Assembly (NCBI GenBank): GCA_963727445.1
Contig: CAVSGI010000013.1
Location: 17,316-81,315 of the forward strand
Length of the DNA stretch: 64,000 nt
Direction: 5' to 3'
Source of the DNA: an uncultured delta proteobacterium
GTDB lineage: Bacteria; Myxococcota_A; Polyangia; Polyangiales; B10-G4
This document shows positions 1 through 64,000 of the stretch, one piece after another. The translations under genes and the position numbers were made by a program. Within the stretch, counting starts at the first letter, position 1. Each line of letters starts with the position of its first letter. The notes under the pieces were generated by a model. That model did not search any database. It was not told where the DNA came from and was given only the letters and a program-made list of their open reading frames with translations.

Positions 1-2
1 GT

Positions 3-1277
3 GTTCGCCGAGAGCACCGGTTCGCCCGCGCCCAGCTGGCGCAAGCGACAGAGGAGCGCGCGCCGCCGGGTGAAGTCGGGCCACTTCGGGTCCTGCAGCA
101 CCTCCGCCATCGTCTCGGCCGCGTCACCGTCCTGCTCCCACTCGATCACGTCGAGACGCCAGATCTCCGGATACGCGGTGTCCATGCGGAGGTAGTCGGG
201 GAACTTCACGATCTGACCCGGGTCGTCGGGCACGTCGGCCAGGCGCTGTGCGAGGCGCTGGTAGCGCGCCATGCGCTTTTCGCCGAGGGGGAGCTGGGCG
301 AGCGCCTGGTAGATTTCGCGCACCTTCGAGTACGCACCGAGCTCGTTGAAGGCCTCGATGGCGGCGGAGTAGGCGTTTTCGGCGAGCTCGACGCTGCCGC
401 CTTCGGCGAGGGTCTTCTGCGCGGCAGCCGCGTGCGTGTCTGCAGCGGAGAGGCGATAGGCGCGCTCGTAGGGGAGATTGTGGCGTCGCGCGAAGTCGGC
501 CGCCTCGCGATAGAGCGTCGCGGCGGCGTGGAGCTCGCCCTCTTTGACGGCGAGGTCCTGGAAGTCCTCGTAGTACTGAAGAACGTAATACTTGAGGTTG
601 TCTTCGGTGAGGATGCGGATGCAGTTGAGGTAGCCCTCGGCGAGGTTCTCGAAGGCGCCGTGCTTGCCGAGGGTGAGCAGCACCTGGTAGCAGTCGAAGG
701 CGCGCTCGCGCAGGCCCTGCGTCTCGAATCCGTCGGCCGCCGCCTCCAGCAGGTGCATCGCCTGGATCGTCGCGCGTCGCGCGGCGTCGTGATCGCCGAG
801 TCGCTTGCACGCCTGGCCGAGGTTGAAGCGGACGAGCCCCTTGGTGTAGAGGTCGTCGCGCAGGCGCGGGTTCTCGGCGAGGCGCTCCCAGAGCACGCGC
901 GCCGCGCGGTCGTCGCCTTCCTCCTCGAGCTGGATCGCCGCGTGACCGAGCCAGCCCGCGGCCTCGAACTGCTGGGCGGCCTGCTTGCGACGGCCGCCGG
1001 CGATGGCGCAACGGGCGAGGTCCGTCGGTTGATTCGCCGATAGGCGCCAGGCCGCGTCGACCCTGCCGAGGAAGAGCTCGATGGTCGCCGCCGCGCGGGT
1101 GAGACCGAGCGCGGTGTAGGCCTGCGCCATCAGGCTCAAATATCCGGCGAGCTCCTCGTCGACGAGGTGGCTCCGGTCGATGAGCGACCAGAGCTGCGGC
1201 AGCGCGTCCGCAGGGCGCTGGGCGCGCATGGCGGCGTCGGCGCGGCGGTAGGCTTCCCGTTTGTCGATGGTGGCCAT
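3..1277 (-). CDS. TPR-like repeat protein, C-terminus outside the window
   Basis: Not in the ORF track because it has no stop inside the window. Manual translation of the minus frame from ATG (revcomp 1275-1277) gives MATIDKREAYRRADAAMRAQRPADALPQLWSLIDRSHLVDEELAGYLSLMAQAYTALGL... with no stops down to position 3. The composition is protein-like, not R/P-rich shadow. It lies 14 bp downstream of the VWA gene stop on the same strand. Confidence 0.55.
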   Translation of the reverse strand, partial: MATIDKREAYRRADAAMRAQRPADALPQLWSLIDRSHLVDEELAGYLSLMAQAYTALGLTRAAATIELFLGRVDAAWRLSANQPTDLARCAIAGGRRKQAAQQFEAAGWLGHAAIQLEEEGDDRAARVLWERLAENPRLRDDLYTKGLVRFNLGQACKRLGDHDAARRATIQAMHLLEAAADGFETQGLRERAFDCYQVLLTLGKHGAFENLAEGYLNCIRILTEDNLKYYVLQYYEDFQDLAVKEGELHAAATLYREAADFARRHNLPYERAYRLSAADTHAAAAQKTLAEGGSVELAENAYSAAIEAFNELGAYSKVREIYQALAQLPLGEKRMARYQRLAQRLADVPDDPGQIVKFPDYLRMDTAYPEIWRLDVIEWEQDGDAAETMAEVLQDPKWPDFTRRRALLCRLRQLGAGEPVLSAN

Positions 1278-1291
1278 GCGCTAGCTCGCCG

Positions 1292-2389
1292 TCAGGTCCA
1301 GGAGCTCCGACCGGGGAAGGGATCGTAGTCCTCGTCGCCTTCCTCCGACTCGGCCGCCTCCCGTTCCGTGTCCTTCGCCGCGTGCTCGACGATGTCGAGG
1401 GCAACGCGCGCCCGCTCGTCGCGCTGCCTGAGCGCCGCTTCGTCCACGACCTGCACCGTGTGCAGCCGATCCTTGTAGTCGAGGTCGAGCTTGCCCTGGG
1501 ACGGCAGCATGAAGACGCCGTAGAGGCGCGCGATGGCGCGCAGGCGCTCGATGGTGTCGACGGGCACGTGACACTCGGCATGGGTGATGATGTAGACGAT
1601 CGGGGTGCGGCGTTCGCGGCGGGCCACGCGCGAGACTTCGCCCGCGAGCAGGCCGAAGACCTTGGCGTAGTTGCGGCCGTGCTCGCCCTTGAAGCAGAGC
1701 ACGTAGGGAACCGAGATCCCGCCCGTCTCCGAGCGACCGGGGCGCGCATGCTGCGCTTCGTAGAGGCGCGAGTCGAAGAAGCGAAGGTAGACGTCCTCGC
1801 CGCGCAGGGTGAGCTTCTTGACGAGGGTCAGGGCGAGGCCGCGCGCGAAGACCGATCGCTGTCCGCGCATCGAGGCCGAGGCGTCCACGCAGATGTAATG
1901 AAGGCGCCGGTCCTCCTCGTGCTGCTTCTCGCGCGCGTAGTAGAAGACCTCGTTCTCGACGAAGCGCATGTCGAAGAGGAGCTCGTCGAAGGCCAGCTCG
2001 GAGAGCACCAGCGAGTCGATGGAGCCGCGACGCTCGACGCCGGAGTAGCCGTCGACGCTGAAGGTCTGCGCGCCCGAGGCCTTCTTGGTCTCGAGGACAC
2101 TGGGGAGCAGGTCCAGGCTGAAGTTGACGACGTCGTTCGCCTCGGGGGACGAAAAGACGTTCAAGAGGTCGAGCATGTTGAGCGCGCCCATGGCGCCGGC
2201 CTCCGCGCCGAAGAGCCCGACGAGGCGCAGGGTGTCGAGGTCGACCTGCTCGAAGGCGATCACCAGGCGGAGTTGGTTGTCGGCGATGAAGCGCAGGAAC
2301 GCGAGGTCAGCGCTGCGATCGGTGGCGGAGAAGAGCGCGGGCAGCTCGCGGTCGAGGTCGCGGTAGACCTCGGGATCGAGCGGGAGCAT
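1292..2389 (-). CDS. von Willebrand factor A (VWA) domain protein
   Basis: 365-aa ORF. MIDAS motif hhhhDxSxS in 'LHYICVDASASMRG'. The rest has non-shadow composition. It probably continues upstream through a frameshift (see 2307-2819). Confidence 0.7.
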   Translation of the reverse strand: MLPLDPEVYRDLDRELPALFSATDRSADLAFLRFIADNQLRLVIAFEQVDLDTLRLVGLFGAEAGAMGALNMLDLLNVFSSPEANDVVNFSLDLLPSVLETKKASGAQTFSVDGYSGVERRGSIDSLVLSELAFDELLFDMRFVENEVFYYAREKQHEEDRRLHYICVDASASMRGQRSVFARGLALTLVKKLTLRGEDVYLRFFDSRLYEAQHARPGRSETGGISVPYVLCFKGEHGRNYAKVFGLLAGEVSRVARRERRTPIVYIITHAECHVPVDTIERLRAIARLYGVFMLPSQGKLDLDYKDRLHTVQVVDEAALRQRDERARVALDIVEHAAKDTEREAAESEEGDEDYDPFPGRSSWT

Positions 2390-2819
2390 GGGCGCGGGTG
2401 GCCGGCGACCCGGACCGAGGTGACGCTCGAAGAGCGGGCCGAGGACGCGGAGGAGAAGGACGGCGATCGAGATCGTCCGAGAGGCGCCAGGCGCGCGCGC
2501 GCTCCATCACCTCGGAGGTGCCGATCTCGCGCAGCGTCTGAGTCCAACGCTCGAGGGCCTGAACGGTCCCCTCGTCGAGGCGCAGAGCCGCGACGGCGGG
2601 GCGGGGCCCGAGGGGCACGGAGTCGGGATCGATCACCGCGAGCAGGCCGAGGTCGTGCACCGCCCAGAAGGGCACCGGCAGCCCGACCTTGGCCAGGGCG
2701 TTGCGCCACTGCGCGGCGCGCAGCTCCACCATCGGGTTGTCCGTGCGAAGCGCGGAGAGCGCGAGCGCGCCGATGTCGCGTCCGGCCGGGCTGTCGCGGA
2801 GGTGGGGGCCGATGGGCAT
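2307..2819 (-). CDS. N-terminal fragment that probably belongs to the VWA protein, split by a frameshift near 2505
   Basis: The first ~110 aa are protein-like (MPIGPHLRDSPAGRDIGALALSALRTDNPMVELRAAQWRNALAKVGLPVPFWAVHDLGLLAVID...EVMERARA), then the frame decays into R/P-rich junk. The VWA frame opens right after a stop at 2507-2509 and its upstream extension is coding-like (SIAVLLLRVLGPLFERHLGPGRRPPAPMLPLD). The switch falls in an alternating gcgcgcgcgcgc run at 2490-2502. Confidence 0.4.
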   Translation of the reverse strand: MPIGPHLRDSPAGRDIGALALSALRTDNPMVELRAAQWRNALAKVGLPVPFWAVHDLGLLAVIDPDSVPLGPRPAVAALRLDEGTVQALERWTQTLREIGTSEVMERARAWRLSDDLDRRPSPPRPRPALRASPRSGSPATRAHAPARSRGLPRPRPRAARALLRHRSQR

Positions 2820-2896
2820 GGGGGCGTGAAGGTTACCTCAGCCCGCGCCGGCTCACATCATGGACAGCCGAAGCTGGCGGCATCGACAGCGACGGA

Positions 2897-4522
2897 TCAC
2901 TGCGGCGCGAGCGGGGCGGCGTTCTGCGGGCGCGGTCGGGGCCGACGAAGGGTGATGCGAACGGGCGACTCGTCGGCGACGGTGATCGTCCGTTGCTCCG
3001 GCGTTCGACCGCGCGTCTGCAAGCGGACCTGCACCGGCTCTCCACCGGGCAAGGGCAGGTCGTAGGGCGTCTCCCCCAGCACCACCCCGTTCACTACGAC
3101 CTGCGCTCCTCGGGGCGTCGACTCGATGCGGCGGGTGATCACTTCGGGCTCGGGCTCGGGCGCGACTTCGGGCTCGGGCGCGACTTCGGGCTCGGGCACG
3201 ACTTCAGGCTCGGGCACGGGCGCCGCAGCGGCCGTCTCGACAGGCGCCACTTCCGCGGGGGGCGCGGCGTCCTCCGTGCTTTGATCGGCCCCCGACGCAC
3301 CGTTGTTCGAGAACACGAAGAAGCCGAGGAGGGCCACGACCGCCAGCACGCCCGCCACCAGGAGCGGCACCGGTGGACGCTTTTCCCCCGGCTCCGTCGC
3401 CGTCGCCGGCTGGTCGATCGAATCCCGCGCCTCCGCGCTCGGCGGCGCGGCCTCGATCACTTCGTCCAGGGTCTCGACGCGCTTCGCCGCAGCCACCTCG
3501 CCGCTGGTCCACGCCTCGTTCCACGCCTCGAGCATCGCGGCCGCGTCTTCGAAGCGCTCGTCGGGGTCCTTGGCGAGCCCGCGCAGGATCCAGTCCTCGA
3601 CCGCCTGCGGAAGCCCTTCGCGGAAGTTGCTCGCGTGGGGTGGTGGCTCCGTCGCGTGAAGCACGACGCAGTCGTAGACCGTCTGGCCCGCGAAGGGCAC
3701 GCGCCCGGTGACCATCTCGAAGACCATGCAGGCCACGCTGTAGAGATCGGCGCGACGGTCCACGCCCTTGGTGGAGCGACCCTGCTCGGGCGCCATGTAG
3801 AGGGGCGTGCCGAGGATCTGCCCCGTCTGCGTGATGCCCGTCTCCAGCTCGGCGTCGCGCATCTTCGAGATGCCGAAGTCGACCACCTTGACGATCTGCC
3901 GGCTCCCCTTCTGCGCGAGGAAGATGTTCTCGGGCTTGAGGTCGCGGTGGATCACACCCGCGTGATGAGCGGCGCCGAGGGCGTCCAGGATCTGACGCAC
4001 GTAGACGCGGGTCTCGTCATCCGGGAGGTGCCCCTGATGCTCGATCGCACGCTCGAGGCGCTCGCGCAGGTCCTCGCCGTTGAGGAACTCCATGATGACG
4101 TAGATCGATCCGTCGTCGGTGCGACCGAGATCCGTCACGTCCACGATGTTCTCGTGGTCGATGGAGCTCGCGGTCCGCGCCTCCTGACGCAGGCGCTGAA
4201 TCGCATTGGCGTCGTAGCGATGATGCGGCGCCACCACCTTCGCCGCGAAGCGGCGCCCGAGCTCCTTGTGCTCCACCAGGTAGACCGAGCCCATGGCGCC
4301 GGCGCCGATGCGCTCGATCACCTCGTACACACCGCCGAGGACGTCGCCTTCGGAGAAGAGCGCCTCGGGCCCGTCGGCCCCGCCCAACACCTGGGTCGCG
4401 GCGTCCTGTGTCGGGGCGATCGCCCCATCGACGGCATGTCGCTCGCCAGACGCCAGGGTCTCGCCCTCGGGGTCGACCTGCCGCTTCGCCTTCTTGCGTT
4501 CGTCGACCTTCTGCCCCGCCAT
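2897..4522 (-). CDS. Hanks-type Ser/Thr protein kinase with a TM segment and C-terminal PEGA domain
   Basis: GxGxxG 'IGAGAMGSV', VAIK-like 'AAKVV', catalytic loop 'HRDLKPENIFL', DFG 'VDFGIS', APE 'YMAPE'. TM helix 'PLLVAGVLAVVALLGFFVF'. (PEPEVA)n linker. PEGA-like tail 'ESTPRGAQVVVNGVVLGETPYDLPLPGGEPVQVRLQTRG'. Confidence 0.85.
   Translation of the reverse strand: MAGQKVDERKKAKRQVDPEGETLASGERHAVDGAIAPTQDAATQVLGGADGPEALFSEGDVLGGVYEVIERIGAGAMGSVYLVEHKELGRRFAAKVVAPHHRYDANAIQRLRQEARTASSIDHENIVDVTDLGRTDDGSIYVIMEFLNGEDLRERLERAIEHQGHLPDDETRVYVRQILDALGAAHHAGVIHRDLKPENIFLAQKGSRQIVKVVDFGISKMRDAELETGITQTGQILGTPLYMAPEQGRSTKGVDRRADLYSVACMVFEMVTGRVPFAGQTVYDCVVLHATEPPPHASNFREGLPQAVEDWILRGLAKDPDERFEDAAAMLEAWNEAWTSGEVAAAKRVETLDEVIEAAPPSAEARDSIDQPATATEPGEKRPPVPLLVAGVLAVVALLGFFVFSNNGASGADQSTEDAAPPAEVAPVETAAAAPVPEPEVVPEPEVAPEPEVAPEPEPEVITRRIESTPRGAQVVVNGVVLGETPYDLPLPGGEPVQVRLQTRGRTPEQRTITVADESPVRITLRRPRPRPQNAAPLAPQ
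3118..3215. repeat. 18-bp tandem repeat (gacttcgggctcgggcgc)n encoding (PEPEVA)n in the kinase linker
   Basis: Direct tandem copies are visible in the sequence at 3120-3210. Confidence 0.7.
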
Positions 4523-4568
4523 CCGGGTCCCAGAATAGCCTACGAGCGTCTTTCTCGGGAGGGCCGAG

Positions 4569-6272
4569 TCAGGGCTCGTGGATCAAGTGGATGGGTTCCC
4601 TGACTCCTATCTGGGCGGTGGTCGACCAGATCCGAAGATCGTAGTCATTGACCTCCGGAATGCAGAAACCATTCGTGGTGTCGGTGATCACGCCACTCTG
4701 GGCAAAGAAGTTCACATCGGCGTCCAGGAAGAAGGCACACGGTCGTGTGTCCTTCACTTCGAAGGTGCGCACTTGAACGGCCGCACCCGCGCTGGCCTTG
4801 ATCCCCAAATTCGGGAACCGGGTAGGGACGACGAGATCGACGACTCGGAGATCGTTCCCCATCAACTCGCCTCCGGATGATACGTCGATGCCAATTCGGG
4901 CGAACGTTTGCAGGCGAGCGGCGTTGATGTCGAGAGTGCCTCCACCGACCTGGACCATGACGTCAGGCAGTCGGTCCCGAGGATTCGAGTCATCGACCTG
5001 AAGACCGTTGATCAACACGTCCTGGAGGAGCAGGTATCCCCCTTCCACCCAGACCGCGCGACCCAGGGGTGGATCCGGCGGCGTCCCGTGGGCGTCCCAC
5101 GGGACGCCTTCCACAGCCGGAAAGACGCTCGAGTAGAAGCGCGCATCGCCGGATAGCATGTGAACTCCCACCAACGTGCCGCCTTCGGCCCCTCCCCGAA
5201 CAATCGAGTTGCGCAGCTCCAGGCATGGCTCTTCGGTTTCGTCGCATTCGATGACGATGGCCTCGGGCTCCGGCTCGCCAGGCCCGGCACCGACGATGTC
5301 ATCGATGGCCGTGTGCTCCAACACGACCCTCGCCGTTTCGCTCACGCGCACCGCCCCCGATGGGCAGCGCGAGATCACCACGTCGACGGCGTCGAGCTCG
5401 GCGCTCCCGGAGACGGTCAAACACGGATCCGACTCGGCATCGATCTGAACGCCATGCAACGCGACCTTCGCTGCCCCGACGACTCGGATCGGACCGCGGA
5501 CGCGGCTCGCACGCATGGTCAGCTCGCCCTCCAGTCGCACCGGCCCTTCGACGATGCTGTCCTCGACGATCGAAGCGGTGCCCGAGTCCCAGAGCGCGTC
5601 CGAGGCCCCGTCCGGAGCGCGGATGGAAACGTCGCGGAGAAATGCGCCTTCGCCCTCCAGGCGTATCCCCGCCAACAACCGCGCTCGTGATGGGCAGGTG
5701 CCGTAGAGCGACGTCGCGCTCCCCAACACGACGGGCTCCGAGACCTCTCCGTCGAACAAGATCGTTTCGGCGGTTGGGTCGGCCGCCGCTTCAGCGATGG
5801 TGCCGTATGGCCGGTCGTAGCTCCCATCTCCTCCGGCTTCACCGACGCGTACGAAGCGCAAGCCATCCGGCTGGGGAAACGGAAGACTGCAGGCGTCGAC
5901 GCCGGACCGACTGACCACCGGAGCACATGCCGTCAGCCCGTCCCCCGCCGGCACCTGGAGATCGACCCCACACTCCTGGCTCCGGCCTTCGCCCCAGTTC
6001 CATGGCTCGCAGAAGTCGGCCGTGCGAATGGTGTCCAACTCGCCAAAGGTCCAGCCGCGGAAACACGTGCCCAATAGATTCACCTCCTTGACTTCGTCCG
6101 CCGTCGGGCAGAACCCGGTATGGGTGCAGTCGGGGTCGCCGCAATCGTATAGGCCATCGTCGTCGTTGTCCTCGGCGTCGAGGCACGCGACCTCGTTGTC
6201 TTCCGGGGCGATCCCGGAGCCACTGACGTAACTACAGCCGGCCAGCAGCAGGAACGGGAGGACGATCCTCAT
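4569..6272 (-). CDS. Lipoprotein with parallel β-helix-like repeats; the true start is the internal Met at 6272
   Basis: The ORF-track N-terminus (6272-6851) is R/P-rich shadow. The internal start MRIVLPFLLLAGCSYV has a lipobox, is preceded by GGGGGGAGGA, and overlaps the upstream stop as ATGA. There is an acidic Cys motif LDAEDNDDDGLYDCGDPDC and repetitive VxGxxxV segments typical of right-handed β-helix proteins. Confidence 0.6.
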   Translation of the reverse strand: MRIVLPFLLLAGCSYVSGSGIAPEDNEVACLDAEDNDDDGLYDCGDPDCTHTGFCPTADEVKEVNLLGTCFRGWTFGELDTIRTADFCEPWNWGEGRSQECGVDLQVPAGDGLTACAPVVSRSGVDACSLPFPQPDGLRFVRVGEAGGDGSYDRPYGTIAEAAADPTAETILFDGEVSEPVVLGSATSLYGTCPSRARLLAGIRLEGEGAFLRDVSIRAPDGASDALWDSGTASIVEDSIVEGPVRLEGELTMRASRVRGPIRVVGAAKVALHGVQIDAESDPCLTVSGSAELDAVDVVISRCPSGAVRVSETARVVLEHTAIDDIVGAGPGEPEPEAIVIECDETEEPCLELRNSIVRGGAEGGTLVGVHMLSGDARFYSSVFPAVEGVPWDAHGTPPDPPLGRAVWVEGGYLLLQDVLINGLQVDDSNPRDRLPDVMVQVGGGTLDINAARLQTFARIGIDVSSGGELMGNDLRVVDLVVPTRFPNLGIKASAGAAVQVRTFEVKDTRPCAFFLDADVNFFAQSGVITDTTNGFCIPEVNDYDLRIWSTTAQIGVREPIHLIHEP

Positions 6273-7576
6273 TCCTCCCCCCAGGAAACGGCCGCGCTCG
6301 AAGCGGGAACAGTGCTTCGATCTGTCACGAAGTAGAGGATGACGGCCAACCCGAGGAGCGCCGCGCCAGTGACGAACAGTACGTCGGTGGCGAGACCGAG
6401 GGAGTCGACGGTCCGAGCAGTGCCCGACGTGTCGACACCGAGGGCCTTGCTCTGCTCGAGGTTGGTGTGCTCGACCAGATTGGCAATCCCCGTTCCGACG
6501 GCTGTGAGGACGGCTGCCGCCCCGGCCCCCCCGACGATCCAGGTCCAAACGGAGCGCTCGGCAGGCACCGGCCGAAGCGTGACGTTGAGCCAGGCGCGAG
6601 CGTCGGCACGAGGAGACACCTCGCCCTCCCACGGTTGGAGCCCCGGGGCGCGGACCTCGACTCGCTGGGCGTTTGCGCGGAGGGCTGTGAGGGAAAGTGG
6701 AGTGAAGCCTATCTGCTGCCCAGCGATGCGCACCTCGGCGTTTCGCGCGTTGGAGGTGATCGTCAGGCTCCCGGTCGGGGCCGGGAGATCCTCCCGGCTC
6801 AGGTGCACGCGCTCCGTCTCGCTGGCGACTACGGAGGCGACCGTACGCCAAGGTGGATACCCGAGAGCACGAACGATGACGTCGTAGCGGCCAGGCGGAA
6901 GATCCGCCTCGAGCGGCACCTCACCCTCCGCCACCAGCGCTCCGGCGGCATCCAGCACTCGCGCGCTCGCCTCCAGCGCGGCGCCGATCTGCAGCCGCCC
7001 GAGCACGCGTTGCAGCTCGAGTCGAACGGTCGAGGCCTCACCGAGCACGGCGGTGATCGATTCTTCGGCTCCCCCATACCCATTCATCACGACCCAGATC
7101 CGATGCTCGCCCGGCGCCAGCGCGAGTTGCCGTGGCGTCTGTCCGTAAGAGCCGTGTTCCTCCTGGTCCACGTAGATCTCGGCGCCTGGCGGGTCGGTCT
7201 CCACGGTGACCCGGGCCACGCGCGGGATCAGCTGCTCGATCGATTGGCGGGCGTAGGCCTGTCGCTCTTCGGCTCCTTCGACGTCGTCCTCTCCCTCCAT
7301 GTAGGCGGTGAAGAAATGATAAGCCTCGACAGGTTGATCGAGCTGCATGAAGCAGAGGGCGATGTTGTAGAGCGTGCGCGGATTCGGGCTGAGCTGCTGC
7401 GCGGAAAAGAACTCCTCGATCGCCTGCTGGTAGCGGCCACGCGTGTAGTACCGCTGCGCTTCGCGGTGATGAAACCTCGCCATCGCCGCGGTGTCGGCGT
7501 GCGCCTCGTGCGTGAAGGCGAGGAACGTAGTCGCGATTGTCGCGACGAAGAGGAGGCCGCTCAGCCGAAGTCGCAT
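6269..7576 (-). CDS. Signal-peptide protein with N-terminal TPR-like region, two PEGA domains and a C-terminal TM anchor
   Basis: Signal peptide MRLRLSGLLFVATIATTFLAFTHEAHA. PEGA-like blocks 'VTVETDPPGAEIYVDQEEHGSYGQTP...HRIWVVMNGYGG' and 'LTITSNARNAEVRIAGQQIGFTPL'. C-terminal TM 'TWIVGGAGAAAVLTAVGTGIA'. Confidence 0.7.
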   Translation of the reverse strand: MRLRLSGLLFVATIATTFLAFTHEAHADTAAMARFHHREAQRYYTRGRYQQAIEEFFSAQQLSPNPRTLYNIALCFMQLDQPVEAYHFFTAYMEGEDDVEGAEERQAYARQSIEQLIPRVARVTVETDPPGAEIYVDQEEHGSYGQTPRQLALAPGEHRIWVVMNGYGGAEESITAVLGEASTVRLELQRVLGRLQIGAALEASARVLDAAGALVAEGEVPLEADLPPGRYDVIVRALGYPPWRTVASVVASETERVHLSREDLPAPTGSLTITSNARNAEVRIAGQQIGFTPLSLTALRANAQRVEVRAPGLQPWEGEVSPRADARAWLNVTLRPVPAERSVWTWIVGGAGAAAVLTAVGTGIANLVEHTNLEQSKALGVDTSGTARTVDSLGLATDVLFVTGAALLGLAVILYFVTDRSTVPASSAAVSWGEE

Positions 7577-7641
7577 CGCCGCGATGATAGACCGATTCTT
7601 TCACCGTGCGAGACCGCGTTTCGCGGTGTTATCCTCGTGCC

Positions 7642-8382
7642 ATGCGAGTCGCATTGGCTTTGGCTCTCGCGCTGCCGCTCTTCGGCTGCTCCGGTGACAG
7701 CGTGGGACATACGATCGAGTTCACGCTCAACGTGGAGTACTGGGACTTCGGTCCAGATCGCACCCCGGTTCCCGGGGCCGATGTGTGTGTCGACGAGCCC
7801 AGTGGTGGCGACTGCGGCACCTCGGACGCAGACGAAGTCGCAGTTCTCGACGTCCCGACGGACCAGAACGTTCTCCTCAGGATCAGCCATCCCACCATCT
7901 TTCCCGCGCTGGCTCCCATCTACGTGAGCTCTGACGACGAGGGTCGCTCGGACGTGGTCGATCCCTACTCCACCAACCTCGTGGCCGCGGTCGCAGCGAC
8001 CTTGGGCATGAGTGTCGACCCCACGAAGGGCCACCTGACCTTTGCTGCGGATCCCGGCGACTCGACCCATGCGGGCAGAATGGTGACGCTCCTCGATCCC
8101 GACACCGAAGAGCCGGTTTCCGATGCCAACGTGTTCTATCTGGACGAGGCGAATCTCCCCGATCCCATGGCGGACACGACCGTCGGCTCCGGCTCCGGCG
8201 GATTCGCCAACGCTCCCCCGGGGGAGTATTTCGTCGACTCGGTGTTCGACGAGCACTGCCGCATCGCTCGCGGGTGGAAGGAAGAGAAGGCTGACGGGAC
8301 CGTCACGATGCGCGCCCCCATCCGCGCCGGTCACATCACGCTGACCATCTGGGCCGACTGCATCAACACTGAATTCCCGTGA
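7642..8382 (+). CDS. Hypothetical lipoprotein
   Basis: Internal start MRVALALALALPLFGCSGD (lipobox). Diverse, non-shadow composition. Divergent from the PEGA gene across a 65-bp spacer. Confidence 0.55.
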   Translation: MRVALALALALPLFGCSGDSVGHTIEFTLNVEYWDFGPDRTPVPGADVCVDEPSGGDCGTSDADEVAVLDVPTDQNVLLRISHPTIFPALAPIYVSSDDEGRSDVVDPYSTNLVAAVAATLGMSVDPTKGHLTFAADPGDSTHAGRMVTLLDPDTEEPVSDANVFYLDEANLPDPMADTTVGSGSGGFANAPPGEYFVDSVFDEHCRIARGWKEEKADGTVTMRAPIRAGHITLTIWADCINTEFP

Positions 8383-8472
8383 GCGGCCTGCTCGGGGTCT
8401 GACGATGCGCGCAGGCGTCTCTTGCGCCTCGCCAGCGACCAGAGCGGAGTCCGTTTGTACTCGCGATCCCCT

Positions 8473-9298
8473 ATGCTGGTTGCGATGCGCGTCCTTTCGA
8501 TCATCGCGGTGCTCGTCGTCGCGGGCTGCAGCCGCAGCGAGCCAGCGACGGCGCCGCCGCCGGAGACGTCGCCGGTCGAGGAGACCGCGCCCGCCGAACT
8601 GCCGGCACCCACGTCTCCCACCATCGCCGTCACACGCGACGACTGCGAAGAGGTGGCCGCGCGCGCGGTCGACGTCGCGCCCATCATCGGCGTGGCAGTG
8701 GGCTCGCTGCGCGAGGCCGCCGGGGACGTGCCGGTCGCCTGTGACCGGGCCGTCCCTCGATGCGCGAGCGAAGACGATGGGACCACTTGTGCGTACGTCG
8801 TTCGCACTTACGACGCGTTTCATCGCGTCACCGTCTACCCGGCGGCCGCAGACGGCGGCCTGGTCGAAGGCACGGCCTTCGTCGCGCTTGACGGGACGGC
8901 CACCGAGCCGGCGCCCGAGCTCGACGTCCGCCGCTGGGCGGTCGAGGGCGACGTGCGCTGCCGCGGCGGAAGCCAACAGCACTCCTACGGACCAGCGACG
9001 CGCGGCGCACTCACCACCGGAAGCGCCGGCGTCACCTGCTGGACCCCCGAACCGTTCGATGTCACGGCCCAGCGCGTCACCACTCATTGGGCGCGCGGCG
9101 TCACCACTACCGAAGTCACCGTGGAGCCCGCCCGCACCCTCGGTGGCGAGCCCACCTCGAATCCGCGTCAGCTTCCCGCCGGCCCCGCTGCCCCTGCGCG
9201 AGTCCATCCCTCTCGAGGTCGAGCTCCGCATCGGTCCCCACGTCCTCGCGCCCGTCGGCCGCGTGACGACCCCCGAGCGCTATCCGATCCGGCGCTGA
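8473..9298 (+). CDS. Hypothetical lipoprotein with an apparent frameshift near 9160
   Basis: MLVAMRVLSIIAVLVVAGCSRSE lipobox. The frame opened at 8422 turns into R/P junk after '...TTEVTVEPARTLGGEPTS'. The adjacent frame that ends at 9298 is coding-like only over its last ~45 aa (RIRVSFPPAPLPLRESIPLEVELRIGPHVLAPVGRVTTPERYPIRR). Confidence 0.45.
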
Positions 9299-9426
9299 GA
9301 CGGAGCGCGCAACCGGACGCGGCCGCCATGCTGGCCTCCCTTCTTCGACGTCGAGCCAGGGACTCTGGCGCGCGGTATCCTCACGGGCGAGGGGGCGCGC
9401 GGCGCGTTTGAGCCGTTTTCGAGACC

Positions 9427-10113
9427 GTGTGGTCCTCATCACTCGTCGAGATGCCTCGAGCTACTGCATCCATCCTCGTCCGGGAGCCGACCCCCAAAGG
9501 GGAACCTCTCGATGCCGAGCGCGTGCTGGCGGCCGAGATCGCACCGGGATTCGACGACGCCACGCTCGTCCGGCGGGCCCTCGAGGGTGACACCTGGGCG
9601 GAAGAGGCCTTGTTTCGCCGCCATGTCCGGGTAATCGCCAGGACGGTGTTGCGACTTCTGGGCAATCGAAGCGAAGCGGAGGACGTCGTCCAGGACACCT
9701 TCGTTTCGGCGTTGGCCGACCTGCACAAGCTCCGGGATCCGTCCTCCGCTCGCACGTGGCTCATCGGGATCGCCGTTCACCGGGTCCACCGCCGGTTTCG
9801 CCGTCAGAAGCTGCGGCGGCTCCTCGGTCTCGAGCGCGCGTCCGAGGGGCCGCTCGAGCGACAGGCGAGCCCAGGACTAGACCCGGAGCGGCGCGCGGAG
9901 CTGGCCCTCCTCGATGCACAGCTCGAGCGCTTGCCCGCGAAGGATCGAACGGCGTGGATCCTCCGCAACGTCGAGGGCATGTCCCTCAAGGAGACCGCCG
10001 ACGCCATCGGCTGCTCCCTCGCGACAATCAAACGGCGCATCGCGAAGGCCGAGGCCGCAATCCGCGCTCACGTGGACCTCGCGCCACCATTGTCGGAGGT
10101 CTCCGATGGCTAG
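9427..10113 (+). CDS. ECF (σ70 group 4) RNA polymerase sigma factor
   Basis: Region-2-like 'EDVVQDTFVSALADLHKLRDPSSARTWLIGIAVHRVHRRFRR' and region-4 HTH 'RTAWILRNVEGMSLKETADAIGCSLATIKRRIAKA'. GTG start at 9427. Alternative ATG at 9451. Confidence 0.8.
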   Translation: MWSSSLVEMPRATASILVREPTPKGEPLDAERVLAAEIAPGFDDATLVRRALEGDTWAEEALFRRHVRVIARTVLRLLGNRSEAEDVVQDTFVSALADLHKLRDPSSARTWLIGIAVHRVHRRFRRQKLRRLLGLERASEGPLERQASPGLDPERRAELALLDAQLERLPAKDRTAWILRNVEGMSLKETADAIGCSLATIKRRIAKAEAAIRAHVDLAPPLSEVSDG

Positions 10114-11278
10114 GCTCTCTCGACCCGTGGACCAGCACCTCGACGATCCCGTCAACGAGGAGATGATGTACCGCCTGTGGCGCGGGGTGGGGCAGGCCCG
10201 CGCGGCTGCGCGGGGACAGAAGCCGTCTCGTTGGTTGATGCCTGCGCTCACCGGGGTCGGCGTCGGCGCGCTCGCCCTGGCGGCGCTGCTCTTCACTCTG
10301 CCGCCCAGCAGGGGGCCGGAGCCCCTTTCGCTCGCGACAAACGAGGCGCTTCCGAGCACCCTCAGCGCTGGCGCAGAGCCAGAGCACCTGCGTCTCTCCG
10401 ACACGTCCGAGATCGCGCTCGCGCCGGACACCGAGCTCCAGCTGGTCACGAACCATCGTGGCGTCTTCGAGACGCGCCTTCTTCGCGGCGTCGTCTCCAT
10501 GGACGTCACCCCCGGTGGTCCCCGACGATACCGCGTCGATTGCGGGCTCGCGCTGGTCGAGGTCGTCGGCACGCGGTTCGAGATCGAGCGGAGCGAAGCC
10601 GCGGTGGCCGTCCGGGTCTCGCGGGGGCGCGTGCGCGTCACAGACAGGGTGCGGTCGCGGGTGAGGGAGCTGGGTCCTGGCGATTCGTGGGCCATCCTCG
10701 CGGCACCGAGCGAGGCCGTCGCGCCGGCGCCGTCCCACCCGCCGGCCGCGCCCAGCCCAACGCCATCGTCGACGCGCGAGCCGAGCCCACCTCCGTCGAC
10801 TGGCTGGCGGCAGCTCGCCGCTCAGGGCCGCTGGGACGAAGCGTGGGACGAAGTGGGACCCGCGCGGATCGCGGCGCGCGCTCGGGCCGCGGACGGCGAC
10901 GAGCTCCTCGCCCTCGCCGATGTCGCACGTCAGTCGGGTCATCCAGAAGCGGCGGTAAGGCCGCTCGAGACGCTGCTGTCGCGCTATCCGAACGACGCGC
11001 GGGCCGGACTGGCCGCCTATACCCTCGGCATCCTCCGAATGGATCGCCTCGACCAACCGGCGGAAGCGGCGGAAGCCTTCGAGCGCGCGCTGTCGGCGGG
11101 GTTGCCGGAGCATCTCGTCGAGCACGCGATGGGCCGCCTCGCCGTCGCCCATCACCGCGCGGGAGAAGACGACGCCGCGCACACCGCCGCGCGACGCTAC
11201 CTGGCGCGGTTTCCCGATGGGCCGATGGCCCAGGACGTGAGAGCCTACGCGCGGGGGGGCGACGAATTCGATCCATGA
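10106..11278 (+). CDS. Anti-sigma factor (FecR-like) with a single TM helix
   Basis: Start MARLSRPV overlaps the σ-factor stop by 8 nt. TM 'WLMPALTGVGVGALALAALLFTL'. FecR-like β-rich segment 'GTRFEIERSEAAVAVRVSRGRVRV'. TPR-like C-terminus. Confidence 0.7.
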   Translation: MARLSRPVDQHLDDPVNEEMMYRLWRGVGQARAAARGQKPSRWLMPALTGVGVGALALAALLFTLPPSRGPEPLSLATNEALPSTLSAGAEPEHLRLSDTSEIALAPDTELQLVTNHRGVFETRLLRGVVSMDVTPGGPRRYRVDCGLALVEVVGTRFEIERSEAAVAVRVSRGRVRVTDRVRSRVRELGPGDSWAILAAPSEAVAPAPSHPPAAPSPTPSSTREPSPPPSTGWRQLAAQGRWDEAWDEVGPARIAARARAADGDELLALADVARQSGHPEAAVRPLETLLSRYPNDARAGLAAYTLGILRMDRLDQPAEAAEAFERALSAGLPEHLVEHAMGRLAVAHHRAGEDDAAHTAARRYLARFPDGPMAQDVRAYARGGDEFDP

Positions 11279-12405
11279 GGCGGCTGCGCTCATCGACCGT
11301 CGGCACGCTCGGCGGCACGGTGCTCGCGCTCTGGATGGCGACCGCCACTGCGCGCGCCGACGAGCCGACCCCGATGCCCGCGCGCGTCGCGGTGCAGCCT
11401 CCCGGCTGTGAGCTCACCGTGGAGGAGATCGTACGCCTCCTTCGGATCGAGCTCACCGGGGACGGGGTGAGCGACGTCTCAATCTCGTCCTCCGATGGCG
11501 AACATGCGCTTGGGGAAGAGGATAGCGACACGACCGCGGCGATCGTGCGGCTGGAGGCGATCCCGTGCGAGCCAAGCGCGGTCGAGCTCGCCGTGACCAT
11601 CGACAATCTCGTCACGCACAAGCAGGTGCGCCGGGTCCTGTCGACGAGCGGTTTGCCCGAGGCGACCCGCGCTCGCGCCATCGCGCTCGGCATCGCCGAG
11701 CTGCTGCGCTCCAGCTGGGCCGAGCTGTCGCTCGCGGACGTTCAATCGTCGCCCCTGGCGGCGTGGCTCCGCACGCGCCTTCGCATCGAGCTCACGGACC
11801 GCTCGAGGGCCGCCGACACAGAGTCCACGGAAGCGCTCGCGACCCCCGAGCCCACCCCGACACCCGTCGACAAGCCGACCGCGCGGGTCCCTGCGCTCCT
11901 CGGCGCGGCGACGCTGGCCCTCACCGCGATGCCGAGCGGAGGAAGTGCCTCCATCGGTGGGGCCCTCGACGGCGCGTTTCGGCTCCTGGTGGACGCCTTC
12001 GCGCTTCGCGTGGAGATCGCCGCGCAGCTCGGTCGCGCCGAGGCGCGGCTGGGCGGTGTCGATCTCGGCATGGCCACCCTCGCGCTGATCCCCGAGCTTC
12101 GCAGCCCCATGGGCCCGGCGCTCTTCGCCGTCGGCCCGAGCGTGACACTGGGTGTCGGCTGGGCGAGTGGTCAGCCCGACCCCGGTATCGACGCGTCGTC
12201 GGGTGCCGAGCTCATCGTCTCGGCGGGGGCGGAAGTGCGCGTGCTCTTTCCGCTCACCAGCCAACTCTGGGGCACCTTCGGCCTGTCCGGGGGGTACATG
12301 GTTCGCGGCCTGTCGACCGTCGTCGACGCGGCCCCCGATGGTGGCCTCGTCGGGCCCTACGTCGCGCTGCGCGTCGGCATCGCCCTTTCGTCGAGGGGAT
12401 CATGA
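11275..12405 (+). CDS. Secreted hypothetical protein, co-operonic with the ECF σ/anti-σ pair
   Basis: ATG at 11275 overlaps the anti-σ stop as ATGA. Signal peptide MRRLRSSTVGTLGGTVLALWMATATARA. The ORF-track N-terminus (10177-11274) is shadow. Confidence 0.55.
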   Translation: MRRLRSSTVGTLGGTVLALWMATATARADEPTPMPARVAVQPPGCELTVEEIVRLLRIELTGDGVSDVSISSSDGEHALGEEDSDTTAAIVRLEAIPCEPSAVELAVTIDNLVTHKQVRRVLSTSGLPEATRARAIALGIAELLRSSWAELSLADVQSSPLAAWLRTRLRIELTDRSRAADTESTEALATPEPTPTPVDKPTARVPALLGAATLALTAMPSGGSASIGGALDGAFRLLVDAFALRVEIAAQLGRAEARLGGVDLGMATLALIPELRSPMGPALFAVGPSVTLGVGWASGQPDPGIDASSGAELIVSAGAEVRVLFPLTSQLWGTFGLSGGYMVRGLSTVVDAAPDGGLVGPYVALRVGIALSSRGS

Positions 12406-13595
12406 GACGGCTGCTGCTGATCGCGCTTCTGCTCGCCATCGGCTGCGCGGACGCTCCCGTCGAAGTCCTCGGCCGGGCGCCTCCCACCTACTGGGGCGAC
12501 GTCGCCCCGGTCCTCGGGCCCTCGTGCACCTGCTGCCACCAACCCGGTGGCTCCGCGCCGAGCCTCGCCTCCCCCGAAGAGCTGGGCCTGTATTTTGACG
12601 ACGCCCTGCGCACGATCGCCGAGGGTTCGATGCCCCCGCTGCCCGCCGGGCCGGCCACCGAGGGCTGCGCCATGAAGCAGCCAGAGGCCCCGCGCCTCTC
12701 GGCCGCCGCGGTGGCGCTGCTTCAGCGTTGGGACGACGGGGGGCGCTCGCCGGGTGATCCCGCGTCGGCCCCCCCGCTGCCGGCGACCTGCCGCCCACCG
12801 CCCGCGGACGCGGAGACCATCGCGGTCACCGTGCCCCCGTTCGACCTCGGCGCCGAGCGAGTCTTGACGGTTTGCTTTGCCGTCGATTTCGATCGACCCG
12901 TGGACCGATACGTCACGGGCCTACGCGTTCAAAGCGCGCCGCAGACGCTGCGCGCGCTCGCTCTCTACGTCCCCGATGCATTCGACCTCGCCGACGCCGA
13001 CGGTGAGCCTTGTCCGGCGTACGACCCCTTCACAACTCCCGTCCTGGCGGCGACCTGGGGAGGTGAATCCGAGATGCGCTACGACGACGGCGGCGTACCC
13101 CTGCCGCGCGACGGGCCCCTGGCCATCCGCGCCGTGTATGACCTCACCTTCGCAGATGGCGACGCGCGCCCGAGGCCCGTCGACCTCGAGATCGAGCTTC
13201 GCCCCGAGAGCTCCGTGTCACTGGTGGACCACTTGATTCTGAGCGTGGATGCCGATCTGCCTCTCGAGGCGGGCGGGATCCGAGAGAGGGGGACTGTCGG
13301 TAGCTTCGTCGCGCCCCGGCGCATCGTCGGCGCATTCATGGTGATGCACGAGCTCGGCCAGCGCGTGGAGGTCGAGCTCCGCCGAGACGGAGATGAGACC
13401 TGTCGGATCGTCGACGATCCCTTCGAGGTCGGGTGGGTCAGACCGGTGGTCTTCGAGCCGCCATTCCCCCTCGTCGATGAGTTCGCGCTGCGGTGCCGAT
13501 GGGACCTGAGCGGACAGAGCGAGGACGTCCCCTTCGGCAACCCCCCGCAAGGGGAAGCCTGCCTCGCGCTGTTCCTCGCCGAAGCGCCTCCATGA
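12402..13595 (+). CDS. Lipoprotein with an N-terminal CxxCH cytochrome-c-like module and a degenerate PHM-like domain that has lost its copper ligands
   Basis: ATGA overlap with the previous gene. Lipobox MRRLLLIALLLAIGCADA. 'WGDVAPVLGPSCTCCHQPGG...MPPLP' aligns with the N-terminus of 13610-14797. The positions of HH, H, HxH and M in the paralog are replaced here (TLRALALYV, IRAVYDL, MVMHELGQR, GEACLALF). Confidence 0.6.
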   Translation: MRRLLLIALLLAIGCADAPVEVLGRAPPTYWGDVAPVLGPSCTCCHQPGGSAPSLASPEELGLYFDDALRTIAEGSMPPLPAGPATEGCAMKQPEAPRLSAAAVALLQRWDDGGRSPGDPASAPPLPATCRPPPADAETIAVTVPPFDLGAERVLTVCFAVDFDRPVDRYVTGLRVQSAPQTLRALALYVPDAFDLADADGEPCPAYDPFTTPVLAATWGGESEMRYDDGGVPLPRDGPLAIRAVYDLTFADGDARPRPVDLEIELRPESSVSLVDHLILSVDADLPLEAGGIRERGTVGSFVAPRRIVGAFMVMHELGQRVEVELRRDGDETCRIVDDPFEVGWVRPVVFEPPFPLVDEFALRCRWDLSGQSEDVPFGNPPQGEACLALFLAEAPP

Positions 13596-13609
13596 CGTCA
13601 AAGCGTGCG

Positions 13610-14797
13610 TCACCCCTCCTCCGCGAAAACGAACGCGAGGCACATCTCGTCCTCGGTGCCGGTGCCGAAGATGACGGGGTCGGCGGTGGTGTTGTCGAAG
13701 GTGCAGTGGAGCCGGATTTCGTCGTTTGGACCGACTTCGACGGGCTCTTGGAAGAAGTAGTAGCTCTGCCAGTCGAAGTCCCACGCGGGTACGTCGACGA
13801 GGGTGCGTTCAGCGCCTCCCCCCACAGGCACGAGAGAGACGGTGATGCGCCGGCCGAGGAGGTGCATGTGGGGGAAAACGCCGTAGAGCGTGCGAGGACC
13901 GATGAGCACCTGCTGGTCGACTTCGTACCCCACTGTGCGTGGGGGAATCGAAAAGCTCGTCTCGGCGATCAGGAGCGAGCGCGCGGGCCGCTCAACCGAA
14001 GGCACGGTCTGGAGCTGAACCTCGGCCGGAGCCACGACCGGCTCGGCGAGCGGGTGGTAGTGCACCTGCACGACGAACGGCTGGTCCGCCCCCACGCGCA
14101 CGCCGGTTCCGGGCGGGAAGCGCGACGCCCGCTCGCCCGGGGCCCAACCACCCACCATTCGCGTGCCGAACACGCCCGCGTCGCCAAAGCACGAATAGCC
14201 GGGCCCGGCCTCGCTCTCGTCCCTCGCGCGCGCCGCTGCGGCCGCGCTCTCGTCCACGGTCGCGAAGAGGATGATGTGATGGACCACCCGTGTATCGCCG
14301 GGGATGACCTCGAGCGCGGTGACGTAAGCGTCTCGCGGTGGACCCTCGGCGACGAAACAACGGTAGTCATCGTCGACGCCTGCCGGGGGAACGTACTCGG
14401 CGCCGACCTCGAAGACGAAATCCGGTGACTCGAGCTCCGTGGTCGGCGGCGTCAGAGCCATGCCAGTGCCAATCTCGGGCCCGCGCGCGAGCCACGCCAG
14501 CAGTGCGTCGCGCTCCTCGCCGGGCATGATTCGGGTATCGTCGAGGGGCACGCACCCCTCGCAGGTCGCGGGCGGAAAGGGGGGCATCGTTCCATCGGCG
14601 ATCACGGAGGCGACCAGTGATGCCCGCGGCGCGAAGTCCGCCGCTTCGGTGAGCGGAAAGGGTGCGATGCCGGCTTGGTGGTGGCAGCCGATGCATCGCC
14701 GCGCCACGATCGGTGCGACATCCGCCCAGCCGGTCTCCGCGTCGGGTGCGCAGGCGCTGAGGACGCCGAGCAACGAGAGGAGCGCGCCGTGTTTCAT
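13610..14797 (-). CDS. Lipoprotein combining a c-type cytochrome-like CxxCH module with a PHM/DBH-type copper type II monooxygenase core
   Basis: Lipobox MKHGALLSLLGVLSACA. 'DVAPIVARRCIGCHHQAGIAPF...DGTMPPFPP' is a CxxCH motif with an MPP Met ~30 aa downstream. 'YRCFVAE', 'VHHIILFA', 'GGWAPGERASRFPPGTGVRVGADQPFVVQVHYHP', 'FPHMHLLGR' and 'GTGTEDEMCLAF' parallel the PHM motifs VHHMLLFGC, ...FRVGGETGSKYFVLQVHYGD, H-x-H and TSSDEMCNLY. All six Cu ligands (HH+H, HxH+M) are present. Confidence 0.7.
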   Translation of the reverse strand: MKHGALLSLLGVLSACAPDAETGWADVAPIVARRCIGCHHQAGIAPFPLTEAADFAPRASLVASVIADGTMPPFPPATCEGCVPLDDTRIMPGEERDALLAWLARGPEIGTGMALTPPTTELESPDFVFEVGAEYVPPAGVDDDYRCFVAEGPPRDAYVTALEVIPGDTRVVHHIILFATVDESAAAAARARDESEAGPGYSCFGDAGVFGTRMVGGWAPGERASRFPPGTGVRVGADQPFVVQVHYHPLAEPVVAPAEVQLQTVPSVERPARSLLIAETSFSIPPRTVGYEVDQQVLIGPRTLYGVFPHMHLLGRRITVSLVPVGGGAERTLVDVPAWDFDWQSYYFFQEPVEVGPNDEIRLHCTFDNTTADPVIFGTGTEDEMCLAFVFAEEG

Positions 14798-14905
14798 GTC
14801 CCGTGGGGACCATGACGCGCGCGCAATGGCTCATCTACACGTGAGCCGTTCGACACGGCTGGGGGTCCTCATGCACATGTCAGGGAACGTCGGTCGCGAG
14901 GGGGG

Positions 14906-16456
14906 GTGCCCATGAGGGGGGTTGCGTTCGCGTGGGGAATGCTGGTGCTCGCGGCGGCGTGCGGCGACGGCACGGGTGGGGGGGACGACACGGGGACGAT
15001 GGACACGGCACCCGACATAGTCGAAGGGGGAACGGACGCGGACAGCGGACCTCCGCCGGGCCTCGACGACCGCTGTCTTCCCCTGTGGGAGGCGGCGGTC
15101 GGCGCGGCCGAGAGGTACGGGGCGGCCGGTGGGGGCTTCGCGCTCGTACTGGAGGGTGCGCTGGTCTGTACGGTTCCCTACGGAGCGGAGCGTCGCGAGT
15201 CCGGGTCCCCGCTGGTGACGACCGAGACCTGGTTCCGCTGGCCGCAGTGGGACGGCCTGGTCATGAAGCTCGCCGCGCTCGAGCTCGCCGACGCAGGAGC
15301 GCTGGACCTGGATGCGTCGGTCGAGTCGCTCGTCGGCGATCTCGACCTCGAGCCGGCGGTGTGGGCCAGCGCGCTCACGGTTCGACATCTCGTCTGGGGT
15401 CGGTCGGGGCTGCCTTCTACAGCCCCCCCTTTCGCGGGACATGTGGACTTCGGGGAGGCATGTGCCGAAGACGGGCCGAGCGCACGACAGTGGTGGGACG
15501 CCTTCGAAGACGGCGGGCGGGTCATGTGGGCAGAGCCGGGCTTCACACACACGTACGGGCGGAACGAGGGCGTCCTGTTGCAGCTCGTGCTCGAAGAGGT
15601 GACCGGCGAGAGCGTCGCCGACACGATCCAGCGCACGATCTTCGACCCGGTAGGCATGGACAATTCCCGTATCGGCTTCGGGCCGGAGCATCACGAACGA
15701 CAGATGTATGGGTATGTGACCAGCGACATCTCCACGGACACCGTCACGCGCCTCGACCACCTGGTGAACGCCTGCGGCGCGGCGTTGGGCACCTTCGGTT
15801 TGACGACGACCCTCGACGACGCCGCGCGGCTCACCCTGACCCTCGCCCGGGGCGGCGTCGACGAAGGCGGCGCGCGCGTGCTCGCGGAGAGCAGCATGGC
15901 GGCGCTCGTGGAGCCGCGCGGCCCGACCTGGAACAACTTCGAGGTGGCCGCCGGGCCGGTGGTGTACCTCCACGAGGGCGCTCCCTTGTTGCACACGCCC
16001 TCGCACCTCGCGGGCTTCAGCGGCGGCGTCACCCTCGTGCCCGACGCGGGCTTCGGGGTGATCGAGCTGAGCAATCTGGACTACTGGCGCATACGGCATG
16101 TGGCCGAGGTGGCGGCGGTCGAGCGCTACGTGGGCGCGCCCTGGCCCAACGCCAACTACGAGGTACCCATGCCCTGGGAACCCTCCGACATGGAGCTTTC
16201 GGAATACGCAGGCGCCTACGTCGCTCCCATCGGGTGCCTCGAGGACTCGATCGAGCTGCAGGACGGGCGACTCGTGGCGCGTGGATTCGCCCTCGTGCCG
16301 CGTACGCCGGATCGATTCAAGAGCCCTGCTGGGCACCTGGCGTTCTGGCGGCGGGACGGGGCCATCGCCGAGTTGCTGTCGCCTGCGGACGAGTTCGCGT
16401 TCTACCCCGTGGACGCCGTACCGCCGGAGATCGCAGCCCTGGCCTCGTGTCCGTGA
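14906..16456 (+). CDS. Lipoprotein of the β-lactamase / serine-hydrolase fold, apparently lacking the SxxK nucleophile
   Basis: Lipobox MPMRGVAFAWGMLVLAAACGDG. 'YGRNEGVLLQLVLEEVTGESVADTIQRTIFDPVGMDNS' matches the class-C β-lactamase/esterase block (YxN...GxS...IFxPLGM). The expected 'FxIGSxSK' position reads 'FRWPQWDGLVMK' with no Ser. Confidence 0.6.
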   Translation: MPMRGVAFAWGMLVLAAACGDGTGGGDDTGTMDTAPDIVEGGTDADSGPPPGLDDRCLPLWEAAVGAAERYGAAGGGFALVLEGALVCTVPYGAERRESGSPLVTTETWFRWPQWDGLVMKLAALELADAGALDLDASVESLVGDLDLEPAVWASALTVRHLVWGRSGLPSTAPPFAGHVDFGEACAEDGPSARQWWDAFEDGGRVMWAEPGFTHTYGRNEGVLLQLVLEEVTGESVADTIQRTIFDPVGMDNSRIGFGPEHHERQMYGYVTSDISTDTVTRLDHLVNACGAALGTFGLTTTLDDAARLTLTLARGGVDEGGARVLAESSMAALVEPRGPTWNNFEVAAGPVVYLHEGAPLLHTPSHLAGFSGGVTLVPDAGFGVIELSNLDYWRIRHVAEVAAVERYVGAPWPNANYEVPMPWEPSDMELSEYAGAYVAPIGCLEDSIELQDGRLVARGFALVPRTPDRFKSPAGHLAFWRRDGAIAELLSPADEFAFYPVDAVPPEIAALASCP

Positions 16457-16905
16457 GACCGGGGGGTGACCGGACCGGGGGGGGGAGATCGTGACCGGGT
16501 TGGCGGGGGGGCGGGGAGATCGTGACCGGGTTGGCGGCGCGACGGATGACGCTGAACGACGCTTCGCGCGCCATGAAGAGGTCAGTTGTGTGAGCATGAG
16601 CGCCCGGCGCGTCTCCAACCGCACAGCAGAAGCGGAATCGACCGCTGTCAGGGGGAGATCGGACCGGGGGGAGATCGTGACCGGGTTGGCGGCGCGACGG
16701 GGAGATCGTGACCGGGTTGGCGGCGCGACGGATGACGCTGAACGACGCTTCGCGCGCCATGAAGAGGTCAGTTGTGTGAGCATGAGCGCCCGGCGCGTCT
16801 CCAACCGCACAGCAGAAGCGGAATCGGCCGCTGTCAGCAGTGTTCTCTCTGTCGCAGGTCCTCGGCGAATACACCGATGCGTGTCCGCGCTTCGCGCAGA
16901 CACAC
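16457..16905. repeat. Tandemly duplicated transposon-flanking repeat array
   Basis: 'ggggagatcgtgaccgggttggcgg' occurs four times in full and twice in part. A ~135-bp unit (ggagatcgtgaccgggttggcggcgcgacggatgacgctgaacgacgcttcgcgcgccatgaagaggtcagttgtgtgagcatgagcgcccggcgcgtctccaaccgcacagcagaagcggaatcg[a/g]ccgctgtcag) is duplicated at ~16516-16650 and ~16695-16830. A subterminal imperfect hairpin sits at 16871-16912 (acaccgatgcgtgtc ... gacacacatcggtg). Confidence 0.8.
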
Positions 16906-16935
16906 ATCGGTGCCCGACGGGCGCCGCGATGATCG

Positions 16936-18039
16936 CTACGAAGGCGGGGGCCGGCGCTTGGGCGCGGGTGCGACGCGCACGCCGTGGTGCACACGCATCC
17001 ACCACGTGCCGTGAGGGAAGACGACGCGGCGGTCGCCCGCCGTCCAGCGCGCGAGCTTGGCGTCGTAGGTGGCCTCGAAGTCGCGCGCTTCCTCGATCGC
17101 GGCGAGAGCGGCGTTCAGGTCGCCCCCAGCCTTGAAACGCGGGTTGAGCTTGCCGAAGAGCTCCCAGCTCTTGGCCCTGGCGGTGCGCGGGACGCGCACA
17201 CAGCGGCGAGCGCCCTTGAATGCGATGCCTTCCTGTGCCGCCTCGGCATGGGCGGCGCGCTCGTACTCCCGAACGCTCTCGGCGATGCGCGCCCGCGCGC
17301 CGCGCTCGCCATAGGCGGCGATGAGCTGCTCGGGCATCTCGAGGCGGAGCTCTGCGCTCTCGGGCCAGTCGGGGTTTTCGGGGTCGAAGTATCCGTCGGG
17401 GCGTGTGGCTTTGATGACGCGCCTGCCGATGTCGCCGGGGAGCGTCTTGGCCCCGGGCCAGTCCTTGGCGTAGCGGACGGCGAAGGCGGACACGGCATTG
17501 GCGATGAGGTAGGCGATGTCGTCGACGAGCGCGTCCGCGGTCAACGGCTCGTGCTCGCCCTTGAGGTATTTGTTGAAGACCTCCTCGGGCCAGCCGAGCA
17601 GCGCCTTCATCCCCTGCGCAAACGTGCGATGAAAGTCGCGCTTGAAGTCGGGCTGCACGCCGCGCACGTCGGTGTAGACGAGGTGGATGTGCGTCGACAT
17701 CAGTATCGCGGCATGAACGCGGACGCCGTGCTTGTTCGCGGCCGCCGCGAGGCAGTACCAGAAGAGATTTTCGACCTGGCGATGCTCGTCTGGGCGGAAC
17801 AGGAAGTAGCGGCGCGTCGTGCGCCGGACCGTCGTCCAGACCTTGCCCTTGATCACGCGCTTGCGGCGCGTACGCATGCGCCGGCTGCGCAGATGTCGGT
17901 CATAGGTATTTGTCGGCTTGCGGAGCGCGCCCATGCCGACCCGGCGCTGCCAGAAAGGCGCCAGAAATCGGCGACGTGATTTCGAGCACTTGCGCCGAAA
18001 AAACGGCGAACCCTCCGCCACCCGCCGGCGGTCCGCCAC
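16936..18039 (-). CDS. HUH-family (IS200-like / REP-associated tyrosine) transposase
   Basis: HUH motif 'MSTHIHLVYT'. Tyr-containing 'VDDIAYLIANAVSAF' resembles the RAYT YxxxNPV motif. Arg/Lys-rich N-terminus. A likely true start is the ATG at 17934 (MGALRKPTN...). Confidence 0.6.
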   Translation of the reverse strand: MADRRRVAEGSPFFRRKCSKSRRRFLAPFWQRRVGMGALRKPTNTYDRHLRSRRMRTRRKRVIKGKVWTTVRRTTRRYFLFRPDEHRQVENLFWYCLAAAANKHGVRVHAAILMSTHIHLVYTDVRGVQPDFKRDFHRTFAQGMKALLGWPEEVFNKYLKGEHEPLTADALVDDIAYLIANAVSAFAVRYAKDWPGAKTLPGDIGRRVIKATRPDGYFDPENPDWPESAELRLEMPEQLIAAYGERGARARIAESVREYERAAHAEAAQEGIAFKGARRCVRVPRTARAKSWELFGKLNPRFKAGGDLNAALAAIEEARDFEATYDAKLARWTAGDRRVVFPHGTWWMRVHHGVRVAPAPKRRPPPS

Positions 18040-18084
18040 CTGCGGTTTTGTCGCGGTTTCTCATCCGTGCTGGCCTTGGAGGCA

Positions 18085-18125
18085 GTCGCCCCGCGCCGAC
18101 CCGGTCACGATCTCCCCCCGCCGCG
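18085..18125. repeat. Inverted copy of the transposon-flanking repeat (right end)
   Basis: Reverse-complement match to the 16488/16511 repeat units. Confidence 0.6.
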
Positions 18126-18138
18126 TCGCGCCTGTTGA

Positions 18139-19311
18139 CTACTGCGAAAACTTCCCGCTCTGGAACACGTGCCCCAGCAGCTGGTCGACGCGCGCCGTCC
18201 ACTCCTGCGCCGGCTGGGTGCCCATCGCCTGAAGCGCCGCCTTGATCTCGTTGAGCGCCTTCAAGTGACTGAAGAGCTGGATGTCGCTCATCGGCCGGTC
18301 GCTGGTCAGCAGACCCTTGATGCGGTTGATCTCGCTGATGAGCGCGTCCATCCCGACGTCGGCGGCGCCGAAGCGCCGCGCCTGCGGGTGCTCGCGGTAC
18401 CACGCTTCGAGCACCGGCCCCACGATCCCGTCCAGGATCTCCGCCTGGTCGAGGTTGTTCCACGTGTGGCGCAGCACGAAGAAGTCGCTCGGATCGGACT
18501 GCGCCCGCCCGTCGAGGAGCGCGCTCGCAGCGAAGAGCTTCAGCATCTTGATCGCGCGGCGGTCGGAGAAGCTCACGCCCTCGGAGCGGATCTGGAAGAT
18601 CAGCCCCTTGTAGCCCGCGAGGAACTCCTCGCTGAACTGCATCCTCTCGGCGAAGCCCGCGTGCAGCCCGTGCAGCTCCTGCGCCGTCAGCAGCGGCTGC
18701 AGCCGATCGTAGTTGCCGCTGATCTTCGACACCTCGTGCGCGATGCCCTTCAGCAGCAGATCGTGGAAGTGATAGCTGTCGAGGTTGTCCGAGTGCACGC
18801 GCAGCAGGAAGCGGTCGAAGACCGCCATCAGATCCTCGTCGTTCGGCACCTCGTTCGACGCCCCGAAGGCGCTGATCAGCGGCACGCGGAACGTCTTGCC
18901 GCCCACCGTGTAGAGCCGCTCGTTCAGCACGCTCAAGAGCGAGTTGAGGATCGCGCTGTTCGCCTTGAAGACCTCGTCCAGGAACGCGATCTCCGCCTGC
19001 GGCAGCATCCCGTCCATGCGCCGCTCGTACTGCCCCTCGCGGAACTTCTGGATGTCGATGGGACCGAAGAGCTCGTTCGGCTCCGTGAAGCGCGTCAGCA
19101 GATACTCGAAGTAGTTCGCCTGGACGAGCTTGGAGAAGAGCCGGACCAGCGCGCTCTTGGCCGTGCCGGGCGGGCCGATGAGCACCATGTGCTCGCCGGC
19201 GATGGCGGCGATCATCATCAGCCGCACCACCTCGCTCTTGCCGAGGAAGGTGCTCTCGAGCTGGCGAGCCACCTGCTGGAGCTTCTGGGCAGTCTGTGTC
19301 GGGTTGCTCAC
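18139..19311 (-). CDS. MoxR-family AAA+ ATPase, RavA-like
   Basis: Walker A 'LIGPPGTAKS', Walker B 'IAFLDEVFKA', and 'AILNSLLSVLNERLY...SNEVP'. Long colinear similarity to the E. coli RavA N-terminal AAA+ module (YERSHAIRL.../[57 protein letters not shown]). GTG start overlaps the upstream stop. Confidence 0.75.
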   Translation of the reverse strand: MSNPTQTAQKLQQVARQLESTFLGKSEVVRLMMIAAIAGEHMVLIGPPGTAKSALVRLFSKLVQANYFEYLLTRFTEPNELFGPIDIQKFREGQYERRMDGMLPQAEIAFLDEVFKANSAILNSLLSVLNERLYTVGGKTFRVPLISAFGASNEVPNDEDLMAVFDRFLLRVHSDNLDSYHFHDLLLKGIAHEVSKISGNYDRLQPLLTAQELHGLHAGFAERMQFSEEFLAGYKGLIFQIRSEGVSFSDRRAIKMLKLFAASALLDGRAQSDPSDFFVLRHTWNNLDQAEILDGIVGPVLEAWYREHPQARRFGAADVGMDALISEINRIKGLLTSDRPMSDIQLFSHLKALNEIKAALQAMGTQPAQEWTARVDQLLGHVFQSGKFSQ

Positions 19312-20462
19312 GGGTGTACCTCGGGGGTCAGTCCATCTCGTTCGTGGTCGAGGCGTGGCGGCTCAGCGTAGTCTACGAGCGCGACGGCGCGCCCAGAGGC
19401 CTCGGACCCGGCCATCGAGTCGAGCTCCCCCGCACGCTTGCGTAACACCAACAGGTCGTCGGGGTCGAGGTCGAGGAGCGCACCGAGGTCGTCGGGCGCC
19501 CCCACCATGGCCGGAAGAACCGCGACGAAGAGGCGCCCGGCCTCGTCGGCTGGACGCCCGAAGACAGGCTCTTTGCCCGCACGCGCGTCGAGAACCGCGA
19601 TCACGTGCGCCTCGTAGATCAGCGCGAGGAGATAGAAGAGGAGGCGCGGTGGCGGCCGCTGAGCGGCGAGGGTCCCGAGCGCCTGGCCGAGGGGCGACAT
19701 CACGGAGGGACCCTGCGACACCAGGTTCCGGGCGATGCCGTTGCGGACCAGATCGTCCGAGAGGACGGCGAGCGCCGCCAGCCCGACGGTGGGCGTGCCG
19801 AATAGATCGGTGTGCAGGATCTCGGTGACCGGCGAGCGATGCACCAGCTCACGCACGCGCCGGCTGATCGACAGCTCGGCGTCGAGCTCTTCGAAGAGGG
19901 CGAGGATGCCGTGCTCGGACTTGTCCTGGCGCACCATCCTCAGGCGCGGCATCGCCACCACGCGCGGCGGCACCGGGCGACCGAAGAAGCGATAGGTGTA
20001 GGCCCAGTTCTTCACCACCACGTCGGTGCGCGACATGGTGACGAAGCGCGACAAGAAGACGTGGCGCGCCAGCGCCTCGCCGCGAGTGGAGGGCGCGCCC
20101 GCCGCGTCGATGAGCCAGTCGGCGTAATCGAGCGCCTTCTTGCGCGCGCCGCGCGAGAACATCCGGTCGAGCTTCGGATCGGTCACGGCGACGAGGTTGT
20201 GCGCCGCCATCACCAGCGCCATCACGCCGCGCTCGGGCCACACCAACGCGCGAAGCGGGGCTATCTCGGACGCCTCGGCGTGCATCAGGTCGTAGATCTC
20301 GCGGTCGATGGTGGCGTCGGCGCTCGACGCCAGGCTGAAGTGCTCGAGCATGCCCGGCGTGAGCGGCTGCCCAGCGACCGCCGCGCCGCCCGCCAGGAGC
20401 GGATGGAGGAAGTCGGCGGCGAAGGAGTCGAAGCGCGCCTGCATCTTGGTGGCGTCGCTCAT
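19308..20462 (-). CDS. Hypothetical protein, middle gene of the RavA-like operon
   Basis: 384-aa ORF of non-shadow composition. Stop overlaps the RavA-like GTG. Start overlaps the upstream gene stop (20459-20462). No recognisable motifs. Confidence 0.55.
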   Translation of the reverse strand: MSDATKMQARFDSFAADFLHPLLAGGAAVAGQPLTPGMLEHFSLASSADATIDREIYDLMHAEASEIAPLRALVWPERGVMALVMAAHNLVAVTDPKLDRMFSRGARKKALDYADWLIDAAGAPSTRGEALARHVFLSRFVTMSRTDVVVKNWAYTYRFFGRPVPPRVVAMPRLRMVRQDKSEHGILALFEELDAELSISRRVRELVHRSPVTEILHTDLFGTPTVGLAALAVLSDDLVRNGIARNLVSQGPSVMSPLGQALGTLAAQRPPPRLLFYLLALIYEAHVIAVLDARAGKEPVFGRPADEAGRLFVAVLPAMVGAPDDLGALLDLDPDDLLVLRKRAGELDSMAGSEASGRAVALVDYAEPPRLDHERDGLTPEVHP

Positions 20463-21901
20463 CCCTCTTCTTCCTCTGCCTCCGCGTCCGGTAGCTTCTT
20501 CCCCGGAACACCCCAGAGCGGAAAGCGGCGCGCGTCGTCGTACTGCAGCAGCGGCAACGGCGGCTCGGTGTTGTCGGGACGGTCGGCGCTCACCGGTGCC
20601 GCGCCGACCTCGCGCAGCGCGCGCCGCGAGATGGGCCCGAAGGCCGTCGCCGGGATGACGATGGGCGTCGAGCGACCAGGCTCGAAGTACACGTGACCGT
20701 CGCCGCGATCGCGCACCAGCTCCTCGAGCACCGCCGACGCCACCGCCGGCACCAGCGTCAGGCCCGCGGGGACGTAGATGCGCTCCGCGACTTCACAGTA
20801 GTAGACGCCGAGGGGCACGCCCTCGATGCCCGAGCGGTCGATCAGGTAGATGCGATCCTCACCGATCGCCATCCGGAGCGCCGCGAGGGTGTTGGGCGGC
20901 AGCGCATAGAGCAGGCGGCTGAGCCACTCGCGCTGATCGCCGGGGATGACCGCGCTCACCACGTTGCGCCAGGGCTCGCTGCTCGGCGCGAGGCGCAGCG
21001 GCAGGGACATCGACAGGTCGACGTCCTTCGGTGTGGCGGGCCCGGCCTTCTTGCCCTTCTCGAGGCTGAGGTCGGTCCGCACCAGCGAGCGCACGGGCGC
21101 GAAGGGGGGCAGCGGATCGACCAGCTCCACCTCGCCGTCGCCCCGGAAGAGATAGAGCTTGCCCTTGTCGAAGAGGGACGCGCAGGACTCGAGGCTGATC
21201 GGATGCCGAAAGCCCAGCTCGACCGCGAAGGTCTCGCCGAGCGGCGCGAAGACGTGGACCCCGGGGATCGCCTGCATCAGAGCGACGACCCGCGCCGGCG
21301 CGCCCGCGATGTCGAAGACGTAGAGACGACGGGGCGCGTCGGAGAAGGCGGACTGGCTCGGCCACTCGGCGAGGGCCGCGCGCGCCGTGACGCGCCAGCG
21401 GAAGAGATAGCCGACGAGGGCACCCCCGATGCCGACCTCGGCGGTGGCGAAGAGGCGGTCCGGGATGGGGTCGCCGCCCGGCGGCACGCGATGGGGGGTG
21501 AGCTTGAGGACGAGATCGCGGAAGGAGATCTCGCGCTCGTAGGCATACGCCTGCTGAAAGCTGTCGTGATAGAGGACGAGGTCTGCGGCTTCGTCGAGGA
21601 GCTCGGCCACGTCGTAGCCGAGGGGCGAGGCCGGATCGCGGTACTTCACGAAATGGCGCGAGGTGCCGGTGAAGACCAGGCCGCCAGCGAGCTTCGCCAC
21701 GCCCGCGATGCGGTCCATGCGATAGCTCGACTCCGCCTGGACCGAGAGCATGATCTCGCGGGTCTTCAGGGACGTGACCAGGCGACGGATCTCGAGGGAG
21801 GGCAGGAGCTCGTCGAGGGAGCCCTCGTCTCCATAGGCCCGGAGGAAGGCGACCAGCCGGTCCAGGGAGGGAAAGAGCACGACGCCGCGCTGTCCCAGCA
21901 C
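20459..21901 (-). CDS. Hypothetical protein, first gene of the RavA-like operon; start uncertain
   Basis: The ORF-track N-terminus (21905-22504) is antisense shadow of the + gene at 22073. Protein-like sequence starts around 'VVLFPSLDRLVAFLRAYGDEGSLDELL'. A candidate GTG at 21901 is preceded by GAGG. Alternative ATG at 21751. Confidence 0.45.
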   Translation of the reverse strand: MLGQRGVVLFPSLDRLVAFLRAYGDEGSLDELLPSLEIRRLVTSLKTREIMLSVQAESSYRMDRIAGVAKLAGGLVFTGTSRHFVKYRDPASPLGYDVAELLDEAADLVLYHDSFQQAYAYEREISFRDLVLKLTPHRVPPGGDPIPDRLFATAEVGIGGALVGYLFRWRVTARAALAEWPSQSAFSDAPRRLYVFDIAGAPARVVALMQAIPGVHVFAPLGETFAVELGFRHPISLESCASLFDKGKLYLFRGDGEVELVDPLPPFAPVRSLVRTDLSLEKGKKAGPATPKDVDLSMSLPLRLAPSSEPWRNVVSAVIPGDQREWLSRLLYALPPNTLAALRMAIGEDRIYLIDRSGIEGVPLGVYYCEVAERIYVPAGLTLVPAVASAVLEELVRDRGDGHVYFEPGRSTPIVIPATAFGPISRRALREVGAAPVSADRPDNTEPPLPLLQYDDARRFPLWGVPGKKLPDAEAEEEEG

Positions 21902-22072
21902 GACGCCTCGCGCGTCGGGAGAAACCCCGGGGGTGCGAAACCGCGTCTGATGCAATGCGGCGCGTTCCAGCACGGGGGGCGAAGGTACCACCGCCCCCCT
22001 TTCTCCGGAAAGCACCACCGCGGGCCAGGCCCCCTTTCCCACTCTTTGTTCATGTGTTTGAGTTCGGGGCGA
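21902..22072. promoter_or_regulatory. Divergent intergenic region between the RavA-like operon and the 22073 secreted-protein operon
   Basis: A non-coding gap of ~170 bp between divergently oriented first genes. No consensus promoter was identified by eye. Confidence 0.3.
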
Positions 22073-22603
22073 ATGCGTTGTCCGGTGGCGATTCTGGTGG
22101 TGTTGAGCGCGCTTTTCCTCTGGGTCCAGGGGCCGCGCGTCGCCCTCGCACAAGAGGACCACGCTCCGGATACGAATCGAGCGCTCGGCCGCGATCGGGC
22201 CGGCCGGCCGTCGCCGGAGATGGTGCGTGAGCGACTGAGAGCGCTGACGAACGAAGCGCGGGCCGAAGAGCTGGCTGGCGAAACCCTCGAGCACGCGCGC
22301 AACGCGCTCGAGCGCGCTGAGACGCTGCACGAGGCGGGGCAGCTGCCGGCGGCGGAGCGGGCGCGCCAGATCGCCTGGGCCGCGCTCACGCTCGCGTCGC
22401 GACAGATCGCGCGGGCCCGCGAACGCGAGGCGCTGGCTCGAGCGCGGCGCCGGCTCGCCGCCGCCGAGTCCCGCGCCGCTCGCTCGCTCGCTGCGCTCGA
22501 GCATGCGATGCGAGAGCGGGCACGCGCGGTCGCCGCCGAAGGTGAGCCGGTAGAGGAGACTGTGGTGGGCGAGCCCACGGAGAACGAGGACGACAGCGAA
22601 TGA
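22073..22603 (+). CDS. Secreted coiled-coil protein
   Basis: MRCPVAILVVLSALFLWVQGPRVALAQE signal peptide. Ala/Arg/Glu-rich heptad-like remainder. ATGA overlap with the next gene. Confidence 0.55.
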   Translation: MRCPVAILVVLSALFLWVQGPRVALAQEDHAPDTNRALGRDRAGRPSPEMVRERLRALTNEARAEELAGETLEHARNALERAETLHEAGQLPAAERARQIAWAALTLASRQIARAREREALARARRRLAAAESRAARSLAALEHAMRERARAVAAEGEPVEETVVGEPTENEDDSE

Positions 22604-23706
22604 GGCGCGCTCTCTCGCTCCTCGCCCTCTTCCTCCTGCCTTCGGTGGCGTGCTCGGGCGCGCGCCCGGCGCCCTCCTCGCTCCTGGACGATCGCTTCGA
22701 CACGCCCGAAGCCGAGCAGGCCCGCGAAGCGGCGCCCGACCTCTACGCCGCCGCCAACCGAGCGCGCATCGCGGCCGAGCACGCCGAAGAGGCGGGACGA
22801 CGCGAGGTGGCCGAAGATCATTCGACGCGCGCGCGCTTGCTCCTGGACGCGGCGATCGCCGAGGCAGAGCGCCTGGCGCTCGAGGAGGAGCGGCTCAGGG
22901 TCGAGGCGCGGGAGGCCGAGACGGAGCTGGCGCATGGCCGCGCGGTGGAGCAGCGTGAGGAGATCCTCGGCGAGGTGCGGAGGATCGAGGCGTCGCGCGT
23001 CGCCGCGGCCGAATCCTCTGCCGCCTTCGAGCGCGCCACCGAGGACGAAGCGCACCGCTTTCCGGCGTCCGACGAGCGCACCGCGCTTCATCGCGAAGCC
23101 GCTCAGGTGCTGGCGCATCGCGCCGAGCTGCTCGCCGCCGCGGCGCAGGCGGAGGGGGCGGAGGCGGAGCGTATCGCGTCGGTCTCGGAGCTCCTCGAGC
23201 GCGCCGATGCCGCGAATGACGTCGCGCAGAAGCTCCAGCTCACCGAGCGCGCGGTGCGGGACGCGCTGCGCGCCCTCGGCGAGGCGCGCCGAGGGCGACC
23301 CGGGCCGTCGACGGACGAGCGCGCGGCGTTGATCGAAGAGGCGTCTCAGATCGGCTTCTCGGTGGAGCAGAGCGACCGTGGACTGACGGTGGTCGTGCCG
23401 GAGGTCTTCCGCGGAAACGTTGCGGCGCCCACCGGCGGAGGGCGGCGGAAGATGTCGCAGCTGGCCGCGCTGATTCAGGCGCACCCGCATGGCGCCGTGC
23501 AGATCCAGGCGCATGGCGCGGGGAGCGCGTCGGCGCGGCACCGCACGAGCACCGCGCGCGCCGAATGGGCGGCGCGGGTGCTCGAGGGCGAGGGTGTCCC
23601 GGACGAACGGCTGACGCCGGCTGGGGTGGTCGACGACGCCGCCGATCCCGGCGTCGCCGACGCGGTCGAAGCGACCTTTCTCGCGTACATCCCCAGCGAG
23701 GGTTGA
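22600..23706 (+). CDS. Lipoprotein with a coiled-coil region and an OmpA/MotB-like C-terminal domain
   Basis: MRRALSLLALFLLPSVACSG lipobox. C-terminus 'GLTVVVPEVFRGNVAAPTGGGRRKMSQLAALIQAHPHGAVQIQAHGAGS...ARAEWAARVLEGEGVPDERL' follows the OmpA-like pattern. Confidence 0.6.
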   Translation: MRRALSLLALFLLPSVACSGARPAPSSLLDDRFDTPEAEQAREAAPDLYAAANRARIAAEHAEEAGRREVAEDHSTRARLLLDAAIAEAERLALEEERLRVEAREAETELAHGRAVEQREEILGEVRRIEASRVAAAESSAAFERATEDEAHRFPASDERTALHREAAQVLAHRAELLAAAAQAEGAEAERIASVSELLERADAANDVAQKLQLTERAVRDALRALGEARRGRPGPSTDERAALIEEASQIGFSVEQSDRGLTVVVPEVFRGNVAAPTGGGRRKMSQLAALIQAHPHGAVQIQAHGAGSASARHRTSTARAEWAARVLEGEGVPDERLTPAGVVDDAADPGVADAVEATFLAYIPSEG

Positions 23707-23708
23707 CG

Positions 23709-24116
23709 ATGGCGTATCGCGACGACGCGCGAAACGATGGCGGCCGCCTGATCGTCGCCATGAACGGAGAGATCGCGGCGCTCGACCGGGCGAGCGGGGA
23801 GGAGCTGTGGCGCGCGGCGATCCACGGCGCGGGCCTCGGCCGCGTGACGCTTCTGTCGAGCGACGGCGTGGTGTACGCGGCGTCGGAGGAGGAGCGCCTG
23901 GTCTGCCTCGACGCGGCGACGGGCGAGAAGCGCTGGGAGCGCATCACGACGGCGTACGGGCGCGCGACGCTGGCGATTCGGGGCGATGCGCTCTACGTGG
24001 CGCGCGGCTCGCACCTCGAATGCCTCGACCGGCGCACCGGGAACGTGCGTTGGACGAAGAACGTGCGAGGCATGGGCAAGGGCGTCGCCTCGCTCTCGAT
24101 GCTGGACGACGAGTAG
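23709..24116 (+). CDS. Small PQQ-like β-propeller repeat protein
   Basis: Three 'aLDaxtGexxW' repeats (ALDRASGEELWR, CLDAATGEKRWE, CLDRRTGNVRWT). Lies 2 nt after the previous stop. Confidence 0.55.
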   Translation: MAYRDDARNDGGRLIVAMNGEIAALDRASGEELWRAAIHGAGLGRVTLLSSDGVVYAASEEERLVCLDAATGEKRWERITTAYGRATLAIRGDALYVARGSHLECLDRRTGNVRWTKNVRGMGKGVASLSMLDDE

Positions 24117-24160
24117 GCGCCTCCCGAGCGCCTCGGCGCCATGGCTGGTAGGATGGGGCC

Positions 24161-25609
24161 ATGCTCGACTTGGCTCACCTCCCCATCCTGCTCGCGCTCG
24201 TCGCCGTCATCGGCTGCAGTGACGACAGCCGCCCGCGTGGCGACAGCTCGGTCACCCTCGACAGCGGTGTGGTGATGGACAGCGCGATGGACGCACCCGC
24301 CGACACCGCGATCTCGATGGACACCGGGCCCGCGCCGGTGCCGGACGGCTGCGTCGCAGGCCCGGAGTCGTGCAACGGCGCCGACGACGACTGTGACGGA
24401 TTCACCGACGAGGGAACCGGCGCCGAGGTCCTCTGCGGCGAGGGTGAGACGTGCGTCGGTGGCACCTGCACCTGCCCCTCCGGGAGCATGTGCGGCGGGA
24501 GCTGCGTCGATCTCACGACCGATCGCGACAACTGCGGCAGCTGCGGCGTCGCCTGTCCCGCTGGCCAGGTCTGCGGCCTGATCGGCTGCTGCGATCCCGG
24601 CGTCGACGCCGTGGACCTGCTCTTCATGGTCGACAACTCGAACTCGATGACCGAGGAGCAGACGTCCCTCGCCGCCGCGTTCCCCACGCTGATCACCGCG
24701 CTGACGACGGGTGACCTGAACGGCGACGGCACCCCCGACTTCCCTGCGGTGAACGATCTGCACGTGGGCGTGGTGACCGCCGACATGGGTGTGGGTGGCT
24801 ATACGGTCCCAACCTGCAGCGCAGCCGACTTCGGCGACGACGGCATTCTCCGGACCGTGGGCAACACCAGCCTCCCCGGGTGCATGGCCACCTACCCGTC
24901 CTTCCTCTCCTTTGGCGTCGGAACGGACGTCACGGCCTTCGCCGAGGACTTCGCCTGCGTCGCCGTGGTGGGCACCGGCGGCTGCGGCTTCGAGCAGCAG
25001 CTCGAGGCGACGCTCAAGGCCGTCACCCCCTCCACCTCACCGATCCGCTTCGTCGAGGACACCACCGGTCACGCCGACGACACCAACGCCGGCTTCCTCC
25101 GACCCGACTCGGTCCTCGGGCTCGTCGTCGTCACCGACGAAGAGGACTGCTCTGCGGCGGACCCCGACATCTTCAACCCGACGAGCACCACCTACACCGG
25201 CGACCTGAACCTGCGCTGCTTCCACTACCCGGACGCCGTCCACCCGGTCGGACGCTACGTCTCCGGCCTGCTGGACGCCCGCGCACGAAGCGGCGACGTG
25301 GTCTTCACCGCGATCGCCGGGATCCCGACCGAGGTGGCGGGTGACGACTTCGCCGCCATGCTCGCGCACCCCGACATGGTCGAGCGGATCGACCCCAGCA
25401 TGCCCACCCGCCTGACGCCGAGCTGCAACGTCGCGGGCCGAGGACTGGCCTTCCCGCCGCGCCGCATCGTGACCGTGGCGCAGGAGATGGCGCGCCGCGG
25501 ATCGGTCGCCACCGTTCAGTCCATCTGTCAGGCCGACTTCGGCGGCGCGATTCGAGCGATCGCCGAGCGCGTCGGCGCGGTGGTCGGCGTGAGCTGCGGC
25601 CCGGACTGA
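24161..25609 (+). CDS. Lipoprotein with an acidic Cys metal-binding-like motif, myxobacterial Cys-rich repeats and a VWA-like domain
   Basis: Lipobox ILLALVAVIGCSDD. 'CNGADDDCDGFTDEG', 'CTCPSGSMCGGSCVDLTTDRDNCGSCGVACPAGQVC'. MIDAS-like 'LLFMVDNSNSMTEEQ'. Confidence 0.65.
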   Translation: MLDLAHLPILLALVAVIGCSDDSRPRGDSSVTLDSGVVMDSAMDAPADTAISMDTGPAPVPDGCVAGPESCNGADDDCDGFTDEGTGAEVLCGEGETCVGGTCTCPSGSMCGGSCVDLTTDRDNCGSCGVACPAGQVCGLIGCCDPGVDAVDLLFMVDNSNSMTEEQTSLAAAFPTLITALTTGDLNGDGTPDFPAVNDLHVGVVTADMGVGGYTVPTCSAADFGDDGILRTVGNTSLPGCMATYPSFLSFGVGTDVTAFAEDFACVAVVGTGGCGFEQQLEATLKAVTPSTSPIRFVEDTTGHADDTNAGFLRPDSVLGLVVVTDEEDCSAADPDIFNPTSTTYTGDLNLRCFHYPDAVHPVGRYVSGLLDARARSGDVVFTAIAGIPTEVAGDDFAAMLAHPDMVERIDPSMPTRLTPSCNVAGRGLAFPPRRIVTVAQEMARRGSVATVQSICQADFGGAIRAIAERVGAVVGVSCGPD

Positions 25610-25640
25610 GCGACGGCGCGCGTCCGCTCGGCCGGGCGCC

Positions 25641-26510
25641 TCAACCGAAGTAGATCACGATCAAGACCGCCAGCACGTAGCCGATGGCGTTCAAGATGAA
25701 GATCCTGTCTCGCAGCATGTCTTCGGTCGGGCTCTCGGCCGTGTGCTGGCGCCGGACGAGGTGCATGAAGCGGAAGACGCCGACGAGCGGCATGAACGAG
25801 GTCACGGCGAGGTAGTCCGTACCGAAGGCGTGTCGCGTCGCCGGGTCGAGGGTGTAGACGACGTAGGTGGCGACCGCGGCGATCCCCGTGCCGTAGAGCA
25901 GCGCGTTCAGCGTCTTCTCGCCATACTGGGTGAGAACCGAGCGCTGCTTCTCGGCTTCCTTGCCCTGCAAGAGCTCGTGCATGCGCTTGCCGAAGCCGAG
26001 GAACGACGCGAGGAGGAAGGTCGCGATCAGGAGGTAGTGACTGGGCGGTACGTCGGCGGCGTAGGCGCCGCTGAGCACGCGGAGCTCGAAGCCGGTCGTG
26101 ATGCACAGGACGTCGATGTAGGCGATGTTCTTCAGGTGGACGGAGTAGAGGAGGTTGAGCAGGAGGTAGCCGCCCACGCAGCCGGCGAAGTAGGGCGAGA
26201 GCCAGAACCCCAGGACGAGGGCGGTCAGCGCGAGGGCGAAGGCCGCGCTCCGCGCCACGGGCTCGGAGAGCTGGCCGCTGGCGATGGGCCGGTTCTTCTT
26301 CACCGGGTGTGCCCGGTCCGCTTCGACGTCCTTCAGATCGTTGAAGATGTAGACCGCGCTCGAGGTCAGACAGAAGAGGGCCATGCCGGCGAGCGCCGAC
26401 AGAGCGCGCTCCAGGTGCAGGAGCTCCTGCGCAAAGACCATGGGCGCCAGAACGAAAATGTTCTTCACCCATTGGTGAGGCCGCATCGCCCGCAGAAGCC
26501 CCGCCATCAT
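25641..26510 (-). CDS. UbiA-family prenyltransferase, decaprenyl-phosphate phosphoribosyltransferase-like
   Basis: N-terminal 'RPHQWVKNIFVLAPMVF', multiple TM helices, conserved 'NDLKDVEADR' Asp-rich motif. Confidence 0.65.
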   Translation of the reverse strand: MMAGLLRAMRPHQWVKNIFVLAPMVFAQELLHLERALSALAGMALFCLTSSAVYIFNDLKDVEADRAHPVKKNRPIASGQLSEPVARSAAFALALTALVLGFWLSPYFAGCVGGYLLLNLLYSVHLKNIAYIDVLCITTGFELRVLSGAYAADVPPSHYLLIATFLLASFLGFGKRMHELLQGKEAEKQRSVLTQYGEKTLNALLYGTGIAAVATYVVYTLDPATRHAFGTDYLAVTSFMPLVGVFRFMHLVRRQHTAESPTEDMLRDRIFILNAIGYVLAVLIVIYFG

Positions 26511-26661
26511 GGCGGGGCACTATACACGCTCCGCCGCCGCTTGGCTGGCTGGGCTCGTGGGGCCTTCGGCGAGGGGACGGAACAACTCACATCCTCCAGT
26601 TGTCGGGCACTTACGCGCCTTTCCGAAACGGTTTAGGCTCCGAGCCCCGAAAGTGCGAAAC

Positions 26662-29472
26662 ATGAACCAGGAATTGTGGGGGGCCCGCCCCTCTCATCGC
26701 CCCCCTGCATCGCGCCTGCTCCTGGCCGTGCTCGCCCTCACGGCGGGCCTCGGCATCCCGGGCGCGGCCGCGGCTGACAATCCTTTCGATGCCTATCAGC
26801 GCGAGCTCGCGACCCAGGCCACGCGCCAGGGGCGAAGGCCCGAGGGCATCGTTCCCCTGCTGCAGATCTGGCGCAACTACCCCTGGGCCGATCCGGACGT
26901 CACGCGACAAGCCCTGTCGGAGCTCGCCGAGAGCCGCCGGCTCTCGCCGGCCCGCCGCGCCTACGCCGCGGCGCTCCACGCCCGAGCACTGTTGCGCAGC
27001 GGCGATCTGGAGGGGGCGGCGCGGCTGACCCGCGAGCTCGGCTACGTGACCGACTTTCGCGTGATCGGCTCCTTCGACGACGAGGGCAAGCGCGGCTTCG
27101 CGGCCGAGCTCCCACCCGAGGAGGAGCCCATGGCCGCGTGGGACGATACGGCCCATTACCGCGGCAAGGAGCGGCAGGTCTCCTGGCGGCCCTACCCCGC
27201 CGAGACCACGCACTACGGGTTCGTCAGCTTCGACAGCATCCTGCGCCCCAACGAGGCCTCCTGCGCCTTCGCCGAAACGTTCATCGAGTCCGAGCGCGAG
27301 CAGCCCCTGACGCTCTGGCTGGGCAACGGCGGCGCGGCAAAGATGTACTGGAACGGCGAGCTGGTGCTCGAAGACGAGATCTACCGCCAGCCCGATCCCG
27401 ACCGACACGTCGCGAGCGTGGCGGCGCACGCCGGCCCGAACCGGCTCTTGATCAAGCTCTGCGTCGACAGCGCGACCTGGGGCTTCTTCCTCCGCGTCGG
27501 CGATCGCACGGGCGCGCCGGCGAGCGGCGTGAGTGTCGATGCCTCGGCCCACGACGTCGCGGAAGAGGCGCCGCGGGTTCGGCCGGGGCGCCCGCTCCGC
27601 TCCGATCTCGCCGCCCTCGAGGCGGCCGCCGAAGGGGACCGCGCTCGGCCCGATGCCCTCGAGGCGCTGGCCCGCTACCTCGCCTACACGGGCGCGGACG
27701 ATCCCGCGGAGCGACACGCGCGACAGCTCGCCGCCCGCGCGGCGGAGGACGCGCCCACAGTCGAACGGCTCGCGCTGGCCGCCGCGTTGGCGTCGGAGCG
27801 GGGCGATACGCAGCGCTTCGCGGCGCGCGCCAGGGAGCTGGCGCCCGACGATCGGGATGCGCGCCTGTTGTGGGCGCGGGTCGCGGCAGGGGGTCCCAGC
27901 CCCGAGGATGCGCTGCCGCTGGTCACGCCGCTCATCGAGGGCGACGATCGGGTGGCGATGCAGGCCGGGCTCCTCCGGGCCGACCTCCTCGCGCAGATCG
28001 ACATGCGCGAGGCGGCCCTCGCGCAGGTGGCGGCGCTCGCGGCACAGACGGGAGACGCGCCGGGCTTCATCGAAGCCTGGGCCACGCGCGCGGAGGGGGC
28101 CGAGCACGCCGACCTCGCGCACCAGCTCCAGGACCGCCTGGTCGGCGCGCGCTACGACGCTATGAGCGCGCGGCGCGGCCTCGTCCTCGATGCGCTGCGC
28201 CGCAACGAGCGTTCGGAGGTGAACGCGCAGCTCGACGCCCTCGCGCAGCTCACGCCGGACAGCGCCTCGTCGTACCTCTTCTCGAGTCAGGTCTACGAGG
28301 GGCTGGGCGATACCGAGCGGGCGCTCGCCGAGCTGCAGCGCGCGCGGCGCCTCGCGCCCGAGGACGCGAACGTGATCCTCGCCGAAGGCCAGCTGCTGTT
28401 GCGCATGGGGCAGGACACGGCGGCGGCGGAGACATTCCGCATGGCCCTCGACCTGCGCCCCCAGGACGCCGAGACCCGCGAGCTCCTCGAACAGGTCGAG
28501 CCGGAGGATCGCCGAGACGAGGCGTACGCGGTGGATCGTCGCGAGCTGCTCGCGCGCCGCGTCGAGCGCTCGGGCTATTCGACCACCGTCCTCGAAGAGC
28601 TGACGGTGAACACGGTCTTCGAGAACGGCCTCGGGTCGAGCTTCCATCAGTTCGCGGCGCAGGCCCATGACGACGAAGGCGCGCGAAAGCTCCGGACCTA
28701 CTCGATCCAGTTCGACCCCGACACGCAGCGCGTCGACGTGCGTGCAGCGCGGGTCTACAAGCCGAGCGGGCGCGTCCTCGAAGCGACGCAGACCTTCGAG
28801 CAGCCCCTCGGCGAGCCCTGGTACCGCATCTACTACGACACGCGCGCCCTGGTCGTCGTCTTCCCGACCATCGAGCCGGGGGACACGGTCGAGATCCAGT
28901 ACCGCGTCGACGACATGGCGCATCGCAACCTCTTCGCCGACTACTACGGGGACCTCACCTTCCTGCAGGGCTTCACCCCGCAGAAGCGCGTCGACTACGT
29001 CCTCATCACACCGACCTCGCGCGAGTTCTTCTTCAACGAGCCGCAGCTCGCGAGCCTCGAGCACGACCGCACCGTCGACGGCGACACCCGCATCGATCAC
29101 TTCCACGCGGACGACGTGCCGGCGATCCGCGACGAGGAGGGGATGCCCGGGATGACCGAGGTCGCGCCCTACCTGCACGTGTCGACCTATCGCACCTGGG
29201 AAGACGTGGGTCGCTGGTGGTGGGGGCTGATCGCAGGATCAGCTCGTTCTCGACGACGACCTGCGCGCGACGGTGGCCGAGCTCGTCCGCGGCGCGCCCG
29301 ACCTCGAGACCAAGGTGCGGCGCATCCACGACTGGGTCATCCACCACACGCGCTACGTGGGGCTCGAGTTCGGCATCCACGGCTACAAGCCCTACCGCGT
29401 GCCGCTCATCGTCCAGCGCGGCTTCGGCGACTGCAAGGACAAGGCCTCGTTGCTCTACACCATGTTCCGTGA
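26662..29472 (+). CDS. Large secreted TPR-repeat protein, N-terminal portion of a TPR–transglutaminase-like gene broken near 29230
   Basis: Signal peptide MNQELWGARPSHRPPASRLLLAVLALTAGLGIPGAAAA. Long Ala/Leu/Arg helical TPR-like repeats. The real sequence runs to '...VSTYRTWEDVGRWWWG' and the frame then becomes R/P junk. Confidence 0.6.
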   Translation: MNQELWGARPSHRPPASRLLLAVLALTAGLGIPGAAAADNPFDAYQRELATQATRQGRRPEGIVPLLQIWRNYPWADPDVTRQALSELAESRRLSPARRAYAAALHARALLRSGDLEGAARLTRELGYVTDFRVIGSFDDEGKRGFAAELPPEEEPMAAWDDTAHYRGKERQVSWRPYPAETTHYGFVSFDSILRPNEASCAFAETFIESEREQPLTLWLGNGGAAKMYWNGELVLEDEIYRQPDPDRHVASVAAHAGPNRLLIKLCVDSATWGFFLRVGDRTGAPASGVSVDASAHDVAEEAPRVRPGRPLRSDLAALEAAAEGDRARPDALEALARYLAYTGADDPAERHARQLAARAAEDAPTVERLALAAALASERGDTQRFAARARELAPDDRDARLLWARVAAGGPSPEDALPLVTPLIEGDDRVAMQAGLLRADLLAQIDMREAALAQVAALAAQTGDAPGFIEAWATRAEGAEHADLAHQLQDRLVGARYDAMSARRGLVLDALRRNERSEVNAQLDALAQLTPDSASSYLFSSQVYEGLGDTERALAELQRARRLAPEDANVILAEGQLLLRMGQDTAAAETFRMALDLRPQDAETRELLEQVEPEDRRDEAYAVDRRELLARRVERSGYSTTVLEELTVNTVFENGLGSSFHQFAAQAHDDEGARKLRTYSIQFDPDTQRVDVRAARVYKPSGRVLEATQTFEQPLGEPWYRIYYDTRALVVVFPTIEPGDTVEIQYRVDDMAHRNLFADYYGDLTFLQGFTPQKRVDYVLITPTSREFFFNEPQLASLEHDRTVDGDTRIDHFHADDVPAIRDEEGMPGMTEVAPYLHVSTYRTWEDVGRWWWGLIAGSARSRRRPARDGGRARPRRARPRDQGAAHPRLGHPPHALRGARVRHPRLQALPRAAHRPARLRRLQGQGLVALHHVP

Positions 29473-30355
29473 GGCGGGCATCGACGCGCGCATCGTCCTG
29501 GTGCGCACCCGGCGTAACGGCGCGATCAACGATCTGCCGGCGAGCCTCTCGGTCTTCGACCACGCCATCGCCTACGTGAAGGACCTCGATCTCTACATCG
29601 ACGGGACCGCGGAGCACTCCGGCATCCGCGAGCTGCCCGCGATGGATCAGGGCGTGAGCGTGCTGGTGGTCGGGCCGAACGATGCCCACCTCACCCGCAC
29701 GCCGGTGCTCGGCCCCGAGCACGACCGCCGCGAGCGCGAGCTCACGGCGACCCTGGGCCCCGACGGCAGCGCCACCATCGACGTCGAGGAGCGCATCATC
29801 GGCGGCGACGCGCCGAGCTATCGCTCCGAGTACGCGGCCGAAGGGACGCGCGCCGACCGCTTCGAGCGACGCATGCGGAGCGTCTTTCCCGGCCTGGTGC
29901 TCGAGCGCCAGCGGATGGAGCATCTGGACGAGCTCGGGGAGCCGGTGACCGTGGACTACCGCGCGGAGGTGCCGCAGTTCGGTCGGCGCGACGACGGAAC
30001 GCTGGTGGTCCCGGCGACGGTGCTCGAGGATCTGCTCCGGTCGATGGCGCGCAACCCGAGCCGCCACTACCCGCTCGATCTCGGCGGGACCAGCAGCTAC
30101 CTCGAGGAGCGCACGATCCGCATCCCGCGCGGCTACTCGGTGGGCGAGGTGCCCGCCGGTGGTGAAGCGCGGAGCGAGTTCGGCACGCTGAGCATGCGGC
30201 TCGAACAGAGCGGGCGACAGGTGTCGGCGACGACGGAGCTGACCATCGCCCAGGACCGCATCTCCCCCGACGACTACCCGGCCTTCCGAAGGTGGGTGGA
30301 GCAGGCGGACGCCCTGTTGAGACAGCAGGTCCATCTCACGGGAGGTGAGCGATGA
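29273..30355 (+). CDS. Transglutaminase-like cysteine-protease-fold domain, probably the C-terminal part of the 26662 gene
   Basis: The +1 frame upstream of the Met is coding-like right after a stop at 29228 (SQDQLVLDDDLRATVAELVRGAPDLETK). Core 'RGFGDCKDKASLLYTMFREAGIDARIV...FDHAIAYV' carries the Cys and His of a transglutaminase-like triad. Confidence 0.6.
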   Translation: MAELVRGAPDLETKVRRIHDWVIHHTRYVGLEFGIHGYKPYRVPLIVQRGFGDCKDKASLLYTMFREAGIDARIVLVRTRRNGAINDLPASLSVFDHAIAYVKDLDLYIDGTAEHSGIRELPAMDQGVSVLVVGPNDAHLTRTPVLGPEHDRRERELTATLGPDGSATIDVEERIIGGDAPSYRSEYAAEGTRADRFERRMRSVFPGLVLERQRMEHLDELGEPVTVDYRAEVPQFGRRDDGTLVVPATVLEDLLRSMARNPSRHYPLDLGGTSSYLEERTIRIPRGYSVGEVPAGGEARSEFGTLSMRLEQSGRQVSATTELTIAQDRISPDDYPAFRRWVEQADALLRQQVHLTGGER

Positions 30356-33300
30356 AGCGCGCGCTCACCGCTGTCTTCCCCCTGCTCGTCGCCCTGCTCG
30401 TCGGCGCGTGCGGCGCGCGCGTCCAGACCGGAGCCCGTCCCACCATCGAGCTGCTGCGCCAGCGCGCCGCCGATCGACCCGACGACCCCGACGCCCAACG
30501 CGAGCTCGCCTTCGGTGAGCTGCTCATGGAGGGGGGCGACCCCGATCGCGCCGGCGGCCAGCTCGAGCGCGCGCTCGATCTCGCGCATGACGACGAGCGG
30601 ATCATCTATCTCCTCGGCGTCCACTACGAGCTCACGGGACACCCCGGCGCCGCGCTCTCCCACTATCTGTCGGCGCTCGAAGCGGCGTCGCACTCCGAGC
30701 GCGGGATCGCTCCCTTCGTCGCAGAGGCCGCGGCCAAGGGCGTGCTGGAGCTGGAGGACGTGGCGCCCGGGTGGGCCGAGCACACGAAGGAAAGGCTCGT
30801 GCCGCTCGCCTCGTCGCCCGGCTACATGGGGGCGCCGGCGCGGCACGTGGTCGGCCGGCTCCTGATGGAGATCGCCTTTCGCCACGGCGCCATCGACGAG
30901 GTGGCGACCCTCGCCGCCGACGACGGCTGCATCACCGAGCTGCGGAGCGCCGGACCCTTCGGGCCGTGGGAGCTCCTCGGCTTCGACGAGGCGTTCCCGC
31001 CGGAGTCCGACGCGGAGCTTCGCGATTCGTACGACCTCGGGCCCACGCGCGGGGTGCGGGCCACGCGCGAGCTCGGCGCACGCGGGTGCGCCATTCATCT
31101 GGGCGGCGGCCCGATCGCCGAGGGAGGGACCACCTACGTCGAAGCGTTCGTCGAGATCCCACGCGCGGGGGAGTACGTCGTCCGGGTCGAGACCCCGAAC
31201 TCGGTGGAGCTCTTCATCGACGGTGATTCGGCGGCGCGCCTCGACCATCGCGTCGAGCCGATGGTGCGGACGACCTTCCATCGGCACCACTTCGATTCCG
31301 GCCGCCACCGCGTCCTCGCGAAGGTCACCACGCGGCACCCCAACCCGGTCATCGCCCTTTCGATCAGCGATCATTTCGGACAGAGCGCCGCCGGCGCTCC
31401 GAGCGCGCCGAGCCACGACAACTTCGCTTCCGGCGCTGGTCTCGGTCGCCCCCGCGGCGACGGCGTCTTCGAGGCGTATCTCCGAGCGCAGATCGCTCTG
31501 TCGCGGGGCGATCCCGTGGGGGCGCGCCGCGCGCTCCGGCGCGAGCTGCCCGAGCGGCGCGCCTCGCCGGTGATGCTTCAGCTCGCCTCCGTCGTCGCCC
31601 TGGGCGATCCGCTACGCCCGAACGACATGCGGCGGGACGCGGCGCGGCGCTACCTCCGGCAGGCGCACCGTCGCGACGGAAGCGCCTGGTTCCCGGTGGT
31701 CGAGCTGGCGAAGCTGGACGCCGCGGACGGGCGTCTTCTGGCAGCTCTCCACGCCCTCGAGGGCGCCGAAGAGCGGTGGCCCGAGGTCTTGGGCTTCCCG
31801 CTCACCCGCGCGGACCTGCTCTTCGCTCGCGGTTGGGATGCGCAGGCCGAGCGCGAGATCGAAAAGGCCAGAGAGGTCGCGCCCGACTCGTGCGCGCCCC
31901 TTCGCGGTGCGCTCGCGGCCGCCGAGCGCCACCTGCGCTACGAGCAGATGGACCGACTCGCCGACCAGATGGTCGCCTGCGACGCGCGCAACACGACGCG
32001 CTTCTCGCTCGCCCTCCGCGCGCGAGACTGGGAGCGGGCGAGCGCCGAGCTCGAGCGCCTCGAATCCCTCGAGCCGCCACAGACCCGCCTGGCGCTCATG
32101 TCCAGCGAGATCGCGGTGGCGCGCGGGCGCGGCGACGACGCGGCCGTCGGCCGCATCCTCGCGCGGATGGCCGAGCTCAGCCCCCGCAGCATCACGCCGC
32201 CCATCGACATCGCCGATCGACGCATGGCGACGGGCAACCTCGACGGCGCACGCCAGGAGCTCCACGACGCGGTGACGCGCGAGCCCGCAGCGCTCGGCGA
32301 GCTGCGCATGATCTCGCGCGCGATCGGCGGCGAGTTCGCGCTCTCCGAGTTCCGCCTCGACGGCGCCGCCGTGATCCGCGAGTTCGAAGCGAGCGGCCAC
32401 GAGTACGACGAGCCGGAGGTGCTGGTGCTCGACTACACGGTGGTCCGTGTCTTCGAGGACGGCTCGACTCTCGACCTCACCCACAACATCTGGCGGGTGC
32501 AGGCCGACGAGGCCCTCGACGAACGCGGCGAGTTCACGCCCCCGCCGGGCGCCCACATGCTGACCCTGCACACCATCAAGGCCGACGGGCGCCGGCTCGA
32601 GGCCGACCCCATCGAGGGCAAGGACAGCATCAGCCTGCCCAGCCTCGAGCCCGGTGACTACGTCGAGTACGAGTACGTGACCACCGGCGAGCCGGTCCAC
32701 GCGTTCCCGGGTGGTTTCCTCGGCGACCGCTTCTATTTCCGAAGCTTCGAGACGCCCTACGACAAGAGCCAGCTGACGATGGTGATGCCGCGCGGCATGG
32801 AGCCCCTCGTCGACCCGCGCGGCCCTGCACCCACGACCGAGGAGCGTCTCGAGGACGACTTGCGCATCCTGCGCTGGACCGCGCGCGAGAGCCGCCCGAT
32901 CCCGGCCGAGCCTTCGAGCGTCAGCCCCAAGGAGTACCTGCCCTCGATCAACGTCGGTATCCGCGCCACCTGGCCGAGCTTCGTGGAGAGCCTGCGCGAC
33001 GCCCTCGCCGACCAGGACGTTCACGATCCCGCGGCGCGCGCGCTGGTGGCGCGTGTCCTCGGGCACGCCCGCAATGCCCGACAGCGCGTGAAAGCCGAGC
33101 GCCTCTACCGCTGGGTGCTGGACAACGTCGAGAACAACAACGACGTCTTCGGCCTCGCGCCGTCGATGCTCGCCGATCGCACCGGCAACCGCGCGCGCCT
33201 GCTGCAGTACCTCTTCGGCCTCGCGGGCGTGCGCTCCAAGCTGGTGATCGCGCGCACGCTCGCCGCCGATGCGACGCCCACCGAGCTGCCGGATCCCGAG

Positions 33301-34113
33301 ACCTACCAACACCTGCTGGTCATGGTGGGTGAAGGCGACCACGCGGTCTTCCTCTCGACCGTCGATCGGGGTGCGCCCTTCGGCTACGTGCCGCCACAGC
33401 TCCGCGGCGAGCCGGCGCTGGTGCTCGATGCGAGCGCCGGACAGGTGGAGATCCCGAACGCGGAGATCGGCGCCGATCGGCGCTCGATCGAAATCGAGCT
33501 CACCGTCCAGCGAAACGGCTCGGCCACGGCGGAGGTGGTCGAGACCTTCCGGGGCGCGCCGGCCATCGCCTGGCGACGCGACCTCGAGTCGATCCCCGCC
33601 GCCATGCTCGAGCACCGCTTCGAGGAGGGCTACGTAGCGCGCATCGTGCCGGGGGCGACGCTGTCGAGCCTGACGGTGAGCGGGCGAGAGGACATCGAGC
33701 AGCCGCTGGTGTTCACCTATTCCTTCGATGTGAGCCAGCTCGGGCAGGTGCAATCCGGTCGCCGCCGCATTCCGACGCTCTACCCGACCATCCTCGCGCC
33801 GGTCTACGCGCGGCTCGGAGAACGCACCACCACCGAGCTGGTCGCGCCCGGCGTCGACGTGGACGTGCGGATCACGCTGCGAGCCGCCGGAGGCCTCTCG
33901 CTCCCCGCGCCTCCCCGCGAGGTGCGCATCGCCGACCCGAGCGGCAGCTCGCTCCGCATGCGGGCCTCACGCGAAGGCGACGCGCTCGTGCTCGAACGCG
34001 AGGTGCGAGTCCCGGTGATGCGCGTCCCCGCCGACGAGTACGCGCGCTTCGCGGCGTTCTGTCGCCGCGTCGACGAAGCCGAAGCCGCAGAGCTCGCTCT
34101 GCCCCAGAACTGA
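30352..34113 (+). CDS. Large lipoprotein, TPR-like repeats plus a transglutaminase-like domain that lacks the catalytic Cys (paralog of the previous gene)
   Basis: ATGA overlap, GGAGG RBS, lipobox MKRALTAVFPLLVALLVGACGA. 'RLYRWVLDNVENNNDVFGLAPSMLADRTGNRARLLQYLFGLAGVRSKLVIART' aligns to the TGase core of 29273-30355 with Cys replaced (GDCKDKASLL vs GN--RARLL). Confidence 0.65.
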   Translation: MKRALTAVFPLLVALLVGACGARVQTGARPTIELLRQRAADRPDDPDAQRELAFGELLMEGGDPDRAGGQLERALDLAHDDERIIYLLGVHYELTGHPGAALSHYLSALEAASHSERGIAPFVAEAAAKGVLELEDVAPGWAEHTKERLVPLASSPGYMGAPARHVVGRLLMEIAFRHGAIDEVATLAADDGCITELRSAGPFGPWELLGFDEAFPPESDAELRDSYDLGPTRGVRATRELGARGCAIHLGGGPIAEGGTTYVEAFVEIPRAGEYVVRVETPNSVELFIDGDSAARLDHRVEPMVRTTFHRHHFDSGRHRVLAKVTTRHPNPVIALSISDHFGQSAAGAPSAPSHDNFASGAGLGRPRGDGVFEAYLRAQIALSRGDPVGARRALRRELPERRASPVMLQLASVVALGDPLRPNDMRRDAARRYLRQAHRRDGSAWFPVVELAKLDAADGRLLAALHALEGAEERWPEVLGFPLTRADLLFARGWDAQAEREIEKAREVAPDSCAPLRGALAAAERHLRYEQMDRLADQMVACDARNTTRFSLALRARDWERASAELERLESLEPPQTRLALMSSEIAVARGRGDDAAVGRILARMAELSPRSITPPIDIADRRMATGNLDGARQELHDAVTREPAALGELRMISRAIGGEFALSEFRLDGAAVIREFEASGHEYDEPEVLVLDYTVVRVFEDGSTLDLTHNIWRVQADEALDERGEFTPPPGAHMLTLHTIKADGRRLEADPIEGKDSISLPSLEPGDYVEYEYVTTGEPVHAFPGGFLGDRFYFRSFETPYDKSQLTMVMPRGMEPLVDPRGPAPTTEERLEDDLRILRWTARESRPIPAEPSSVSPKEYLPSINVGIRATWPSFVESLRDALADQDVHDPAARALVARVLGHARNARQRVKAERLYRWVLDNVENNNDVFGLAPSMLADRTGNRARLLQYLFGLAGVRSKLVIARTLAADATPTELPDPETYQHLLVMVGEGDHAVFLSTVDRGAPFGYVPPQLRGEPALVLDASAGQVEIPNAEIGADRRSIEIELTVQRNGSATAEVVETFRGAPAIAWRRDLESIPAAMLEHRFEEGYVARIVPGATLSSLTVSGREDIEQPLVFTYSFDVSQLGQVQSGRRRIPTLYPTILAPVYARLGERTTTELVAPGVDVDVRITLRAAGGLSLPAPPREVRIADPSGSSLRMRASREGDALVLEREVRVPVMRVPADEYARFAAFCRRVDEAEAAELALPQN

Positions 34114-34126
34114 TCGGAAGAGCGCC

Positions 34127-35134
34127 ATGGTCACTCACCGCACGATCCATCGAACGACGCACCTGAACGTCGAGGAGCTGCCGACCGGGCAGATCTCGCG
34201 CGTGTACATCGAGATCGTGGCGGACGGACTGGCCTCGGACGTGTTGATCCCGATCCTGGTGGCCCGGGGGCGCAAGCCGGGCCCGGTGTTCGGGCTGACT
34301 GCGGCGGTGCACGGTAACGAGCTCAACGGCATCCGGGTGATCCACGACTTCTTCGAGGAGCTGGACGTGGCGCACCTGCGCGGCACGCTCTGCGGCGTGG
34401 TGTGCGTCAACATTCCGGGTTTGCACGCACACCAGCGGGAGATCTACCAGAGCTTCGACCTCAACCACACCTTCCCGGGATCGCCCAGCGGCAACGTGGC
34501 GCAGCTCTACGCGAACCGGCTCCTCGATCGCATCGTCGACCGCTTCGATTATCTCGTCGACCTCCACACGGCGAGCTTCGGACGCATCAACAGCCTCTAC
34601 GTGCGCGCCGACCTCGAGAACGAACAGACGCGGATGATGGCGACGCGCCTTCGGCCACAGATCGTCGTCCACAACCCTGCGAGCGATTACACCCTTCGCG
34701 GCGCGGCGATGGAACGGGGCATCCCGGCCATCACCGTGGAGGTCGGCGACCCCCAGCGCTTTCAGGCGAAGTACGTGAAGTCGACGCGGCTCGGGATCCG
34801 CGACCTGCTCGCGGACGCCGAGATGCTCCCGCGCAAGAAACGGAAGGACGCCCCGACGCCGATCTTCTGCAAGCGCTCCCACTGGATGTACACCGACCGG
34901 GGCGGTCTCCTCGAGGTGATCCCCAGCGTTGCGACGCGGGTGAAAGAGGGCGAGACCATCGCCGCCGTGCGCGACGCCTTCGGCGATCTGATCCGCGAGT
35001 ACCACGCGCCCCAAGATGGGGTGGTGATCGGCAAGAGCAACAACCCCATCAGTCCGACGGGCTCGCGGATCCTGCACATCGGATTCGAGATGGAGAGCGA
35101 CCTCGGCTCCCCCCCTCGGGGAGTGCCTGCGTGA
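34127..35134 (+). CDS. Succinylglutamate desuccinylase / aspartoacylase (AstE/AspA) family zinc deacylase
   Basis: 'LTAAVHGNELNG' zinc-binding motif. 'VDLHTASFG' and a Glu-containing C-terminal region typical of the family. Confidence 0.7.
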   Translation: MVTHRTIHRTTHLNVEELPTGQISRVYIEIVADGLASDVLIPILVARGRKPGPVFGLTAAVHGNELNGIRVIHDFFEELDVAHLRGTLCGVVCVNIPGLHAHQREIYQSFDLNHTFPGSPSGNVAQLYANRLLDRIVDRFDYLVDLHTASFGRINSLYVRADLENEQTRMMATRLRPQIVVHNPASDYTLRGAAMERGIPAITVEVGDPQRFQAKYVKSTRLGIRDLLADAEMLPRKKRKDAPTPIFCKRSHWMYTDRGGLLEVIPSVATRVKEGETIAAVRDAFGDLIREYHAPQDGVVIGKSNNPISPTGSRILHIGFEMESDLGSPPRGVPA

Positions 35135-36087
35135 GGGCGCTCTTCCTCGTCAACGAGGTCGCCGAGCTGATCCCGTCGATGACCACCGCCCGCATGGCGG
35201 TGGCCGCGAGCGCCTCGGGCGTCGAGACCTGGATCGCGGAGCTCGGGGGCCTCGGTATCGACGACGAAGGGCGAATCACCCTGCGCGCGCGGCAGGCCCC
35301 GAGCTCCCTCGATGCCCTCACCGGCCTCGGCAGCCGTGACACCGAGTCGCTCGAAGTGACGCCCACCGACGTGCTCCTGGTACGCCTCAATCCGGCGCGC
35401 TACGGCTCCCCCGCGCAGATCGAGCTCACGCTCTGGATGCTCGACGCCCTCTCCCATCGCGGCGTCGCGGTCATCAACTCCGCCGCGAGCCTCGCTCGCA
35501 CGGCGACCAAGGCGTTCCTCTCCGAGCTGCCGAAGCATCTTCGGCCCGCACAAGCCGTCGCTGCCAACGCCGAAGACGCGCTCGCGGCGATCGCGCGGCT
35601 GGGCCCGGAGGTGGTGGTCAAGCCGGTGCGGGGCACGCGCGGCATCGGCGTCTCCAAGATCGACGTGCGCGGGCAGGACCCACGCCCGGTGGTCGGGGAG
35701 CTGCTCGTACAGGGACCCCTCGTCGTTCAGGAGCTCCTCCCGAACGCGTCGGCGGGCGACAAGCGCATCGTGGTCGTCGACGGCGCGCCCCTCGAAGCCG
35801 ACGGCCAGCTGGTCGCCGTGCGCCGGATCCCCGCCGAGGGCGAGCTTCGTTCGAACCTCCACGCGGGCGGGCGCCCCGAGGCCACCACCCTCACGCCGGC
35901 CGAGACGAGCCTCCTCCGCGACCTGGGCCCACACCTGAACGACGCAGGCCTGCGCGTCGCGGGGGTGGACGTCCTCGCCGACAAGGTCCTCGAGATCAAC
36001 GTCTGGGCGCCTGGCGGCCTCGGCCCCTTCGAGAAGACCACCGGCATCGACGCGGCTCCGGCCCTCGTCGCCGCCCTGTTGGCCTAG
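35131..36087 (+). CDS. ATP-grasp ligase, RimK / glutathione-synthetase-like
   Basis: GTG start overlaps the previous stop. 'PEVVVKPVRGTRGIGVSKI', 'RIVVVDGAPL', 'EINVWAPGG' ATP-grasp signatures. The ORF-track N-terminus (34402-35130) is shadow. Confidence 0.65.
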   Translation: MRALFLVNEVAELIPSMTTARMAVAASASGVETWIAELGGLGIDDEGRITLRARQAPSSLDALTGLGSRDTESLEVTPTDVLLVRLNPARYGSPAQIELTLWMLDALSHRGVAVINSAASLARTATKAFLSELPKHLRPAQAVAANAEDALAAIARLGPEVVVKPVRGTRGIGVSKIDVRGQDPRPVVGELLVQGPLVVQELLPNASAGDKRIVVVDGAPLEADGQLVAVRRIPAEGELRSNLHAGGRPEATTLTPAETSLLRDLGPHLNDAGLRVAGVDVLADKVLEINVWAPGGLGPFEKTTGIDAAPALVAALLA

Positions 36088-36090
36088 TGC

Positions 36091-36984
36091 CTATCTGTAC
36101 GTGAAGCGGAGCTCGTAGTCGCAGATCTGGAAGACGTCGCCCTCTTCGATCTGCTTGTTGTCGATGCGCTGTCCTGCGAACTCGATCCCGTTGGTCGAGC
36201 CGAGGTCCTTCACGTAGAAGCGCCCGTTGTCGAAGACGATGGCCGCGTGCCGGCGCGAGATGTTGCCGTCCTTGATCGGCAGGTCGGCGGTCTTGCTGCC
36301 GCGTCCGATGACGAACTCGTTCTTGGTGATCGGGATCTTCTGTCCGTTGAAGATCACGAAGAGCGGGGGCATCCCGCCACCGGCACGCCCACCACCGGGA
36401 AGGGGCGGAGGCGCGCTGTACGCCGGAGGTCGATTGGTCTGCGGGGGCGGATAGCTCGAGCGCGGCGAAGGACGCGGCGGAGGCGGGGCAGGATAACCAC
36501 CCTGCGGTTGTTGGCCGTAGCCACCCTGCTGCTGGCCGTATCCACCCTGCTGCTGGCCGTAGCCGCCGCCACCAGCACCGTATCCGCCGCCGCTCTGCTG
36601 GTAGCCGGCTGGTTGCTGGCCGTAGCCACCCTGCTGCTGGCCGTAGCCGGCGCCACCGGCGCCACCATACCCGCTCGATGGCTGCTGGCCGTACCCCGGC
36701 TGACTGTAGCCGCCACCGCCACGCGGGGGAGGGGGAGGCGCGGAAGGGATGGCGGGTCGGCTGGAACCGAGACTCGGAATCTGGCCCTGCGAGCCGCCGC
36801 GCACCCCCGGGACGGAGGGCGAGCGCGTCCCATAGTTGCGGGACCGGGCGTACTGCCTCATCGCCTCGTTGATCAAGTAGTCAGTCGAGCATTCGAGCTC
36901 TTGGCTCATCTGCTCGAAGATCTCCCAGAGATAGTCCCGGCACTGGAAGTGCCGGAGGGTCTTCTTGTTCTGGTCGTGCGTCAT
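36091..36984 (-). CDS. FHA-domain protein with a Gly/Gln/Tyr-rich low-complexity linker
   Basis: C-terminal FHA 'FVIGRGSKTADLPIKDGNISRRHAAIVFDNGRFYVKDLGSTNGIEFAG'. (GYGQQ)n central region. Compact N-terminal domain. Confidence 0.75.
   Translation of the reverse strand: MTHDQNKKTLRHFQCRDYLWEIFEQMSQELECSTDYLINEAMRQYARSRNYGTRSPSVPGVRGGSQGQIPSLGSSRPAIPSAPPPPPRGGGGYSQPGYGQQPSSGYGGAGGAGYGQQQGGYGQQPAGYQQSGGGYGAGGGGYGQQQGGYGQQQGGYGQQPQGGYPAPPPPRPSPRSSYPPPQTNRPPAYSAPPPLPGGGRAGGGMPPLFVIFNGQKIPITKNEFVIGRGSKTADLPIKDGNISRRHAAIVFDNGRFYVKDLGSTNGIEFAGQRIDNKQIEEGDVFQICDYELRFTYR
36480..36720. repeat. Coding tandem repeats (ctgctggccgtagccaccctg-type) for the GYGQQ-rich linker
   Basis: Direct repeats are visible in the DNA at 36520-36660. 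Confidence 0.6.
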
Positions 36985-37005
36985 CGAGGGGGAGTCCCGC
37001 CCATT

Positions 37006-38577
37006 CTACTCCGAGCCGTCGTTTTCTGCTGACTGTTCCGCATTTTCCGCGTCGGCACCGCCGGAAAGCCGCTCATTGAGGCCCTCGATGGCAGCCTCCG
37101 CCACATCTCCGACCTTGGCCTGCTCCAGCTCCTCCCAGGCATCGCCCACCACGGGCGCCGTGTCTCGCACGAGGCGACGCATCGCTCGAACGTCGCTCTC
37201 GGTCCCCTTGCGCTCGAAGTAGCGCAGCGCGATGACGCGGTCGAACCAATGCGGCGAGCTCAGCTGCGCCCGCACGATCCGAGTCGGCGGCGGGTTCATC
37301 TGGCTCATGCGGGTCGCGTAGCCCTCCAGCTCCTCGGGCTCGTACTTCACGCCGTCCTGGCTCGGGAGCTTGGCGAAGAACTCGCCCACGACCTCGGGTC
37401 CACCGATCTGCAGGACCATCTCGGCGGCGCGCCAACGGATGCGCTGGTTGTCGTCCGAGCCGTCCTCCACCAGCGGCCACATCCGCGGGATGGCCCGCTG
37501 GCTGCGAATGTCTCCCACGCGGTCGAAGGCGTAGTCGCGAACGCCGATCGGCGAATCCGCGTTGAGCGCCAGCGCCAGAAGGCGGTCGAGCTGCGCCTCG
37601 GTGGCGTTGCCCTCGAGGGCCTGGAGCGCACGCTGGCGCCGCTCCGCCATCGGCCCCGTCTTGTCCGAGTGCATCGAGGCGATCTCGAGGAGTCGCTCGC
37701 GCACCACGTCCTCGGAGGCGAGGTTCTTCATCGCGGGAAGCGCGCCGTCGTTGATGAAGTTCTCCCGGTTCAGATTGGCGACCGCGGTCACCCGGGCCTG
37801 GTCGACCTCGGCGTTGGGATCTTGCTGGTGAATGGCGTCGACGACCTTGCCCTTGAGCCACTCGAGGAACTCGTCGCCCTCCATGTGCCGCTCGATCTCG
37901 ACCATCGCCGCGGCCGCCCGCTGCTTGGTCTCTTCGTCACCGAGCTGCGAGATCAGCTCGGTGAGCTTGATCAAGGCCGGCTGCGGCATCTGCGGATTGA
38001 GGGCGTCGACGAGCATGCCCGCCGCCTGCGTTCCGAGGGAACGAATGATCTGCTCGGCGCTGTAATTGCCGGCGAGGTTGCGACCGTTGAAGTCGGCGAC
38101 GTACCAACCGACCACGGCGTTGACGAGCCGCTCGCGGCTCTGCCCCTCCGCGCTGGCGATGAGGAGATAGCTCGCGTCCTTGGCGCGCACCTGCAAGTCG
38201 GGAGGGCCACCCCCGCCGCCGTCTGCCTCGGCGGTGTCGCCTCCCCGCATCAGCTCCTCGAGCTTGGGGACCATCCCGTCGATGATCTGACGCTTGGTGT
38301 CGTCGTCGAGTTGGCTGATCGCTTCCTGGAGCTCGGCGATCCCGTCGACCGGCTCCGGCGACTGGCGCGGTTCCATCTCGACCAGGGCCACCGCAGCCTG
38401 GGTACGGAGCTCCATTGGATAGCTGTCGCTCAAGAGGACAGCTTTGATCTTCCCTGGGCCCTTGACGGTGCCTTTCCAGGTTTCGATGTCGTCGGCGGTG
38501 ACCTTACAGCCCAGGGCGGCGAGGGCGGTGAGGGCACAGGCGACGAGGACGTGGATGCGCGTCGGACGAGGTCGCAT
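37006..38577 (-). CDS. Lipoprotein with HEAT/armadillo-like helical repeats
   Basis: Internal start MRPRPTRIHVLVACALTALAALGCKV at 38577. The remainder is helical and repeat-like, of unknown function. Confidence 0.55.
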   Translation of the reverse strand: MRPRPTRIHVLVACALTALAALGCKVTADDIETWKGTVKGPGKIKAVLLSDSYPMELRTQAAVALVEMEPRQSPEPVDGIAELQEAISQLDDDTKRQIIDGMVPKLEELMRGGDTAEADGGGGGPPDLQVRAKDASYLLIASAEGQSRERLVNAVVGWYVADFNGRNLAGNYSAEQIIRSLGTQAAGMLVDALNPQMPQPALIKLTELISQLGDEETKQRAAAAMVEIERHMEGDEFLEWLKGKVVDAIHQQDPNAEVDQARVTAVANLNRENFINDGALPAMKNLASEDVVRERLLEIASMHSDKTGPMAERRQRALQALEGNATEAQLDRLLALALNADSPIGVRDYAFDRVGDIRSQRAIPRMWPLVEDGSDDNQRIRWRAAEMVLQIGGPEVVGEFFAKLPSQDGVKYEPEELEGYATRMSQMNPPPTRIVRAQLSSPHWFDRVIALRYFERKGTESDVRAMRRLVRDTAPVVGDAWEELEQAKVGDVAEAAIEGLNERLSGGADAENAEQSAENDGSE

Positions 38578-38633
38578 GGCTCTTGCTCGGGTCGGGAAAA
38601 TGACCGGCGCGATGATAGAGGATCGCGGGGGGC

Positions 38634-41282
38634 ATGCAAAGGAGTGATATCTCGGGTCATTCCGCTTTTTTGACCCCTTCCGAGAGCGTCCCCTATGGTC
38701 TGTCGGGACCAACGCCTTTGGCCTCGCAGAGCACCACATCCCCTGGAGAAATTGCCGCCCCCGAGGGCCGCCGGCACGAGGTGCTGGGGATCCTGAGCGG
38801 CGCCGCCACCATCCTGGTGGGGCTGGCCTTGTGGTCTTACGACGCCCGGGGCACCGAGAACTGGATCGGGCCGGTGGGCAGCGGCCTGGCCGGGGTGATC
38901 GTCGCTGCCTTCGGCGTCGCCGCCTGGGTGATCCCGGTCGAGCTCGGCCTGGCGACCGTCCGTCTCTTCAGCCGGGGCCGCACCATCCTGGGCCTCGCCA
39001 CCGTCGCCTCGACGCTGGTGATCGTGCTGGTGGGTTGCGCGATGCTCCACCTCTTCCTCGAAGGGCAGACCGTCTATGGGGGCCACCTCGCGGGAGGAAT
39101 CCTGGGCGAAGTGCTGGGCGAGGTGCTGCGCTCGCTCCTCGGGCTGGCGGGGGCCTACGTGGTCGGCGTCGCCATCCTGCTCGTGACCTTCGTGCTCCGG
39201 ACGCCGGTGTCGCTCACCGAGGTGGCGCTCCGCGGGGCTGCGGGGACGCGGGCCTTTGCCGACAAGACCATCGAAGGGGCGCGGGCGCTCTGGGACGCAT
39301 GGCGCGAGGCGAAGGAGCTCGAGCGCGCCGAACGCGAGGCGAACGCGCCGAAGATCATCGCCGACGACGAGGACGAAGAGGAGTACGACGAGGGGTACGA
39401 AGAGGAAGACGGCGAGGCGATCTTCGTCGGGGACGAGGCGGAGTCGACGCTGATCGAGGCGCCGGCGAAGACGAAGAAGCGAAAGAAGAAGAGCGCCAAG
39501 GCGGAGCCTGCGGCCGAGGAAGAAGAAGAAGAGGACGAGGACGAGGACGAGGGCCAGGACGAGGACGCGGCCACGTCCGCGAAGGCCGCGAAGTCCGCGA
39601 AGAAGGCGCGCAAGAAGAAGGGCGACGATGGGCCTCGGATCGTCGCGCCGGTGGACAAGCCCCGTCCCGCGGCGGCTGAGCCGAAGTCGATCGAGGACGA
39701 AGCGGTGATGGTGCCGAGCCTGGACCGCCCCTTCGTGCTGCCGCCGACGACGCTGCTCGACGCGCCGCCGCCGCAGGACGACGTGCGCATCGACTCGGAC
39801 ACGCTGCGCGAAAACGCCGCGCGGCTGGTGGAGAAGCTCGAGGCCTATGGCGTGAAGGGCCGGGTCGACGAGATCCACCCTGGTCCGGTGGTCACGATGT
39901 ACGAGTTCGAGCCGCAGAGCGGGACCAAGATCTCCAAGATCGCGGGGCTGGCCGACGACCTGGCGATGGCGCTGGCCGCCCACAAGGTCCGCATCGTGGC
40001 GCCGATCCCGGGCAAGGCGCGGGTCGGCTTCGAGCTGCCGAACGAGCACGCGTCAGACGGTGCATCCTGCGCGAGATCCTCGAGGACGATCGCTGGGACA
40101 AGTTCCAGAAGGCGCACCTGCCGATGGCCCTCGGCAAGGACATCGCGGGTCAGCCGGTCTACGGCGACCTGGCGAAGATGCCGCACCTGCTGGTGGCGGG
40201 CGCGACCGGCGCCGGCAAGAGCGTCGGCCTCAACGTGATGCTCGGCGTCGCTCCTCGCGAAGCGGACGCCCGAGGAGTGCGGCTGCTGATGATCGACCCG
40301 AAGGTGGTCGAGCTCGCGGTCTTCGACGGCATCCCGCACATGCTGCTGCCGGTCGTCACCGACATGAAGAAGGCGGCGCTCGCGCTGCGCTGGGCGGTGG
40401 ACGAGATGGAGCGCCGCTACCAGCTCTTCGCCGACGCAGGGGCGCGCAACATCACCAGCTACAACCAACGCGTGCGAGAAGGTGCTCGACGGCGAGATGC
40501 GCGCCGGAGAAGCTCTGCAGCGGAGCCGCGTCGGCAAGGTGCAGCGCGCAGGGGACGAACGGCGAGGAGGTGCTCCTCGATCCGACCGACGGCGAAGCGC
40601 CGGACGCCGTCGATCCGAACCCCGACAAGCTGCCCTTACGTGGTGGTGGTGGTCGACGAGTTCGCGGACCTGATGATGGTCGCGGCGAAGGACGTCGAGG
40701 CGGCGATCGCGCGCCTCGCCCAGAAGGCGCGCGCGGCGGGCATCCACGTGATCCTGGCGACGCAGCGCCCGAGCGTCGACGTCATCACCGGCATGATCAA
40801 GGCGAACTTCCCGGCGCGCATCGCCTTCAAGGTCTCCAGCGCGAGGACAGCAAGACCATCCTCGGGCGCAACGGCGCCGAGCACCTGCTCGGGATGGGCG
40901 ACATGCTCATGATTCCCGCCGGGCTCGAGCGATCTGAAGCGCGTGCACAGCGCGTTCATCAGCGAGGACGAGGTCCGCAAGGTCTGCGACTTCCTGCGCG
41001 AGCAGGGGCAGCCGGTCTACGACGACGGACATCCTCAAGCCGCGCGATGACGACGACGCCGCACTGCCCGGCGGCCAGAAGAGCGACGACCCGCTCTACG
41101 ACAAGGCCGTCGCCGTGCGTGGCGCAGGCGGGCTACTGCTCGATCAGCCACATCCAGCGCCAGCTCTCGTCGGCTACAACAAGGCCGCCAAGCTCGTCGA
41201 GCGCATGGAGAAGGAGGGCGTCGTCGGGCCGCCCACCAGCAAGGCCGGCGGGCGCCGCGAAGTGTTGATTCAGCCGATCTGA
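38634..41282 (+). pseudogene. ftsK: DNA translocase FtsK/SpoIIIE disrupted by about 8-10 frameshifts
   Basis: N-terminal TM region and acidic linker are intact (38634-~40040). Motor-domain pieces are scattered over all three frames: '[58 protein letters not shown]', '[19 protein letters not shown]', '[68 protein letters not shown]', '[26 protein letters not shown]', 'LKRVHSAFISEDEVRKVCDFLREQGQPVYDDG', 'PLYDKAVAV..AQAGYCSISHIQRQLS', 'VGYNKAAKLVERMEKEGVVGPP...REVLIQPI*'. Confidence 0.7.
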
Positions 41283-41292
41283 ATCGGGCGCT

Positions 41293-42573
41293 CTACCAGC
41301 GGCACGAGCCGCTGCTGCAGTGTTGACCGATGTAGCAGCCGTGTCCGCAGCTCCCGCAGTTGCTCCAGCTCGAGCTCAGGTCCGCACAGTATCGCCCGCG
41401 GTATCGGCTCGTACACTCGGTCTCACCCGGGGCGCATGCGCAGGAACCGTCGATGCAATCGTAGGTCCCGCCGCAGCGCAGCTCGCAACCACCGCAGTTG
41501 TAGCGGTTGGTGTTCGTGTCGACGCAAGACCCGGAGCAGAGGGTCCTGTCGCCGCAGTCGACGGTGCAGGAGCCGTCGAGGCAGACCTGCATCATGGACA
41601 TGTCGCACGCGTTGCCGCACGAGCCGCAATGGCTGGCGTCGGCGAGAGGATCGATGCAAGCGCCGTCACAGAACATCTCCCCCGCATTGCACTGACACGA
41701 CCCGCCCACGCAGGTCTGCCCCCCCGTGCACGCGACACCGCACGAGCCACAGTTCGCGTCGTCGGTCATGGTGTCGACGCAGCTGGACCCGCACGCGGTC
41801 GACCCCATCGGACAGTCGAGCATGCACGTCCCCGTGCTGCACAGCTCCCCCGTCCCGCATGGCGTTCCGCAGTCGCCGCAGTGGGCGGCGCTGCTCTGGA
41901 TGTCGACGCATCCATCCGGCGCGCACTCCACCATGTCACCGGGACAGACGCAGGTGCCGAGGTTGCACTCCTGACCCGATGGACATGCGTTGTCGCACGA
42001 CCCGCAGTGCGCGGCGTTCGTCTGAAGATCCACACAGGAGCCGCTGCAATTGTCGAGGCCGGTGCTGCACTCCGCCGTGCAGCTGCCGCTGGCGCAGACC
42101 TCGGTCGCCATGCATTCGACGCGGCACGCGCCACAGTGGTTCGGGTTCGACGAAAGGGCCACGCACGCGCCGGCGCACTCGGCGAGGCCGGGCGGGCAGA
42201 CGCAGGCTCCGTCGGAGCAGCTCTGGTCCGAGCGACAGGCCTGGCGGCAGGCGCCGCAGTTGGCGCTGTCACTGCTCACGTCCACGCACTCGCCCTCGCC
42301 GCAGACGGTGAGGCTGGCGGAGCAGCCGACGGCGCAGAGACCGAGATCGCACACCTCCCCGGTCGAGCACTCGACGCCGCAACTTCCGCAGTTCTGGCGA
42401 TTGGTGCGGGTGTTGACGCAGACGCCGTCGCAAGAGGTCTGGCCCGCGGCGCAGCCCGAAGTGCCGCCGTCCGGGCTAGTCGAGCTCGGCGCGAGCGCGC
42501 TCTTGTCGACGCTGCAGCCGATGGCGGCCCAGATCAGCGCGGAAACTGCGAGGGAACGAAGAAAGCGAGGCAC
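41293..42573 (-). CDS. Lipoprotein made of about 10 tandem myxobacterial Cys-rich repeats
   Basis: Lipobox MPRFLRSLAVSALIWAAIGCS. Repeating 'C..G.CV(D/N).{2,4}(D/N)..(N/H)CG(A/S)CG..C' units throughout. Confidence 0.75.
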   Translation of the reverse strand: MPRFLRSLAVSALIWAAIGCSVDKSALAPSSTSPDGGTSGCAAGQTSCDGVCVNTRTNRQNCGSCGVECSTGEVCDLGLCAVGCSASLTVCGEGECVDVSSDSANCGACRQACRSDQSCSDGACVCPPGLAECAGACVALSSNPNHCGACRVECMATEVCASGSCTAECSTGLDNCSGSCVDLQTNAAHCGSCDNACPSGQECNLGTCVCPGDMVECAPDGCVDIQSSAAHCGDCGTPCGTGELCSTGTCMLDCPMGSTACGSSCVDTMTDDANCGSCGVACTGGQTCVGGSCQCNAGEMFCDGACIDPLADASHCGSCGNACDMSMMQVCLDGSCTVDCGDRTLCSGSCVDTNTNRYNCGGCELRCGGTYDCIDGSCACAPGETECTSRYRGRYCADLSSSWSNCGSCGHGCYIGQHCSSGSCRW

Positions 42574-42630
42574 TCATTGTGATTGTAGCGCAGATCAACG
42601 GTTGAACATCGGCCCGCCCTCGGGCGTCCT

Positions 42631-43404
42631 ATGCCCGTGCGTGTGCTGATCGCTCTCCTTCTCCTCCTTTGTCCTACATCTGCCTACGCCCAGGCCGACG
42701 AGGCGACCCTCACGGAAACCCGCGGGATCGAGACGCGGGTCGCGCGCGAGGTGGCTTGCATCGCGGAGAAACGCGAGGAGCTGTCGCGCATCGTCCGCCA
42801 GATGGAGGAGGCGCAGGCGCAGATGCGCAGCGGCCGTACCGAGCAAACGCGCGAAGCGGGGCGCCTCGCGCTCGAGTCGCTCACCCAGCGCGCGGTGCGC
42901 GTGGAGCGCACCATCCCCGAGTGCCGGAGCGAGCTGAGCGCGCGCGCGCGACGCCCCGGTCCGCCGGAAGGCGTCACCACCCGCACCGCTCCCCTCGCCC
43001 CCAGTGAAGCGGCCGTCGCCGAGCCCAACGAAGCGACGCGCGTCATCGAACGAAACGCCGTGCTCCAGCCGAACGTCGCGGTCGTCGTGGGCGAACAGGT
43101 GGACGGCACGGGACAGGTGGCCGCCGAAGAGGTCCGCGCTGCCGTTCGCGGCGCGGCTGCAAACTTCAGCCGCTGTTACGACCACCTCGTCGATCGGGGC
43201 GCGTTGACGCGCGGCCAGATCATCGTGACCTTCCGTGTCACCAGCTCGGGGCGCACCATCGGCGCACGCGCACACAACGGCACGATCGACGATCGGCGGT
43301 TCGTGAGCTGCATGTCCTCGGCCGCGCGCCGCATCCGCGTCCGAAGCCGCCCGAACGGGGGCGACGCCGTGTACAGCTATACGTTGCGCTTCCCCGGCCG
43401 CTGA
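42631..43404 (+). CDS. Secreted protein with a coiled-coil N-terminus and an AgmX/PglI-like (TonB-C-like) C-terminal domain
   Basis: Signal peptide MPVRVLIALLLLLCPTSAYAQA. C-terminus 'FSRCYDHLVDRGALTRGQIIVTFRVTSSGRTIGARAHNGTIDDRRFVSCMSSAARRIRV' is recalled as typical of myxobacterial AgmX/PglI C-terminal domains. Confidence 0.45.
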   Translation: MPVRVLIALLLLLCPTSAYAQADEATLTETRGIETRVAREVACIAEKREELSRIVRQMEEAQAQMRSGRTEQTREAGRLALESLTQRAVRVERTIPECRSELSARARRPGPPEGVTTRTAPLAPSEAAVAEPNEATRVIERNAVLQPNVAVVVGEQVDGTGQVAAEEVRAAVRGAAANFSRCYDHLVDRGALTRGQIIVTFRVTSSGRTIGARAHNGTIDDRRFVSCMSSAARRIRVRSRPNGGDAVYSYTLRFPGR

Positions 43405-43421
43405 TCCACTGTCCGCGACGC

Positions 43422-44743
43422 ATGCTGTCGCGCGACGAGATCCTGCACCTCGATCGGCGCCACGTCTGGCGTCCGTACACCTCGGCCGAGGATCACACCG
43501 AGCGCGACCCGTTCGTCGTCGTCGGGGCGGAGGGTCGCCTTCCTCGAGGACGCGGATGGGCGGCGCTACATCGACGCGAACAGCTCGTGGTGGGTGATGA
43601 ACCTCGGTCACCGCCACCCGCGTCTGGTCGCGCGGCTCAAGGCACAGGCCGATCGACTCTGTCACTGCGCCATGGGGACCATGACCAATCCGGAGGCCGT
43701 GCAGCTCGCGGCGGAGCTGGCTCAGGTGGCGCCCGAGGGCCTCGATCGCGTCTTCTTCAGCGACGACGGCTCCACCTCGGTCGAGGTCGCGCTGAAGATG
43801 GCGTTCCAATACTGGCGCCAGAACGATCGTCCCGAGCGGGTGCGCTTCGTCTCGCTGGCCGGCGCCTATCATGGCGACACCGTGGGTGTGATGAGCGTCG
43901 GCGACCTCGAGGCGTTCGCCGGCGTGTACCGACCGCTCTGCTTCGAGGTCTTCCGCGCGCCGCCCCTCGACGAAGAGGGCGGTTGGGATCGCGTCATCGC
44001 CGGCATCGAGAAGCTCCTCGCCGAGAGAAGCGACGAGATCGCGGGCGTGGTGGTCGAGCCGATCCTCCAGGGAGCCGCGGGGATGCGTGTGTGGGCGCCG
44101 GAGCTCCTCTCGCGCCTTCGCGAGGCCACACGGAAGGCGGACACGTTCCTCATCGCCGACGAGGTCTTCACCGGCTACGGGCGCACGGGGACGATGTGGG
44201 CCTGCGATCACGCCGGCATGCCCCGGACCTCTTGTGCGTGGCGAAGGGCTTTTCGGGCGGCGTCCTCCCCTTCGCGGCGACCCTGGCCACGCCGCGGATC
44301 TTCGATGGCTTTCGGGGCGGGGCGCGGGGCGCGCTTTGATGCATGGTCACACCTTCTGCGGCCATCCACTGGGCGCGGCTGTCGCGAGGGAAGTCCTCGC
44401 GATCTACCGCGAAGAGAAGATCCTCGAGCGGATGCGCACCGGAAGCGCGGCGATCTCGGAGGCGTTCCTCGCCATGGGCGAGATCGAAGGGACGTCACGC
44501 CCCCGCGCGCTCGGGATGATGGGCGCCATCGAGGTCGGGCCCCCCGGATATCACGGCGACATCGGCTGGCGCGTCTTCGAGGCGGCGCGACGGCGCGGCG
44601 TGTACCTCCGCCCGATCGGCAACACGGTGTACGTCGTGCCCCCGCTGAACGTCAATCAGCCCGTACTTTCGAATCTTCTCGACGCCGTCCGGGAGTCGGT
44701 CGCCGAGGCGCTCGGCGGTGCTCGACACGGCGGGGCTCCATGA
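43422..44743 (+). pseudogene. bioA: Adenosylmethionine-8-amino-7-oxononanoate aminotransferase (BioA) with about 4 frameshifts
   Basis: Fragments over three frames: 'HVWRPYTSAEDHTERDPFVVVGAEG' | 'VAFLEDADGRRYIDANSSWWVMNLGHRHPRLVARLKAQADRL...SDDGSTSVEVALKMAFQYW...VVEPILQGAAGMRVW...FLIADEVFTGYGRTGTMWACDHAGM' | 'PDLLCVAKGFSGGVLPFAATLATPRIF' | 'MHGHTFCGHPLGAAVAREVL...YLRPIGNTVYVVPPLNVNQ'. Class-III PLP aminotransferase signature. Confidence 0.7.
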
Positions 44744-45137
44744 TAGGCTCGCCTTCGTGGCGAAGCGCGTCCCGCTGATCCTCATCGTCGAGGACGACAC
44801 GGAGCTGTTGAAGATGCTCGGGCGGATGCTCTCGGAGCTCGCCGAGGTCGAGCTCGCGCGGGATGGCATGGAGGCCGTGGAGAAGCTGCGCACGGGCATC
44901 AACCCCGACCTGGTCATCACGGATCTGATGATGCCGCGCATGGACGGCCTCACCCTCGCCAAGCAGCTGAAGCAGGAGCCGCAGACCAAGAAGACGCCGG
45001 TCATCATGCTCACCGCGAAGAATGGCGCGCGAGACGTGGTCGCGGGAATCAACGCAGGGGCCCGCAGTTACATCACCAAGCCCTTCAAACACGAAGAGCT
45101 GTTGAGCAAAGTGCGCAGCGTCCTGAACCTCGAGTAG
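44718..45137 (+). CDS. Single-domain response regulator (CheY-like receiver)
   Basis: 'LILIVEDD', 'DLVITDLMMPRMDG', 'PVIMLTAKNG', 'SYITKPF'. Alternative GTG start at 44758 would avoid the overlap with bioA. Confidence 0.8.
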   Translation: MLDTAGLHDRLAFVAKRVPLILIVEDDTELLKMLGRMLSELAEVELARDGMEAVEKLRTGINPDLVITDLMMPRMDGLTLAKQLKQEPQTKKTPVIMLTAKNGARDVVAGINAGARSYITKPFKHEELLSKVRSVLNLE

Positions 45138-45157
45138 AACCTCGACCTGGGCATCCG

Positions 45158-46792
45158 GTGGGCTCGAGCGCCAAGAAGAGCAAGAAGTCGGGGAAGAAGA
45201 AGAAGGGCAAGCAGGCCGAAGCGCCCGCGGCCGAGGCGGTCTCCGCTTCTGCCCCCGCGATCTACAAGCCCCTCGGGTTGGCGATCTTCTCCGCCGTCAT
45301 CTCCTTTCTCGCCTTCCCGGGCTTCGACGTCTGGCCGCTGGCCTTCGTCTGTCTGGTGCCGCTCTTCTTCGCCCTCGACTGGACGCCGCGGCTCACGAAC
45401 AAGCAGGCGATCGTCTGCTCCATCGCGTTCGGCTTCACCGGTATGTGGGGCGGCTATTACTGGGTCGTCACCATGCTGCAGGACTTCAGCGGCTTTCCGC
45501 TGATCGTCTGCATCCTCTTCGCGAGCCTGTTGAACCTCGCGCAGGGCGGAATGCTCGCGCTCATGGCCTGGCTCTACTGGCGGCTTCGCGGGCGAGGCTG
45601 GTGGCCGATCCTCGCCGCCCCGGCGGCGCATGCGGCGAGCGAGCTCGTCTACCCGATGCTCTTCCCGTACTACTACGCGAACCACCTGCACGACCTGCCG
45701 ATCTTCATTCAGATCGCAGACCTGGGCGGACCGCTGCTGGTGACCGCTTTCGTCTCGGCCTTCAACGTCGGCATCTATCTGGTCCTGCGCTCGCTGGTGA
45801 AGAAGACGCCGATGCCGCGCGTCCAGCTGATGATCGCGGCAGGCGCGACGCTCTTCACCGTCGGTTACGGCGCGTATCGCATCCACGAGGTGGACGCGCG
45901 CGCGGCCGAGGCGCCGGCCATCACCATCGGGATGCCCCAGGTGTCGATGGGCATCTTCGAGAAGCGCGAGGACCCGTGGCGTGGGCTCGAGATGCACATC
46001 GAGATGAGCCGCGAGCTCGAGCGCGACGTGCACCCCGATCTGCTCGTGTGGCCGGAGTCGGCGTACACCTTCTTCCTGCCCGACGGCGCCACCAACGTGA
46101 AGGACATGGTGATGGGCCCGGTGCATACGCCGCTCCTCTTCGGCGGGCTGCAGCGGCGCCTCGTGGACGGTGTCGAGAAGCACTACAACACCGCGTTCAT
46201 CCTCGACGGCGACGGCGACATCGAGGGCACCTACGACAAGACCTACCTCCTCGCTTTCGGCGAATACCTGCCGCTCGGCGAGGAGTTCCCCATCTTCTAC
46301 GAGTGGTCGCCGCACAGCGGGCACTTCACGCCCGGCAATCACGTTCGGCCGCTGCCCTTCCGCGACTATCGGATCACCACGATGGTCTGTTACGAGGACA
46401 TCATCCCCGGCTTCGTTCGCCACGCGGTGAACGAGGCGAACCCGCACCTGTTGGTGAACATCACCAACGACGCGTGGTTCGGTGACACGACGGAGCCCTG
46501 GGAGCATCTCGCGCTGGCGAAGTTCCGCGCCGTCGAGCACCACCGCTACTTCGTGCGCAGCACCAACAGCGGCGTGAGCGCGATCATCGACCCCGTGGGC
46601 CGCGTGCTCGGCCACACCGGCGTCTTCACCGAGGAGACGCTGAGCGGCGAGGTGAAGATGATGACGAGCACCACGCTTTTCGAGTACCTCGGCAACTGGC
46701 CGGGTTGGCTCGGCCTCGCCGTGTGCATCTTCTGCGGCTGGATTCGGCGGCGTGAGCCGGCAGCTCAGGCGGGCGCGAGCTCAAAAGCCTGA
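45158..46792 (+). CDS. lnt: Apolipoprotein N-acyltransferase
   Basis: Multi-TM N-terminus followed by a CN-hydrolase domain ('LLVWPESA', 'YDKTYLLAFGEYLP', 'MVCYEDI' Glu-Lys-Cys triad context). Unusual Lys-rich N-terminal tail MGSSAKKSKKSGKKKKGKQ. Confidence 0.8.
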   Translation: MGSSAKKSKKSGKKKKGKQAEAPAAEAVSASAPAIYKPLGLAIFSAVISFLAFPGFDVWPLAFVCLVPLFFALDWTPRLTNKQAIVCSIAFGFTGMWGGYYWVVTMLQDFSGFPLIVCILFASLLNLAQGGMLALMAWLYWRLRGRGWWPILAAPAAHAASELVYPMLFPYYYANHLHDLPIFIQIADLGGPLLVTAFVSAFNVGIYLVLRSLVKKTPMPRVQLMIAAGATLFTVGYGAYRIHEVDARAAEAPAITIGMPQVSMGIFEKREDPWRGLEMHIEMSRELERDVHPDLLVWPESAYTFFLPDGATNVKDMVMGPVHTPLLFGGLQRRLVDGVEKHYNTAFILDGDGDIEGTYDKTYLLAFGEYLPLGEEFPIFYEWSPHSGHFTPGNHVRPLPFRDYRITTMVCYEDIIPGFVRHAVNEANPHLLVNITNDAWFGDTTEPWEHLALAKFRAVEHHRYFVRSTNSGVSAIIDPVGRVLGHTGVFTEETLSGEVKMMTSTTLFEYLGNWPGWLGLAVCIFCGWIRRREPAAQAGASSKA

Positions 46793-47297
46793 TTCGTCCG
46801 CTTCTTTCGGGGGGGCGACGATGGTGAGGGTGAACCCGCCGTCGAAGAACGAGTCGTGTCCCCGCCTCGGGGTGAGGAGCGGTGTGATGCAGACGAAGGC
46901 GTCGACGCTCGGAGTCGGCACCATCTCGATCTGGCTGACCGACGCGCTCTGCGGGCCGCTCTCCAGGCGCGCCTTCAGGCGGTAGGTCCCGTCTTCACCG
47001 CCGCGGCTCGTCCAGCAGGACTCGAACTCGGCGCGGCCGTCGGCGAGGGCCTCCTCGAGGATCTCGGATCTCGCCGACGTAGGGGAGCGGCGACATCGTG
47101 AGGCGGAACCGGGGCTCGGGCGGTGGAGGCGGCGAGGGCGGGAGGTGCGGCGCTTCGCGGACGGCCGGTGTGTTTTCGTCCTCGTCTCCACGACCCGCGA
47201 TGGAGACGATGAGCGCGCCGAGCAGGATCGTGCCCGCGAGAGCAGCGACGATCGGGCCCAGCATTCCGGGTGCCCGGTGCACGTCCTCCTCCGCCAT
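46781..47297 (-). CDS. Small membrane protein broken by a 7-bp tandem duplication near 47060
   Basis: MAEEDVHRAPGMLGPIVAALAGTILLGALIVSIAG (TM) ... SPLPYVGEI | frame switch at 'gagatccgagatcctcgaggag' | LEEALADGRAEFESCWTSRGGEDGTYRLKARLESGPQSASVSQIEMVPTPSVDAFVCITPLLTPRRGHDSFFDGGFTLTIVAPPKEADESGF*. Removing one 'gagatcc' copy restores a single frame. Confidence 0.45.
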
Positions 47298-47330
47298 GGC
47301 TCAGAGCATGCCACAGCCGCGAGGCGTCGC

Positions 47331-48866
47331 TCAGGATCTGCGCGCGTAGCGGAGTTGGCGGCGCGTCGAAGGCGTGGTGGCGAGCTGCACCAGCGGGAAG
47401 CGCTGGCGATGCGCCGGGTGCTCGCGGGTGTCCCCGGAGCGCGCCGTCGGTCCGTCCTCTTCGTGGGGGACGCGTAAGCCGATCGCCGCCACACGCCCGC
47501 GGATGAAGTTGAGGAGGTTGATGTGGCCGCGCCGCACCTTCGAGGTGTCCCCCGAGGGAGTGAGATCGCGGCCGCGGTAGCCGACGGGCGGGCCGCCCCA
47601 GTAGCTCTCGCTGCGGATCTGCCCCGCGGGACACGCGGGCAGCTCGTGCCAGATGCGGTGGAGGATCGCGTAGCGGGTCTGGAAGGCGTTCTGCCCGGCG
47701 TCGCTCGTGACCCCCTCGGGGAGGCGCGCGTTCTGGTCGGGCATGCCGCGACCGCCGACGATCCCCGAGGCGGGCCGAAGCATGATGTCCTCGCCCAGGC
47801 TGCTCTCGTCGTAGCGGTAGTGGAGCCGGGTGAGGGTGAGCTGCGCCGGGTAGACGCGGCGAGGCAGGACGTCGCCGCCCAGGGTGAGGACGTCTTGTTC
47901 GGAGAGGGTGGGCCCCGGGCAGGGGTCGCAGCTGCCGGCCGTCCACGCGTACTCGGTGACGATGGCCCCTGGATTGCGGCGGGAGAGCTCGTCGAAGACC
48001 GCGGCATAGACCTCGCCGAAGCGCCCCTTCGCGCGGCCGCGGACGTGCAGGTTGGTCGGCGCGAGGACGTTCGGGTAGTTCGCCGCCTCGAAGCGCGTCT
48101 CGCCGAGGACGTGGATGAGCAGGTCTTGTGCGCCGCCGCTGTTGATCAGACCCAGACGAACCGGAAGCGCGAACTGGTTCGAGTCGTAGTGGATGCGGAG
48201 CGGCGAGAGACGGGCGACGCCGTGATCGAAGTGGACGCGGTCGACGTCCACCTTGGCGACGAAGAAGCGGTGGCCGCTCTCGATGTAGGGCCTGAGCAGC
48301 TCCGAAGCGCCGCTGGGGATGTTGTAGTGATTGTCGACGAGCCAGGTCTCGAGGGCGGAGGAGTCGGAGGCGTCGAGGACGACGACGTCGTACTCGCCCA
48401 CCTGGAACTGTGCGGTGATGCGGACCGCGCTGCCGCCGCCACCGCGACCCGTACCGCGAAGAGCGTAGCCGACTGAACCGAATCCCATGCCCCCGTAGCC
48501 TCGGCCGTAGCCACCGTACGGCCTGTAGCACTCGCCGGGATGCTCCCAGTACTCGACGAGGCGCGGCGCGGCGAGGTTCTCGATTTTCTCGAAGACCTCG
48601 GCGGAGAGCGTGCGCACGTTCTCGCGCTCGATCGCCTGCGGCACCGGCACCACCATCGCGAAGTCCTCGGCAGGCCCCTGATAGTCGTTGCGCATCGACA
48701 AGACCGTGCGCGTCCCCTGCCGCATCATCACCACGCTCGTCGCCGGGTTCTTCAGCTCCTCCTCCCCCGGCTTCACGTAAAACCCACAGAACGCCGCAGC
48801 TGTCCCCGCAGACGCGAGGCAGTAAATCGCCGCGGCGCAACCCATCACGGCACGCGCCATCGTCAT
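47331..48866 (-). CDS. Secreted DUF2330-like protein; C-terminal ~60 aa uncertain
   Basis: Signal peptide MTMARAVMGCAAAIYCLASAGTAAA then 'FCGFYV'. Gly/Tyr-rich 'YGGYGRGYGGMGFG' and DUF2330-like blocks. The tail (...RRQLRYARRS) looks like shadow. The small TM ORF at 46781-47297 follows in the same frame 33 nt after its stop. Confidence 0.5.
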   Translation of the reverse strand: MTMARAVMGCAAAIYCLASAGTAAAFCGFYVKPGEEELKNPATSVVMMRQGTRTVLSMRNDYQGPAEDFAMVVPVPQAIERENVRTLSAEVFEKIENLAAPRLVEYWEHPGECYRPYGGYGRGYGGMGFGSVGYALRGTGRGGGGSAVRITAQFQVGEYDVVVLDASDSSALETWLVDNHYNIPSGASELLRPYIESGHRFFVAKVDVDRVHFDHGVARLSPLRIHYDSNQFALPVRLGLINSGGAQDLLIHVLGETRFEAANYPNVLAPTNLHVRGRAKGRFGEVYAAVFDELSRRNPGAIVTEYAWTAGSCDPCPGPTLSEQDVLTLGGDVLPRRVYPAQLTLTRLHYRYDESSLGEDIMLRPASGIVGGRGMPDQNARLPEGVTSDAGQNAFQTRYAILHRIWHELPACPAGQIRSESYWGGPPVGYRGRDLTPSGDTSKVRRGHINLLNFIRGRVAAIGLRVPHEEDGPTARSGDTREHPAHRQRFPLVQLATTPSTRRQLRYARRS

Positions 48867-48916
48867 GCCGGTTTAGACCCCCATCAGCCCCCCAAGTTCC
48901 CAACGGGGACGGTCTA

Positions 48917-49093
48917 CACTTTTCAACTTTTGCCCCAAACCAGACGATGGGGACGGTCTACACTTTTCAACTTTTGCCCCAAACCAGACGAGGCGGGCAA
49001 AGTTGAAAAGTGTAGACCGTCCCCGTTAGAGGCGGGCAAAAGTTGAAAAGTGTAGACCGTCCCCGTTAGAGGCGGGCGGGGAGGAGGAGGGTG
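48917..49093. repeat. Four-copy 43-bp repeat: two direct copies then two inverted copies (perfect long palindrome) with an AT-rich core
   Basis: Direct 'aacggggacggtctacacttttcaacttttgccccaaaccagacga' x2 (48925-49010), then 'gcgggcaaa(a)gttgaaaagtgtagaccgtccccgttagag' x2 (49012-49090), which is the reverse complement of the core. The core contains TTGAAA-N17-TTAGAG-like hexamers. It lies between the 49066 gene stop and the DUF2330 start. Confidence 0.85.
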
Positions 49094-50778
49094 AAGGTGC
49101 CGTCGGCGGCGACGACGGTGCGGCCGACGGCGACGTTGCGCTCGGTTCCGTCGTCTTCGGTGATCATCGCGAAGGCGCGGATCTCGGCACCCGGATGGGC
49201 CGAGAGGGTGCCGGTGACGGGGATCGGAGCGGTGACCTCGAAGACGTCGCTGTAGCTGGTGCCGGAGCCCATGGCGCCCGAGCCCACGACGAAGCTGGGC
49301 CGAACCACCCAGGGGAAGTTGCTCTCGGGCGGCGGCTTGATGAAGAGGTCGTAGACGCCCACGTCGAGGGGGATGTTGAACTGGCCGGTCGGGTCGGTGG
49401 TCGTCTGGCCAGTGCGGTTGAAGCGCGCCGCCGGCAGCTCCTCGAGCGCCCGGCCGAGGGCGGTGGCCGTGACGGCGGCGTCGCGCATCAGGCGGCTGTC
49501 GCCCGTGCGGACGATGCCGCCCACCGCGGCGCGCTCCGGAAGCTGAAAGAGCTGGCCCTGGATGCACTCGCGCGCAGGATCGGCGTTGATCATGAAGGCG
49601 GACTCGTGGAGCACGCCGTAGCGCGACACGTCGTGATCAGCGGGAGGCGTCACCAGCACGTCGTAGGAGCCAGGCAGGAGCATCGCCTCGAAGGTACCGT
49701 CGGCCTGCGCGGTGAGGGTGGTCTCGAAAGTCCCGGAGAGCCCGGTCTCGGGGTCGAGCACCTCGTCGGTGGTGAAGGTGATCGTCGCGCTTTCGGCGAC
49801 CTCGCCCGTGCTCCCGAGCTCGACGCTCCCGCGATAGCAGACCGGCCGAATCATCGGGACGAGGATCCGAACGAAGCCGTCGGGGTCCGCCACCAGGTAG
49901 TCGGGGTTTGCGAAGATGGTCGGGCTGGTCGTGTCCTCGCCAGTACCGATTCGGATCAGGTAGCTCTCGGTGTTGGGCAAGAGGTCGAGGGTGAACTGCC
50001 CCATGGTGCCCTCGTCGGCGGAGGTCACGACGGTGGAGGACACCCGCCGGCCCGTCTCCGCGTCCACCGCCCAGACCGTCCGGCCCGGCGCGGGGAGCTC
50101 CATGCTGTTGATCACCAGGCCGTGAAGCTGCTCGAAGGTCTCGGGATAGTTGATCGCGATCGACGCATAATCGCCGCCGCCCGGGACGGGTCGCCCGAGA
50201 ATGCGGAGCGGCGGCACCCGGCTCGCCCAATCGCCGACGGGCGTCACGGTGATGTCGTACTCACGGTCGGGCACGAGCTCCGTCTGAAAGTCCGCCTCGG
50301 TTCCTTCGACCGCGTAGGGCATCGCCGACGTCGTCGTCTCGACCTCGATGCGGCGAGCGCCGGGAAAGGCGCCCGGACGCGAGAACTTGAGGTTGGCGCT
50401 GACCGGCCCTTCCTCACCGGGGACGCGCACGGTCCCGATGACGGTGATGGAAGGGGGCAGGGGGAGCTCGCCCAGGTCCGTCGCGCCGCTCACGTCGTAG
50501 GGGCCGAGGCTGTGCGTCGCATTCGCGATCGCGCCCGCCGCAGCGGGGGGCGTCACCTCGAGCCCGATGTGCAGGGTCTCGGTGTCCGAGGTGACGCACA
50601 TGCCCAGGTCGACGGCACACACCGCGCCGGTGCAATCGGAATCCGACGAGCACCGGTTCTCGATGGGCGTCTCGCTGGCGAGCGACAGCCCACAGCCCGA
50701 GAGCGCCAGAAGCGCGAGCATGCCGAGAGCACATCTCGGGAATGCGACCGAGCATCGCGCAGCGCGGCCCCGCGTCAT
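49066..50778 (-). CDS. Large hypothetical lipoprotein with β-rich / Ig-like repeats
   Basis: Internal start at 50778 (MTRGRAARCSVAFPRCALGMLALLALSGCGLS lipobox). The upstream part of the ORF is shadow. β-strand-rich T/V/G composition. The start overlaps the stop of the next gene as ATGA. Confidence 0.55.
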   Translation of the reverse strand: MTRGRAARCSVAFPRCALGMLALLALSGCGLSLASETPIENRCSSDSDCTGAVCAVDLGMCVTSDTETLHIGLEVTPPAAAGAIANATHSLGPYDVSGATDLGELPLPPSITVIGTVRVPGEEGPVSANLKFSRPGAFPGARRIEVETTTSAMPYAVEGTEADFQTELVPDREYDITVTPVGDWASRVPPLRILGRPVPGGGDYASIAINYPETFEQLHGLVINSMELPAPGRTVWAVDAETGRRVSSTVVTSADEGTMGQFTLDLLPNTESYLIRIGTGEDTTSPTIFANPDYLVADPDGFVRILVPMIRPVCYRGSVELGSTGEVAESATITFTTDEVLDPETGLSGTFETTLTAQADGTFEAMLLPGSYDVLVTPPADHDVSRYGVLHESAFMINADPARECIQGQLFQLPERAAVGGIVRTGDSRLMRDAAVTATALGRALEELPAARFNRTGQTTTDPTGQFNIPLDVGVYDLFIKPPPESNFPWVVRPSFVVGSGAMGSGTSYSDVFEVTAPIPVTGTLSAHPGAEIRAFAMITEDDGTERNVAVGRTVVAADGTFTLLLPARL

Positions 50779-51299
50779 TGGCACGACACCATCTCCACGC
50801 CCGCGGCGCTGGGGTCGCTCGAGTCGAAGGCCGCAATCCACCAGGTCGCGGTGCCCAGGTCCTCGGAGTCCTCGGGCTGGTCCGTTCCGAACTGGAACGC
50901 GCTGCTCACCCGCAGCTCGAGGGGGTAGCAACGCCCAGCGACCAGATTGTTGAGGCCGCTGAACTCGAAGGAGTAGGGGTTGCGCTGCTCGGGGGCGATG
51001 GTGCCGGCGTCGAGCGTTCGTTCGGTGGGAGACTTCTGCAGCACCACGTAGCGGAACAGCTCCTGGTCCTCGTTGCAGTCCCGGATCTCCACCTCGAAGG
51101 TCAGGTCGCGGACCCCGCTGCCCGCGTCGCCCGACGGGTCCTCCGCGAGGTCGACCTTGATGACGCTTCCCAGCGGCCGCGGTGCCGCTTCGAGTGTGGC
51201 CGTCTCCACCGAGGGGGGGCAGAACGGCTCTTGGGGGAAGTCTTTCTTGGTCACCAAACAGCCCGTCAACAAGCAGCATGCGGCGACGACCGCGCGCAT
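50775..51299 (-). CDS. Small lipoprotein
   Basis: Internal start MRAVVAACCLLTGCLVTKKDF at 51299. 174 aa. Confidence 0.5.
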   Translation of the reverse strand: MRAVVAACCLLTGCLVTKKDFPQEPFCPPSVETATLEAAPRPLGSVIKVDLAEDPSGDAGSGVRDLTFEVEIRDCNEDQELFRYVVLQKSPTERTLDAGTIAPEQRNPYSFEFSGLNNLVAGRCYPLELRVSSAFQFGTDQPEDSEDLGTATWWIAAFDSSDPSAAGVEMVSCQ

Positions 51300-51501
51300 G
51301 GACCAGGGCAAAGCAAGGCGCGCGCCACCCCCGTCAGGATGGGAAATTTCCAGGAGATCGCGGGGGAGGAGTGACATGTGCCTGGGGCAGAATGCCCGGA
51401 TCCACGACATCGATGTCAGTCCCGGGCTCGGACGCCCACGAGGGGGCGTGGAGAAACAATTGTAGTACGTCCAACGCTGGCGAGCCGACAAACCGTGCTA
51501 G

Positions 51502-53325
51502 CTAGCCCCCAGGATCCGGGGCGTCCGGCTCCCGTTCGAGGTACCGGAAGATGGTTCGTGGATCGACGCCCAGGTCCCGGGCGGTCTTGGTGCGGTTGCC
51601 GTTGTTCCGCTCGAGCACCTCGAGGATGTAGCGGCGCTGGAAGTCTTCGCGGGCCTCGGCCAGGGGCACCACCGCCTTGAGGGCCTCGGGGAAGAGGTCG
51701 AGGTCCTCGGGCCCGACGAGCGTCTTGTCGCAGAGCACGATCGCCTTCTTGATGCGGTTCTCGAGCTGCCGGATGTTGCCGGGCCAGTCGTACTTGCGCA
51801 TCGCATGAAGCGCGCCGGGCGTGAAGCCCTTCACCTTCGAACCGAACTCCTCGGCGTACTTGTGGAGGAAGAACTTGGCGATGACCATCATGTCGTCGCC
51901 GCGCTCGCGCAGCGGCGGCAGGTGCAGGTTGACCACGTTGAGGCGGTAGTAGAGGTCCTCGCGGAAGTTCTGCTTCTTGATCTCCTCTTCGAGGTCGCGG
52001 TTGGTCGCGGCGACGACGCGGATGTCCACCGGCTCGGACTTGGTGTCGCCGACCTTCATCACCACCTTCTCCTGCAGCGCGCGCAAGAGCTTCACCTGGA
52101 GCGCCACCGGCATCTCGCCGATCTCGTCGAGGAAGAGGGTGCCACCGTCGGCCGCCTGGAACTTGCCCTCCCGGGTGGCCACCGCGCCGGTGAACGCGCC
52201 GCGCACGTGCCCGAAGAGCTCCGACTCCATCAGGTTCTCGGGGATGGCGCCGCAGTTGACCACCACGAAGGGCCCGTCTTTGCGCTGCGAGCGGTTGTGG
52301 ATCTCGCGGGCGATCAGCTCCTTGCCGGTGCCCGTCTCGCCGGTGATCAACACGCTGATGTCGGTGCCCGCGACCTTCTCGAGCTTCTTGAAGACCTCGA
52401 GCAGCGCCGGGCAGGCTGCCGATGATGTCGCCGAAGCGCTTCTCGCCCATCAGCGCTCGCGAGCTCGTCGCGATCGCTCTTGAGCTCGTCGAGGAGAAGC
52501 GCGTTCTGGAGGATCAGCGCGCCCTGGGTCGGCGAAGATCGTGAGCACGTCGAGGCTCGACTGCTCGAAGAGGCTACGCACGTTGTCGTTGCCGACGTAG
52601 ATGCATGCCGAGCAGCTGCCCCTGCGCCATCAGCGGCGCGCACATCACCTAGCAGAGCTGCAGGTTCATCACGCTCTCGGAGCCCTTGAACATGGAGTCG
52701 TGCAGGGCATCGCTGACGATCAGCGGCTTCTTGGATTCGACGACGCGCGCGATGATGCTGTCCGACAGGTGCCGGACGCCGTCGGGCAGGTCCTTCTGCT
52801 CGACGTTGCGCGCCACCGTCACCTTGCGGCTCGCCGTTCTCGAGGAGGATCACGAAGCCCTTGTGGGCGAGGTCACGTCGATGACCGCGTCCACCAGCGC
52901 CGTTGAGCTGCTCCTGCACGCTCGACAGGCCATCAGGCGCTCGCTGAACTCGTGCCAGCTTCCGCATGCCCGCCAGCTCCGCCTCCGGGCTCGCCTCCCC
53001 CGGCTCCTCGTCGTCGCCGACGGTCGCCGCCTCGTCGAAGATCGAGAAGACCAGCTCGATCTCCTCGCCGATGAGGATCCGATCGCCATGGAAGATCTTC
53101 CCCCGCCGCTTCTTCTTGCCGTTGATCTGGAGCTCGCCACCCTTCTCGATCTCCGAGAGGCTGAAGTCCTTCCCGTCGAAGACGATCTGCGCGTGGTAGT
53201 CGGCGAAGGCTCTTCGAATCGATCGCGACGTCGTTGCCGCCGCCACGGCCGATCGACGTGATCTTCTTGAAAATCGGGAAGACGTGGGGACGCCCCTCGG
53301 GGACGATCCACTTCAGGCTGGGCAT
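51502..53325 (-). pseudogene. FHA-domain σ54-dependent transcriptional activator with at least 3 frameshifts
   Basis: FHA 'MPSLKWIVPEGRPHVFPIFKKITSIGRGGGNDVAI' | 'FADYHAQIVFDGKDFSLSEIEKGGELQINGKKKRRGKIFHGDRILIG'. AAA+ 'MGEKRFGDIIGS' | (one extra G in cccggcgc) | 'VLITGETGTGKELIAREIH...GAFTGA...ESELFGH' with GAFTGA. C-terminal HTH 'RTKTARDLGVDPRTIFRYL'. Confidence 0.7.
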
Positions 53326-53356
53326 TCGAGCGGGAGCATACCAGAGTTGATAAGCT

Positions 53357-54080
53357 GTGATTGTGTGCCGCTCGGGCCGATGGATCGCTAGCTCTCTCAT
53401 CGCGCTCTGCCTCGCCGCTGGCTGCCGAACGGGCTTCCCCAGCGCCGCGCATGGGGACAGAGACGCCGCGCGCGATTCGGGCCCGCCCGACGCGCCCGAG
53501 TCGTTTGACGCCGGAGCCACCGCCGACGCAGGGGCCGACGCCGACTCGGCAGCGGGCGCCTTCGACTCGAGCCTCGACGCCCTGGACGGCGACGCCCTGG
53601 ACGCCCCACGCCCTGGACGCCGCCGATGCCCTGGACGCCGCCGATGTTCTGGACGCCGCCGACGCGCTGGATGCCGCCGACGCGGGCGACGCGGGCTGCG
53701 TCATGGCCTACCTCGACATGGACGGGGACGGCTACGGGGCCGGCCCCGCCATTCGCCCCTGCCCCACCGGCTCGGGCTTCTCGGAGCTCAACGGCGACTG
53801 CGACGACACGGACGCCCGCGCCTTCCCCGGTCAGGCCTTGTATTTCCCGACCCCGCTGGCGGGAGGCGGCTTCGACTACGACTGCAACGGCTACGACCAG
53901 GCGCAGTACCGGCTGGAGTTCCAGTGCGCGAGCGCCATCACCGAGTGCATCCTCCTCCGCGAGGGCTTCTACATGCCCGTCCCGGGCTGCGGCGTCACCG
54001 GCAGGCTCGCCCTTTCGTGCGTCGTCGTCGGCGACGGTTGCGGCACGATGGACGTCTACACCGCCCAACCCTGCCACTGA
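53357..54080 (+). CDS. Lipoprotein with (LDAAD)n repeats and a MopE-like Cys metal-binding motif; frameshift inside the repeat
   Basis: Frame 1: MIVCRSGRWIASSLIALCLAAGCRTG...SSLDALDGDALDA. Frame 2: LDAADALDAADVLDAADALDAADAGDAGCVMAYLDMDGDGYGAGPAIRPCPTGSGFSELNGDCDDTDARAFPGQ...FDYDCNGYDQAQ...TAQPCH*. The switch falls within a 15-bp tandem repeat (~53595). Confidence 0.55.
53575..53695. repeat. 15-bp tandem repeat (ctggacgccgccgat-type) encoding LDAAD
   Basis: gccctggacgccgccgatgccctggacgccgccgatgttctggacgccgccgacgcgctggatgccgccgacgcg. Confidence 0.7.
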
Positions 54081-54089
54081 AGACGCGCG

Positions 54090-55097
54090 TCAGGAGCCTG
54101 CCGCGCTGACGGTCAGCGTGATGGTGTCCGTCGGCGTCGTGGTCGAGTAGGGGGAGACCACGATGTAATAGGTCGAGAACGCAGACGCGGTGAAGGTCAC
54201 CTCGGAGTCGAGCCCACCGGTGGTCGGGGAGTCGTCGTTGCAAGCGACCTCGTAACTCGAAGAGCAGAGCGAGCTGTCGTAGACCGCGAGCACCGTGTCT
54301 GCGCCGGATGAGCCCGCCGCGGTGACGGTCACGCTGCCCGAGGAGAACGCCGTGTAGGCGAAGGCGACGTCCGGCCGGGCCGAGGTGGCTCCGCAGCTGA
54401 AGGGCGTGTGGTCGGCGACGTGACCGCTGAAGGTGAAGGAAGCCGAGGTCGAGATGGAGGTCGCGCTGGAGCAGCTCTCGCCCGCGGTGGTCGGCGGAGG
54501 CGGAGGCGGCGCCTCGCACAGCCCCGACACGCACATCTCGCCGGAGCCGCAGCTACCGCACGATCCGCCGCATCCGTCGGCGCCGCACTCGACGCCGCTG
54601 CAGGCGGGGACACAGGTGGAGACGCACGCACCGGAGCGGCAGGCCTCGCCGGTGCCGCAGGTGTTGTAGCAGTCGCCGCAGTGGCTGCTGTTGGTCGAGG
54701 TGTCGACGCAGGAGTCGCCGCACATGGTGCGGGGCGAGGGGCAGGTCGGGCCCTCCATGATGCACTCGCCCGCATCGCAGTACGCGCCCGTCCCGCAGGC
54801 GTTGCCGCACGCGCCGCAGTTGTAGTCGTCATAGTCGGTGTCGACGCAGCCCCCGTCACAGTCGGTGAAGCCGCTCTCACAGGAGGGCGGGGGCGGAGGT
54901 TCGGCGTCGGGGACCACCGACGCGTCCTCCTCCGTGCCTCCGTCGGGAGCGACGACGCCTCCATCGTCCATCGGCGGTACGACAGAGCCGTCCGAGGGGC
55001 CGCGCGGATTGCCGATGCCGCGGCTCCGGGCGCCGTTGCAGCCGAGGGCGGTGGCGAGGATGAGGGAGAGGAGGCTGAGGTAGAGGAAGCGGGGCAT
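54090..55097 (-). CDS. Lipoprotein with myxobacterial Cys-rich repeats and a Ser/Thr-rich β C-terminal domain
   Basis: Lipobox MPRFLYLSLLSLILATALGCNG. 'CVDTDYDDYNCGACGNACGTGAYC', 'CVDTSTNSSHCGDCYNTCGTGEAC'. Poly-Pro segments. Confidence 0.7.
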   Translation of the reverse strand: MPRFLYLSLLSLILATALGCNGARSRGIGNPRGPSDGSVVPPMDDGGVVAPDGGTEEDASVVPDAEPPPPPSCESGFTDCDGGCVDTDYDDYNCGACGNACGTGAYCDAGECIMEGPTCPSPRTMCGDSCVDTSTNSSHCGDCYNTCGTGEACRSGACVSTCVPACSGVECGADGCGGSCGSCGSGEMCVSGLCEAPPPPPPTTAGESCSSATSISTSASFTFSGHVADHTPFSCGATSARPDVAFAYTAFSSGSVTVTAAGSSGADTVLAVYDSSLCSSSYEVACNDDSPTTGGLDSEVTFTASAFSTYYIVVSPYSTTTPTDTITLTVSAAGS

Positions 55098-55230
55098 TTC
55101 GGGACTCCAGGAAACGGCTGTCGATGCCTGTTCGTCCCCTCCTACGGAGCGGCCTCCATGCTCCTTCCTTCCCGCGCCAAACTGGCGAGGGGTCTCTCAC
55201 AGAAGGCCCGTGAAAGGGCCCGAAAAGCCC

Positions 55231-57285
55231 CTACTCGTTCTCGGTGCCGGCGAGAGGGTCACCGGTGCCCGGCAGCGGGAGCGAGCGGGAGTCGAGGTTG
55301 GTCTCGTTGTCGCGATAGACGACCCGATCGGTGAGGCGGCTGGTGTCGAAGTCTTCGGTGGCCACCGCGGCGCCGACGACGTGACCGCGCACCTCGCCCT
55401 CCGACAGATCCATCGTTCCGCCCATGTCGAGCTGGAGACCGGCGAGCAATCCGTCGGCCACCACGAAGCGCTCGGCGCTGAGGTGCGCCCCGATGACCGA
55501 GACCAGCCCGCCGCTCCGCGCCTCGCATTCGCCCAGGGCCACGCACGCCGGATCCCCGGTCTCCAGGACGCTCACGTCGGTGAGGGCGACCTCGCTGCCG
55601 CCACTGTAGGCCATGATCCCGGCTTCGCGATTGCGCTCGATGGACGCGCGCATCAACGTGAGGCTCCCGCCGTTCTGCACGCCCGCGCCCAGACCGCCGG
55701 CGCCGCTCGACTCCCAGCTCAGGGTGTCGGCGATCAGCACGTCGGTCCCCGTCACCGCCGTCCCCTCGCCGAAGATGAAGATGCCGTGGGAGCGGTTCCC
55801 CGTGATCGCCGCGCGAGTGAGGTCGAGGGTGCCCCCGTTCTGCACCGAGATGCCGGTTCCCCGGGTGCCGGAGGCGACCTCGCTGGCGGTGGTCGTGATG
55901 GTGAGGTCGCGGGCTTGCATCGACGCGGCGTCGACGAGGATCGCGGTGTCGTGGTTCGCGTCGAGGTGCACGCGCTCGAAGGTGGAGGTGGCGCCGCCCC
56001 AGGTCTCGTAGCCGCGGCCCTGGGTGTCGTCGGGACGGGGCCTGGTTCGCGAAACGACGGCGTCGGTGAGCGCGAGGCTCGCGCCCGAGCTGGCGGTGAC
56101 GGCAATCGAAGATGCCTCGTCGAAGAAGGCACGCGACACCGTGGCCTGGCCGGATTGGATCACCTCGAGCGCGCGGCCCCCCACGGCGTCCGGCATGGGA
56201 TCGGAAGGTGCGATCCGCCGCACGACGAGGTCGGTCGCCGTGAGGGTGGTGCCCTCCTGGCCCACCAGGATCGCGACCTCGTGTGCGTCCTCGATGACCA
56301 CTCGCTCGAGGGACGCCATCGTCCCTCCGGAGATCTCGAGCGCCCGACCGCTCTCGTTGCTCAGGCGCGGCTCGACCCCTCGAATGGCCACGTCGGTGAG
56401 AGTGATGGCGGCGCGAGGTCCGAAGATGGCGACGTCGCGCGTGCGCTCGACGGCCACTCGCGTGAGGGTCACCACCCCGTCGTCGAGGAACTGCACGCCC
56501 CGTCCGGTCCAATCCACCTGACTCCCGTTCTCGGTGTCGCGAAAGACGCAGTCGTGCGCGACGAGCTGCCCTCCGTCCCACGCCACCGCGATCGACGAGG
56601 TGGTGCCGTCGATCTGCACGCCCTCGAGGGTCAGGAGTGAGCCCGAGTCGACGATCGACGCGACGCCGATCTCCGTGCCGAAGATGCGCAGGTTCTCGAT
56701 CGTGAGGTGGCCGCCGCGCGCGGAAGCGACCGCACGCGGCGTATCGCCCATCGACCGCGTCAGGCTCGTCTCCGACGCGCACGCGCCGATGAGGGTGAGC
56801 TCGCCCGTGAGGACGCGGACGTCCTCGTCGTAGGCGCCGCGCGCGAGGGCGATGGTGCCGCTGTCCGCCGTGAAGGACGCCCGCGCTTCGGCGATGGTGG
56901 TGAAGGGGGCGCCCATCGTCCCGTCGCCACCCACTGCCGCTGCGGCATCGACGTAGACGGTGCCCGCCGGCAAGTCGGTCGCGAAGGTGCCAGACGGACA
57001 CGGGTCACCGATCACCTCGCATCCCGGGCCGCCAGGGAAGTGCGCCTGTCCAATCGGGCAGTCTTCGGGCCCGCTCTCGGGCCACGGGTCGCAGACACCG
57101 TCGACCTCGCGCCAACCCGTCGGGCACGGCGTGAGCACCGGCCCGTTCGTGGCTTGTGGTGGAGTGACCATCAGACCGGCATCATCAGCGGCGTCGGGCG
57201 CGCCGTCGGATGCGCCCCCGTCGTCACCGCACGCCCCGAGCAGAACCACCAAGACCGGCGCGGCAACGCGCAAAGACCGCTTCAC
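55231..57285 (-). CDS. Lipoprotein with right-handed parallel β-helix repeats (pectate-lyase-like fold)
   Basis: GTG start at 57285 with AGGA upstream. The ORF-track Met at 57348 would overlap the divergent gene. Lipobox VLVVLLGACGDD. Many 'xLTDVxIxG...' β-helix-like repeats. Confidence 0.6.
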   Translation of the reverse strand: MKRSLRVAAPVLVVLLGACGDDGGASDGAPDAADDAGLMVTPPQATNGPVLTPCPTGWREVDGVCDPWPESGPEDCPIGQAHFPGGPGCEVIGDPCPSGTFATDLPAGTVYVDAAAAVGGDGTMGAPFTTIAEARASFTADSGTIALARGAYDEDVRVLTGELTLIGACASETSLTRSMGDTPRAVASARGGHLTIENLRIFGTEIGVASIVDSGSLLTLEGVQIDGTTSSIAVAWDGGQLVAHDCVFRDTENGSQVDWTGRGVQFLDDGVVTLTRVAVERTRDVAIFGPRAAITLTDVAIRGVEPRLSNESGRALEISGGTMASLERVVIEDAHEVAILVGQEGTTLTATDLVVRRIAPSDPMPDAVGGRALEVIQSGQATVSRAFFDEASSIAVTASSGASLALTDAVVSRTRPRPDDTQGRGYETWGGATSTFERVHLDANHDTAILVDAASMQARDLTITTTASEVASGTRGTGISVQNGGTLDLTRAAITGNRSHGIFIFGEGTAVTGTDVLIADTLSWESSGAGGLGAGVQNGGSLTLMRASIERNREAGIMAYSGGSEVALTDVSVLETGDPACVALGECEARSGGLVSVIGAHLSAERFVVADGLLAGLQLDMGGTMDLSEGEVRGHVVGAAVATEDFDTSRLTDRVVYRDNETNLDSRSLPLPGTGDPLAGTENE

Positions 57286-57346
57286 GACGTCGATCCTACG
57301 CGAGGCAACGTTGATCGTCACCGTAGATCGTGGCAGTTCGGGCGCC

Positions 57347-57904
57347 ATGAAGAAGCGAATGAAGACGCTCCTCGCGGGGGCACTCCTGTCGCTGGCCCTG
57401 ATGAGCTGCGCCGGCCAGATCCCCTACCACCTCACCAACACTCCGGGCGTGGTGACGCTGACGAACCTGCATCCGGACATGGAGCGCATGCGCCTGTATT
57501 CGACGGATTACCTGCAGAACGGCCTGATCCCGATGTGCACCTCGGTGACGATCACCTCGGTCAACGCGAAGCGCATGCTCTTCACCCTCTCGACCGGACA
57601 GCGCTTCGAGTACGTCTTCGATCGGCGGACCATGCAGGAGGACATCGCCACTCACCTCGACCGCTACTTCGGCACCGACTGCAAGAAGGGTCAGATCGAC
57701 ACGATGAGCGAGATCGACCAGCAGGGGATCCGCGAGGGGCACGTCCTTCCGGGCATGACCCGCACGGCGGTGGTCTTCGCGATCGGGTATCCGCCGTCGA
57801 GCCTCAACCAGATGCAGGCGCCGACCTGGACCTACATGAAGAACCGCTTCGATCGCCTCGAGGTCATCTTCGCGGGAGACGTGGTGCAGGAGGTTCGCGA
57901 CTGA
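57347..57904 (+). CDS. Hypothetical lipoprotein
   Basis: MKKRMKTLLAGALLSLALMSCAGQ lipobox. Divergent from the β-helix gene. The upstream part of the ORF-track frame is shadow. Confidence 0.55.
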   Translation: MKKRMKTLLAGALLSLALMSCAGQIPYHLTNTPGVVTLTNLHPDMERMRLYSTDYLQNGLIPMCTSVTITSVNAKRMLFTLSTGQRFEYVFDRRTMQEDIATHLDRYFGTDCKKGQIDTMSEIDQQGIREGHVLPGMTRTAVVFAIGYPPSSLNQMQAPTWTYMKNRFDRLEVIFAGDVVQEVRD

Positions 57905-57932
57905 GGCGCGCCGCGGGCTATGATCGACCGGG

Positions 57933-58742
57933 GTGTCATACCGGTCCATCGTCGTCATCGGCCTGCTGTGGGGCGCTTTTGCCTGCGGTCGCGTCGGATA
58001 CACCCGCCAGGACAGCCTCGAGGGCGATTCGGCCGCCGACACTTCGATGCCGGACGCAGCGCTGATGGACGCAGCGGCGGACACGACGGTGATCGACGCC
58101 CCGGCAGACACGGTGGTCGACGCCGCATCCGACGTGGCCGACACCGCGCCGCCACCCGACACCGGGACGTGTGATGAGTCTCCGTGCCGCCTGGTCCTGC
58201 CGCAATGCGGCTGTCCCTCGGGACAGATGTGCACGCGCGCGACCGCCGGAAGCATGATGCGGTCCTGCAGGCCGAACGGCTCGTTGCCTCTCGCGTCGCC
58301 CTGCAGCTTCAGCACCGAATGCAGTCCCGGCCACGCCTGCATCCGGGTGAACGGCCAGGGCGTGTGCGCGCGCTGGTGCGAGACGTCGTCGGACTGCACT
58401 ACCGAATGCATGCAGCTGGTGGTCGGCGACGACGTGGGCGCGTGCCGGGTCGCCTGCAGCCCCATCGACGACACGGGATGCCCGTCGGGCTTCAGCTGCT
58501 TCGCGGCGCTCGGTCAGGTCTTCGAAACGGGGGCGGCGCAGGCGGTCACCATCTGCGGCGGCCCAGGCGCGGTGGCGGAGGGCGGCGCCTGTAGCGGCCC
58601 CTTCGATTGTCAGGCGGGCCTGTCGTGTCCCACCGACACCTGCCGCCAGCTCTGCGACGTGGACGCGCCTTCGTGCGCGACCGGCGCCTGCAACTCTCTC
58701 GGCTGGACGGTCGACGGCGTTCGAATCGGCGAGTGTCGGTAG
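57933..58742 (+). CDS. Secreted Cys-rich protein
   Basis: Signal/lipobox MSYRSIVVIGLLWGAFACG. About 30 Cys in paired motifs (CDESPC, CGCPSGQMC, CSFSTECSPGHAC, CETSSDCTTEC). Confidence 0.55.
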   Translation: MSYRSIVVIGLLWGAFACGRVGYTRQDSLEGDSAADTSMPDAALMDAAADTTVIDAPADTVVDAASDVADTAPPPDTGTCDESPCRLVLPQCGCPSGQMCTRATAGSMMRSCRPNGSLPLASPCSFSTECSPGHACIRVNGQGVCARWCETSSDCTTECMQLVVGDDVGACRVACSPIDDTGCPSGFSCFAALGQVFETGAAQAVTICGGPGAVAEGGACSGPFDCQAGLSCPTDTCRQLCDVDAPSCATGACNSLGWTVDGVRIGECR

Positions 58743-58896
58743 CGCGACCGTCGGTGGGCGAGGTGGCCGTGCGTCGCTCGCACAAAGTGGGGTCTGGGAG
58801 TTGTGCGAGCTTCGCACGACCCGAGCCCATTTCCCTTCAGGAGCCCTTGTGCCGGCGGGGCCCGGTTCTTGCGTTGATCGCGGGCGGAGGTATTCG

Positions 58897-59379
58897 ATGG
58901 AAGCGAGAACGCCCTCCGGCGGGGAGCCGGAAATCACGCGACGGGTCTGTCCCGGGGATGGAGCGGGCGACGGGCCCACCATGATCGATATCGTCCTGCC
59001 CCTCGAAGACGAGGACTTGCTGGTCGAAGAAGAGACGGACGAATGGAGCTCGCCGACGGCGCGCAACGAGGCGAGGATCCCCACTCTTCAGATCGAGCTC
59101 GGGACGATCGAGGAGATCGAAACAGTCGCGCCCGATCAGACCGAGGAGTTCTTCGCGCAAGCCGAGACCGTCGAGTCGCCAGCGGCACCGCGCCCCAGCC
59201 GCTACCCGCGTCTGCTCGGGAAGAGCCGCCTCGCCCGACTGGGACTCCGCGCGATCCTCGCGGTGGTGGTGATCGGCGGGGTGTTCGGTGGCCTCGAGTT
59301 GTTGACGGGCCGCGCTGCCTCACCGCCCGCGCTTCAGATCACGGTCCTCGCGGAAGGGGCAGACGCGTCGCATCACTGA
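58897..59379 (+). CDS. Small acidic protein with a C-terminal TM anchor
   Basis: MEARTPSGGEPEITRR... with TM 'LRAILAVVVIGGVFGGLELL'. 160 aa. Confidence 0.4.
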   Translation: MEARTPSGGEPEITRRVCPGDGAGDGPTMIDIVLPLEDEDLLVEEETDEWSSPTARNEARIPTLQIELGTIEEIETVAPDQTEEFFAQAETVESPAAPRPSRYPRLLGKSRLARLGLRAILAVVVIGGVFGGLELLTGRAASPPALQITVLAEGADASHH

Positions 59380-61912
59380 GCCGCGGCACTTCGACGCGAC
59401 GCGCCAGCTCGAATCGCGGCGGATCGCCCCGCACCTCGAGCACCTCGTAGGTCGCGCTGGTGAGCTCCTCGGTCTCCGCATCGAAGTCGAGGGTTCCCGA
59501 AGCGCCCACCACGTCGACGTTCGAGCGGTCGGACCTCAGCGCCGCGATCGTCGCGCGCAGGTTGGCTGCGAGGAGGCGGTGCTCCTCCGATCCGGCGGAC
59601 ATCCGAGCGATGCCGCGGGCGATCCTTTCGCCGGTCACCTCGCCTCCCCCACCCAGTGCGTAGGCCACGCCCAGGATCGCGAGGAGGGTCGCGTCGTAGG
59701 TGTGGGCGGTGAACGAGTATTGGAGCGGATCCTCTCCGTACGCCGCCGTGTAGTCCGACACGAACTCGCTGGTGATGATGGTGCTCGGCGCCGCGGGGCG
59801 GGTCGCGCGCACCCGGTCGAAGAGCGGCGCGCCGCGCGTCGACAGGCTGAAGAGGTCGTCGTTCGCCGCGGCGTCCGCGAAGTAGATCCGTGCCTCCGGC
59901 GCGAGGCTCCCCGTGCTCGCGGCGTCCAGGAACGCCGCAGCATCCGCGATCTGCGAGGAGAGGAAGACGATGGCTCGAGGGTTCGAGGACAGCACGTTGC
60001 TCGCGACGGCGGGGATGGCCGCTGCGTCGGTGAAGACGTGTGAAGCGTCGACTTCGAGGCCGGCTTCGCCCGCCGCCTCCTGGAGGATCACCGACAGGCT
60101 CTGGGCATAGACATCGTTCGCTCGACGGACGATGACGATGCGCGTGATATCGGGACCGTCGAGGATGTCGTCGAGGATGACGGCCGATTGCAGCGAGTCG
60201 GGCGGCGTCGTCCGCCAGAGCAGACCGGGCGTGTGGGTGTCGATGGCGGCGAGCTGCGTCGCGGTCGCCGAGGGGGTGATGAAGAGGACGTCGTCGTCGG
60301 TGTGGGCGGTGAACGCGGCCTCGACGTCGGCAGAGGTGGATGGTCCCACGATCACTTTGGCGCCGGTCCGCACCAGATGATCCGCTGCCGCCGCCGCGCC
60401 CTGTGACGCGTCGCAGTGCAGGAGCGCGACCCGCCGTCCATCGACGCCACCGCCACTGTTCACGCCGTCGGCGGCGAGATCCGCCGCGTGCTCGCGCGCC
60501 ATCTGGTTGGGACTGGAGCGGTCGAAGATGGTGCCGATCAGGATGGCTCTGGGATCGGCGGCTGCATCGGGCGGGAAGAGGGTCGGACAGATCGGGTCGA
60601 GGGCGCTTTGGCACTCGCCGGTGGCGGTATCGCAGAAAGAGCCCACGCCGGCGCGCGCATGACAGCTCTCGGAGCTCGTACACGAGGCGCTTTCGGCAGG
60701 GTCGCCGCCGCCCCACACGGCCCATCCGAGCGCAGCCGCGATGAGCACCGCGCTCGCGGACGCGATCCCGATGATGAGTGGGCGCGGACGCCACGCCGGC
60801 CGCGGGCGCGGGCGCTCGACCAGCGTCTCCACCCCATCCTCGACAGCGGGCGGAGCGAGCGCGCGCGTCTCGGCGTCGGGCGTGGGAACGGGACCTGTCG
60901 GCGCCGTGACTTCGCGGCTCTGCCCTCCGTCGTGAAGCGGGATCTCGGCGCGGGTCTGTTCGAGGGCGGCCGCGACCAGTGCCTTTTGTCGCTCTCGCTC
61001 GTCGGCGAACGCGTCCTCGAGGGTCTCTTGCAGCAGAGGCTCCTGCCCCTCTCGGCGAAGCGCTTCCTGAATGGCATCGAGACGCTCGGCGACCTCCGCC
61101 GCCGATCCCGGCCGACCGCCCGGGGTCTTGGCGAGGAGCTCCAACAGGAGCTCCGCGAGCGCATCCGGCACGTCGGGGCGGACCTCTCGCACGTCGGGTG
61201 GTGGCTCGATACAGATGCGGCGGAAGACCTCGTCGCGCTCGCCCTTGTAGAGCCGCTCGCAAACGAGGAGCTCGTAGAGGACGATCCCGAAGGAGAAGAG
61301 ATCCGAGCGTTCATCGAGGGGCTTTCGCCCGATCTGCTCGGGCGACATGTAGCCGATCTTGCCGGTGATGGAGGCCGAATCCGGCGGGTGCTCTTCGAGC
61401 ACGCGCGCCACGCCGAAATCGGTGACGCGCACCAGTCCGTCGAAGCCCAGCAGGACGTTCTGCGGGGAGATGTCGCGATGGATGACGCAGACCGCGCGCC
61501 CCCCCGCGCCCACCAGCTCGTGCGCCGCGGCGAGGCCCCGCGCCATCTGCCGCGCCACCTCCACGCCGAAGGCGACGGGGAGACGCTGACCCGCTTCGAC
61601 CGCGGCGGTGAGCGGGCGATACGCCGGCACGCCCTCGACGAAGTCCATGACCAGGTAAGGTCCGAACTCGTCCTCGCCCACGTCGAGCACCGGGACCACG
61701 TTCGGGTGGCGGATCAGGCCGGCGATGCGGGCCTCTTCGAGGAACATCGTGCGGATCTCGGCGTCCTTCGCCAGCGCCTCGTGCAAGCGCTTCATGGCGT
61801 ACACGCGAGCAAAGGTGCCTTCGCGTCGAACGACGAGCTCGACGCGACCCATCCCCCCCTTCGCGATGTCTGCGACCGGCTCGTAACTCCGCCAATCCCC
61901 CGGTCGTTTCAC
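59339..61912 (-). CDS. Ser/Thr protein kinase fused through a TM helix to a periplasmic type-I solute-binding (LivK-like) domain
   Basis: Candidate GTG start at 61912, upstream ORF sequence being shadow. 'IAKGGMGRV', 'YAMKRL', 'HRDISPQNVLL', 'VTDFGVA', 'YMSPEQ'. TM 'PLIIGIASASAVLIAAALGWAVW'. The C-terminal 'ILIGTIFDRSSPNQMAREHAADLAADGVNSGGGVDGRRVALLHCDASQG' resembles branched-chain amino-acid-binding proteins. Confidence 0.75.
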   Translation of the reverse strand: MKRPGDWRSYEPVADIAKGGMGRVELVVRREGTFARVYAMKRLHEALAKDAEIRTMFLEEARIAGLIRHPNVVPVLDVGEDEFGPYLVMDFVEGVPAYRPLTAAVEAGQRLPVAFGVEVARQMARGLAAAHELVGAGGRAVCVIHRDISPQNVLLGFDGLVRVTDFGVARVLEEHPPDSASITGKIGYMSPEQIGRKPLDERSDLFSFGIVLYELLVCERLYKGERDEVFRRICIEPPPDVREVRPDVPDALAELLLELLAKTPGGRPGSAAEVAERLDAIQEALRREGQEPLLQETLEDAFADERERQKALVAAALEQTRAEIPLHDGGQSREVTAPTGPVPTPDAETRALAPPAVEDGVETLVERPRPRPAWRPRPLIIGIASASAVLIAAALGWAVWGGGDPAESASCTSSESCHARAGVGSFCDTATGECQSALDPICPTLFPPDAAADPRAILIGTIFDRSSPNQMAREHAADLAADGVNSGGGVDGRRVALLHCDASQGAAAAADHLVRTGAKVIVGPSTSADVEAAFTAHTDDDVLFITPSATATQLAAIDTHTPGLLWRTTPPDSLQSAVILDDILDGPDITRIVIVRRANDVYAQSLSVILQEAAGEAGLEVDASHVFTDAAAIPAVASNVLSSNPRAIVFLSSQIADAAAFLDAASTGSLAPEARIYFADAAANDDLFSLSTRGAPLFDRVRATRPAAPSTIITSEFVSDYTAAYGEDPLQYSFTAHTYDATLLAILGVAYALGGGGEVTGERIARGIARMSAGSEEHRLLAANLRATIAALRSDRSNVDVVGASGTLDFDAETEELTSATYEVLEVRGDPPRFELARRVEVPRLSDATRLPLPRGP

Positions 61913-62065
61913 CCCTTCGACGCTACCACGTGGCGGGACTGGCTCGAAGCATGTGAGGTGTGCGGGCCTCGCGCGATGAAGTGCGGGACTTGCACGACTC
62001 GAGTCACTCGAAGGCCAAAGCCGGTGAGAACGCCGCCCGGACCAGGGGTTGCAGAGCACGGGTGC
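61913..62065. promoter_or_regulatory. Divergent intergenic region between the STK and the lipoprotein / FHA-σ54 operon
   Basis: A ~150-bp gap between divergent starts. Confidence 0.3.
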
Positions 62066-63199
62066 ATGAAACTCTCGTGGATCTCGACGCTCCTCGCCCT
62101 CGGCCTCGGCGCGTGCAGCGCGCCCGCCGCCCCCACGGACGAAGGTGAGCCGCCTTCCTGTGCGACCTGCGAGGACGGCGACGCGGGTACGACCGATGAC
62201 GCGTTCCCGCCGCCTGCCGACTCTCGGACGATGATGGAGGACGCTGCACTTGCGGAGGCCGACGACGCCGGGTCCTCTTCCGACGGCGGCGCGACCGGGC
62301 CTGCCCCTTGCGCGCTCGGCTCCGACGCACCCCTGGTCCTGCTCTACGCGTCGGTGGGTGGCGACGACAACCTCCGCTTTCTCCACGACGACTGCTCCGC
62401 CGAAGTCGTTGTCGGCGAGAAGCGAGAGGCCGGCCCGCGCAGCGCGATGAAGCACCCCGAAGCGCGCGCTCTCGGTGGACGCAGCGGATACATCATGGAC
62501 CTTCACGGCACCCGCATCCGCGACGCGCTCCGCCGCACGGACGGAGTCGCCCGCACCGCCGCCGAGCTCGAGGCCATCCTCGACAACGGATACGACTACA
62601 TCATCATCGACGAGATCACCACCGCAGCCGACTGGGTGGATGGGGCGCTGGTCAACCGACGCTTCCGGCGACTCCTCGAGGTCCTTCCGCCGCGGAAGGT
62701 CATCGCCTACGTGAGCCTCGACCTCACCATGTCGCCGAGCGGCGACACCGCGATGGCCGCCCGCCGCCAGCTCCTCTACGCGCTGATGCAGCACGGCCGT
62801 GCGATCGCCCTCGAGGTCTACCTCCATACCGGCCAGGTCATCGCGGGACAGGCCCCGGACCTGCTACGCCGCGCCGCGATCCGCTTGCGTCATGCCACGC
62901 TGGGCCTCCCCGACGGCGGCCACGTGAACAGGCGGGCCATCACGGTGCTCGGCTTGTCGATCCACGAGCCTGCGCCGTACAACTACCTCGACCGGCCGCA
63001 CGACGATCTGCGCGCGGTCCGCATCCAGGCGCGCGCCGTCCGCGACTTCGGCGCGCTCCTGCAGGAGCAGCGCGGCCTCGGCTACTACTACGTGACCCAC
63101 TCGGACATCGTCCCCTACGCATCGGCGCCCTACGACTTCGATCGGCTGGTGGACGTGGTCACCGAGGAGGCGCACCTCACGGCGCTCGCCGCCGAATGA
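62066..63199 (+). CDS. Hypothetical lipoprotein
   Basis: [20 protein letters not shown] lipobox. 377 aa. The upstream part of the ORF is antisense shadow of the kinase. Confidence 0.55.
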
Positions 63200-64000
63200 A
63201 GGGCTCGCGCGCCTTCCGCGTCGCGCGCTTGGGCGCTATCTTGTCGGGGATGGCGGATGCCAGCGACTTCGAAGGGGTCGAGACCTACCGGCTCTCGGAA
63301 GAGGACGCGCTCGATGCGACCTCGCCGCGGTGGCTCGTGGTGCTCGGTGGGGGTGCCCCGAACATCGTGGAGCTGAAGCGCGGAAGCACCGTCACGGTCG
63401 GCCGCTCCTCGGAGTGCGAAGTGGTCCTCAGCGATCGCGCGATCTCCCGCCGCCATGCGGCGCTGCACGTCGGCGTCACGCTCGAGATCGAAGACCTGGG
63501 CAGCGCCAACGGAGTGCTGGTCGCGGGCGCGCGGGTCCCGGCCGGCGGACGTGCCGCGGTGCCGGTGGGCACCACGATCCAGATGGGCACCACTCTGCTC
63601 GTGGTCGACTCCGGCGCCACCCGTCCCGACATCGACGCGGAGGGACCCACCCTCAGCGGCCGCGGAGGGCAGGCCGAAAGAGGAGACGCGGTGGTGATCG
63701 ACGAGGCGATGGTGCGCCTCTACGAGGTGGTCGCGCGCGTGGCGCCGACCCGCCTCAACGTCCTGATCCTGGGCGAGACCGGCGCAGGCAAGGAGCTCCT
63801 CGCCGAAGCGGTGCACCAGAGCTCCCCGCGCGCGTCCGGGCCCTTCGTGAAGATCAACTGCGCGGCGCTCGCCCCTCAGCTCCTCGAGAGCGAGCTCTTC
63901 GGTCACGAGCGCGGTGCCTTCACCGGCGCCGATCGCGCGCGTCAGGGTCTGGTCGAGGCGGCCAACGGAGGGACGCTCCTGTTGGACGAGGTCGGCGAGA
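63196..64000 (+). CDS. FHA-domain σ54-dependent transcriptional activator, 3' end outside the window
   Basis: Not in the ORF track because it has no stop. ATGA overlap with the previous gene. Manual translation gives [24 protein letters not shown]...[54 protein letters not shown] (FHA) ... [22 protein letters not shown]...[15 protein letters not shown] (σ54 AAA+ with GAFTGA). Confidence 0.75.

Follow-up and report, generated by a model that had tools for sequence, protein, structure and literature searches.

Gene arrangement and the sigma/anti-sigma pair

Within the window (the whole 64-kb stretch of DNA that was analysed), four genes form a chain on the forward strand, encoding an ECF sigma factor, a FecR-TPR anti-sigma factor, a secreted protein (gene 3) and a lipoprotein (gene 4). 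A fifth gene (gene 5) converges on them. The sigma stop codon (TAG, 10111-10113) lies beyond the anti-sigma ATG (10106), an overlap of 8 nt, and ATGA overlaps join the anti-sigma gene to gene 3 (11275-11278) and gene 3 to gene 4 (12402-12405). Direct reading of the junctions bears out these three overlaps, which a preliminary description of this DNA had listed. Gene 4 stops at 13593-13595 and gene 5 at 13610-13612 on the minus strand; the two genes are tail-to-tail and closely spaced, as had been described, with a spacer (13596..13609) that the stop coordinates put at 14 bp and not at the 15 bp first given. We found no terminator-like site between 9000 and 15200, and the spacer itself lacks a terminator (fold z-score, -0.29). 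From the overlaps and the absence of internal promoter motifs, we infer that the four genes are translationally coupled and carried on a single transcript. The GC3 of gene 4 (0.83) matches that of its neighbours (0.81-0.87) in this high-GC, probably myxobacterial genome, which argues for a genuine coding frame, and its ATG is preceded by GAGGGGA, which resembles a Shine-Dalgarno sequence.

The sigma factor (9451..10113, + strand, 220 aa) matches the Pfam families Sigma70_r2 (3.9e-16), Sigma70_r4_2 (1.3e-11) and Sigma70_ECF, and the NCBIfam family sigma70-ECF TIGR02937 (80.4 bits against a cutoff of 42.9). It has only the sigma-2 and sigma-4 domains, and the overlapping gene encodes a membrane anti-sigma factor, as expected of ECF (group IV) sigma factors. 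The four-gene ECF operon of the preliminary description therefore stands, with one correction: the open frame reaches upstream to the GTG at 9427 that had been taken as the start, and the most likely start is the ATG at 9451, which agrees with the source annotation and with the position of the predicted promoter. As a lead only, the group description invites a likeness to ECF267, described as a group of Proteobacteria that lies far from the FecI clade and has a protein kinase conserved in its gene neighbourhood (Casas-Pastor et al. 2021, PMC7826278). The present locus differs in that no protein kinase was identified at it.

The anti-sigma factor (10106..11278, + strand) carries a periplasmic FecR domain (Pfam FecR, 1.3e-13) and C-terminal TPR repeats (TPR_14, 4.8e-9), separated from a very short cytoplasmic N-terminus by the one hydrophobic segment that we read from the sequence (approximately residues 43-65). 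An ECF sigma factor with a predicted co-transcribed, single-pass anti-sigma factor bearing a periplasmic FecR domain recalls the FecI/FecR/FecA system. The short N-terminus and the added TPR repeats set this anti-sigma factor apart, and the genes linked to it encode heme/copper and PBP-fold lipoproteins, not iron uptake. Among the products of 6269 to 16456, Pfam recognised no TonB-dependent receptor or Plug family. 'Envelope stress' is here only the generic label of ECF sigma factors.

Gene 3 (11275..12405, + strand) encodes a secreted protein with a signal peptide ending ARA/DEP and is bounded by ATGA overlaps on both sides. It has no Pfam family above threshold, no NCBIfam family and no significant PDB match; its sole Pfam match, to HPTransfase, falls below the cutoff (19.5 bits against 22.9), and an AlphaFold model from its single sequence is too poor to use (pLDDT 37.8). 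Beyond gene 5, a lipoprotein with a beta-lactamase/DD-peptidase fold (14912..16456, + strand; Pfam Beta-lactamase, 4.7e-20) lacks the catalytic Ser-x-x-Lys. The motif reads Q-W-D-G, with Q and G opposite the Ser and Lys of S62-V-T-K65 in the R61 DD-peptidase (1cef) and of S-I-T-K in 2qmi. Relatives read SLNE, SGWA, YLQA or SLQR at this position, none with the Lys. The lipobox cysteines of this protein (VLAAAC), gene 4 and gene 5 were read by eye from the sequences.

A copper-less paralog with a heme motif beside an intact monooxygenase

Gene 5 (13610..14797, - strand) encodes a lipoprotein (GVLSAC) in which a cytochrome c domain is fused to a PHM-like copper monooxygenase. It matches Cu2_monoox_C (1.2e-12) and Cu2_monooxygen (3.9e-8) and aligns with rat PHM (1opm, E 1.4e-9) such that all six copper ligands are in register and conserved: H107, H108, H172, H242, H244 and M314 correspond to the HH of VVHHIILF, the H of QVHYH, the HMH and the M of DEMC. 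Gene 5 is an ordinary member of its family, with 833 homologues of the same architecture at 34-42% identity. In the best 120 of these 833, the copper ligands are complete with one exception (P0074, His172-to-Tyr). Some bacterial members carry C-terminal AhpC/TSA redoxin fusions, and the names in the sources range over 'monooxygenase', 'ascorbate-dependent monooxygenase' and 'mono/diheme cytochrome c family protein'. Other sampled members show no link to ECF systems. The two-beta-sandwich catalytic core of genes 4 and 5 is that of PHM and DBH (PF01082, PF03712); the bacterial proteins differ in being lipoproteins and in having a monoheme cytochrome c domain at the N-terminus, which we infer to take the place of ascorbate in donating electrons.

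Gene 4 (12402..13595, + strand, 397 codons) is a lipoprotein (LLLAIGC) with a predicted monoheme cytochrome c module and a PHM/DBH-fold body. Its N-terminal heme module reads C42-T-C-C45-H46 ... M77-P-P, and C42, C45, H46 and M77 are invariant in 121 family sequences, gene 4 included. Scanned alone, this module matches no Pfam family; 18 of 24 family members match Pfam Cytochrome_CBB3 with theirs at E <= 0.01, and a profile of the module finds cytochrome c555 (5.9e-6) and c6 (0.008) in the PDB. At full length, gene 4 has no Pfam or NCBIfam match. It belongs to the PHM/DBH superfamily by fold and by full-length homology (1678 family matches with HMMER). The AlphaFold model (pLDDT 85.2, pTM 0.80), built on an alignment of mostly intact homologues, has DBH 4zel as its best Foldseek match (4.7e-12), followed by PHM entries, with approximately 280 columns superposed. 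The CxxCH/MPP module and the PHM-like scaffold had both been noticed earlier, and the alignments and structural matches agree with that observation.

A pairwise alignment had been proposed as a check on ligand loss. By BLASTP, genes 4 and 5 are 28% identical over 385 residues (E 3e-16), so their homology extends well past the N-terminal module to the full length of the proteins. The loss is confirmed: at the six copper-ligand columns gene 4 reads R, A, V, V, H and A. The CuH columns (His107, His108, His172) hold Arg, Ala and Val, leaving no CuH site, and the CuM columns (His242, His244, Met314) hold Val, His and Ala, with two of three ligands gone. The claim that every copper ligand had been replaced thus holds for five of the six; the second His of the HxH motif stays. 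Gene 4 differs from PHM and DBH in both copper sites and falls below every Pfam threshold, and it keeps the disulfide cysteines and all heme-motif residues. Judged by homology and by a neighbour-joining tree, it is derived from the bacterial cytochrome c-fused PHM-like family, and the alignments show it to be a predicted non-catalytic paralog of these copper monooxygenases in which both copper sites have been lost.

A conserved lineage and a shared promoter-like motif

The best HMMER matches of gene 4 (P0121 at 8e-41, P0122-P0124 and P0128) are without exception copper-less proteins that keep the CxxCH motif and the Met. In a neighbour-joining tree, they form one clade with gene 4, which we call pseudo-A. 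Gene 4 sits on a long branch, only approximately 28% identical to the other members. Within pseudo-A, the retained His column varies (H, H, Y, Y, F, H), and C44, C130, R243, P381, P382 and G384 are invariant and specific to the clade. Mean pairwise identity is 44% for the pseudo-A heme domain and 32% and 31% for the two PHM domains; the corresponding values for intact proteins are 43%, 45% and 39%. On these values, the pseudo-A heme domain is conserved as in intact enzymes, and the catalytic domains evolve faster. At least five other contigs share the same ligand losses and clade-specific residues. By these comparisons, the copper-less proteins are a conserved lineage, and gene 4 is no pseudogene in decay.

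Comparative synteny, also suggested earlier, revealed both sigma linkage and tail-to-tail pairing in relatives. An orthologous sigma gene (56-64% identity) adjoins the pseudo-A gene at four related loci (L002, L004, L008 and L009; three distinct sequences, as L004 and L009 are the same), in the same operon or divergently. The anti-sigma orthologue is visible in L002, L004 and L009 (approximately 41% identity for L002 and L009), and gene 3 orthologues (33-35% identity) come after the anti-sigma gene in L002 and L009. L008 and L009 each have a tail-to-tail intact paralog, as the contig of P0124 probably does. No intact paralog adjoins the copper-less gene in L002, L006/L007 or L010, where a beta-lactamase-fold gene comes after it instead; L006/L007 and L010 show no sigma or anti-sigma gene in their visible DNA, on short contigs. 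Across the six related contexts, the copper-less gene thus neighbours the sigma gene in four, the beta-lactamase-fold gene in three and an intact paralog in three. Orthology of the intact partners is uncertain, because gene 5 is only 39-40% identical to those of L008 and L009 and is placed apart from them in the neighbour-joining tree. The enzyme/pseudo-enzyme pair of the preliminary description is supported as a pair of paralogs with ligand loss in one of them; the tail-to-tail arrangement is seen again in three other contigs and is missing from three.

A bipartite promoter-like motif, TGAGCCG-N16-GTCCYCA, precedes the sigma operon, gene 5 and the beta-lactamase-fold gene. The pattern GAGCC-N17-GTCCNCA, built partly from these window sites themselves, matches the 64 kb exactly three times, where 0.10 matches would be expected, and each match is at a predicted position. 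A search for the sigma factor's own motif had been suggested upstream of the operon and of gene 5, and the same motif is found at both. The predicted promoter of the sigma operon (9409..9438, + strand) consists of TGAGCCG (9409-9415), a 16-nt spacer and GTCCTCA (9432-9438), ends 12 nt before ATG 9451 and aligns with motifs in the sigma/gene 4 intergenic regions of L002, L008 and L009. That of gene 5 (14804..14833, - strand; TGAGCCA, 16-nt spacer, GTCCCCA) lies 6 nt before ATG 14797, so the gene 5 transcript is probably leaderless; the intact paralogs of L008 and L009 have an equivalent motif 4 nt ahead of their ATG. That of the beta-lactamase-fold gene (14842..14871, + strand) reads TGAGCCG, 16-nt spacer, GTCCTCA and has an equivalent upstream of the same gene in L002 (5482-5508). 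The back-to-back -35 boxes of gene 5 and the beta-lactamase-fold gene form a palindrome, GGCTCA-N8-TGAGCC (14828-14847). Paired -35 boxes stand at varying distances (2, 8 or 21-24 nt) and the -35 to -10 distance is constant, which fits two promoters and not one operator.

In total, we found 11 equivalent sites in L002, L008 and L009, before the sigma gene, the gene 4 orthologue, the intact paralog and the next gene. The fixed-spacing motif, a predicted autoregulated promoter, is thus conserved in four distinct sequences (the window, L002, L008 and L009; L003 and L004 duplicate L009). The predicted -35 box is GAGCC; the common ECF -35 is GGAAC. The operon, gene 5 and the beta-lactamase-fold gene look like one uncharacterised envelope regulon, of which the beta-lactamase-fold lipoprotein is a probable member.

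Possible roles of gene 4

Our preferred reading, which we favour tentatively and at slightly less than even confidence, assigns gene 4 a non-catalytic role in an envelope module under ECF control, as an accessory or partner protein that would carry heme. The sigma factor would recognise a bipartite promoter (approximately TGAGCCG, 14-15 nt, nGRTCC). From it, the sigma factor would direct transcription of the operon of four genes to which it belongs, of gene 5 on the convergent side and, divergently, of the gene for the beta-lactamase-fold lipoprotein, all with products predicted to be exported to the envelope. The gene 4 heme would stay redox-active. The former active-site cleft appears remodelled by clade-specific residues (Arg at H107, Arg243, Asp247 and a PP-G before the former Met ligand) and would therefore serve partner or ligand binding rather than O2 activation. 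With the intact paralog tail-to-tail, gene 4 would most likely be a redox relay or regulatory partner, an arrangement that resembles inactive paralogs pairing with active enzymes. Intact members have a heme domain of their own, so that a separate relay is not obviously needed, which speaks against an accessory role. Because L002, L006/L007 and L010 lack an adjacent partner, gene 4 function is not strictly tied to one. A partner may lie elsewhere in those genomes.

Pseudo-enzymes of the 'prozyme' type are inactive paralogs that partner active enzymes. Gene 4 is likewise a conserved paralog, predicted to be catalytically dead, that is encoded beside an intact enzyme and predicted to be co-regulated with it. 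It differs in keeping a redox cofactor motif, pseudo-A genes also occur without an adjacent active paralog, and a heteromer is here only putative. Such a heteromer of genes 4 and 5, possibly joined by the dead PBP-fold lipoprotein, is a speculative and improbable extension: it would be an ECF-induced periplasmic machine for oxidative peptide modification, with the gene 4 heme gating or supplying the second electron and the remodelled cleft presenting a peptide-like envelope substrate.

Alternatively, gene 4 could be the signal input, a periplasmic lipoprotein that senses redox state, gas or a ligand through its heme and acts on the FecR-TPR anti-sigma factor, perhaps jointly with gene 3, to release the sigma factor; the outputs would then be the intact enzyme and the beta-lactamase-fold protein. 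We consider this unlikely. The sigma gene is among the most frequent neighbours of the copper-less gene (L002, L004, L008, L009), no part of pseudo-A proteins is better conserved than the heme domain, the former active site is remodelled with conserved charged residues, and the usual FecR partner, a TonB-dependent transducer, was not recognised in the locus. However, the copper-less gene of the relatives has its own sigma-type promoter, as an output would, although autoregulated sensors exist, and L006/L007 and L010 have no visible sigma/anti-sigma pair, although their contigs are short.

Less probable still is an enzyme with other chemistry, either a heme peroxidase/oxygenase or a protein with a new metal or thiol site made from C44 and C130. 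These two cysteines are invariant in pseudo-A and missing from intact proteins, C44 lies inside C-x-C-C-H, a conserved Arg and Asp occupy former copper sites, and the fold and disulfide cysteines are kept. Yet the His/Met heme motif is typical of electron-transfer cytochromes, which leave no open coordination site; cleft-lining positions vary within pseudo-A; and C44 and C130 could form a plain extra disulfide. A decaying, functionless duplicate that owes its place in the operon to historical accident is very improbable and largely refuted by conservation: the missing family matches and long branch would fit it, but the frame is intact with unremarkable GC3, a Shine-Dalgarno-like site and the heme and disulfide residues are retained, and the same losses and invariant residues recur in other contigs with conserved synteny.

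The textbook examples of non-coupled two-copper monooxygenases, PHM and DBH, are to our knowledge known almost only from eukaryotes. Bacterial relatives with their own cytochrome c domain appear uncharacterised in the searchable literature, in which we found no paper on this family. The locus offers a regulatory handle on a bacterial PHM relative, namely a sigma/anti-sigma pair and a predicted promoter, and in gene 4 a natural control protein that has kept the heme motif and the fold and lost the copper sites. Three questions can thereby be put to a direct test: by what route a PHM-type enzyme receives its electrons when ascorbate plays no part, which substrates such enzymes oxidise in the bacterial envelope, and why one regulon keeps dead copies of two different enzyme folds. 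If the heteromer were real, it would comprise one live enzyme and two dead ones, and prokaryotes would have a counterpart of peptide alpha-hydroxylation in which a built-in cytochrome does the work of ascorbate.

A copper-less paralog at the end of an ECF operon

Six convincing genes occupy positions 9427 to 16456 of the window, which has a G+C content of ~70% all along. By their Pfam and NCBIfam matches, gene 1 (9451-10113, + strand) encodes an ECF sigma factor, gene 2 (10106-11278, +) a FecR-domain protein whose C-terminal part carries TPR repeats, and gene 5 (13610-14797, −) a copper type II monooxygenase of two domains; next comes the bla-like gene (14912-16456, +), which matches the beta-lactamase family. 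Genes 3 (11275-12405, +) and 4 (12402-13595, +), which encode a secreted protein and a lipoprotein, match no family above threshold in either database. For gene 3, PDB likewise returned nothing above threshold, a three-sequence profile included, and its single-sequence AlphaFold model was discarded (pLDDT 37.8). GC3 is 0.81 to 0.87 for all six genes, gene 4 included.

The preliminary description correctly placed an ECF sigma gene at the head of this operon but began it at 9427; the source annotation has ATG 9451 (and ATG 14912 for the bla-like gene). Direct reading of the junctions confirmed the overlaps it had reported, of 8 nt between sigma stop and anti-sigma start (ATGGCTAG) and ATGA at both the gene 2/3 and gene 3/4 junctions. 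Genes 4 and 5 are indeed closely spaced tail to tail, ending at 13595 and 13610, although 14 bp lie between them rather than the 15 bp claimed.

Genes 4 and 5 share 28% identity across 385 aligned residues (E 3e-16), so their homology extends beyond the N-terminal module. Aligned with rat PHM, all six copper ligands of gene 5 are in register. In a family alignment of 121 sequences, 117 show CCHM-HHHHHM at the ten key columns; besides gene 4, the exceptions are P0005 and P0054, which are gapped in a heme-motif column, and P0074, with Tyr at His172. Gene 4 reads CCHM-RAVVHA. It has therefore kept the CxxCH/MPP heme motif and Met, as first proposed, and lost five of six copper ligands; the loss of every ligand that had been claimed does not hold, because one His is retained. 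The profile of the N-terminal module matches c-type cytochromes in PDB, and Pfam Cytochrome_CBB3 is matched by 18 of 24 members. An AlphaFold model of gene 4 (pLDDT 85.2, pTM 0.80) superposes on DBH and PHM structures over ~280 columns (E ~5e-12). As the modelling alignment consisted mostly of intact homologues, the model confirms the fold without being independent evidence for it. Fold, sequence and ligands place gene 5 in the PHM/DBH superfamily (two-copper monooxygenases). Gene 4 belongs to it by descent and fold but falls short at the copper sites on both counts, and annotating it as a monooxygenase is not warranted.

Conservation of the copper-less clade and its neighborhood

Gene 4 (P0276, 397 aa) had been filed in a 90%-identity cluster with a 35-aa fragment as its representative; the empty result of a word-indexed homologue search was therefore an artefact. 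An exhaustive HMMER search returned 1678 matches, the best being P0121 (8e-41), P0122, P0123, P0124 (a fragment) and P0128. Copper ligands are absent, and CxxCH and Met present, in all five. A profile built from the subfamily alignment found P0128 as the sole clade member, its other three matches lying outside the clade, and alignment A3 recovered four loci, one in a genome and three short ones in metagenomes. In a neighbor-joining tree, these five best HMMER matches to gene 4 and a homologue from a Polyangiales genome bin (locus L002) form one long-branched clade, here called pseudo-A.

Mean pairwise identity in the heme domain is 44% within pseudo-A versus 43% among intact proteins; in the two PHM domains it is 32% and 31% versus 45% and 39%. 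Around the copper sites, nearly all residues at least 90% conserved in intact proteins are replaced. Core residues have stayed, as have the cysteines of the disulfides. Pseudo-A has invariants of its own: C44, in a C-x-C-C-H motif (residues 42-46 of gene 4, window 12525-12539), C130, in a PPxCG linker (12789-12791), R243, and P381-P382-x-G384, which replaces the G-T-x-D that preceded the lost Met. An Arg in place of His107 is usual, as is D247. Every pseudo-A member has the extra Cys of the heme motif and that of PPxCG, and intact proteins have neither; the two might pair in an additional disulfide or make up a new site. The pattern of substitution is that of a clade remodelled under selection and not of one in decay. 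Another copper-ligand-poor, heme-keeping clade, distinct from pseudo-A (pseudo-B, e.g. P0159 and P0208, with ligand columns such as RHHRHE), was also seen at L011 6298-7512, L012 8001-9170 and L013 1926-3095. The two members that we looked up, on three contigs, lie directly downstream of a multicopper oxidase gene.

The neighbors of gene 4 recur on other contigs. In the window, the four-gene operon is followed by the convergent intact paralog and then by the bla-like gene. In L002, gene 3, anti-sigma and sigma genes are transcribed divergently from gene 4, which is followed by a bla-like gene on its own strand; L009 has the same divergent arrangement, with a convergent intact paralog after gene 4. 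L008 has the divergent sigma gene, gene 4, the convergent intact paralog and then an ASH-domain gene on the strand of gene 4. L004 shows anti-sigma and sigma genes divergent from gene 4; its sequence here is that of L009, and the two do not count as independent observations. On the P0124 contig, gene 4 faces a convergent Cu2_monoox_C fragment. Gene 4 lies between two bla-like genes in L010, and between two small genes and a bla-like gene in L006/L007, all on one strand. Across the six related contexts, the copper-less gene neighbors a sigma gene in four (L004 and L009 being identical there), and a bla-like gene or an intact paralog in three each. Compared with the window genes, identity is 56 to 64% for sigma, ~41% for anti-sigma, ~34% for gene 3, ~30% for gene 4, 39 to 40% for the intact paralog and ~31% for the bla-like protein. 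In L008 and L009 the intact partners have lost none of the copper ligands. No link to ECF systems was found among the other intact family members sampled.

The tail-to-tail pair occurs in four of eight contexts, window included, and is thus recurrent rather than universal: the pairing first described recurs in L008, L009 and probably the P0124 contig, but three contexts have no adjacent intact gene. Convergent spacing is 0 to 14 bp in the window (13596-13609), L008 (1938/1939) and L009 (6627/6628), and 53 bp in the P0124 contig. Between genes 4 and 5 in the window we found neither a terminator-like structure nor unusual RNA structure.

In three related contexts, the bla-like gene comes next after the copper-less gene; in the window, gene 5 lies between them. 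Aligned to R61 DD-peptidase and 2qmi, the window protein lacks the catalytic SxxK motif and reads QWDG, with Gln in place of the Ser and Gly in place of the Lys. Four relatives (L002 5531-7078, L006 2973-4409, and L010 3-1547 and 2773-3939) read SLNE, SGWA, YLQA and SLQR, with Lys in none. The bla-like lipoprotein is a second conserved pseudo-enzyme.

Upstream of the operon are a TPR/PEGA-domain protein (6269-7576, −) and two lipoprotein-like ORFs matching no Pfam family (7606-8382 and 8422-9411, both +); the related loci contain no equivalent of any of the three. Just 3' of the bla-like gene is a 186-bp tandem duplication (16480-16837; 1.9 copies, 97% match) with nested 31-bp G-rich repeats (GGGGAGATCGTGACCGGGTTGGCGGCGCGAC). 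Farther on, a MoxR-type AAA ATPase of MoxR-vWA-beta-propeller ternary systems (18139-19311, −; Pfam bpMoxR, 1.7e-77) is followed by same-strand ORFs at 19308-20462 and 20459-22504 that match no Pfam family.

A shared promoter-like motif

Alignment of the relatives' sigma/gene-4 intergenic regions with two from the window revealed an invariant GAGCCG. The bipartite pattern GAGCC-N17-GTCCNCA has exactly three matches in the 64 kb, against 0.10 expected, and none of 100 shuffles gave three. These lie at 9410-9438 (+), 12 nt before the sigma ATG at 9451; at 14843-14871 (+), upstream of the bla-like gene; and at 14832-14804 (−), 6 nt before the gene 5 ATG. Since the pattern was built from the first two, the third is the independent one. 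The sigma gene and gene 5, for which common ECF control had been suggested, are therefore preceded by the same pattern. The relatives' motif consists of GAGCCG, 15 nt, and GCATCC or GCGTCC. In L002, L008 and L009 one copy lies upstream of sigma and another, on the opposite strand, upstream of gene 4. L002 has a further copy before the bla-like gene, and in L008 and L009 the motif also precedes the intact paralog (4 nt before its ATG) and the gene divergent from it.

Paired −35 boxes lie 2, 8 or 21 to 24 nt apart, each with its own −10 box at a fixed distance, which favors two promoters over a single operator. The palindrome GGCTCA...TGAGCC was accordingly rejected as the operator of a dimeric regulator: half-site spacing varies and −10 distance does not. 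Only the full bipartite pattern was specific; the 7-mer TGAGCCG and short gapped patterns showed no enrichment by themselves. An extra site at 24151-24177, from a looser pattern with 4.65 matches expected, has no plausible downstream gene and was attributed to chance. A scan of 9000-15200 gave neither sigma-70-type promoters nor intrinsic terminators, and no Rfam family matched in 9000-17500. The four-gene operon contains no further motif copy, which would fit one transcript without proving it.

We infer that the motif is the promoter of this sigma factor. Several start codons among 14797, 9451, L008 745 and 3129, L002 4296 and L009 7830 fall 4 to 6 nt after the predicted −10 box, so that several of these genes may have leaderless mRNAs. 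The same distances suggest that the true gene-4 start in L008 and L002 may be an internal GTG, not the called start. If one sigma factor drives both gene 4 and gene 5, collision or overlap of their transcripts at the 3' ends would be expected.

Possible roles of the copper-less protein

The locus would then be a conserved ECF regulon of one intact heme-copper monooxygenase and two catalytically dead lipoproteins, whose products presumably act together in the envelope. Within it, a heme-bearing, non-catalytic accessory or partner ranks first among the roles considered for gene 4, with a little under an even chance. A simple electron shuttle, as initially entertained, is disfavored because the intact enzymes already have their own heme, and strict dependence on a partner is disfavored by the three contexts without an adjacent intact gene. 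That gene 4 might be a sensor feeding the anti-sigma factor encoded in its operon is rather unlikely, and an enzyme with altered chemistry is less likely still. A functionless relic is highly improbable, given that pseudo-A has invariant residues of its own that read as remodelling under selection.

The sigma/anti-sigma layout resembles FecI/FecR, but no TonB-dependent transducer was recognised among the products of 6269-16456. Compared by description only, the closest textual match to the pair is group ECF267, with FecR-like anti-sigma factors carrying TPR (PMC7826278). In the literature searched, we came across no paper on bacterial PHM homologues fused to a heme domain. The finding holds up, with somewhat more to it than first described. 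Its interest is moderate and lies mainly in the convenient access it offers to a bacterial PHM branch that appears uncharacterised.

Follow-up and report, generated by a model that had tools for sequence, protein, structure and literature searches.

Peptidylglycine alpha-hydroxylating monooxygenase (PHM) and dopamine beta-hydroxylase (DBH), whose core animals use to make amidated hormones and noradrenaline, are the standard examples of non-coupled binuclear copper monooxygenases. The eukaryotic enzymes take their electrons from ascorbate (vitamin C). How electrons enter at the CuH site and cross about 11 Å to the CuM site is still debated. Electrons take a different route into enzymes with a tethered donor. 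Examples are cd1 nitrite reductase and, in Ralstonia pickettii, a copper nitrite reductase fused to a cytochrome; each is a periplasmic redox enzyme that carries its own class-I, single-heme cytochrome c domain as the point of electron entry.

The lipoprotein analyzed here has the same design principle. Gene C lies on the minus strand at positions 13610..14797 (stop codon included) of the window, the whole 64-kb stretch of DNA that was analyzed, and encodes 395 aa in which a cytochrome c-like module precedes a two-copper core of the PHM/DBH type. These assignments draw on the ORF list, Pfam, phmmer, an AF2 model and Foldseek. The catalytic domains of the nitrite reductases, a cupredoxin trimer or a d1 beta-propeller, are unrelated to this core, and they reduce nitrite, whereas gene C would activate O2 and hydroxylate a C-H bond. 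On balance, from sequence and model together, we favor the reading that gene C is an ascorbate-independent, periplasmic monooxygenase of the PHM/DBH non-coupled binuclear class that is fed by its own heme. In the full-text literature that we searched, no bacterial fusion of cytochrome c with PHM is described; papers beyond that set may hold one.

The two-copper core of gene C

The gene C ORF begins with ATG and has a GC3 of 0.83. The original prediction described a complete PHM/DBH core in its product, and both sequence and modeled structure support that description for the C-terminal 280 residues. The N- and C-terminal copper monooxygenase profiles of Pfam both score above their curated cut-offs: Cu2_monooxygen (PF01082) with 34 bits against a cut-off of 30 at residues 136-248, and Cu2_monoox_C (PF03712) with 48 bits against a cut-off of 23 at residues 304-390. 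In phmmer searches of the PDB, strong sequence matches are confined to PHM and DBH; residues 117-390 match rat PHM (E 1.4e-9), and human DBH is matched with E 1.5e-6. The AF2 model of the full-length protein has a pLDDT of 92 and a pTM of 0.88. PHM and DBH are also its top Foldseek hits (1phm, E 5e-17; 4zel, E 1e-16), with target-normalised TM-scores of 0.59-0.72 against PHM chains, so that the predicted structure agrees with the proposed fold at E values around 1e-16.

The core divides into two predicted beta-sandwich domains, delimited by Pfam, the PHM alignment and conservation: a CuH (electron-transfer copper) domain at residues ~117-265 (14003..14449, minus strand) and a CuM (oxygen-binding, catalytic copper) domain at residues ~266-393 (13619..14002, minus strand). 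All six copper ligands of PHM have counterparts in the phmmer alignment. The candidate CuH ligands are H173 and H174 (14276..14281, minus strand; PHM H107/H108) and H246 (14060..14062, minus strand; PHM H172), giving the expected His-His pair with a third His ~65-75 residues downstream. The candidate CuM ligands are H310 and H312 (13862..13870, minus strand; PHM H242/H244) and M385 (13643..13645, minus strand; PHM M314), a His-x-His with a Met ~70 residues downstream. Every motif quoted in the original prediction was located in the protein: the lipobox with C16, CIGCH at 35-39, MPP at 71-73, VHHII at 172, VQVHYH at 243, PHMHLL at 309 and DEMC at 383.

Gene C thus shares with PHM (the core of PAM; 1PHM/1OPM) the two beta-sandwich domains and the order of sites, CuH H-H...H followed by CuM H-x-H...M at similar spacing. 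Two further residues of the CuH domain, Q244 and Y145, align with PHM Q170 and Y79 and are conserved in the gene C family. Unlike PHM, gene C is bacterial, carries a lipid-anchor signal and an N-terminal heme c-type domain, and has no PAL domain; its identity to PHM is only 20-23%. DBH, tyramine beta-monooxygenase and MOXD1 (4ZEL) are alike in having the same core with an accessory N-terminal domain before CuH. The accessory domain of DBH is a DOMON domain, whereas that of gene C is cytochrome c-like; Pfam gives no DOMON hit in gene C at E <= 1, and the DBH dimerisation domain is absent.

Since PHM is the best match by both sequence and structure, gene C might itself be a genuine peptidylglycine alpha-hydroxylating monooxygenase of bacteria, with glycine-extended peptides as the substrates that it amidates or trims. 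The recurrence of beta-lactamase-family (peptidase-like) genes beside the cluster described below would fit such a role. We nevertheless regard it as very unlikely. PHM residues R240, N316 and Y318, which we take to hold the C-terminal carboxylate and backbone of the peptide, align with F308, L387 and F389 of gene C, and it is this replacement of carboxylate-binding residues by hydrophobic ones that makes a glycine-extended peptide an unlikely substrate. Across the 119 homologs, Arg is absent from position 308, which holds F, T, A, M, Y or G, and only aliphatic residues (L, I, V, M, A or G) occur at position 387. Pfam scans of the surrounding genes also found no lyase (PAL-like) partner. Judged from these residues, the substrate of gene C is probably neutral or hydrophobic.

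The heme module and electron supply

A signal peptide with the lipobox L-S-A-C16 occupies residues 1-16 (14750..14797, minus strand; N-terminus MKHGALLSLLGVLSAC16). It was identified by direct reading of the sequence. A lipobox-like motif also stands ahead of the heme module in 62 of 96 short-form homologs. The gene C product is therefore predicted to be a periplasmic, membrane-anchored lipoprotein, a location that would place it where heme c is attached.

Residues 20-115 (14453..14740, minus strand) form a class-I c-type cytochrome-like module, modeled as a helical domain with the three-helix cytochrome c fold. The putative heme c attachment motif C35-I-G-C38-H39 (14681..14695, minus strand) comes after a helix at residues 24-34, as in class I c-type cytochromes. 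The candidate for the distal (sixth) heme ligand lies in the loop M71-P72-P73 (14579..14587, minus strand). In a PDB profile alignment, M71 falls on the cytochrome c6 (2dge) segment 'gkgrMPgF', which carries the axial Met of that protein.

The same kinship appears at the level of the family. All 34 family modules compared with Pfam match Cytochrome_CBB3 at E <= 1 (best E 8e-7), 24 of the 34 match the PccH profile and 19 match Cytochrom_C. A precomputed hit to PF13442 exists for several homologs. A profile search of the PDB returns almost exclusively c-type cytochromes. The matched monoheme domains of the PccH, FoxE and YhjA types (4RLR, 5MAB, 9QDT) are free-standing or belong to other enzymes and are 19-25% identical to the gene C module. 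The evidence thus supports a c-type cytochrome-like domain to which heme is probably attached. The original prediction compared the module with both cytochrome c and the planctomycete-type PSCyt1 domain. The general likeness to cytochrome c families held up in the profile searches, but the specific likeness to PSCyt1 did not: gene C has no hit to PF07635, and only one of the 34 family modules does, at E 0.088.

Could the CxxCH module instead lack heme and act as a structural element or a metal site (Cu, Zn or disulfide), and could a separate donor, a small molecule or another protein, reduce the copper core in its place? The Cytochrome_CBB3 score of gene C itself, 16.5 bits for the whole protein and 20.8 bits for the module alone, is below the Pfam cut-off of 27. 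Foldseek with the isolated module gave no significant match (best E 1.3); cytochrome cd1 c-domains are among the weak hits. In a redoxin-fused subfamily a thiol-redox domain adjoins the module. A heme-free module seems to us highly improbable.

We return to the heme-fed monooxygenase that we favor. The heme module directly adjoins the CuH domain in the sequence, and in PHM it is the CuH copper at which electrons enter. Residues 69-88 of the module have a pLDDT of 88-93 in the full-length model, compared with 66-71 when the module is modeled alone; this rise suggests that the module packs on the copper core. We infer that the heme acts as a built-in donor from three considerations: the domain order, the export signal and the lack of ascorbate in bacteria. 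The bacterial periplasm would not be expected to contain ascorbate.

In the mechanism that we propose, a heme c held by thioethers to C35 and C38, with H39 and M71 as axial ligands, would be reduced one electron at a time by a respiratory-chain carrier in the periplasm. The electrons would pass one by one to CuH (H173, H174, H246) in the next domain and be relayed across the inter-domain cleft to CuM (H310, H312, M385), as in PHM. CuM would bind O2, attack a C-H bond by hydrogen-atom abstraction and hydroxylate the substrate; each turnover would use two heme-mediated electrons. If this is correct, the chemistry of PHM and DBH is not confined to ascorbate-using eukaryotes. A tethered one-electron heme donor would also allow electron entry to be triggered or followed optically or electrochemically, and the protein would offer a bacterial periplasmic scaffold for ascorbate-free biocatalytic C-H hydroxylation.

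Breadth of the fusion family

We aligned 119 homologs of gene C. The CxxCH motif, the MPP motif and the six copper ligands are together retained in 118 of them. C38, H39, H173, H174, H310, H312 and M385 are invariant (119/119), and C35, M71-P72-P73 and H246 are present in 118. Among the other cysteines, C147 and C386 are also invariant, C203 is found in 107 of the 119 sequences and C365 in 70. The distance from CxxCH to the His-His pair is 131-146 residues in 118 sequences. With ligands this invariant and a spacing this narrow across the family, the arrangement in gene C is not a product of chance.

The distribution of the heme-PHM fusion is broad. The species genomes that encode it number at least 589 and fall into five or more phyla; Myxococcota, Acidobacteriota, Planctomycetota, Gaiellales and Armatimonadota are all represented. 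The fusion is therefore a large, widespread bacterial family and no peculiarity of one genome. It is prominent in Myxococcota, Acidobacteriota and Planctomycetota, and it is to Myxococcota that the best relatives point. Lujinxingia vulgaris TMQ2, Polyangium sp. 6x1, Tundrisphaera sp. TA3 and Nannocystaceae ST9 are cultured bacteria that have the fusion. In view of the size of the family, its substrate could reflect a periplasmic oxidation that is common among bacteria of soils and sediments but has gone unrecognised.

The only recurrent partner of the family is a thioredoxin-fold (AhpC/TSA-Redoxin) domain. It is fused N-terminally in a subfamily of 640 aa and is encoded by a separate gene immediately upstream of the fusion in five genomes. 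Neither five annotated neighborhoods nor an all-against-all clustering of flank ORFs revealed an operon conserved across the broad family, so the neighborhood gives no pointer to the substrate. Other recurring flank ORFs are antisense shadow ORFs, as well as kinases and response regulators that are common in the host genomes. Some flanks show lineage-specific synteny, involving DNA polymerase III gamma/tau and methylmalonyl-CoA mutase.

Paralog B and the ECF-sigma/FecR cluster

Gene C faces a paralog. Gene B (12402..13595, plus strand) encodes a 397-aa lipoprotein with 28% identity to C (BLASTP E 3e-17). The two genes are convergent, and 14 bp separate their stop codons. B retains a C-T-C-C-H motif and MPP and has lost all six copper ligands, as seen in an alignment with the clade of P0121-P0123 and P0128. 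It has no Pfam match, its exact sequence has no record in the databases searched, and NCBIfam matches neither B nor C.

B is the last gene of an operon on the plus strand. The operon begins with an ECF-type sigma-70 factor (9451..10113, start predicted; Pfam Sigma70_r2, Sigma70_r4_2 and Sigma70_ECF), followed by a FecR-type anti-sigma factor with C-terminal TPR repeats (10106..11278, start placed at ATG 10106; FecR 51 bits, TPR_14 35 bits). Gene A (11275..12405; GC3 0.87) encodes a 376-aa secreted protein, is translationally coupled to FecR and B, and has no Pfam family above cut-off. No promoter-like or terminator-like sites were seen around gene C, and the 64-kb window contains no Rfam families and no tRNAs.

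The cluster is conserved. The convergent B/C pair is present on at least two other metagenomic contigs (L087 and L088), plus partial or near-duplicate ones; L093 is a partial sigma/FecR/B fragment. Most contigs from a metagenome scan for further B-like loci were short. Sigma orthologs with 57-65% identity adjoin B-like genes in L087, L088 and L093, and FecR homologs are present in L088 and L093. The gene A homolog in the same cluster of L088 is 33% identical (E 1e-42). It is this convergent pairing of B and C in an ECF-sigma/FecR cluster that is new here.

The pairing bears on what the heme is for. Since B retains the heme motif without a copper site, the heme module can have a purpose other than feeding CuH. 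Gene C might accordingly bind heme and copper and yet be an electron-transfer oxidase, or a sensor of redox state, O2 or copper, read out through B and the ECF-sigma/FecR system. The position of C, convergent with a copper-less, heme-motif paralog that ends the sigma/FecR/A/B operon, is what such a device might show; so is the return of the cluster in L087 and L088 and, in part, in L093, together with the absence of a conserved substrate-related neighbor. We consider it unlikely, though less so than the other alternatives. Strong purifying selection acts on the six ligands and on Q244 and Y145 (118-119 of 119 homologs), as a working PHM-type site predicts, and most family members have no B or ECF system nearby: neither was found near the fusion gene in any of 80 species-representative loci.

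Under the monooxygenase reading, B would be expressed from the ECF-sigma/FecR operon and stand in a functional or regulatory link with C; in the present lineage, the enzyme probably works with copper-less B or is co-regulated with it. More speculatively, gene C could represent a class of respiratory-chain-driven periplasmic C-H hydroxylases in which heme c replaces ascorbate, paired here with a copper-less pseudo-enzyme under dedicated ECF-sigma/FecR cell-surface signaling. We hold this fuller picture to be possible and rather doubtful. If it is right, the paired C and B would constitute a novel module for extracytoplasmic oxidation that brings its own sensor. The copper-less paralog with its heme motif and the linked ECF/FecR genes also offer a way to address by genetics when the enzyme is deployed.

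On the other side of gene C, a beta-lactamase-family (PF00144) protein is encoded divergently across a 108-bp intergenic region (14906..16456, plus strand; Pfam 72.5 bits). A full-length homolog of this protein stands beside a B-like gene in contig L089 (26% identity, E 1e-23).

A PHM/DBH-type copper core

Gene C (13610..14797, minus strand) encodes 395 residues and has gene-like codon-position G+C (GC3 0.83, GC2 0.52) in a window of ~70% G+C. The protein opens with a short signal peptide, MKHGALLSLLGVLSAC, which has a terminal lipobox (L-S-A-C16). Every motif quoted in the original prediction was located in the translated sequence: CIGCH at residues 35–39, MPP at 71–73, VHHII at 172, VQVHYH at 243, PHMHLL at 309 and DEMC at 383. 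Both halves of the predicted copper monooxygenase core score above their Pfam cut-offs (Cu2_monooxygen 34 bits, cut-off 30; Cu2_monoox_C 48 bits, cut-off 23). No NCBIfam model matches the protein.

PHM and DBH are the sole strong matches in a PDB sequence search (rat PHM, E 1.4e-9 over residues 117–390; human DBH, 1.5e-6). Aligned to PHM, the ligands of the electron-transfer copper CuH correspond as H173/H174 to H107/H108 and H246 to H172, and those of the O2-binding copper CuM as H310/H312 to H242/H244 and M385 to M314; Q244 and Y145 align with Q170 and Y79. An AlphaFold2 model built with 119 family sequences is confident (mean pLDDT 92, pTM 0.88), and its top Foldseek matches are 31 PHM and DBH entries (E 5e-17 to 6e-12), with nothing outside PHM/DBH better than 1e-5. 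By all the features open to in silico testing, the gene C protein thus belongs to the PHM/DBH superfamily.

A word-indexed search with gene C found 833 relatives, the best non-self matches having 38–42% identity at 92–99% query coverage. The 119-sequence family alignment has C38, H39, H173, H174, H310, H312 and M385 invariant, with C35, M71-P72-P73 and H246 present in 118 of 119; in 118 sequences, 131–146 residues separate CxxCH and the HH pair. C147 and C386 are also invariant (119/119). Conservation is lower at the PHM-style disulfide partner positions C203 (107/119) and C365 (70/119), so the disulfide pattern of the family may differ from that of PHM.

Heme module and family distribution

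The predicted fold of residues 20–115 is three helices. Gene C itself scores below the Cytochrome_CBB3 cut-off of 27 bits (16.5 bits for the whole protein, 20.8 for the module alone). Among 34 modules from family members, all match Cytochrome_CBB3 (best E 8e-7), 24 match PccH, 19 Cytochrom_C and 17 Haem_bd. A heme-module profile searched against the PDB matches almost exclusively c-type cytochromes, including PccH (0.0015), the hydrazine synthase alpha heme domain (0.0033) and cytochrome c6 (0.0034). Full-length alignment to cytochrome c6 places the conserved MPP methionine on the ‘gkgrMPgF’ stretch, which holds the c6 axial Met. Foldseek found no significant match for the isolated module model (pLDDT 84), and 19 of its 21 weak matches are cytochromes c. 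PSCyt1, the planctomycete-type module to which the original prediction likened this domain, matches just one of the 34 modules (E 0.088). Given this failure and the consistent cytochrome c profile matches, we call the N-terminal module a class-I, PccH-like cytochrome c domain and not a PSCyt1 member.

The phylogenetic distribution of the fusion proved wide: when one genome per species was scanned, at least 589 species had a relative. Matches listed include Myxococcota (Sandaracinaceae, Myxococcaceae, Archangium, Polyangiaceae and Nannocystaceae), Acidobacteriota, Planctomycetota, Gaiellales, Armatimonadota and Oligoflexus, with Lujinxingia vulgaris TMQ2, Polyangium sp. 6x1, Tundrisphaera sp. 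TA3 and Nannocystaceae ST9 among the cultured strains. Family proteins are named ‘hypothetical protein’, ‘monooxygenase’, ‘ascorbate-dependent monooxygenase’ or ‘mono/diheme cytochrome c family protein’, so the heme–PHM fusion is already visible in databases and its architecture discernible in public domain annotations. A full-text literature search found no paper describing or characterising a bacterial heme–PHM fusion; as far as the searched literature shows, the family is uncharacterised. A heme-tethered PHM-type enzyme would surprise many copper-enzyme specialists, and the family lends itself to work on a long-standing question, how electrons are delivered to CuH.

Five annotated neighbourhoods and all-against-all clustering of flanking ORFs from the fetched loci revealed no operon conserved across the broad family. 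Just one partner recurs, an AhpC/TSA-Redoxin domain with a thioredoxin fold, which is fused N-terminally in a ~640-aa subfamily (P0053, P0060, P0109 and about 20 other homologs of 580–646 aa) or encoded immediately upstream of the enzyme as a separate gene (L036:3736-4299, L040:4395-5255, L066:5081-5851, L074:5065-5799 and L077:5123-5923). The domain has one conserved Cys (F-Y-S-x-E-C-P-I-S/A-N), and the subfamily has a second conserved motif, V-G-C-P-[IL]-P, directly ahead of the heme module. Possible roles are thiol chemistry for heme/copper loading or peroxide scavenging in uncoupled turnover. The gene C protein of the window lacks this domain. On L036, a Fimbriimonadaceae MAG contig, two tandem enzyme copies (4221-5846 and 5872-7449) follow a redoxin gene, the first with an EF-hand pair at its C-terminus.

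Substrate pocket and proposed mechanism

PHM holds the C-terminal glycine carboxylate and peptide backbone of its substrate with R240, N316 and Y318; gene C instead has F308, L387 and F389 at the aligned positions. Across the family alignment, position 308 is F/T/A/M/Y/G and Arg in none, position 387 is L/I/V/M plus one Ala and one Gly, and position 389 is F in most. Pfam scans of the genes surrounding gene C found no PAL-like lyase partner. With the carboxylate residues replaced and no such partner among the scanned genes, a peptidylglycine-amidating role is unlikely. The substrate pocket looks hydrophobic.

In PHM, ascorbate re-reduces CuH, which passes electrons to CuM. A one-electron heme carrier beside CuH would be the obvious substitute for ascorbate in the bacterial periplasm. 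In the reading with the strongest support, the gene C protein would be exported and lipid-anchored, a periplasmic maturation system would put heme c onto C35/C38, and two coppers would be loaded into the PHM-type sites. The heme domain, tethered straight to the CuH domain, would then donate one electron at a time in place of ascorbate, and CuM would activate O2, abstract a hydrogen atom and hydroxylate the substrate, a chemistry we infer from the invariant ligand set. The MPP loop has pLDDT 88–93 in the full-length model versus 66–71 in the isolated module, consistent with its packing on the copper core. The original observation is confirmed, and its interpretation is supported, with corrections on PSCyt1, the peptidylglycine role and the breadth of the family: judged from sequence and predicted structure, the gene C protein appears to be a periplasmic bacterial version of the PHM/DBH catalytic core, tethered to a heme domain and independent of ascorbate.

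A copper-less paralog and its neighbourhood

Gene C, which is monocistronic, starts opposite a divergent beta-lactamase-family (PF00144) gene (14906..16456, plus strand), and 14 bp separate its stop from that of the convergent gene B (12402..13595, plus strand). Gene B encodes a lipoprotein of 397 aa, a paralog of C (28% identity, E 3e-17), with no Pfam match. It keeps C-T-C-C-H and MPP, and all its copper ligands are replaced (HH by LR, H246 by V, H-x-H by M-V-M, M385 by A). A plus-strand operon (9451..13595) of four translationally coupled genes overlapping by 4–8 nt ends with B, which follows an ECF sigma factor (9451..10113), a FecR-type anti-sigma factor carrying TPR repeats (10106..11278) and a secreted 376-aa protein, A (11275..12405). 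Protein A matches no Pfam family above cut-off; by eye, its C-terminal half, rich in Gly and Ala, looks beta-barrel-like.

An exhaustive search placed B in a small clade with P0121, P0122, P0123 and P0128 (28–32% identical to B in the alignment), all with C-W-C-C-H and MPP and without copper ligands. These B-like paralogs, whose C-x-C-C-H heme motif carries an extra Cys on a PHM-like scaffold, look like pseudo-monooxygenases. B retains the heme module although its copper ligands are gone, which cautions that feeding CuH may not be all the module does; B may serve as redox partner, non-catalytic subunit or part of a sensor.

B-like genes also lie at L087:730-1938, L088:5452-6627 and L089:1538-2710, convergent with a copper-competent copy on L087 and L088 as in the window. 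Sigma orthologs 57–65% identical to the window's adjoin B-like genes on L087, L088 and L093. On L087 the ends of the convergent pair abut, the C-like protein is 38% identical to window C and the adjoining sigma 65% identical. On L088 the sigma, FecR and A-like protein (33% identical, E 1e-42) genes are divergent from the B-like gene, and the C-like protein matches both Cu2_monooxygenase domains and Cytochrome_CBB3. L093 has a partial copy (sigma, FecR and the beginning of a B-like gene); its tblastn figures equal those of L088, so the two are probably one sequence or near-identical ones. No B-like neighbour occurs at any of the 80 species-representative loci, so the B/C cluster is specific to a narrow clade.

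Genes of the beta-lactamase family are found repeatedly next to the B/C cluster; the L089 B-like gene is flanked by two (3-1547 and 2773-3939), one a full-length homolog of the window's. By eye, the position expected for the catalytic S-x-x-K motif reads Q-W-D-G in the window copy and S-L-Q-R in the L089 copy, so these neighbours may be non-catalytic. Downstream of the window's beta-lactamase-family gene, an intergenic 186-bp tandem duplication (16480..16837; 1.9 copies at 97% identity) has G-rich repeats of 31 bp, GGGGAGATCGTGACCGGGTTGGCGGCGCGAC, nested inside it and no Rfam match. Further minus-strand genes encode a bpMoxR AAA+ ATPase of MoxR–vWA–beta-propeller ternary systems (18139..19311, 259 bits), a PEGA-domain Ser/Thr kinase (2897..4522) and a TPR/PEGA protein (6269..7576), and one (1292..2389) has a weak ivWA match; such gene content is usual for Myxococcota and has no bearing on the heme–PHM finding.

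What the first reader, a model, noticed from the sequence alone, without database searches (positions are those of the whole stretch)
18139..21901. RavA-like MoxR ATPase in a three-gene operon with two unknown proteins, directly abutting a transposon
The 390-aa ATPase shares long colinear motifs with the E. coli RavA AAA+ module (GPPGTAKS, FEYLLTRF, FGPIDIQKF, YERR, IAFLDEVFKANSAILNSLLSVLNERLY, SNEVP). It lacks the RavA C-terminal LARA extension. Its partners are two proteins of about 384 and 480 aa with no recognisable domains. The upstream one does not look like the VWA partner ViaA expected for RavA. All three are joined by overlapping stop/start codons, and the operon starts about 15 bp from the right end of the HUH-transposase element. 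MoxR/vWA-type ATPases are recurrent cores of conflict or defence modules, so this may be an undescribed MoxR-centred system. A separate ViaA-like VWA gene sits 16 kb away at 1292-2819.
Basis: partly seen in the sequence, partly recalled or inferred. Interest (0 to 1): 0.62.

Follow-up and report, generated by a model that had tools for sequence, protein, structure and literature searches.

The report
Split five-gene MoxR–vWA cluster in Myxococcota
The three genes are real, but they are the front half of a five-gene RavA-like ATPase/vWA cluster conserved in Sandaracinaceae-type myxobacteria; in this genome about 15 kb of unrelated DNA ending in a transposase element has cut it from its vWA and HEAT-repeat partners.

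Summary
Three co-oriented minus-strand genes with 4-nt overlaps exist: A (20459-21973, 504 aa, not 480), B (19308-20462, 384 aa) and C (18139-19311, a 390-aa RavA-like MoxR ATPase without LARA).

The reading "three-gene, vWA-less system" does not hold. In 32 of 48 informative related loci the order is A-B-MoxR-vWA-HEAT. In the closest relatives the vWA gene starts 2-8 nt after the MoxR stop.

In this window the cognate vWA gene is the "separate ViaA-like gene" at 1292-2819, and the HEAT gene follows it. A 15.3-kb block lies between them and MoxR. Its MoxR-side end is a RAYT-like HUH transposase flanked by inverted 22-nt repeats.

C matches Pfam bpMoxR and carries the GXXXTAKS P-loop. A is a distant relative of bpX2/fvmX7. 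The vWA protein weakly matches ivWA. These are families from the predicted MoxR-vWA "ternary conflict systems" of Kaur et al. 2020. The defining FtsH and β-propeller components are absent, and so is any effector.

The cluster looks vertically inherited, syntenic and strongly conserved, and I found it only in Myxococcota. My best reading is a lineage-specific MoxR-vWA remodelling machine: a new variant of a known kind, with unknown function.

The parts
20459..21973 (-). Gene A, 504 aa. Tandem ferredoxin-like alpha+beta domains, with conserved but predicted-disordered N- and C-terminal peptides. Distant relative of Pfam bpX2/fvmX7.
19308..20462 (-). Gene B, 384 aa. Mostly alpha-helical protein with a small three-strand sheet. 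Found only in Myxococcota in these searches, and always next to A.
18139..19311 (-). Gene C, 390 aa. RavA-subfamily MoxR AAA+ ATPase with P-loop GPPGTAKS and no LARA domain.
   Evidence: Pfam bpMoxR 259.5 bits, plus AAA_5 and AAA_lid_8. Aligns with RavA in the PDB at 1e-44 over residues 1-298. NCBIfam RavA 183 bits against a 681-bit cutoff. GPPGTAKS was found in the MoxR gene of 56 sources, loci plus window.
18089..18123 (.). Right-hand inverted repeat of the transposase element, 15 nt from the MoxR stop codon.
   Evidence: It is the inverted copy of GGAGATCGTGACCGGGTTGGCG with one mismatch.
16936..18039 (-). RAYT/IS200-like HUH (Y1) transposase ORF. The true start is probably internal.
   Evidence: NCBIfam REP_Tyr_transpos E=5e-4, 19.9 bits against an 80-bit cutoff. 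An HIH motif (THIHLVY) and YLIANAV are visible in the translation. No homolog in the 59 related loci, the PDB, plasmids or phages.
16476..16837 (+). Left end of the element. Four direct copies of the 22-nt motif lie inside a 186-bp tandem duplication.
   Evidence: There are 5 motif copies in the window against 0 expected by chance.
2820..18138 (.). A 15.3-kb block between the MoxR stop and the vWA start. It holds a Ser/Thr kinase with a PEGA domain, a PEGA/TPR protein, an ECF sigma/FecR pair, a Cu-monooxygenase-like gene, a beta-lactamase-like gene and the transposase element.
   Evidence: The same spacer is 2-8 nt in the closest relatives. No tRNA and no flanking direct repeats.
1292..2819 (-). 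Cognate vWA partner (ivWA/ViaA-like: N-terminal helical region plus C-terminal vWA with a DASAS MIDAS motif). It is split into two ORFs by a 1-nt insertion at 2468.
   Evidence: 73% identical to the S. amylolyticus gene that follows MoxR. Pfam ivWA E 2.6e-5, below the gathering score. The extra base is absent from every ortholog aligned across that site. The MIDAS motif Dx[S/T]xS is kept in 35 of 39 orthologs.
1..1277 (-). Ortholog of the 600-aa HEAT-repeat protein, the fifth gene of the cluster. It runs off the window start.
   Evidence: tblastn 65% identity to residues 3-405 of the S. amylolyticus protein. HEAT_2 match in the full-length ortholog.
21974..22072 (.). A 99-nt divergent intergenic region upstream of A, the presumed promoter region.
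   Evidence: The plus-strand gene 22073-22603 (176 aa, signal-peptide-like N-terminus) and the OmpA-like gene 22600-23706 diverge from A. The OmpA-like neighbour is syntenic in 21 loci. No sigma-70 consensus was found.
18004..18027 (-). Terminator-like hairpin plus T-run, 112 nt after the MoxR stop and inside the element.
   Evidence: This is a consensus match only.

Best explanation
Genes A, B and C are the first three genes of a five-gene cluster: A, B, a RavA-like MoxR ATPase, a ViaA-like vWA protein and a HEAT-repeat protein. The cluster is conserved and syntenic in Sandaracinaceae and related Myxococcota.

In this genome the short spacer between the MoxR and vWA genes has been opened by 15.3 kb of unrelated chromosomal genes. 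The MoxR-side end of that block is a RAYT-like HUH transposase element. The vWA and HEAT genes therefore sit 15 kb downstream on the same strand. All of this is shown.

How it works is inferred from established MoxR-vWA pairs (RavA-ViaA, CbbQ-CbbO, NorQ-NorD, Rea1/Midasin). The ATPase forms a hexameric ring. The vWA protein acts as its adaptor and grips an acidic or extended peptide through its conserved MIDAS site. ATP hydrolysis then remodels or assembles a soluble cytoplasmic complex that includes A, B and the HEAT protein. The nearly invariant, predicted-flexible N-terminal peptide of A (PG..D.RG) and its KYRD..SPLGYD loop are the best candidates for the gripped segment.

The cluster is vertically inherited, apparently single-copy at each locus, strongly conserved and free of effector domains. 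I therefore favour a lineage-specific cellular assembly or quality-control role over a mobile defence system.
For: Cluster order and spacing:
- S. amylolyticus has A-B-bpMoxR-ivWA-HEAT in that order.
- Survey of 59 loci: A-B adjacent in 59 of 59, and MoxR after B in 53.
- Of the 48 loci that have MoxR and at least 2 kb downstream, 32 have vWA adjacent, 7 are split by 1.2-7 kb, and 9 have none within about 7.6 kb.
- The MoxR stop to vWA start distance is 2, 6 and 8 nt in the closest relatives.
- The window orthologs of vWA (73% identity) and HEAT (65%) lie at 2819-1292 and 1277-1, on the same strand.

Vertical inheritance and conservation:
- The flanking OmpA-like and up157 genes are syntenic in 21 and 19 loci.
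- Median identity to the query proteins is 67% for A, 80% for MoxR, 68% for vWA and 64% for HEAT (A and MoxR queries from this window, vWA and HEAT queries from S. amylolyticus). The neighbouring UbiA-like gene is 60-67% identical in four of these loci.

Molecular features:
- MoxR motifs are intact and GPPGTAKS recurs in 56 sources.
- MIDAS Dx[S/T]xS is conserved in 35 of 39 vWA orthologs.
- The termini of A are conserved but have low pLDDT.
- None of the five proteins has a clear membrane-spanning segment.
- None of the five matches PADLOC.
Against: - No experiment exists for any component. The substrate is unknown.
- A third of informative loci have MoxR and vWA separated. One distant locus has A-B-MoxR with no vWA nearby, and another has only A-B. 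MoxR-vWA coupling is therefore not obligatory at the level of gene order.
- Pfam kinship points to families that were proposed as conflict systems.
- The vWA gene in this window carries a frameshift, so the full machine may not be functional here.
- How many related genomes lack the cluster was not measured.
Confidence: 0.7

Rival explanations
1. It is a derived member of the MoxR-vWA "ternary conflict systems" of Kaur et al. 2020, of the FtsH or beta-propeller type. The MoxR-vWA couple would act as an ATP-dependent threshold switch that releases or activates an unrecognised effector, perhaps A, B or the HEAT protein, on infection.
For: - bpMoxR match at 259.5 bits, with the GXXXTAKS P-loop that the paper names as typical of FtsH and beta-propeller systems.
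- A-family members match bpX2 and fvmX7.
- The vWA protein matches ivWA weakly.
- One B homolog hits fvmX1.
- The host lineage is Myxococcota, where such systems are enriched (PMC7159879).
Against: - No FtsH-type Walker A in the window or in any of the 63 loci then held.
- No beta-propeller, TPR or membrane-spanning third component.
- No effector, Ubl or caspase genes.
- No hypervariable region. A is 56-80% identical in 55 of the 59 loci, and 40-49% in the four most distant.
- Syntenic, vertical-looking inheritance.
- E. coli RavA itself scores 192.8 bits on bpMoxR, so that match does not discriminate.
- The accessory-domain matches are near or below the gathering scores.
Confidence: 0.25
2. 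One reading: a self-contained, vWA-less, three-gene MoxR system (A-B-MoxR) that is functionally tied to mobile DNA or a defence island.
For: - A-B-MoxR stays a tight unit with overlapping codons.
- A terminator-like hairpin now follows it.
- The distant locus L060 has A-B-MoxR followed by a methyltransferase, with no vWA within 7.5 kb.
- 16 of 48 loci have MoxR separated from vWA.
Against: - 32 of 48 loci are contiguous with vWA-HEAT, at 2-8 nt spacing in the closest relatives.
- The vWA/HEAT orthologs are still present downstream in this window.
- The transposase is absent from all related loci.
- The genes inserted at the junction elsewhere are unrelated housekeeping-type genes.
- No PADLOC hits.
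Confidence: 0.07
3. In this particular genome the system is decaying. The operon was broken by the insertion and the vWA gene was then pseudogenised by a frameshift.
For: - A 1-nt insertion at 2468 splits the vWA gene, and the extra base is absent from every ortholog aligned across that site.
- The vWA and HEAT genes have lost their native upstream context.
Against: - A, B, MoxR and the visible part of HEAT are intact and conserved.
- The ivWA genes of L052 and L057 are also read out of frame. Their isolate names suggest the same metagenome project, and I suspect long-read assemblies.
- The window's contig has the same sources, NCBI and ENA, so an assembly error is equally likely.
- The corrected protein could not be found in an independent assembly.
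Confidence: 0.2

Closest known systems
E. coli RavA-ViaA (MoxR AAA+ ATPase plus vWA partner)
   Same: - The ATPase is collinear with the RavA AAA+ module over about 300 residues (E 1e-44).
- Gene order is the same, with the ATPase followed by a roughly 500-aa protein that has an N-terminal helical region and a C-terminal vWA/MIDAS domain.
- It probably works the same way, as a hexameric ATPase with a vWA adaptor.
   Different: - No LARA domain. The protein is 390 aa against 498, and scores 183 bits against the 681-bit NCBIfam cutoff, so it cannot form an LdcI cage.
- Three further conserved partners (A, B, HEAT) have no counterpart in ravA-viaA.
- The vWA protein has no detectable sequence match to solved structures.
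MoxR-vWA-beta-propeller ternary system (Kaur, Burroughs, Iyer, Aravind 2020, eLife; Pfam bpMoxR, bpX0-6)
   Same: - bpMoxR match and the GXXXTAKS P-loop.
- A distantly matches the accessory domain bpX2.
- No conventional effector.
   Different: - The vWA protein has no beta-propeller.
- The third component is a soluble HEAT-repeat protein, not a membrane-spanning TPR/beta-propeller protein.
- No variable N-terminal region.
- Found only in Myxococcota, and syntenic.
FtsH ternary system, simple type (same paper; Pfam ivWA, fvmX1-7)
   Same: - The vWA domain is preceded by a long N-terminal region of about 280 residues. That the region is helical is my assumption by analogy with ViaA and was not tested here.
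- Weak ivWA match.
- A-family members match fvmX7, best 2.8e-9.
- One B homolog hits fvmX1.
- Occurs in Myxococcota (deltaproteobacteria).
   Different: - The defining double FtsH-type AAA+ protein is absent from the window and from all loci held at that point.
- No NEFF1, radical-SAM, Ubl or caspase genes.
CbbQ-CbbO and NorQ-NorD (MoxR-vWA maturation and activase pairs)
   Same: Same general logic from established knowledge: a MoxR hexamer and a vWA adaptor whose MIDAS site engages the client, as a chromosomally encoded housekeeping chaperone.
   Different: The MoxR subfamily is different, and no Rubisco or NOR client genes are nearby. I did not test the similarity by sequence.

Membership tests
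RavA (NCBIfam NF010054, E. coli type) | RavA-subfamily AAA+ module (Walker A/B, sensor motifs, AAA_lid_8) | tested here: met
   Aligns with PDB RavA at 1e-44 over residues 1-298. Pfam AAA_5 and AAA_lid_8.
RavA (NCBIfam NF010054, E. coli type) | LARA domain and full-length equivalog score | tested here: not met
   183 bits against a 681-bit cutoff. The match ends at residue 296 of 390.
RavA (NCBIfam NF010054, E. coli type) | vWA partner (ViaA) encoded directly downstream | tested here: inconclusive
   A vWA gene follows MoxR in 32 of 48 related loci and is displaced by 15.3 kb here. Homology of that protein to ViaA itself was not shown; it has no PDB hit and was not scanned against NCBIfam.
MoxR-vWA-beta-propeller ternary system (Kaur 2020) | bpMoxR-type ATPase with GXXXTAKS P-loop | tested here: met
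   PF20030 at 259.5 bits and GPPGTAKS. This feature does not discriminate, because E. coli RavA scores 192.8 bits on the same model.
MoxR-vWA-beta-propeller ternary system (Kaur 2020) | vWA component with a C-terminal beta-propeller (strictly present according to the paper) | tested here: not met
   The vWA orthologs are 492-508 aa, with the MIDAS motif at about residue 281-330, and match only ivWA in Pfam. No propeller family was found.
MoxR-vWA-beta-propeller ternary system (Kaur 2020) | Third component with a variable N-terminus, a membrane-spanning segment, TPR and a beta-propeller | tested here: not met
   The fifth gene matches only HEAT repeats in Pfam. Its hydropathy maximum is 1.26, so no membrane-spanning segment is likely.
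MoxR-vWA-beta-propeller ternary system (Kaur 2020) | Accessory bpX domains | tested here: inconclusive
   A scores 16.7 bits on bpX2, below the 23.6-bit gathering score. 21 of 62 family members reach E<=0.01 and a few exceed the gathering score.
FtsH ternary system (Kaur 2020) | Protein with two FtsH-type AAA+ domains | tested here: not met
   No G[PAS]PG[TCSV]GK[TS] Walker A in any frame of the window or of the 63 loci then held. No such gene in the called genes of L001.
FtsH ternary system (Kaur 2020) | ivWA-type vWA protein | tested here: inconclusive
   PF19997 at 24-25 bits against a 35-bit cutoff, and a partial match only.
FtsH ternary system (Kaur 2020) | fvmX accessory proteins and Ubl, caspase, NEFF1 or radical-SAM effectors | tested here: inconclusive
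   fvmX7 matches in 8 of 62 A-family members, some above the gathering score. fvmX1 matches in 1 of 60 B-family members. No effector families in the L001 neighbourhood.
Known anti-phage defence systems (PADLOC-DB v2) | Any component matching a PADLOC model | tested here: not met
   No hits at E<=0.1 for A, B and C of the window, nor for the five S. amylolyticus proteins.
RAYT / IS200-IS605 Y1 HUH transposase (neighbouring element) | HUH motif, catalytic Tyr and a profile match | tested here: inconclusive
   HIH and YLIANAV are visible in the translation. NCBIfam REP_Tyr_transpos scores 19.9 bits against an 80-bit cutoff. No Pfam Y1_Tnp hit.
RAYT / IS200-IS605 Y1 HUH transposase (neighbouring element) | Gene flanked by REP-like repeats in inverted orientation, with REPs dispersed in the genome | tested here: inconclusive
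   Inverted 22-35 nt repeats flank the gene. All 5 copies in the 64 kb are at this element, and genome-wide dispersal cannot be tested from one window.

The most novel reading that the evidence does not exclude
This is an undescribed fifth architecture of MoxR-vWA multi-component machines: A (bpX2/fvmX7-like), B (a fold with no solved relative), a RavA-like MoxR, a vWA protein and a HEAT-repeat protein. It has no FtsH, no propeller and no effector, and is inherited vertically as a core cellular module of Sandaracinaceae and other Myxococcota. In this reading the vWA MIDAS site grips the invariant flexible N-terminal PG..D.RG peptide of A, and the ATPase remodels an A-B-HEAT assembly. That would mean some families filed as "conflict system" accessories are really parts of a housekeeping remodeller.
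Probability: 0.3. Interest if true: 0.6.

Novelty: new variant of a known kind. Interest (0 to 1): 0.4.

Why it matters
- MoxR-vWA pairs are widespread, but their clients are mostly unknown. The ternary-system families of Kaur et al. are purely computational predictions.
- This is a version with five fixed, soluble, well-conserved partners in a cultivable genus (Sandaracinus). It offers a tractable case for asking what a RavA-like ATPase without LARA does, and whether bpX/fvmX-type accessory proteins are clients, adaptors or effectors.
- The finding also shows how one rearrangement can make a conserved five-gene cluster look like a novel three-gene system next to a transposon.

Tried and rejected
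- PADLOC scans of all components gave nothing.
- The afdb50 fold library was unavailable.
- The supplements of Kaur 2020 that are held as text contain no Sandaracinus or family names. A literature search for the Pfam names found nothing relevant.
- The transposase has no match in plasmids, phages or the PDB.
- I tried to confirm the vWA frameshift in an independent assembly. The independent Logan contig of the same strain covers only A, B and the start of C.
- I considered whether the 15.3-kb block is an integrative island. There is no tRNA, integrase hit or flanking direct repeat, so that is not supported.
- I considered whether genes inserted at the same junction in other genomes are shared or effector-like. 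They are unrelated: a PilT-like ATPase, GH3, a hybrid histidine kinase, a TSP3-repeat protein, a hydrolase and DUF2330.
- The weak dCache_1_like hits in 14 of 62 A-family members were not backed by the fold search, so I set them aside.

Full report
**1. What is in the sequence**

The window is about 70% G+C. Between 18139 and 21973 three minus-strand ORFs follow one another with 4-nt stop/start overlaps, at 20459-20462 and 19308-19311. Their third-position G+C is 0.81-0.94, as expected for real genes in this genome.

It aligns with E. coli RavA residues 1-299 at E 1e-44 and goes no further. On the NCBIfam RavA equivalog it scores 183 bits against a cutoff of 681, and the match ends at residue 296. 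It is therefore a RavA-subfamily MoxR ATPase without the LARA domain.

The first gene, A, is longer than reported. A therefore starts at GTG 21973 and has 504 aa. A 99-nt divergent spacer separates it from a plus-strand pair: a 176-aa protein with a signal-peptide-like N-terminus at 22073-22603, and an OmpA-like protein at 22600-23706.

**2. The transposon**

Fifteen nucleotides after the MoxR stop lies a 35-nt repeat (18089-18123). It is the inverted copy of a 22-nt motif, GGAGATCGTGACCGGGTTGGCG. That motif occurs four more times in direct orientation at 16484-16722, inside a 186-bp tandem duplication. There are five copies in the window against none expected by chance.

Between the repeats is a 367-aa ORF with an HIH motif and a YxxxNA tyrosine motif. 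It weakly matches the REP-associated tyrosine transposase model (E 5e-4, 19.9 bits against a cutoff of 80). "HUH transposase element abutting the operon" is thus confirmed. It abuts the 3' end of the operon, and its family assignment is only tentative.

A terminator-like hairpin with a T-run lies inside the element, 112 nt after the MoxR stop.

**3. The three genes are half of a five-gene cluster**

In Sandaracinus amylolyticus the A ortholog is followed by B, a bpMoxR ATPase, a 492-aa protein with a weak ivWA (vWA) match, and a 600-aa HEAT-repeat protein, all on one strand.

I fetched 58 further loci from GTDB species representatives, all myxobacterial MAGs apart from a few mislabelled or unclassified bins, and mapped all components by tblastn.
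- A-B adjacency was found in 59 of 59 loci.
- MoxR follows B in 53 loci.
- Of the 48 loci with MoxR and at least 2 kb of downstream sequence, 32 have the vWA gene adjacent, usually followed by HEAT.
- Seven are split by 1.2-7 kb, and nine have no vWA gene within about 7.6 kb.

In the closest relatives the vWA start codon lies 2, 6 or 8 nt after the MoxR stop.

The window itself still has both missing genes. The vWA ortholog (73% identity) is at 2819->1292 and the HEAT ortholog (65%) at 1277->1, on the same strand as A-B-C. So the "separate ViaA-like VWA gene 16 kb away" is the cognate partner, displaced by a 15.3-kb block (2820-18138).

**4. The inserted block**

The block carries ordinary chromosomal genes: a Ser/Thr kinase with a PEGA domain, a PEGA/TPR protein, an ECF sigma/FecR pair, a Cu-monooxygenase-like gene, a beta-lactamase-like gene and the transposase element. 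It has no tRNA, integrase hit or flanking direct repeats.

None of these genes, including the transposase, occupies that junction in any other locus. The genes found at the junction elsewhere are unrelated to each other: a PilT-like ATPase, GH3, a hybrid histidine kinase, a TSP3-repeat protein, a hydrolase and DUF2330. The MoxR|vWA boundary is therefore a recurrent break point, and the transposon association is peculiar to this genome.

**5. The vWA gene in the window**

It is split into two ORFs by one extra base at 2468 (GACGATCTC[G]ATCGCC). Every ortholog aligned across that site lacks this base.

The ivWA genes of L052 and L057 are also read out of frame. Their isolate names suggest one metagenome project, and I suspect long-read assemblies. 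The window's contig has the same NCBI/ENA provenance. The corrected protein is not on record elsewhere. I cannot decide between an assembly error and a pseudogene.

Across orthologs the MIDAS motif Dx[S/T]xS is conserved in 35 of 39, so the vWA domain is probably competent to bind metal.

**6. What the parts are**

*C (MoxR).* It matches Pfam PF20030 bpMoxR at 259.5 bits and has the GXXXTAKS P-loop that Kaur et al. 2020 describe for the FtsH and beta-propeller ternary systems (PMC7159879). GPPGTAKS was found in 56 sources. The E. coli RavA AAA+ module also scores 192.8 bits on that model. The Pfam hit therefore places C in the RavA-like MoxR clade, not in a particular system.

*A.*
- It and its family weakly but recurrently match bpX2 (21 of 62 members) and fvmX7 (8 of 62, best 2.8e-9).
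- A profile search of 1.84 billion representatives finds 498 clusters. Most of the best 150 listed are full length at about 500 aa, and all the named ones are from Myxococcales.
- The N-terminal 27 residues (PG..D.RG...G) and a KYRD..SPLGYD loop are among the best conserved columns across 98 distant representatives (median 35% identity), yet they are modelled with low confidence.

*B.*
- It models with high confidence (pLDDT 92, pTM 0.90) as a mainly helical protein with a small sheet.
- It has no profile match, apart from a single fvmX1 hit at E 8e-4 in 1 of 60 homologs.
- Its 117 detectable relatives all score strongly, and every one a source names is myxobacterial.
- In distant loci the gene after A is still a B homolog. 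One such locus has A-B-MoxR without a nearby vWA gene, and marine Myxococcales have only A-B. A-B is therefore the tightest pair.

None of the five proteins has a clear membrane-spanning segment. None matches PADLOC.

**7. Membership**

The cluster fails the defining tests of both related classes in Kaur et al.
- No FtsH-type AAA+ gene is present in the window or in any of the 63 loci then held.
- There is no beta-propeller on the vWA protein, and no TPR/propeller/membrane-spanning third component.
- No effector, Ubl, caspase, NEFF1 or radical-SAM genes are present.

It also fails as RavA proper, because it lacks LARA. It does share the MoxR-vWA core and distant accessory-domain kinship with those systems. 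I therefore file it as a new variant of a known kind.

**8. How it most likely works**

*Shown:* the gene content, order, conservation and motifs.

*Inferred* from established MoxR-vWA pairs (RavA-ViaA, CbbQ-CbbO, NorQ-NorD, Rea1):
- The ATPase forms a hexameric ring.
- The vWA protein acts as its adaptor and grips a peptide or acidic residue through its MIDAS site.
- ATP-driven remodelling acts on a soluble complex that includes A, B and the HEAT protein.
- The conserved flexible segments of A are the best candidates for the gripped part.

*Conflict or housekeeping?* The cluster sits at a syntenic site; the OmpA-like and up157 neighbours recur in 21 and 19 loci. Median identities to the query proteins are 67% for A, 80% for MoxR, 68% for vWA and 64% for HEAT. 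Where it is present, the neighbouring UbiA-like gene is 60-67% identical. There is no hypervariable region, no effector and no mobile context apart from this one genome. That favours a lineage-specific cellular role (about 0.55) over a conflict system (about 0.25-0.3). The denominator, meaning related genomes that lack the cluster, was not measured.

**9. Verdict**

The idea of a vWA-less three-gene system tied to a transposon is an artefact of a genome-specific insertion. What remains is an uncharacterised, Myxococcota-restricted five-gene MoxR-vWA module. It is of moderate interest (0.4) as a tractable variant of a computationally predicted family.

Noticed in passing
window 16480-16837: A 186-bp tandem duplication (98% identical). 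Each unit carries two copies of the 22-nt REP-like motif GGAGATCGTGACCGGGTTGGCG. The only other copy in the 64 kb is the inverted one at 18094-18115.
   Followed up: partly
window 2468 (vWA gene 1292-2819, minus strand): A single extra base splits the vWA gene into two ORFs. It is absent from every ortholog aligned across that site. L052 and L057 also have frameshifted ivWA genes, which suggests assembly errors, but this is unresolved.
   Followed up: partly
window 18004-18027 (minus strand): A terminator-like GC hairpin followed by TTTTTT lies inside the right end of the transposase element, 112 nt after the MoxR stop. It also lies within the longest transposase ORF, so the true transposase start is probably downstream of it.
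   Followed up: no
L004, L005, L013, L019, L020, L029, L054 (between MoxR and vWA): The MoxR|vWA junction is a recurrent break point. 1.2-7 kb of mutually unrelated genes have been inserted there in different lineages (a PilT-like ATPase, GH3, a hybrid histidine kinase and others). L021 and L037 have insertions between B and MoxR instead.
   Followed up: partly
window gene A, residues 1-27 and about 108-121 (coordinates about 21973-21893 and 21652-21611): Segments that AF2 models with low confidence are among the most conserved columns of the whole family (PG..D.RG...G and KYRD..SPLGYD). They are candidate interaction or catalytic motifs.
   Followed up: partly
window 9427-11278 (plus strand): An ECF sigma factor and a FecR-like/TPR anti-sigma pair lie inside the inserted block. 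The 4-8 kb part of the block has lower G+C (0.64) than its surroundings.
   Followed up: no
window 24161-25609 (plus strand): A 482-aa protein with an N-terminal hydrophobic, signal-like segment and a Cys-rich MopE-like motif. By eye it has a DNSNS (MIDAS-like) motif, yet no Pfam VWA hit. A homolog (41% identity) sits upstream of the cluster in L023.
   Followed up: no
L029 12773-13949; L025: The MoxR of L029 is only 48% identical, against 61-92% in the other loci. That could be a frameshift or a paralog replacement. L025 is titled "Alphaproteobacteria" but carries the A-B pair, so it is probably a mislabelled bin.
   Followed up: no
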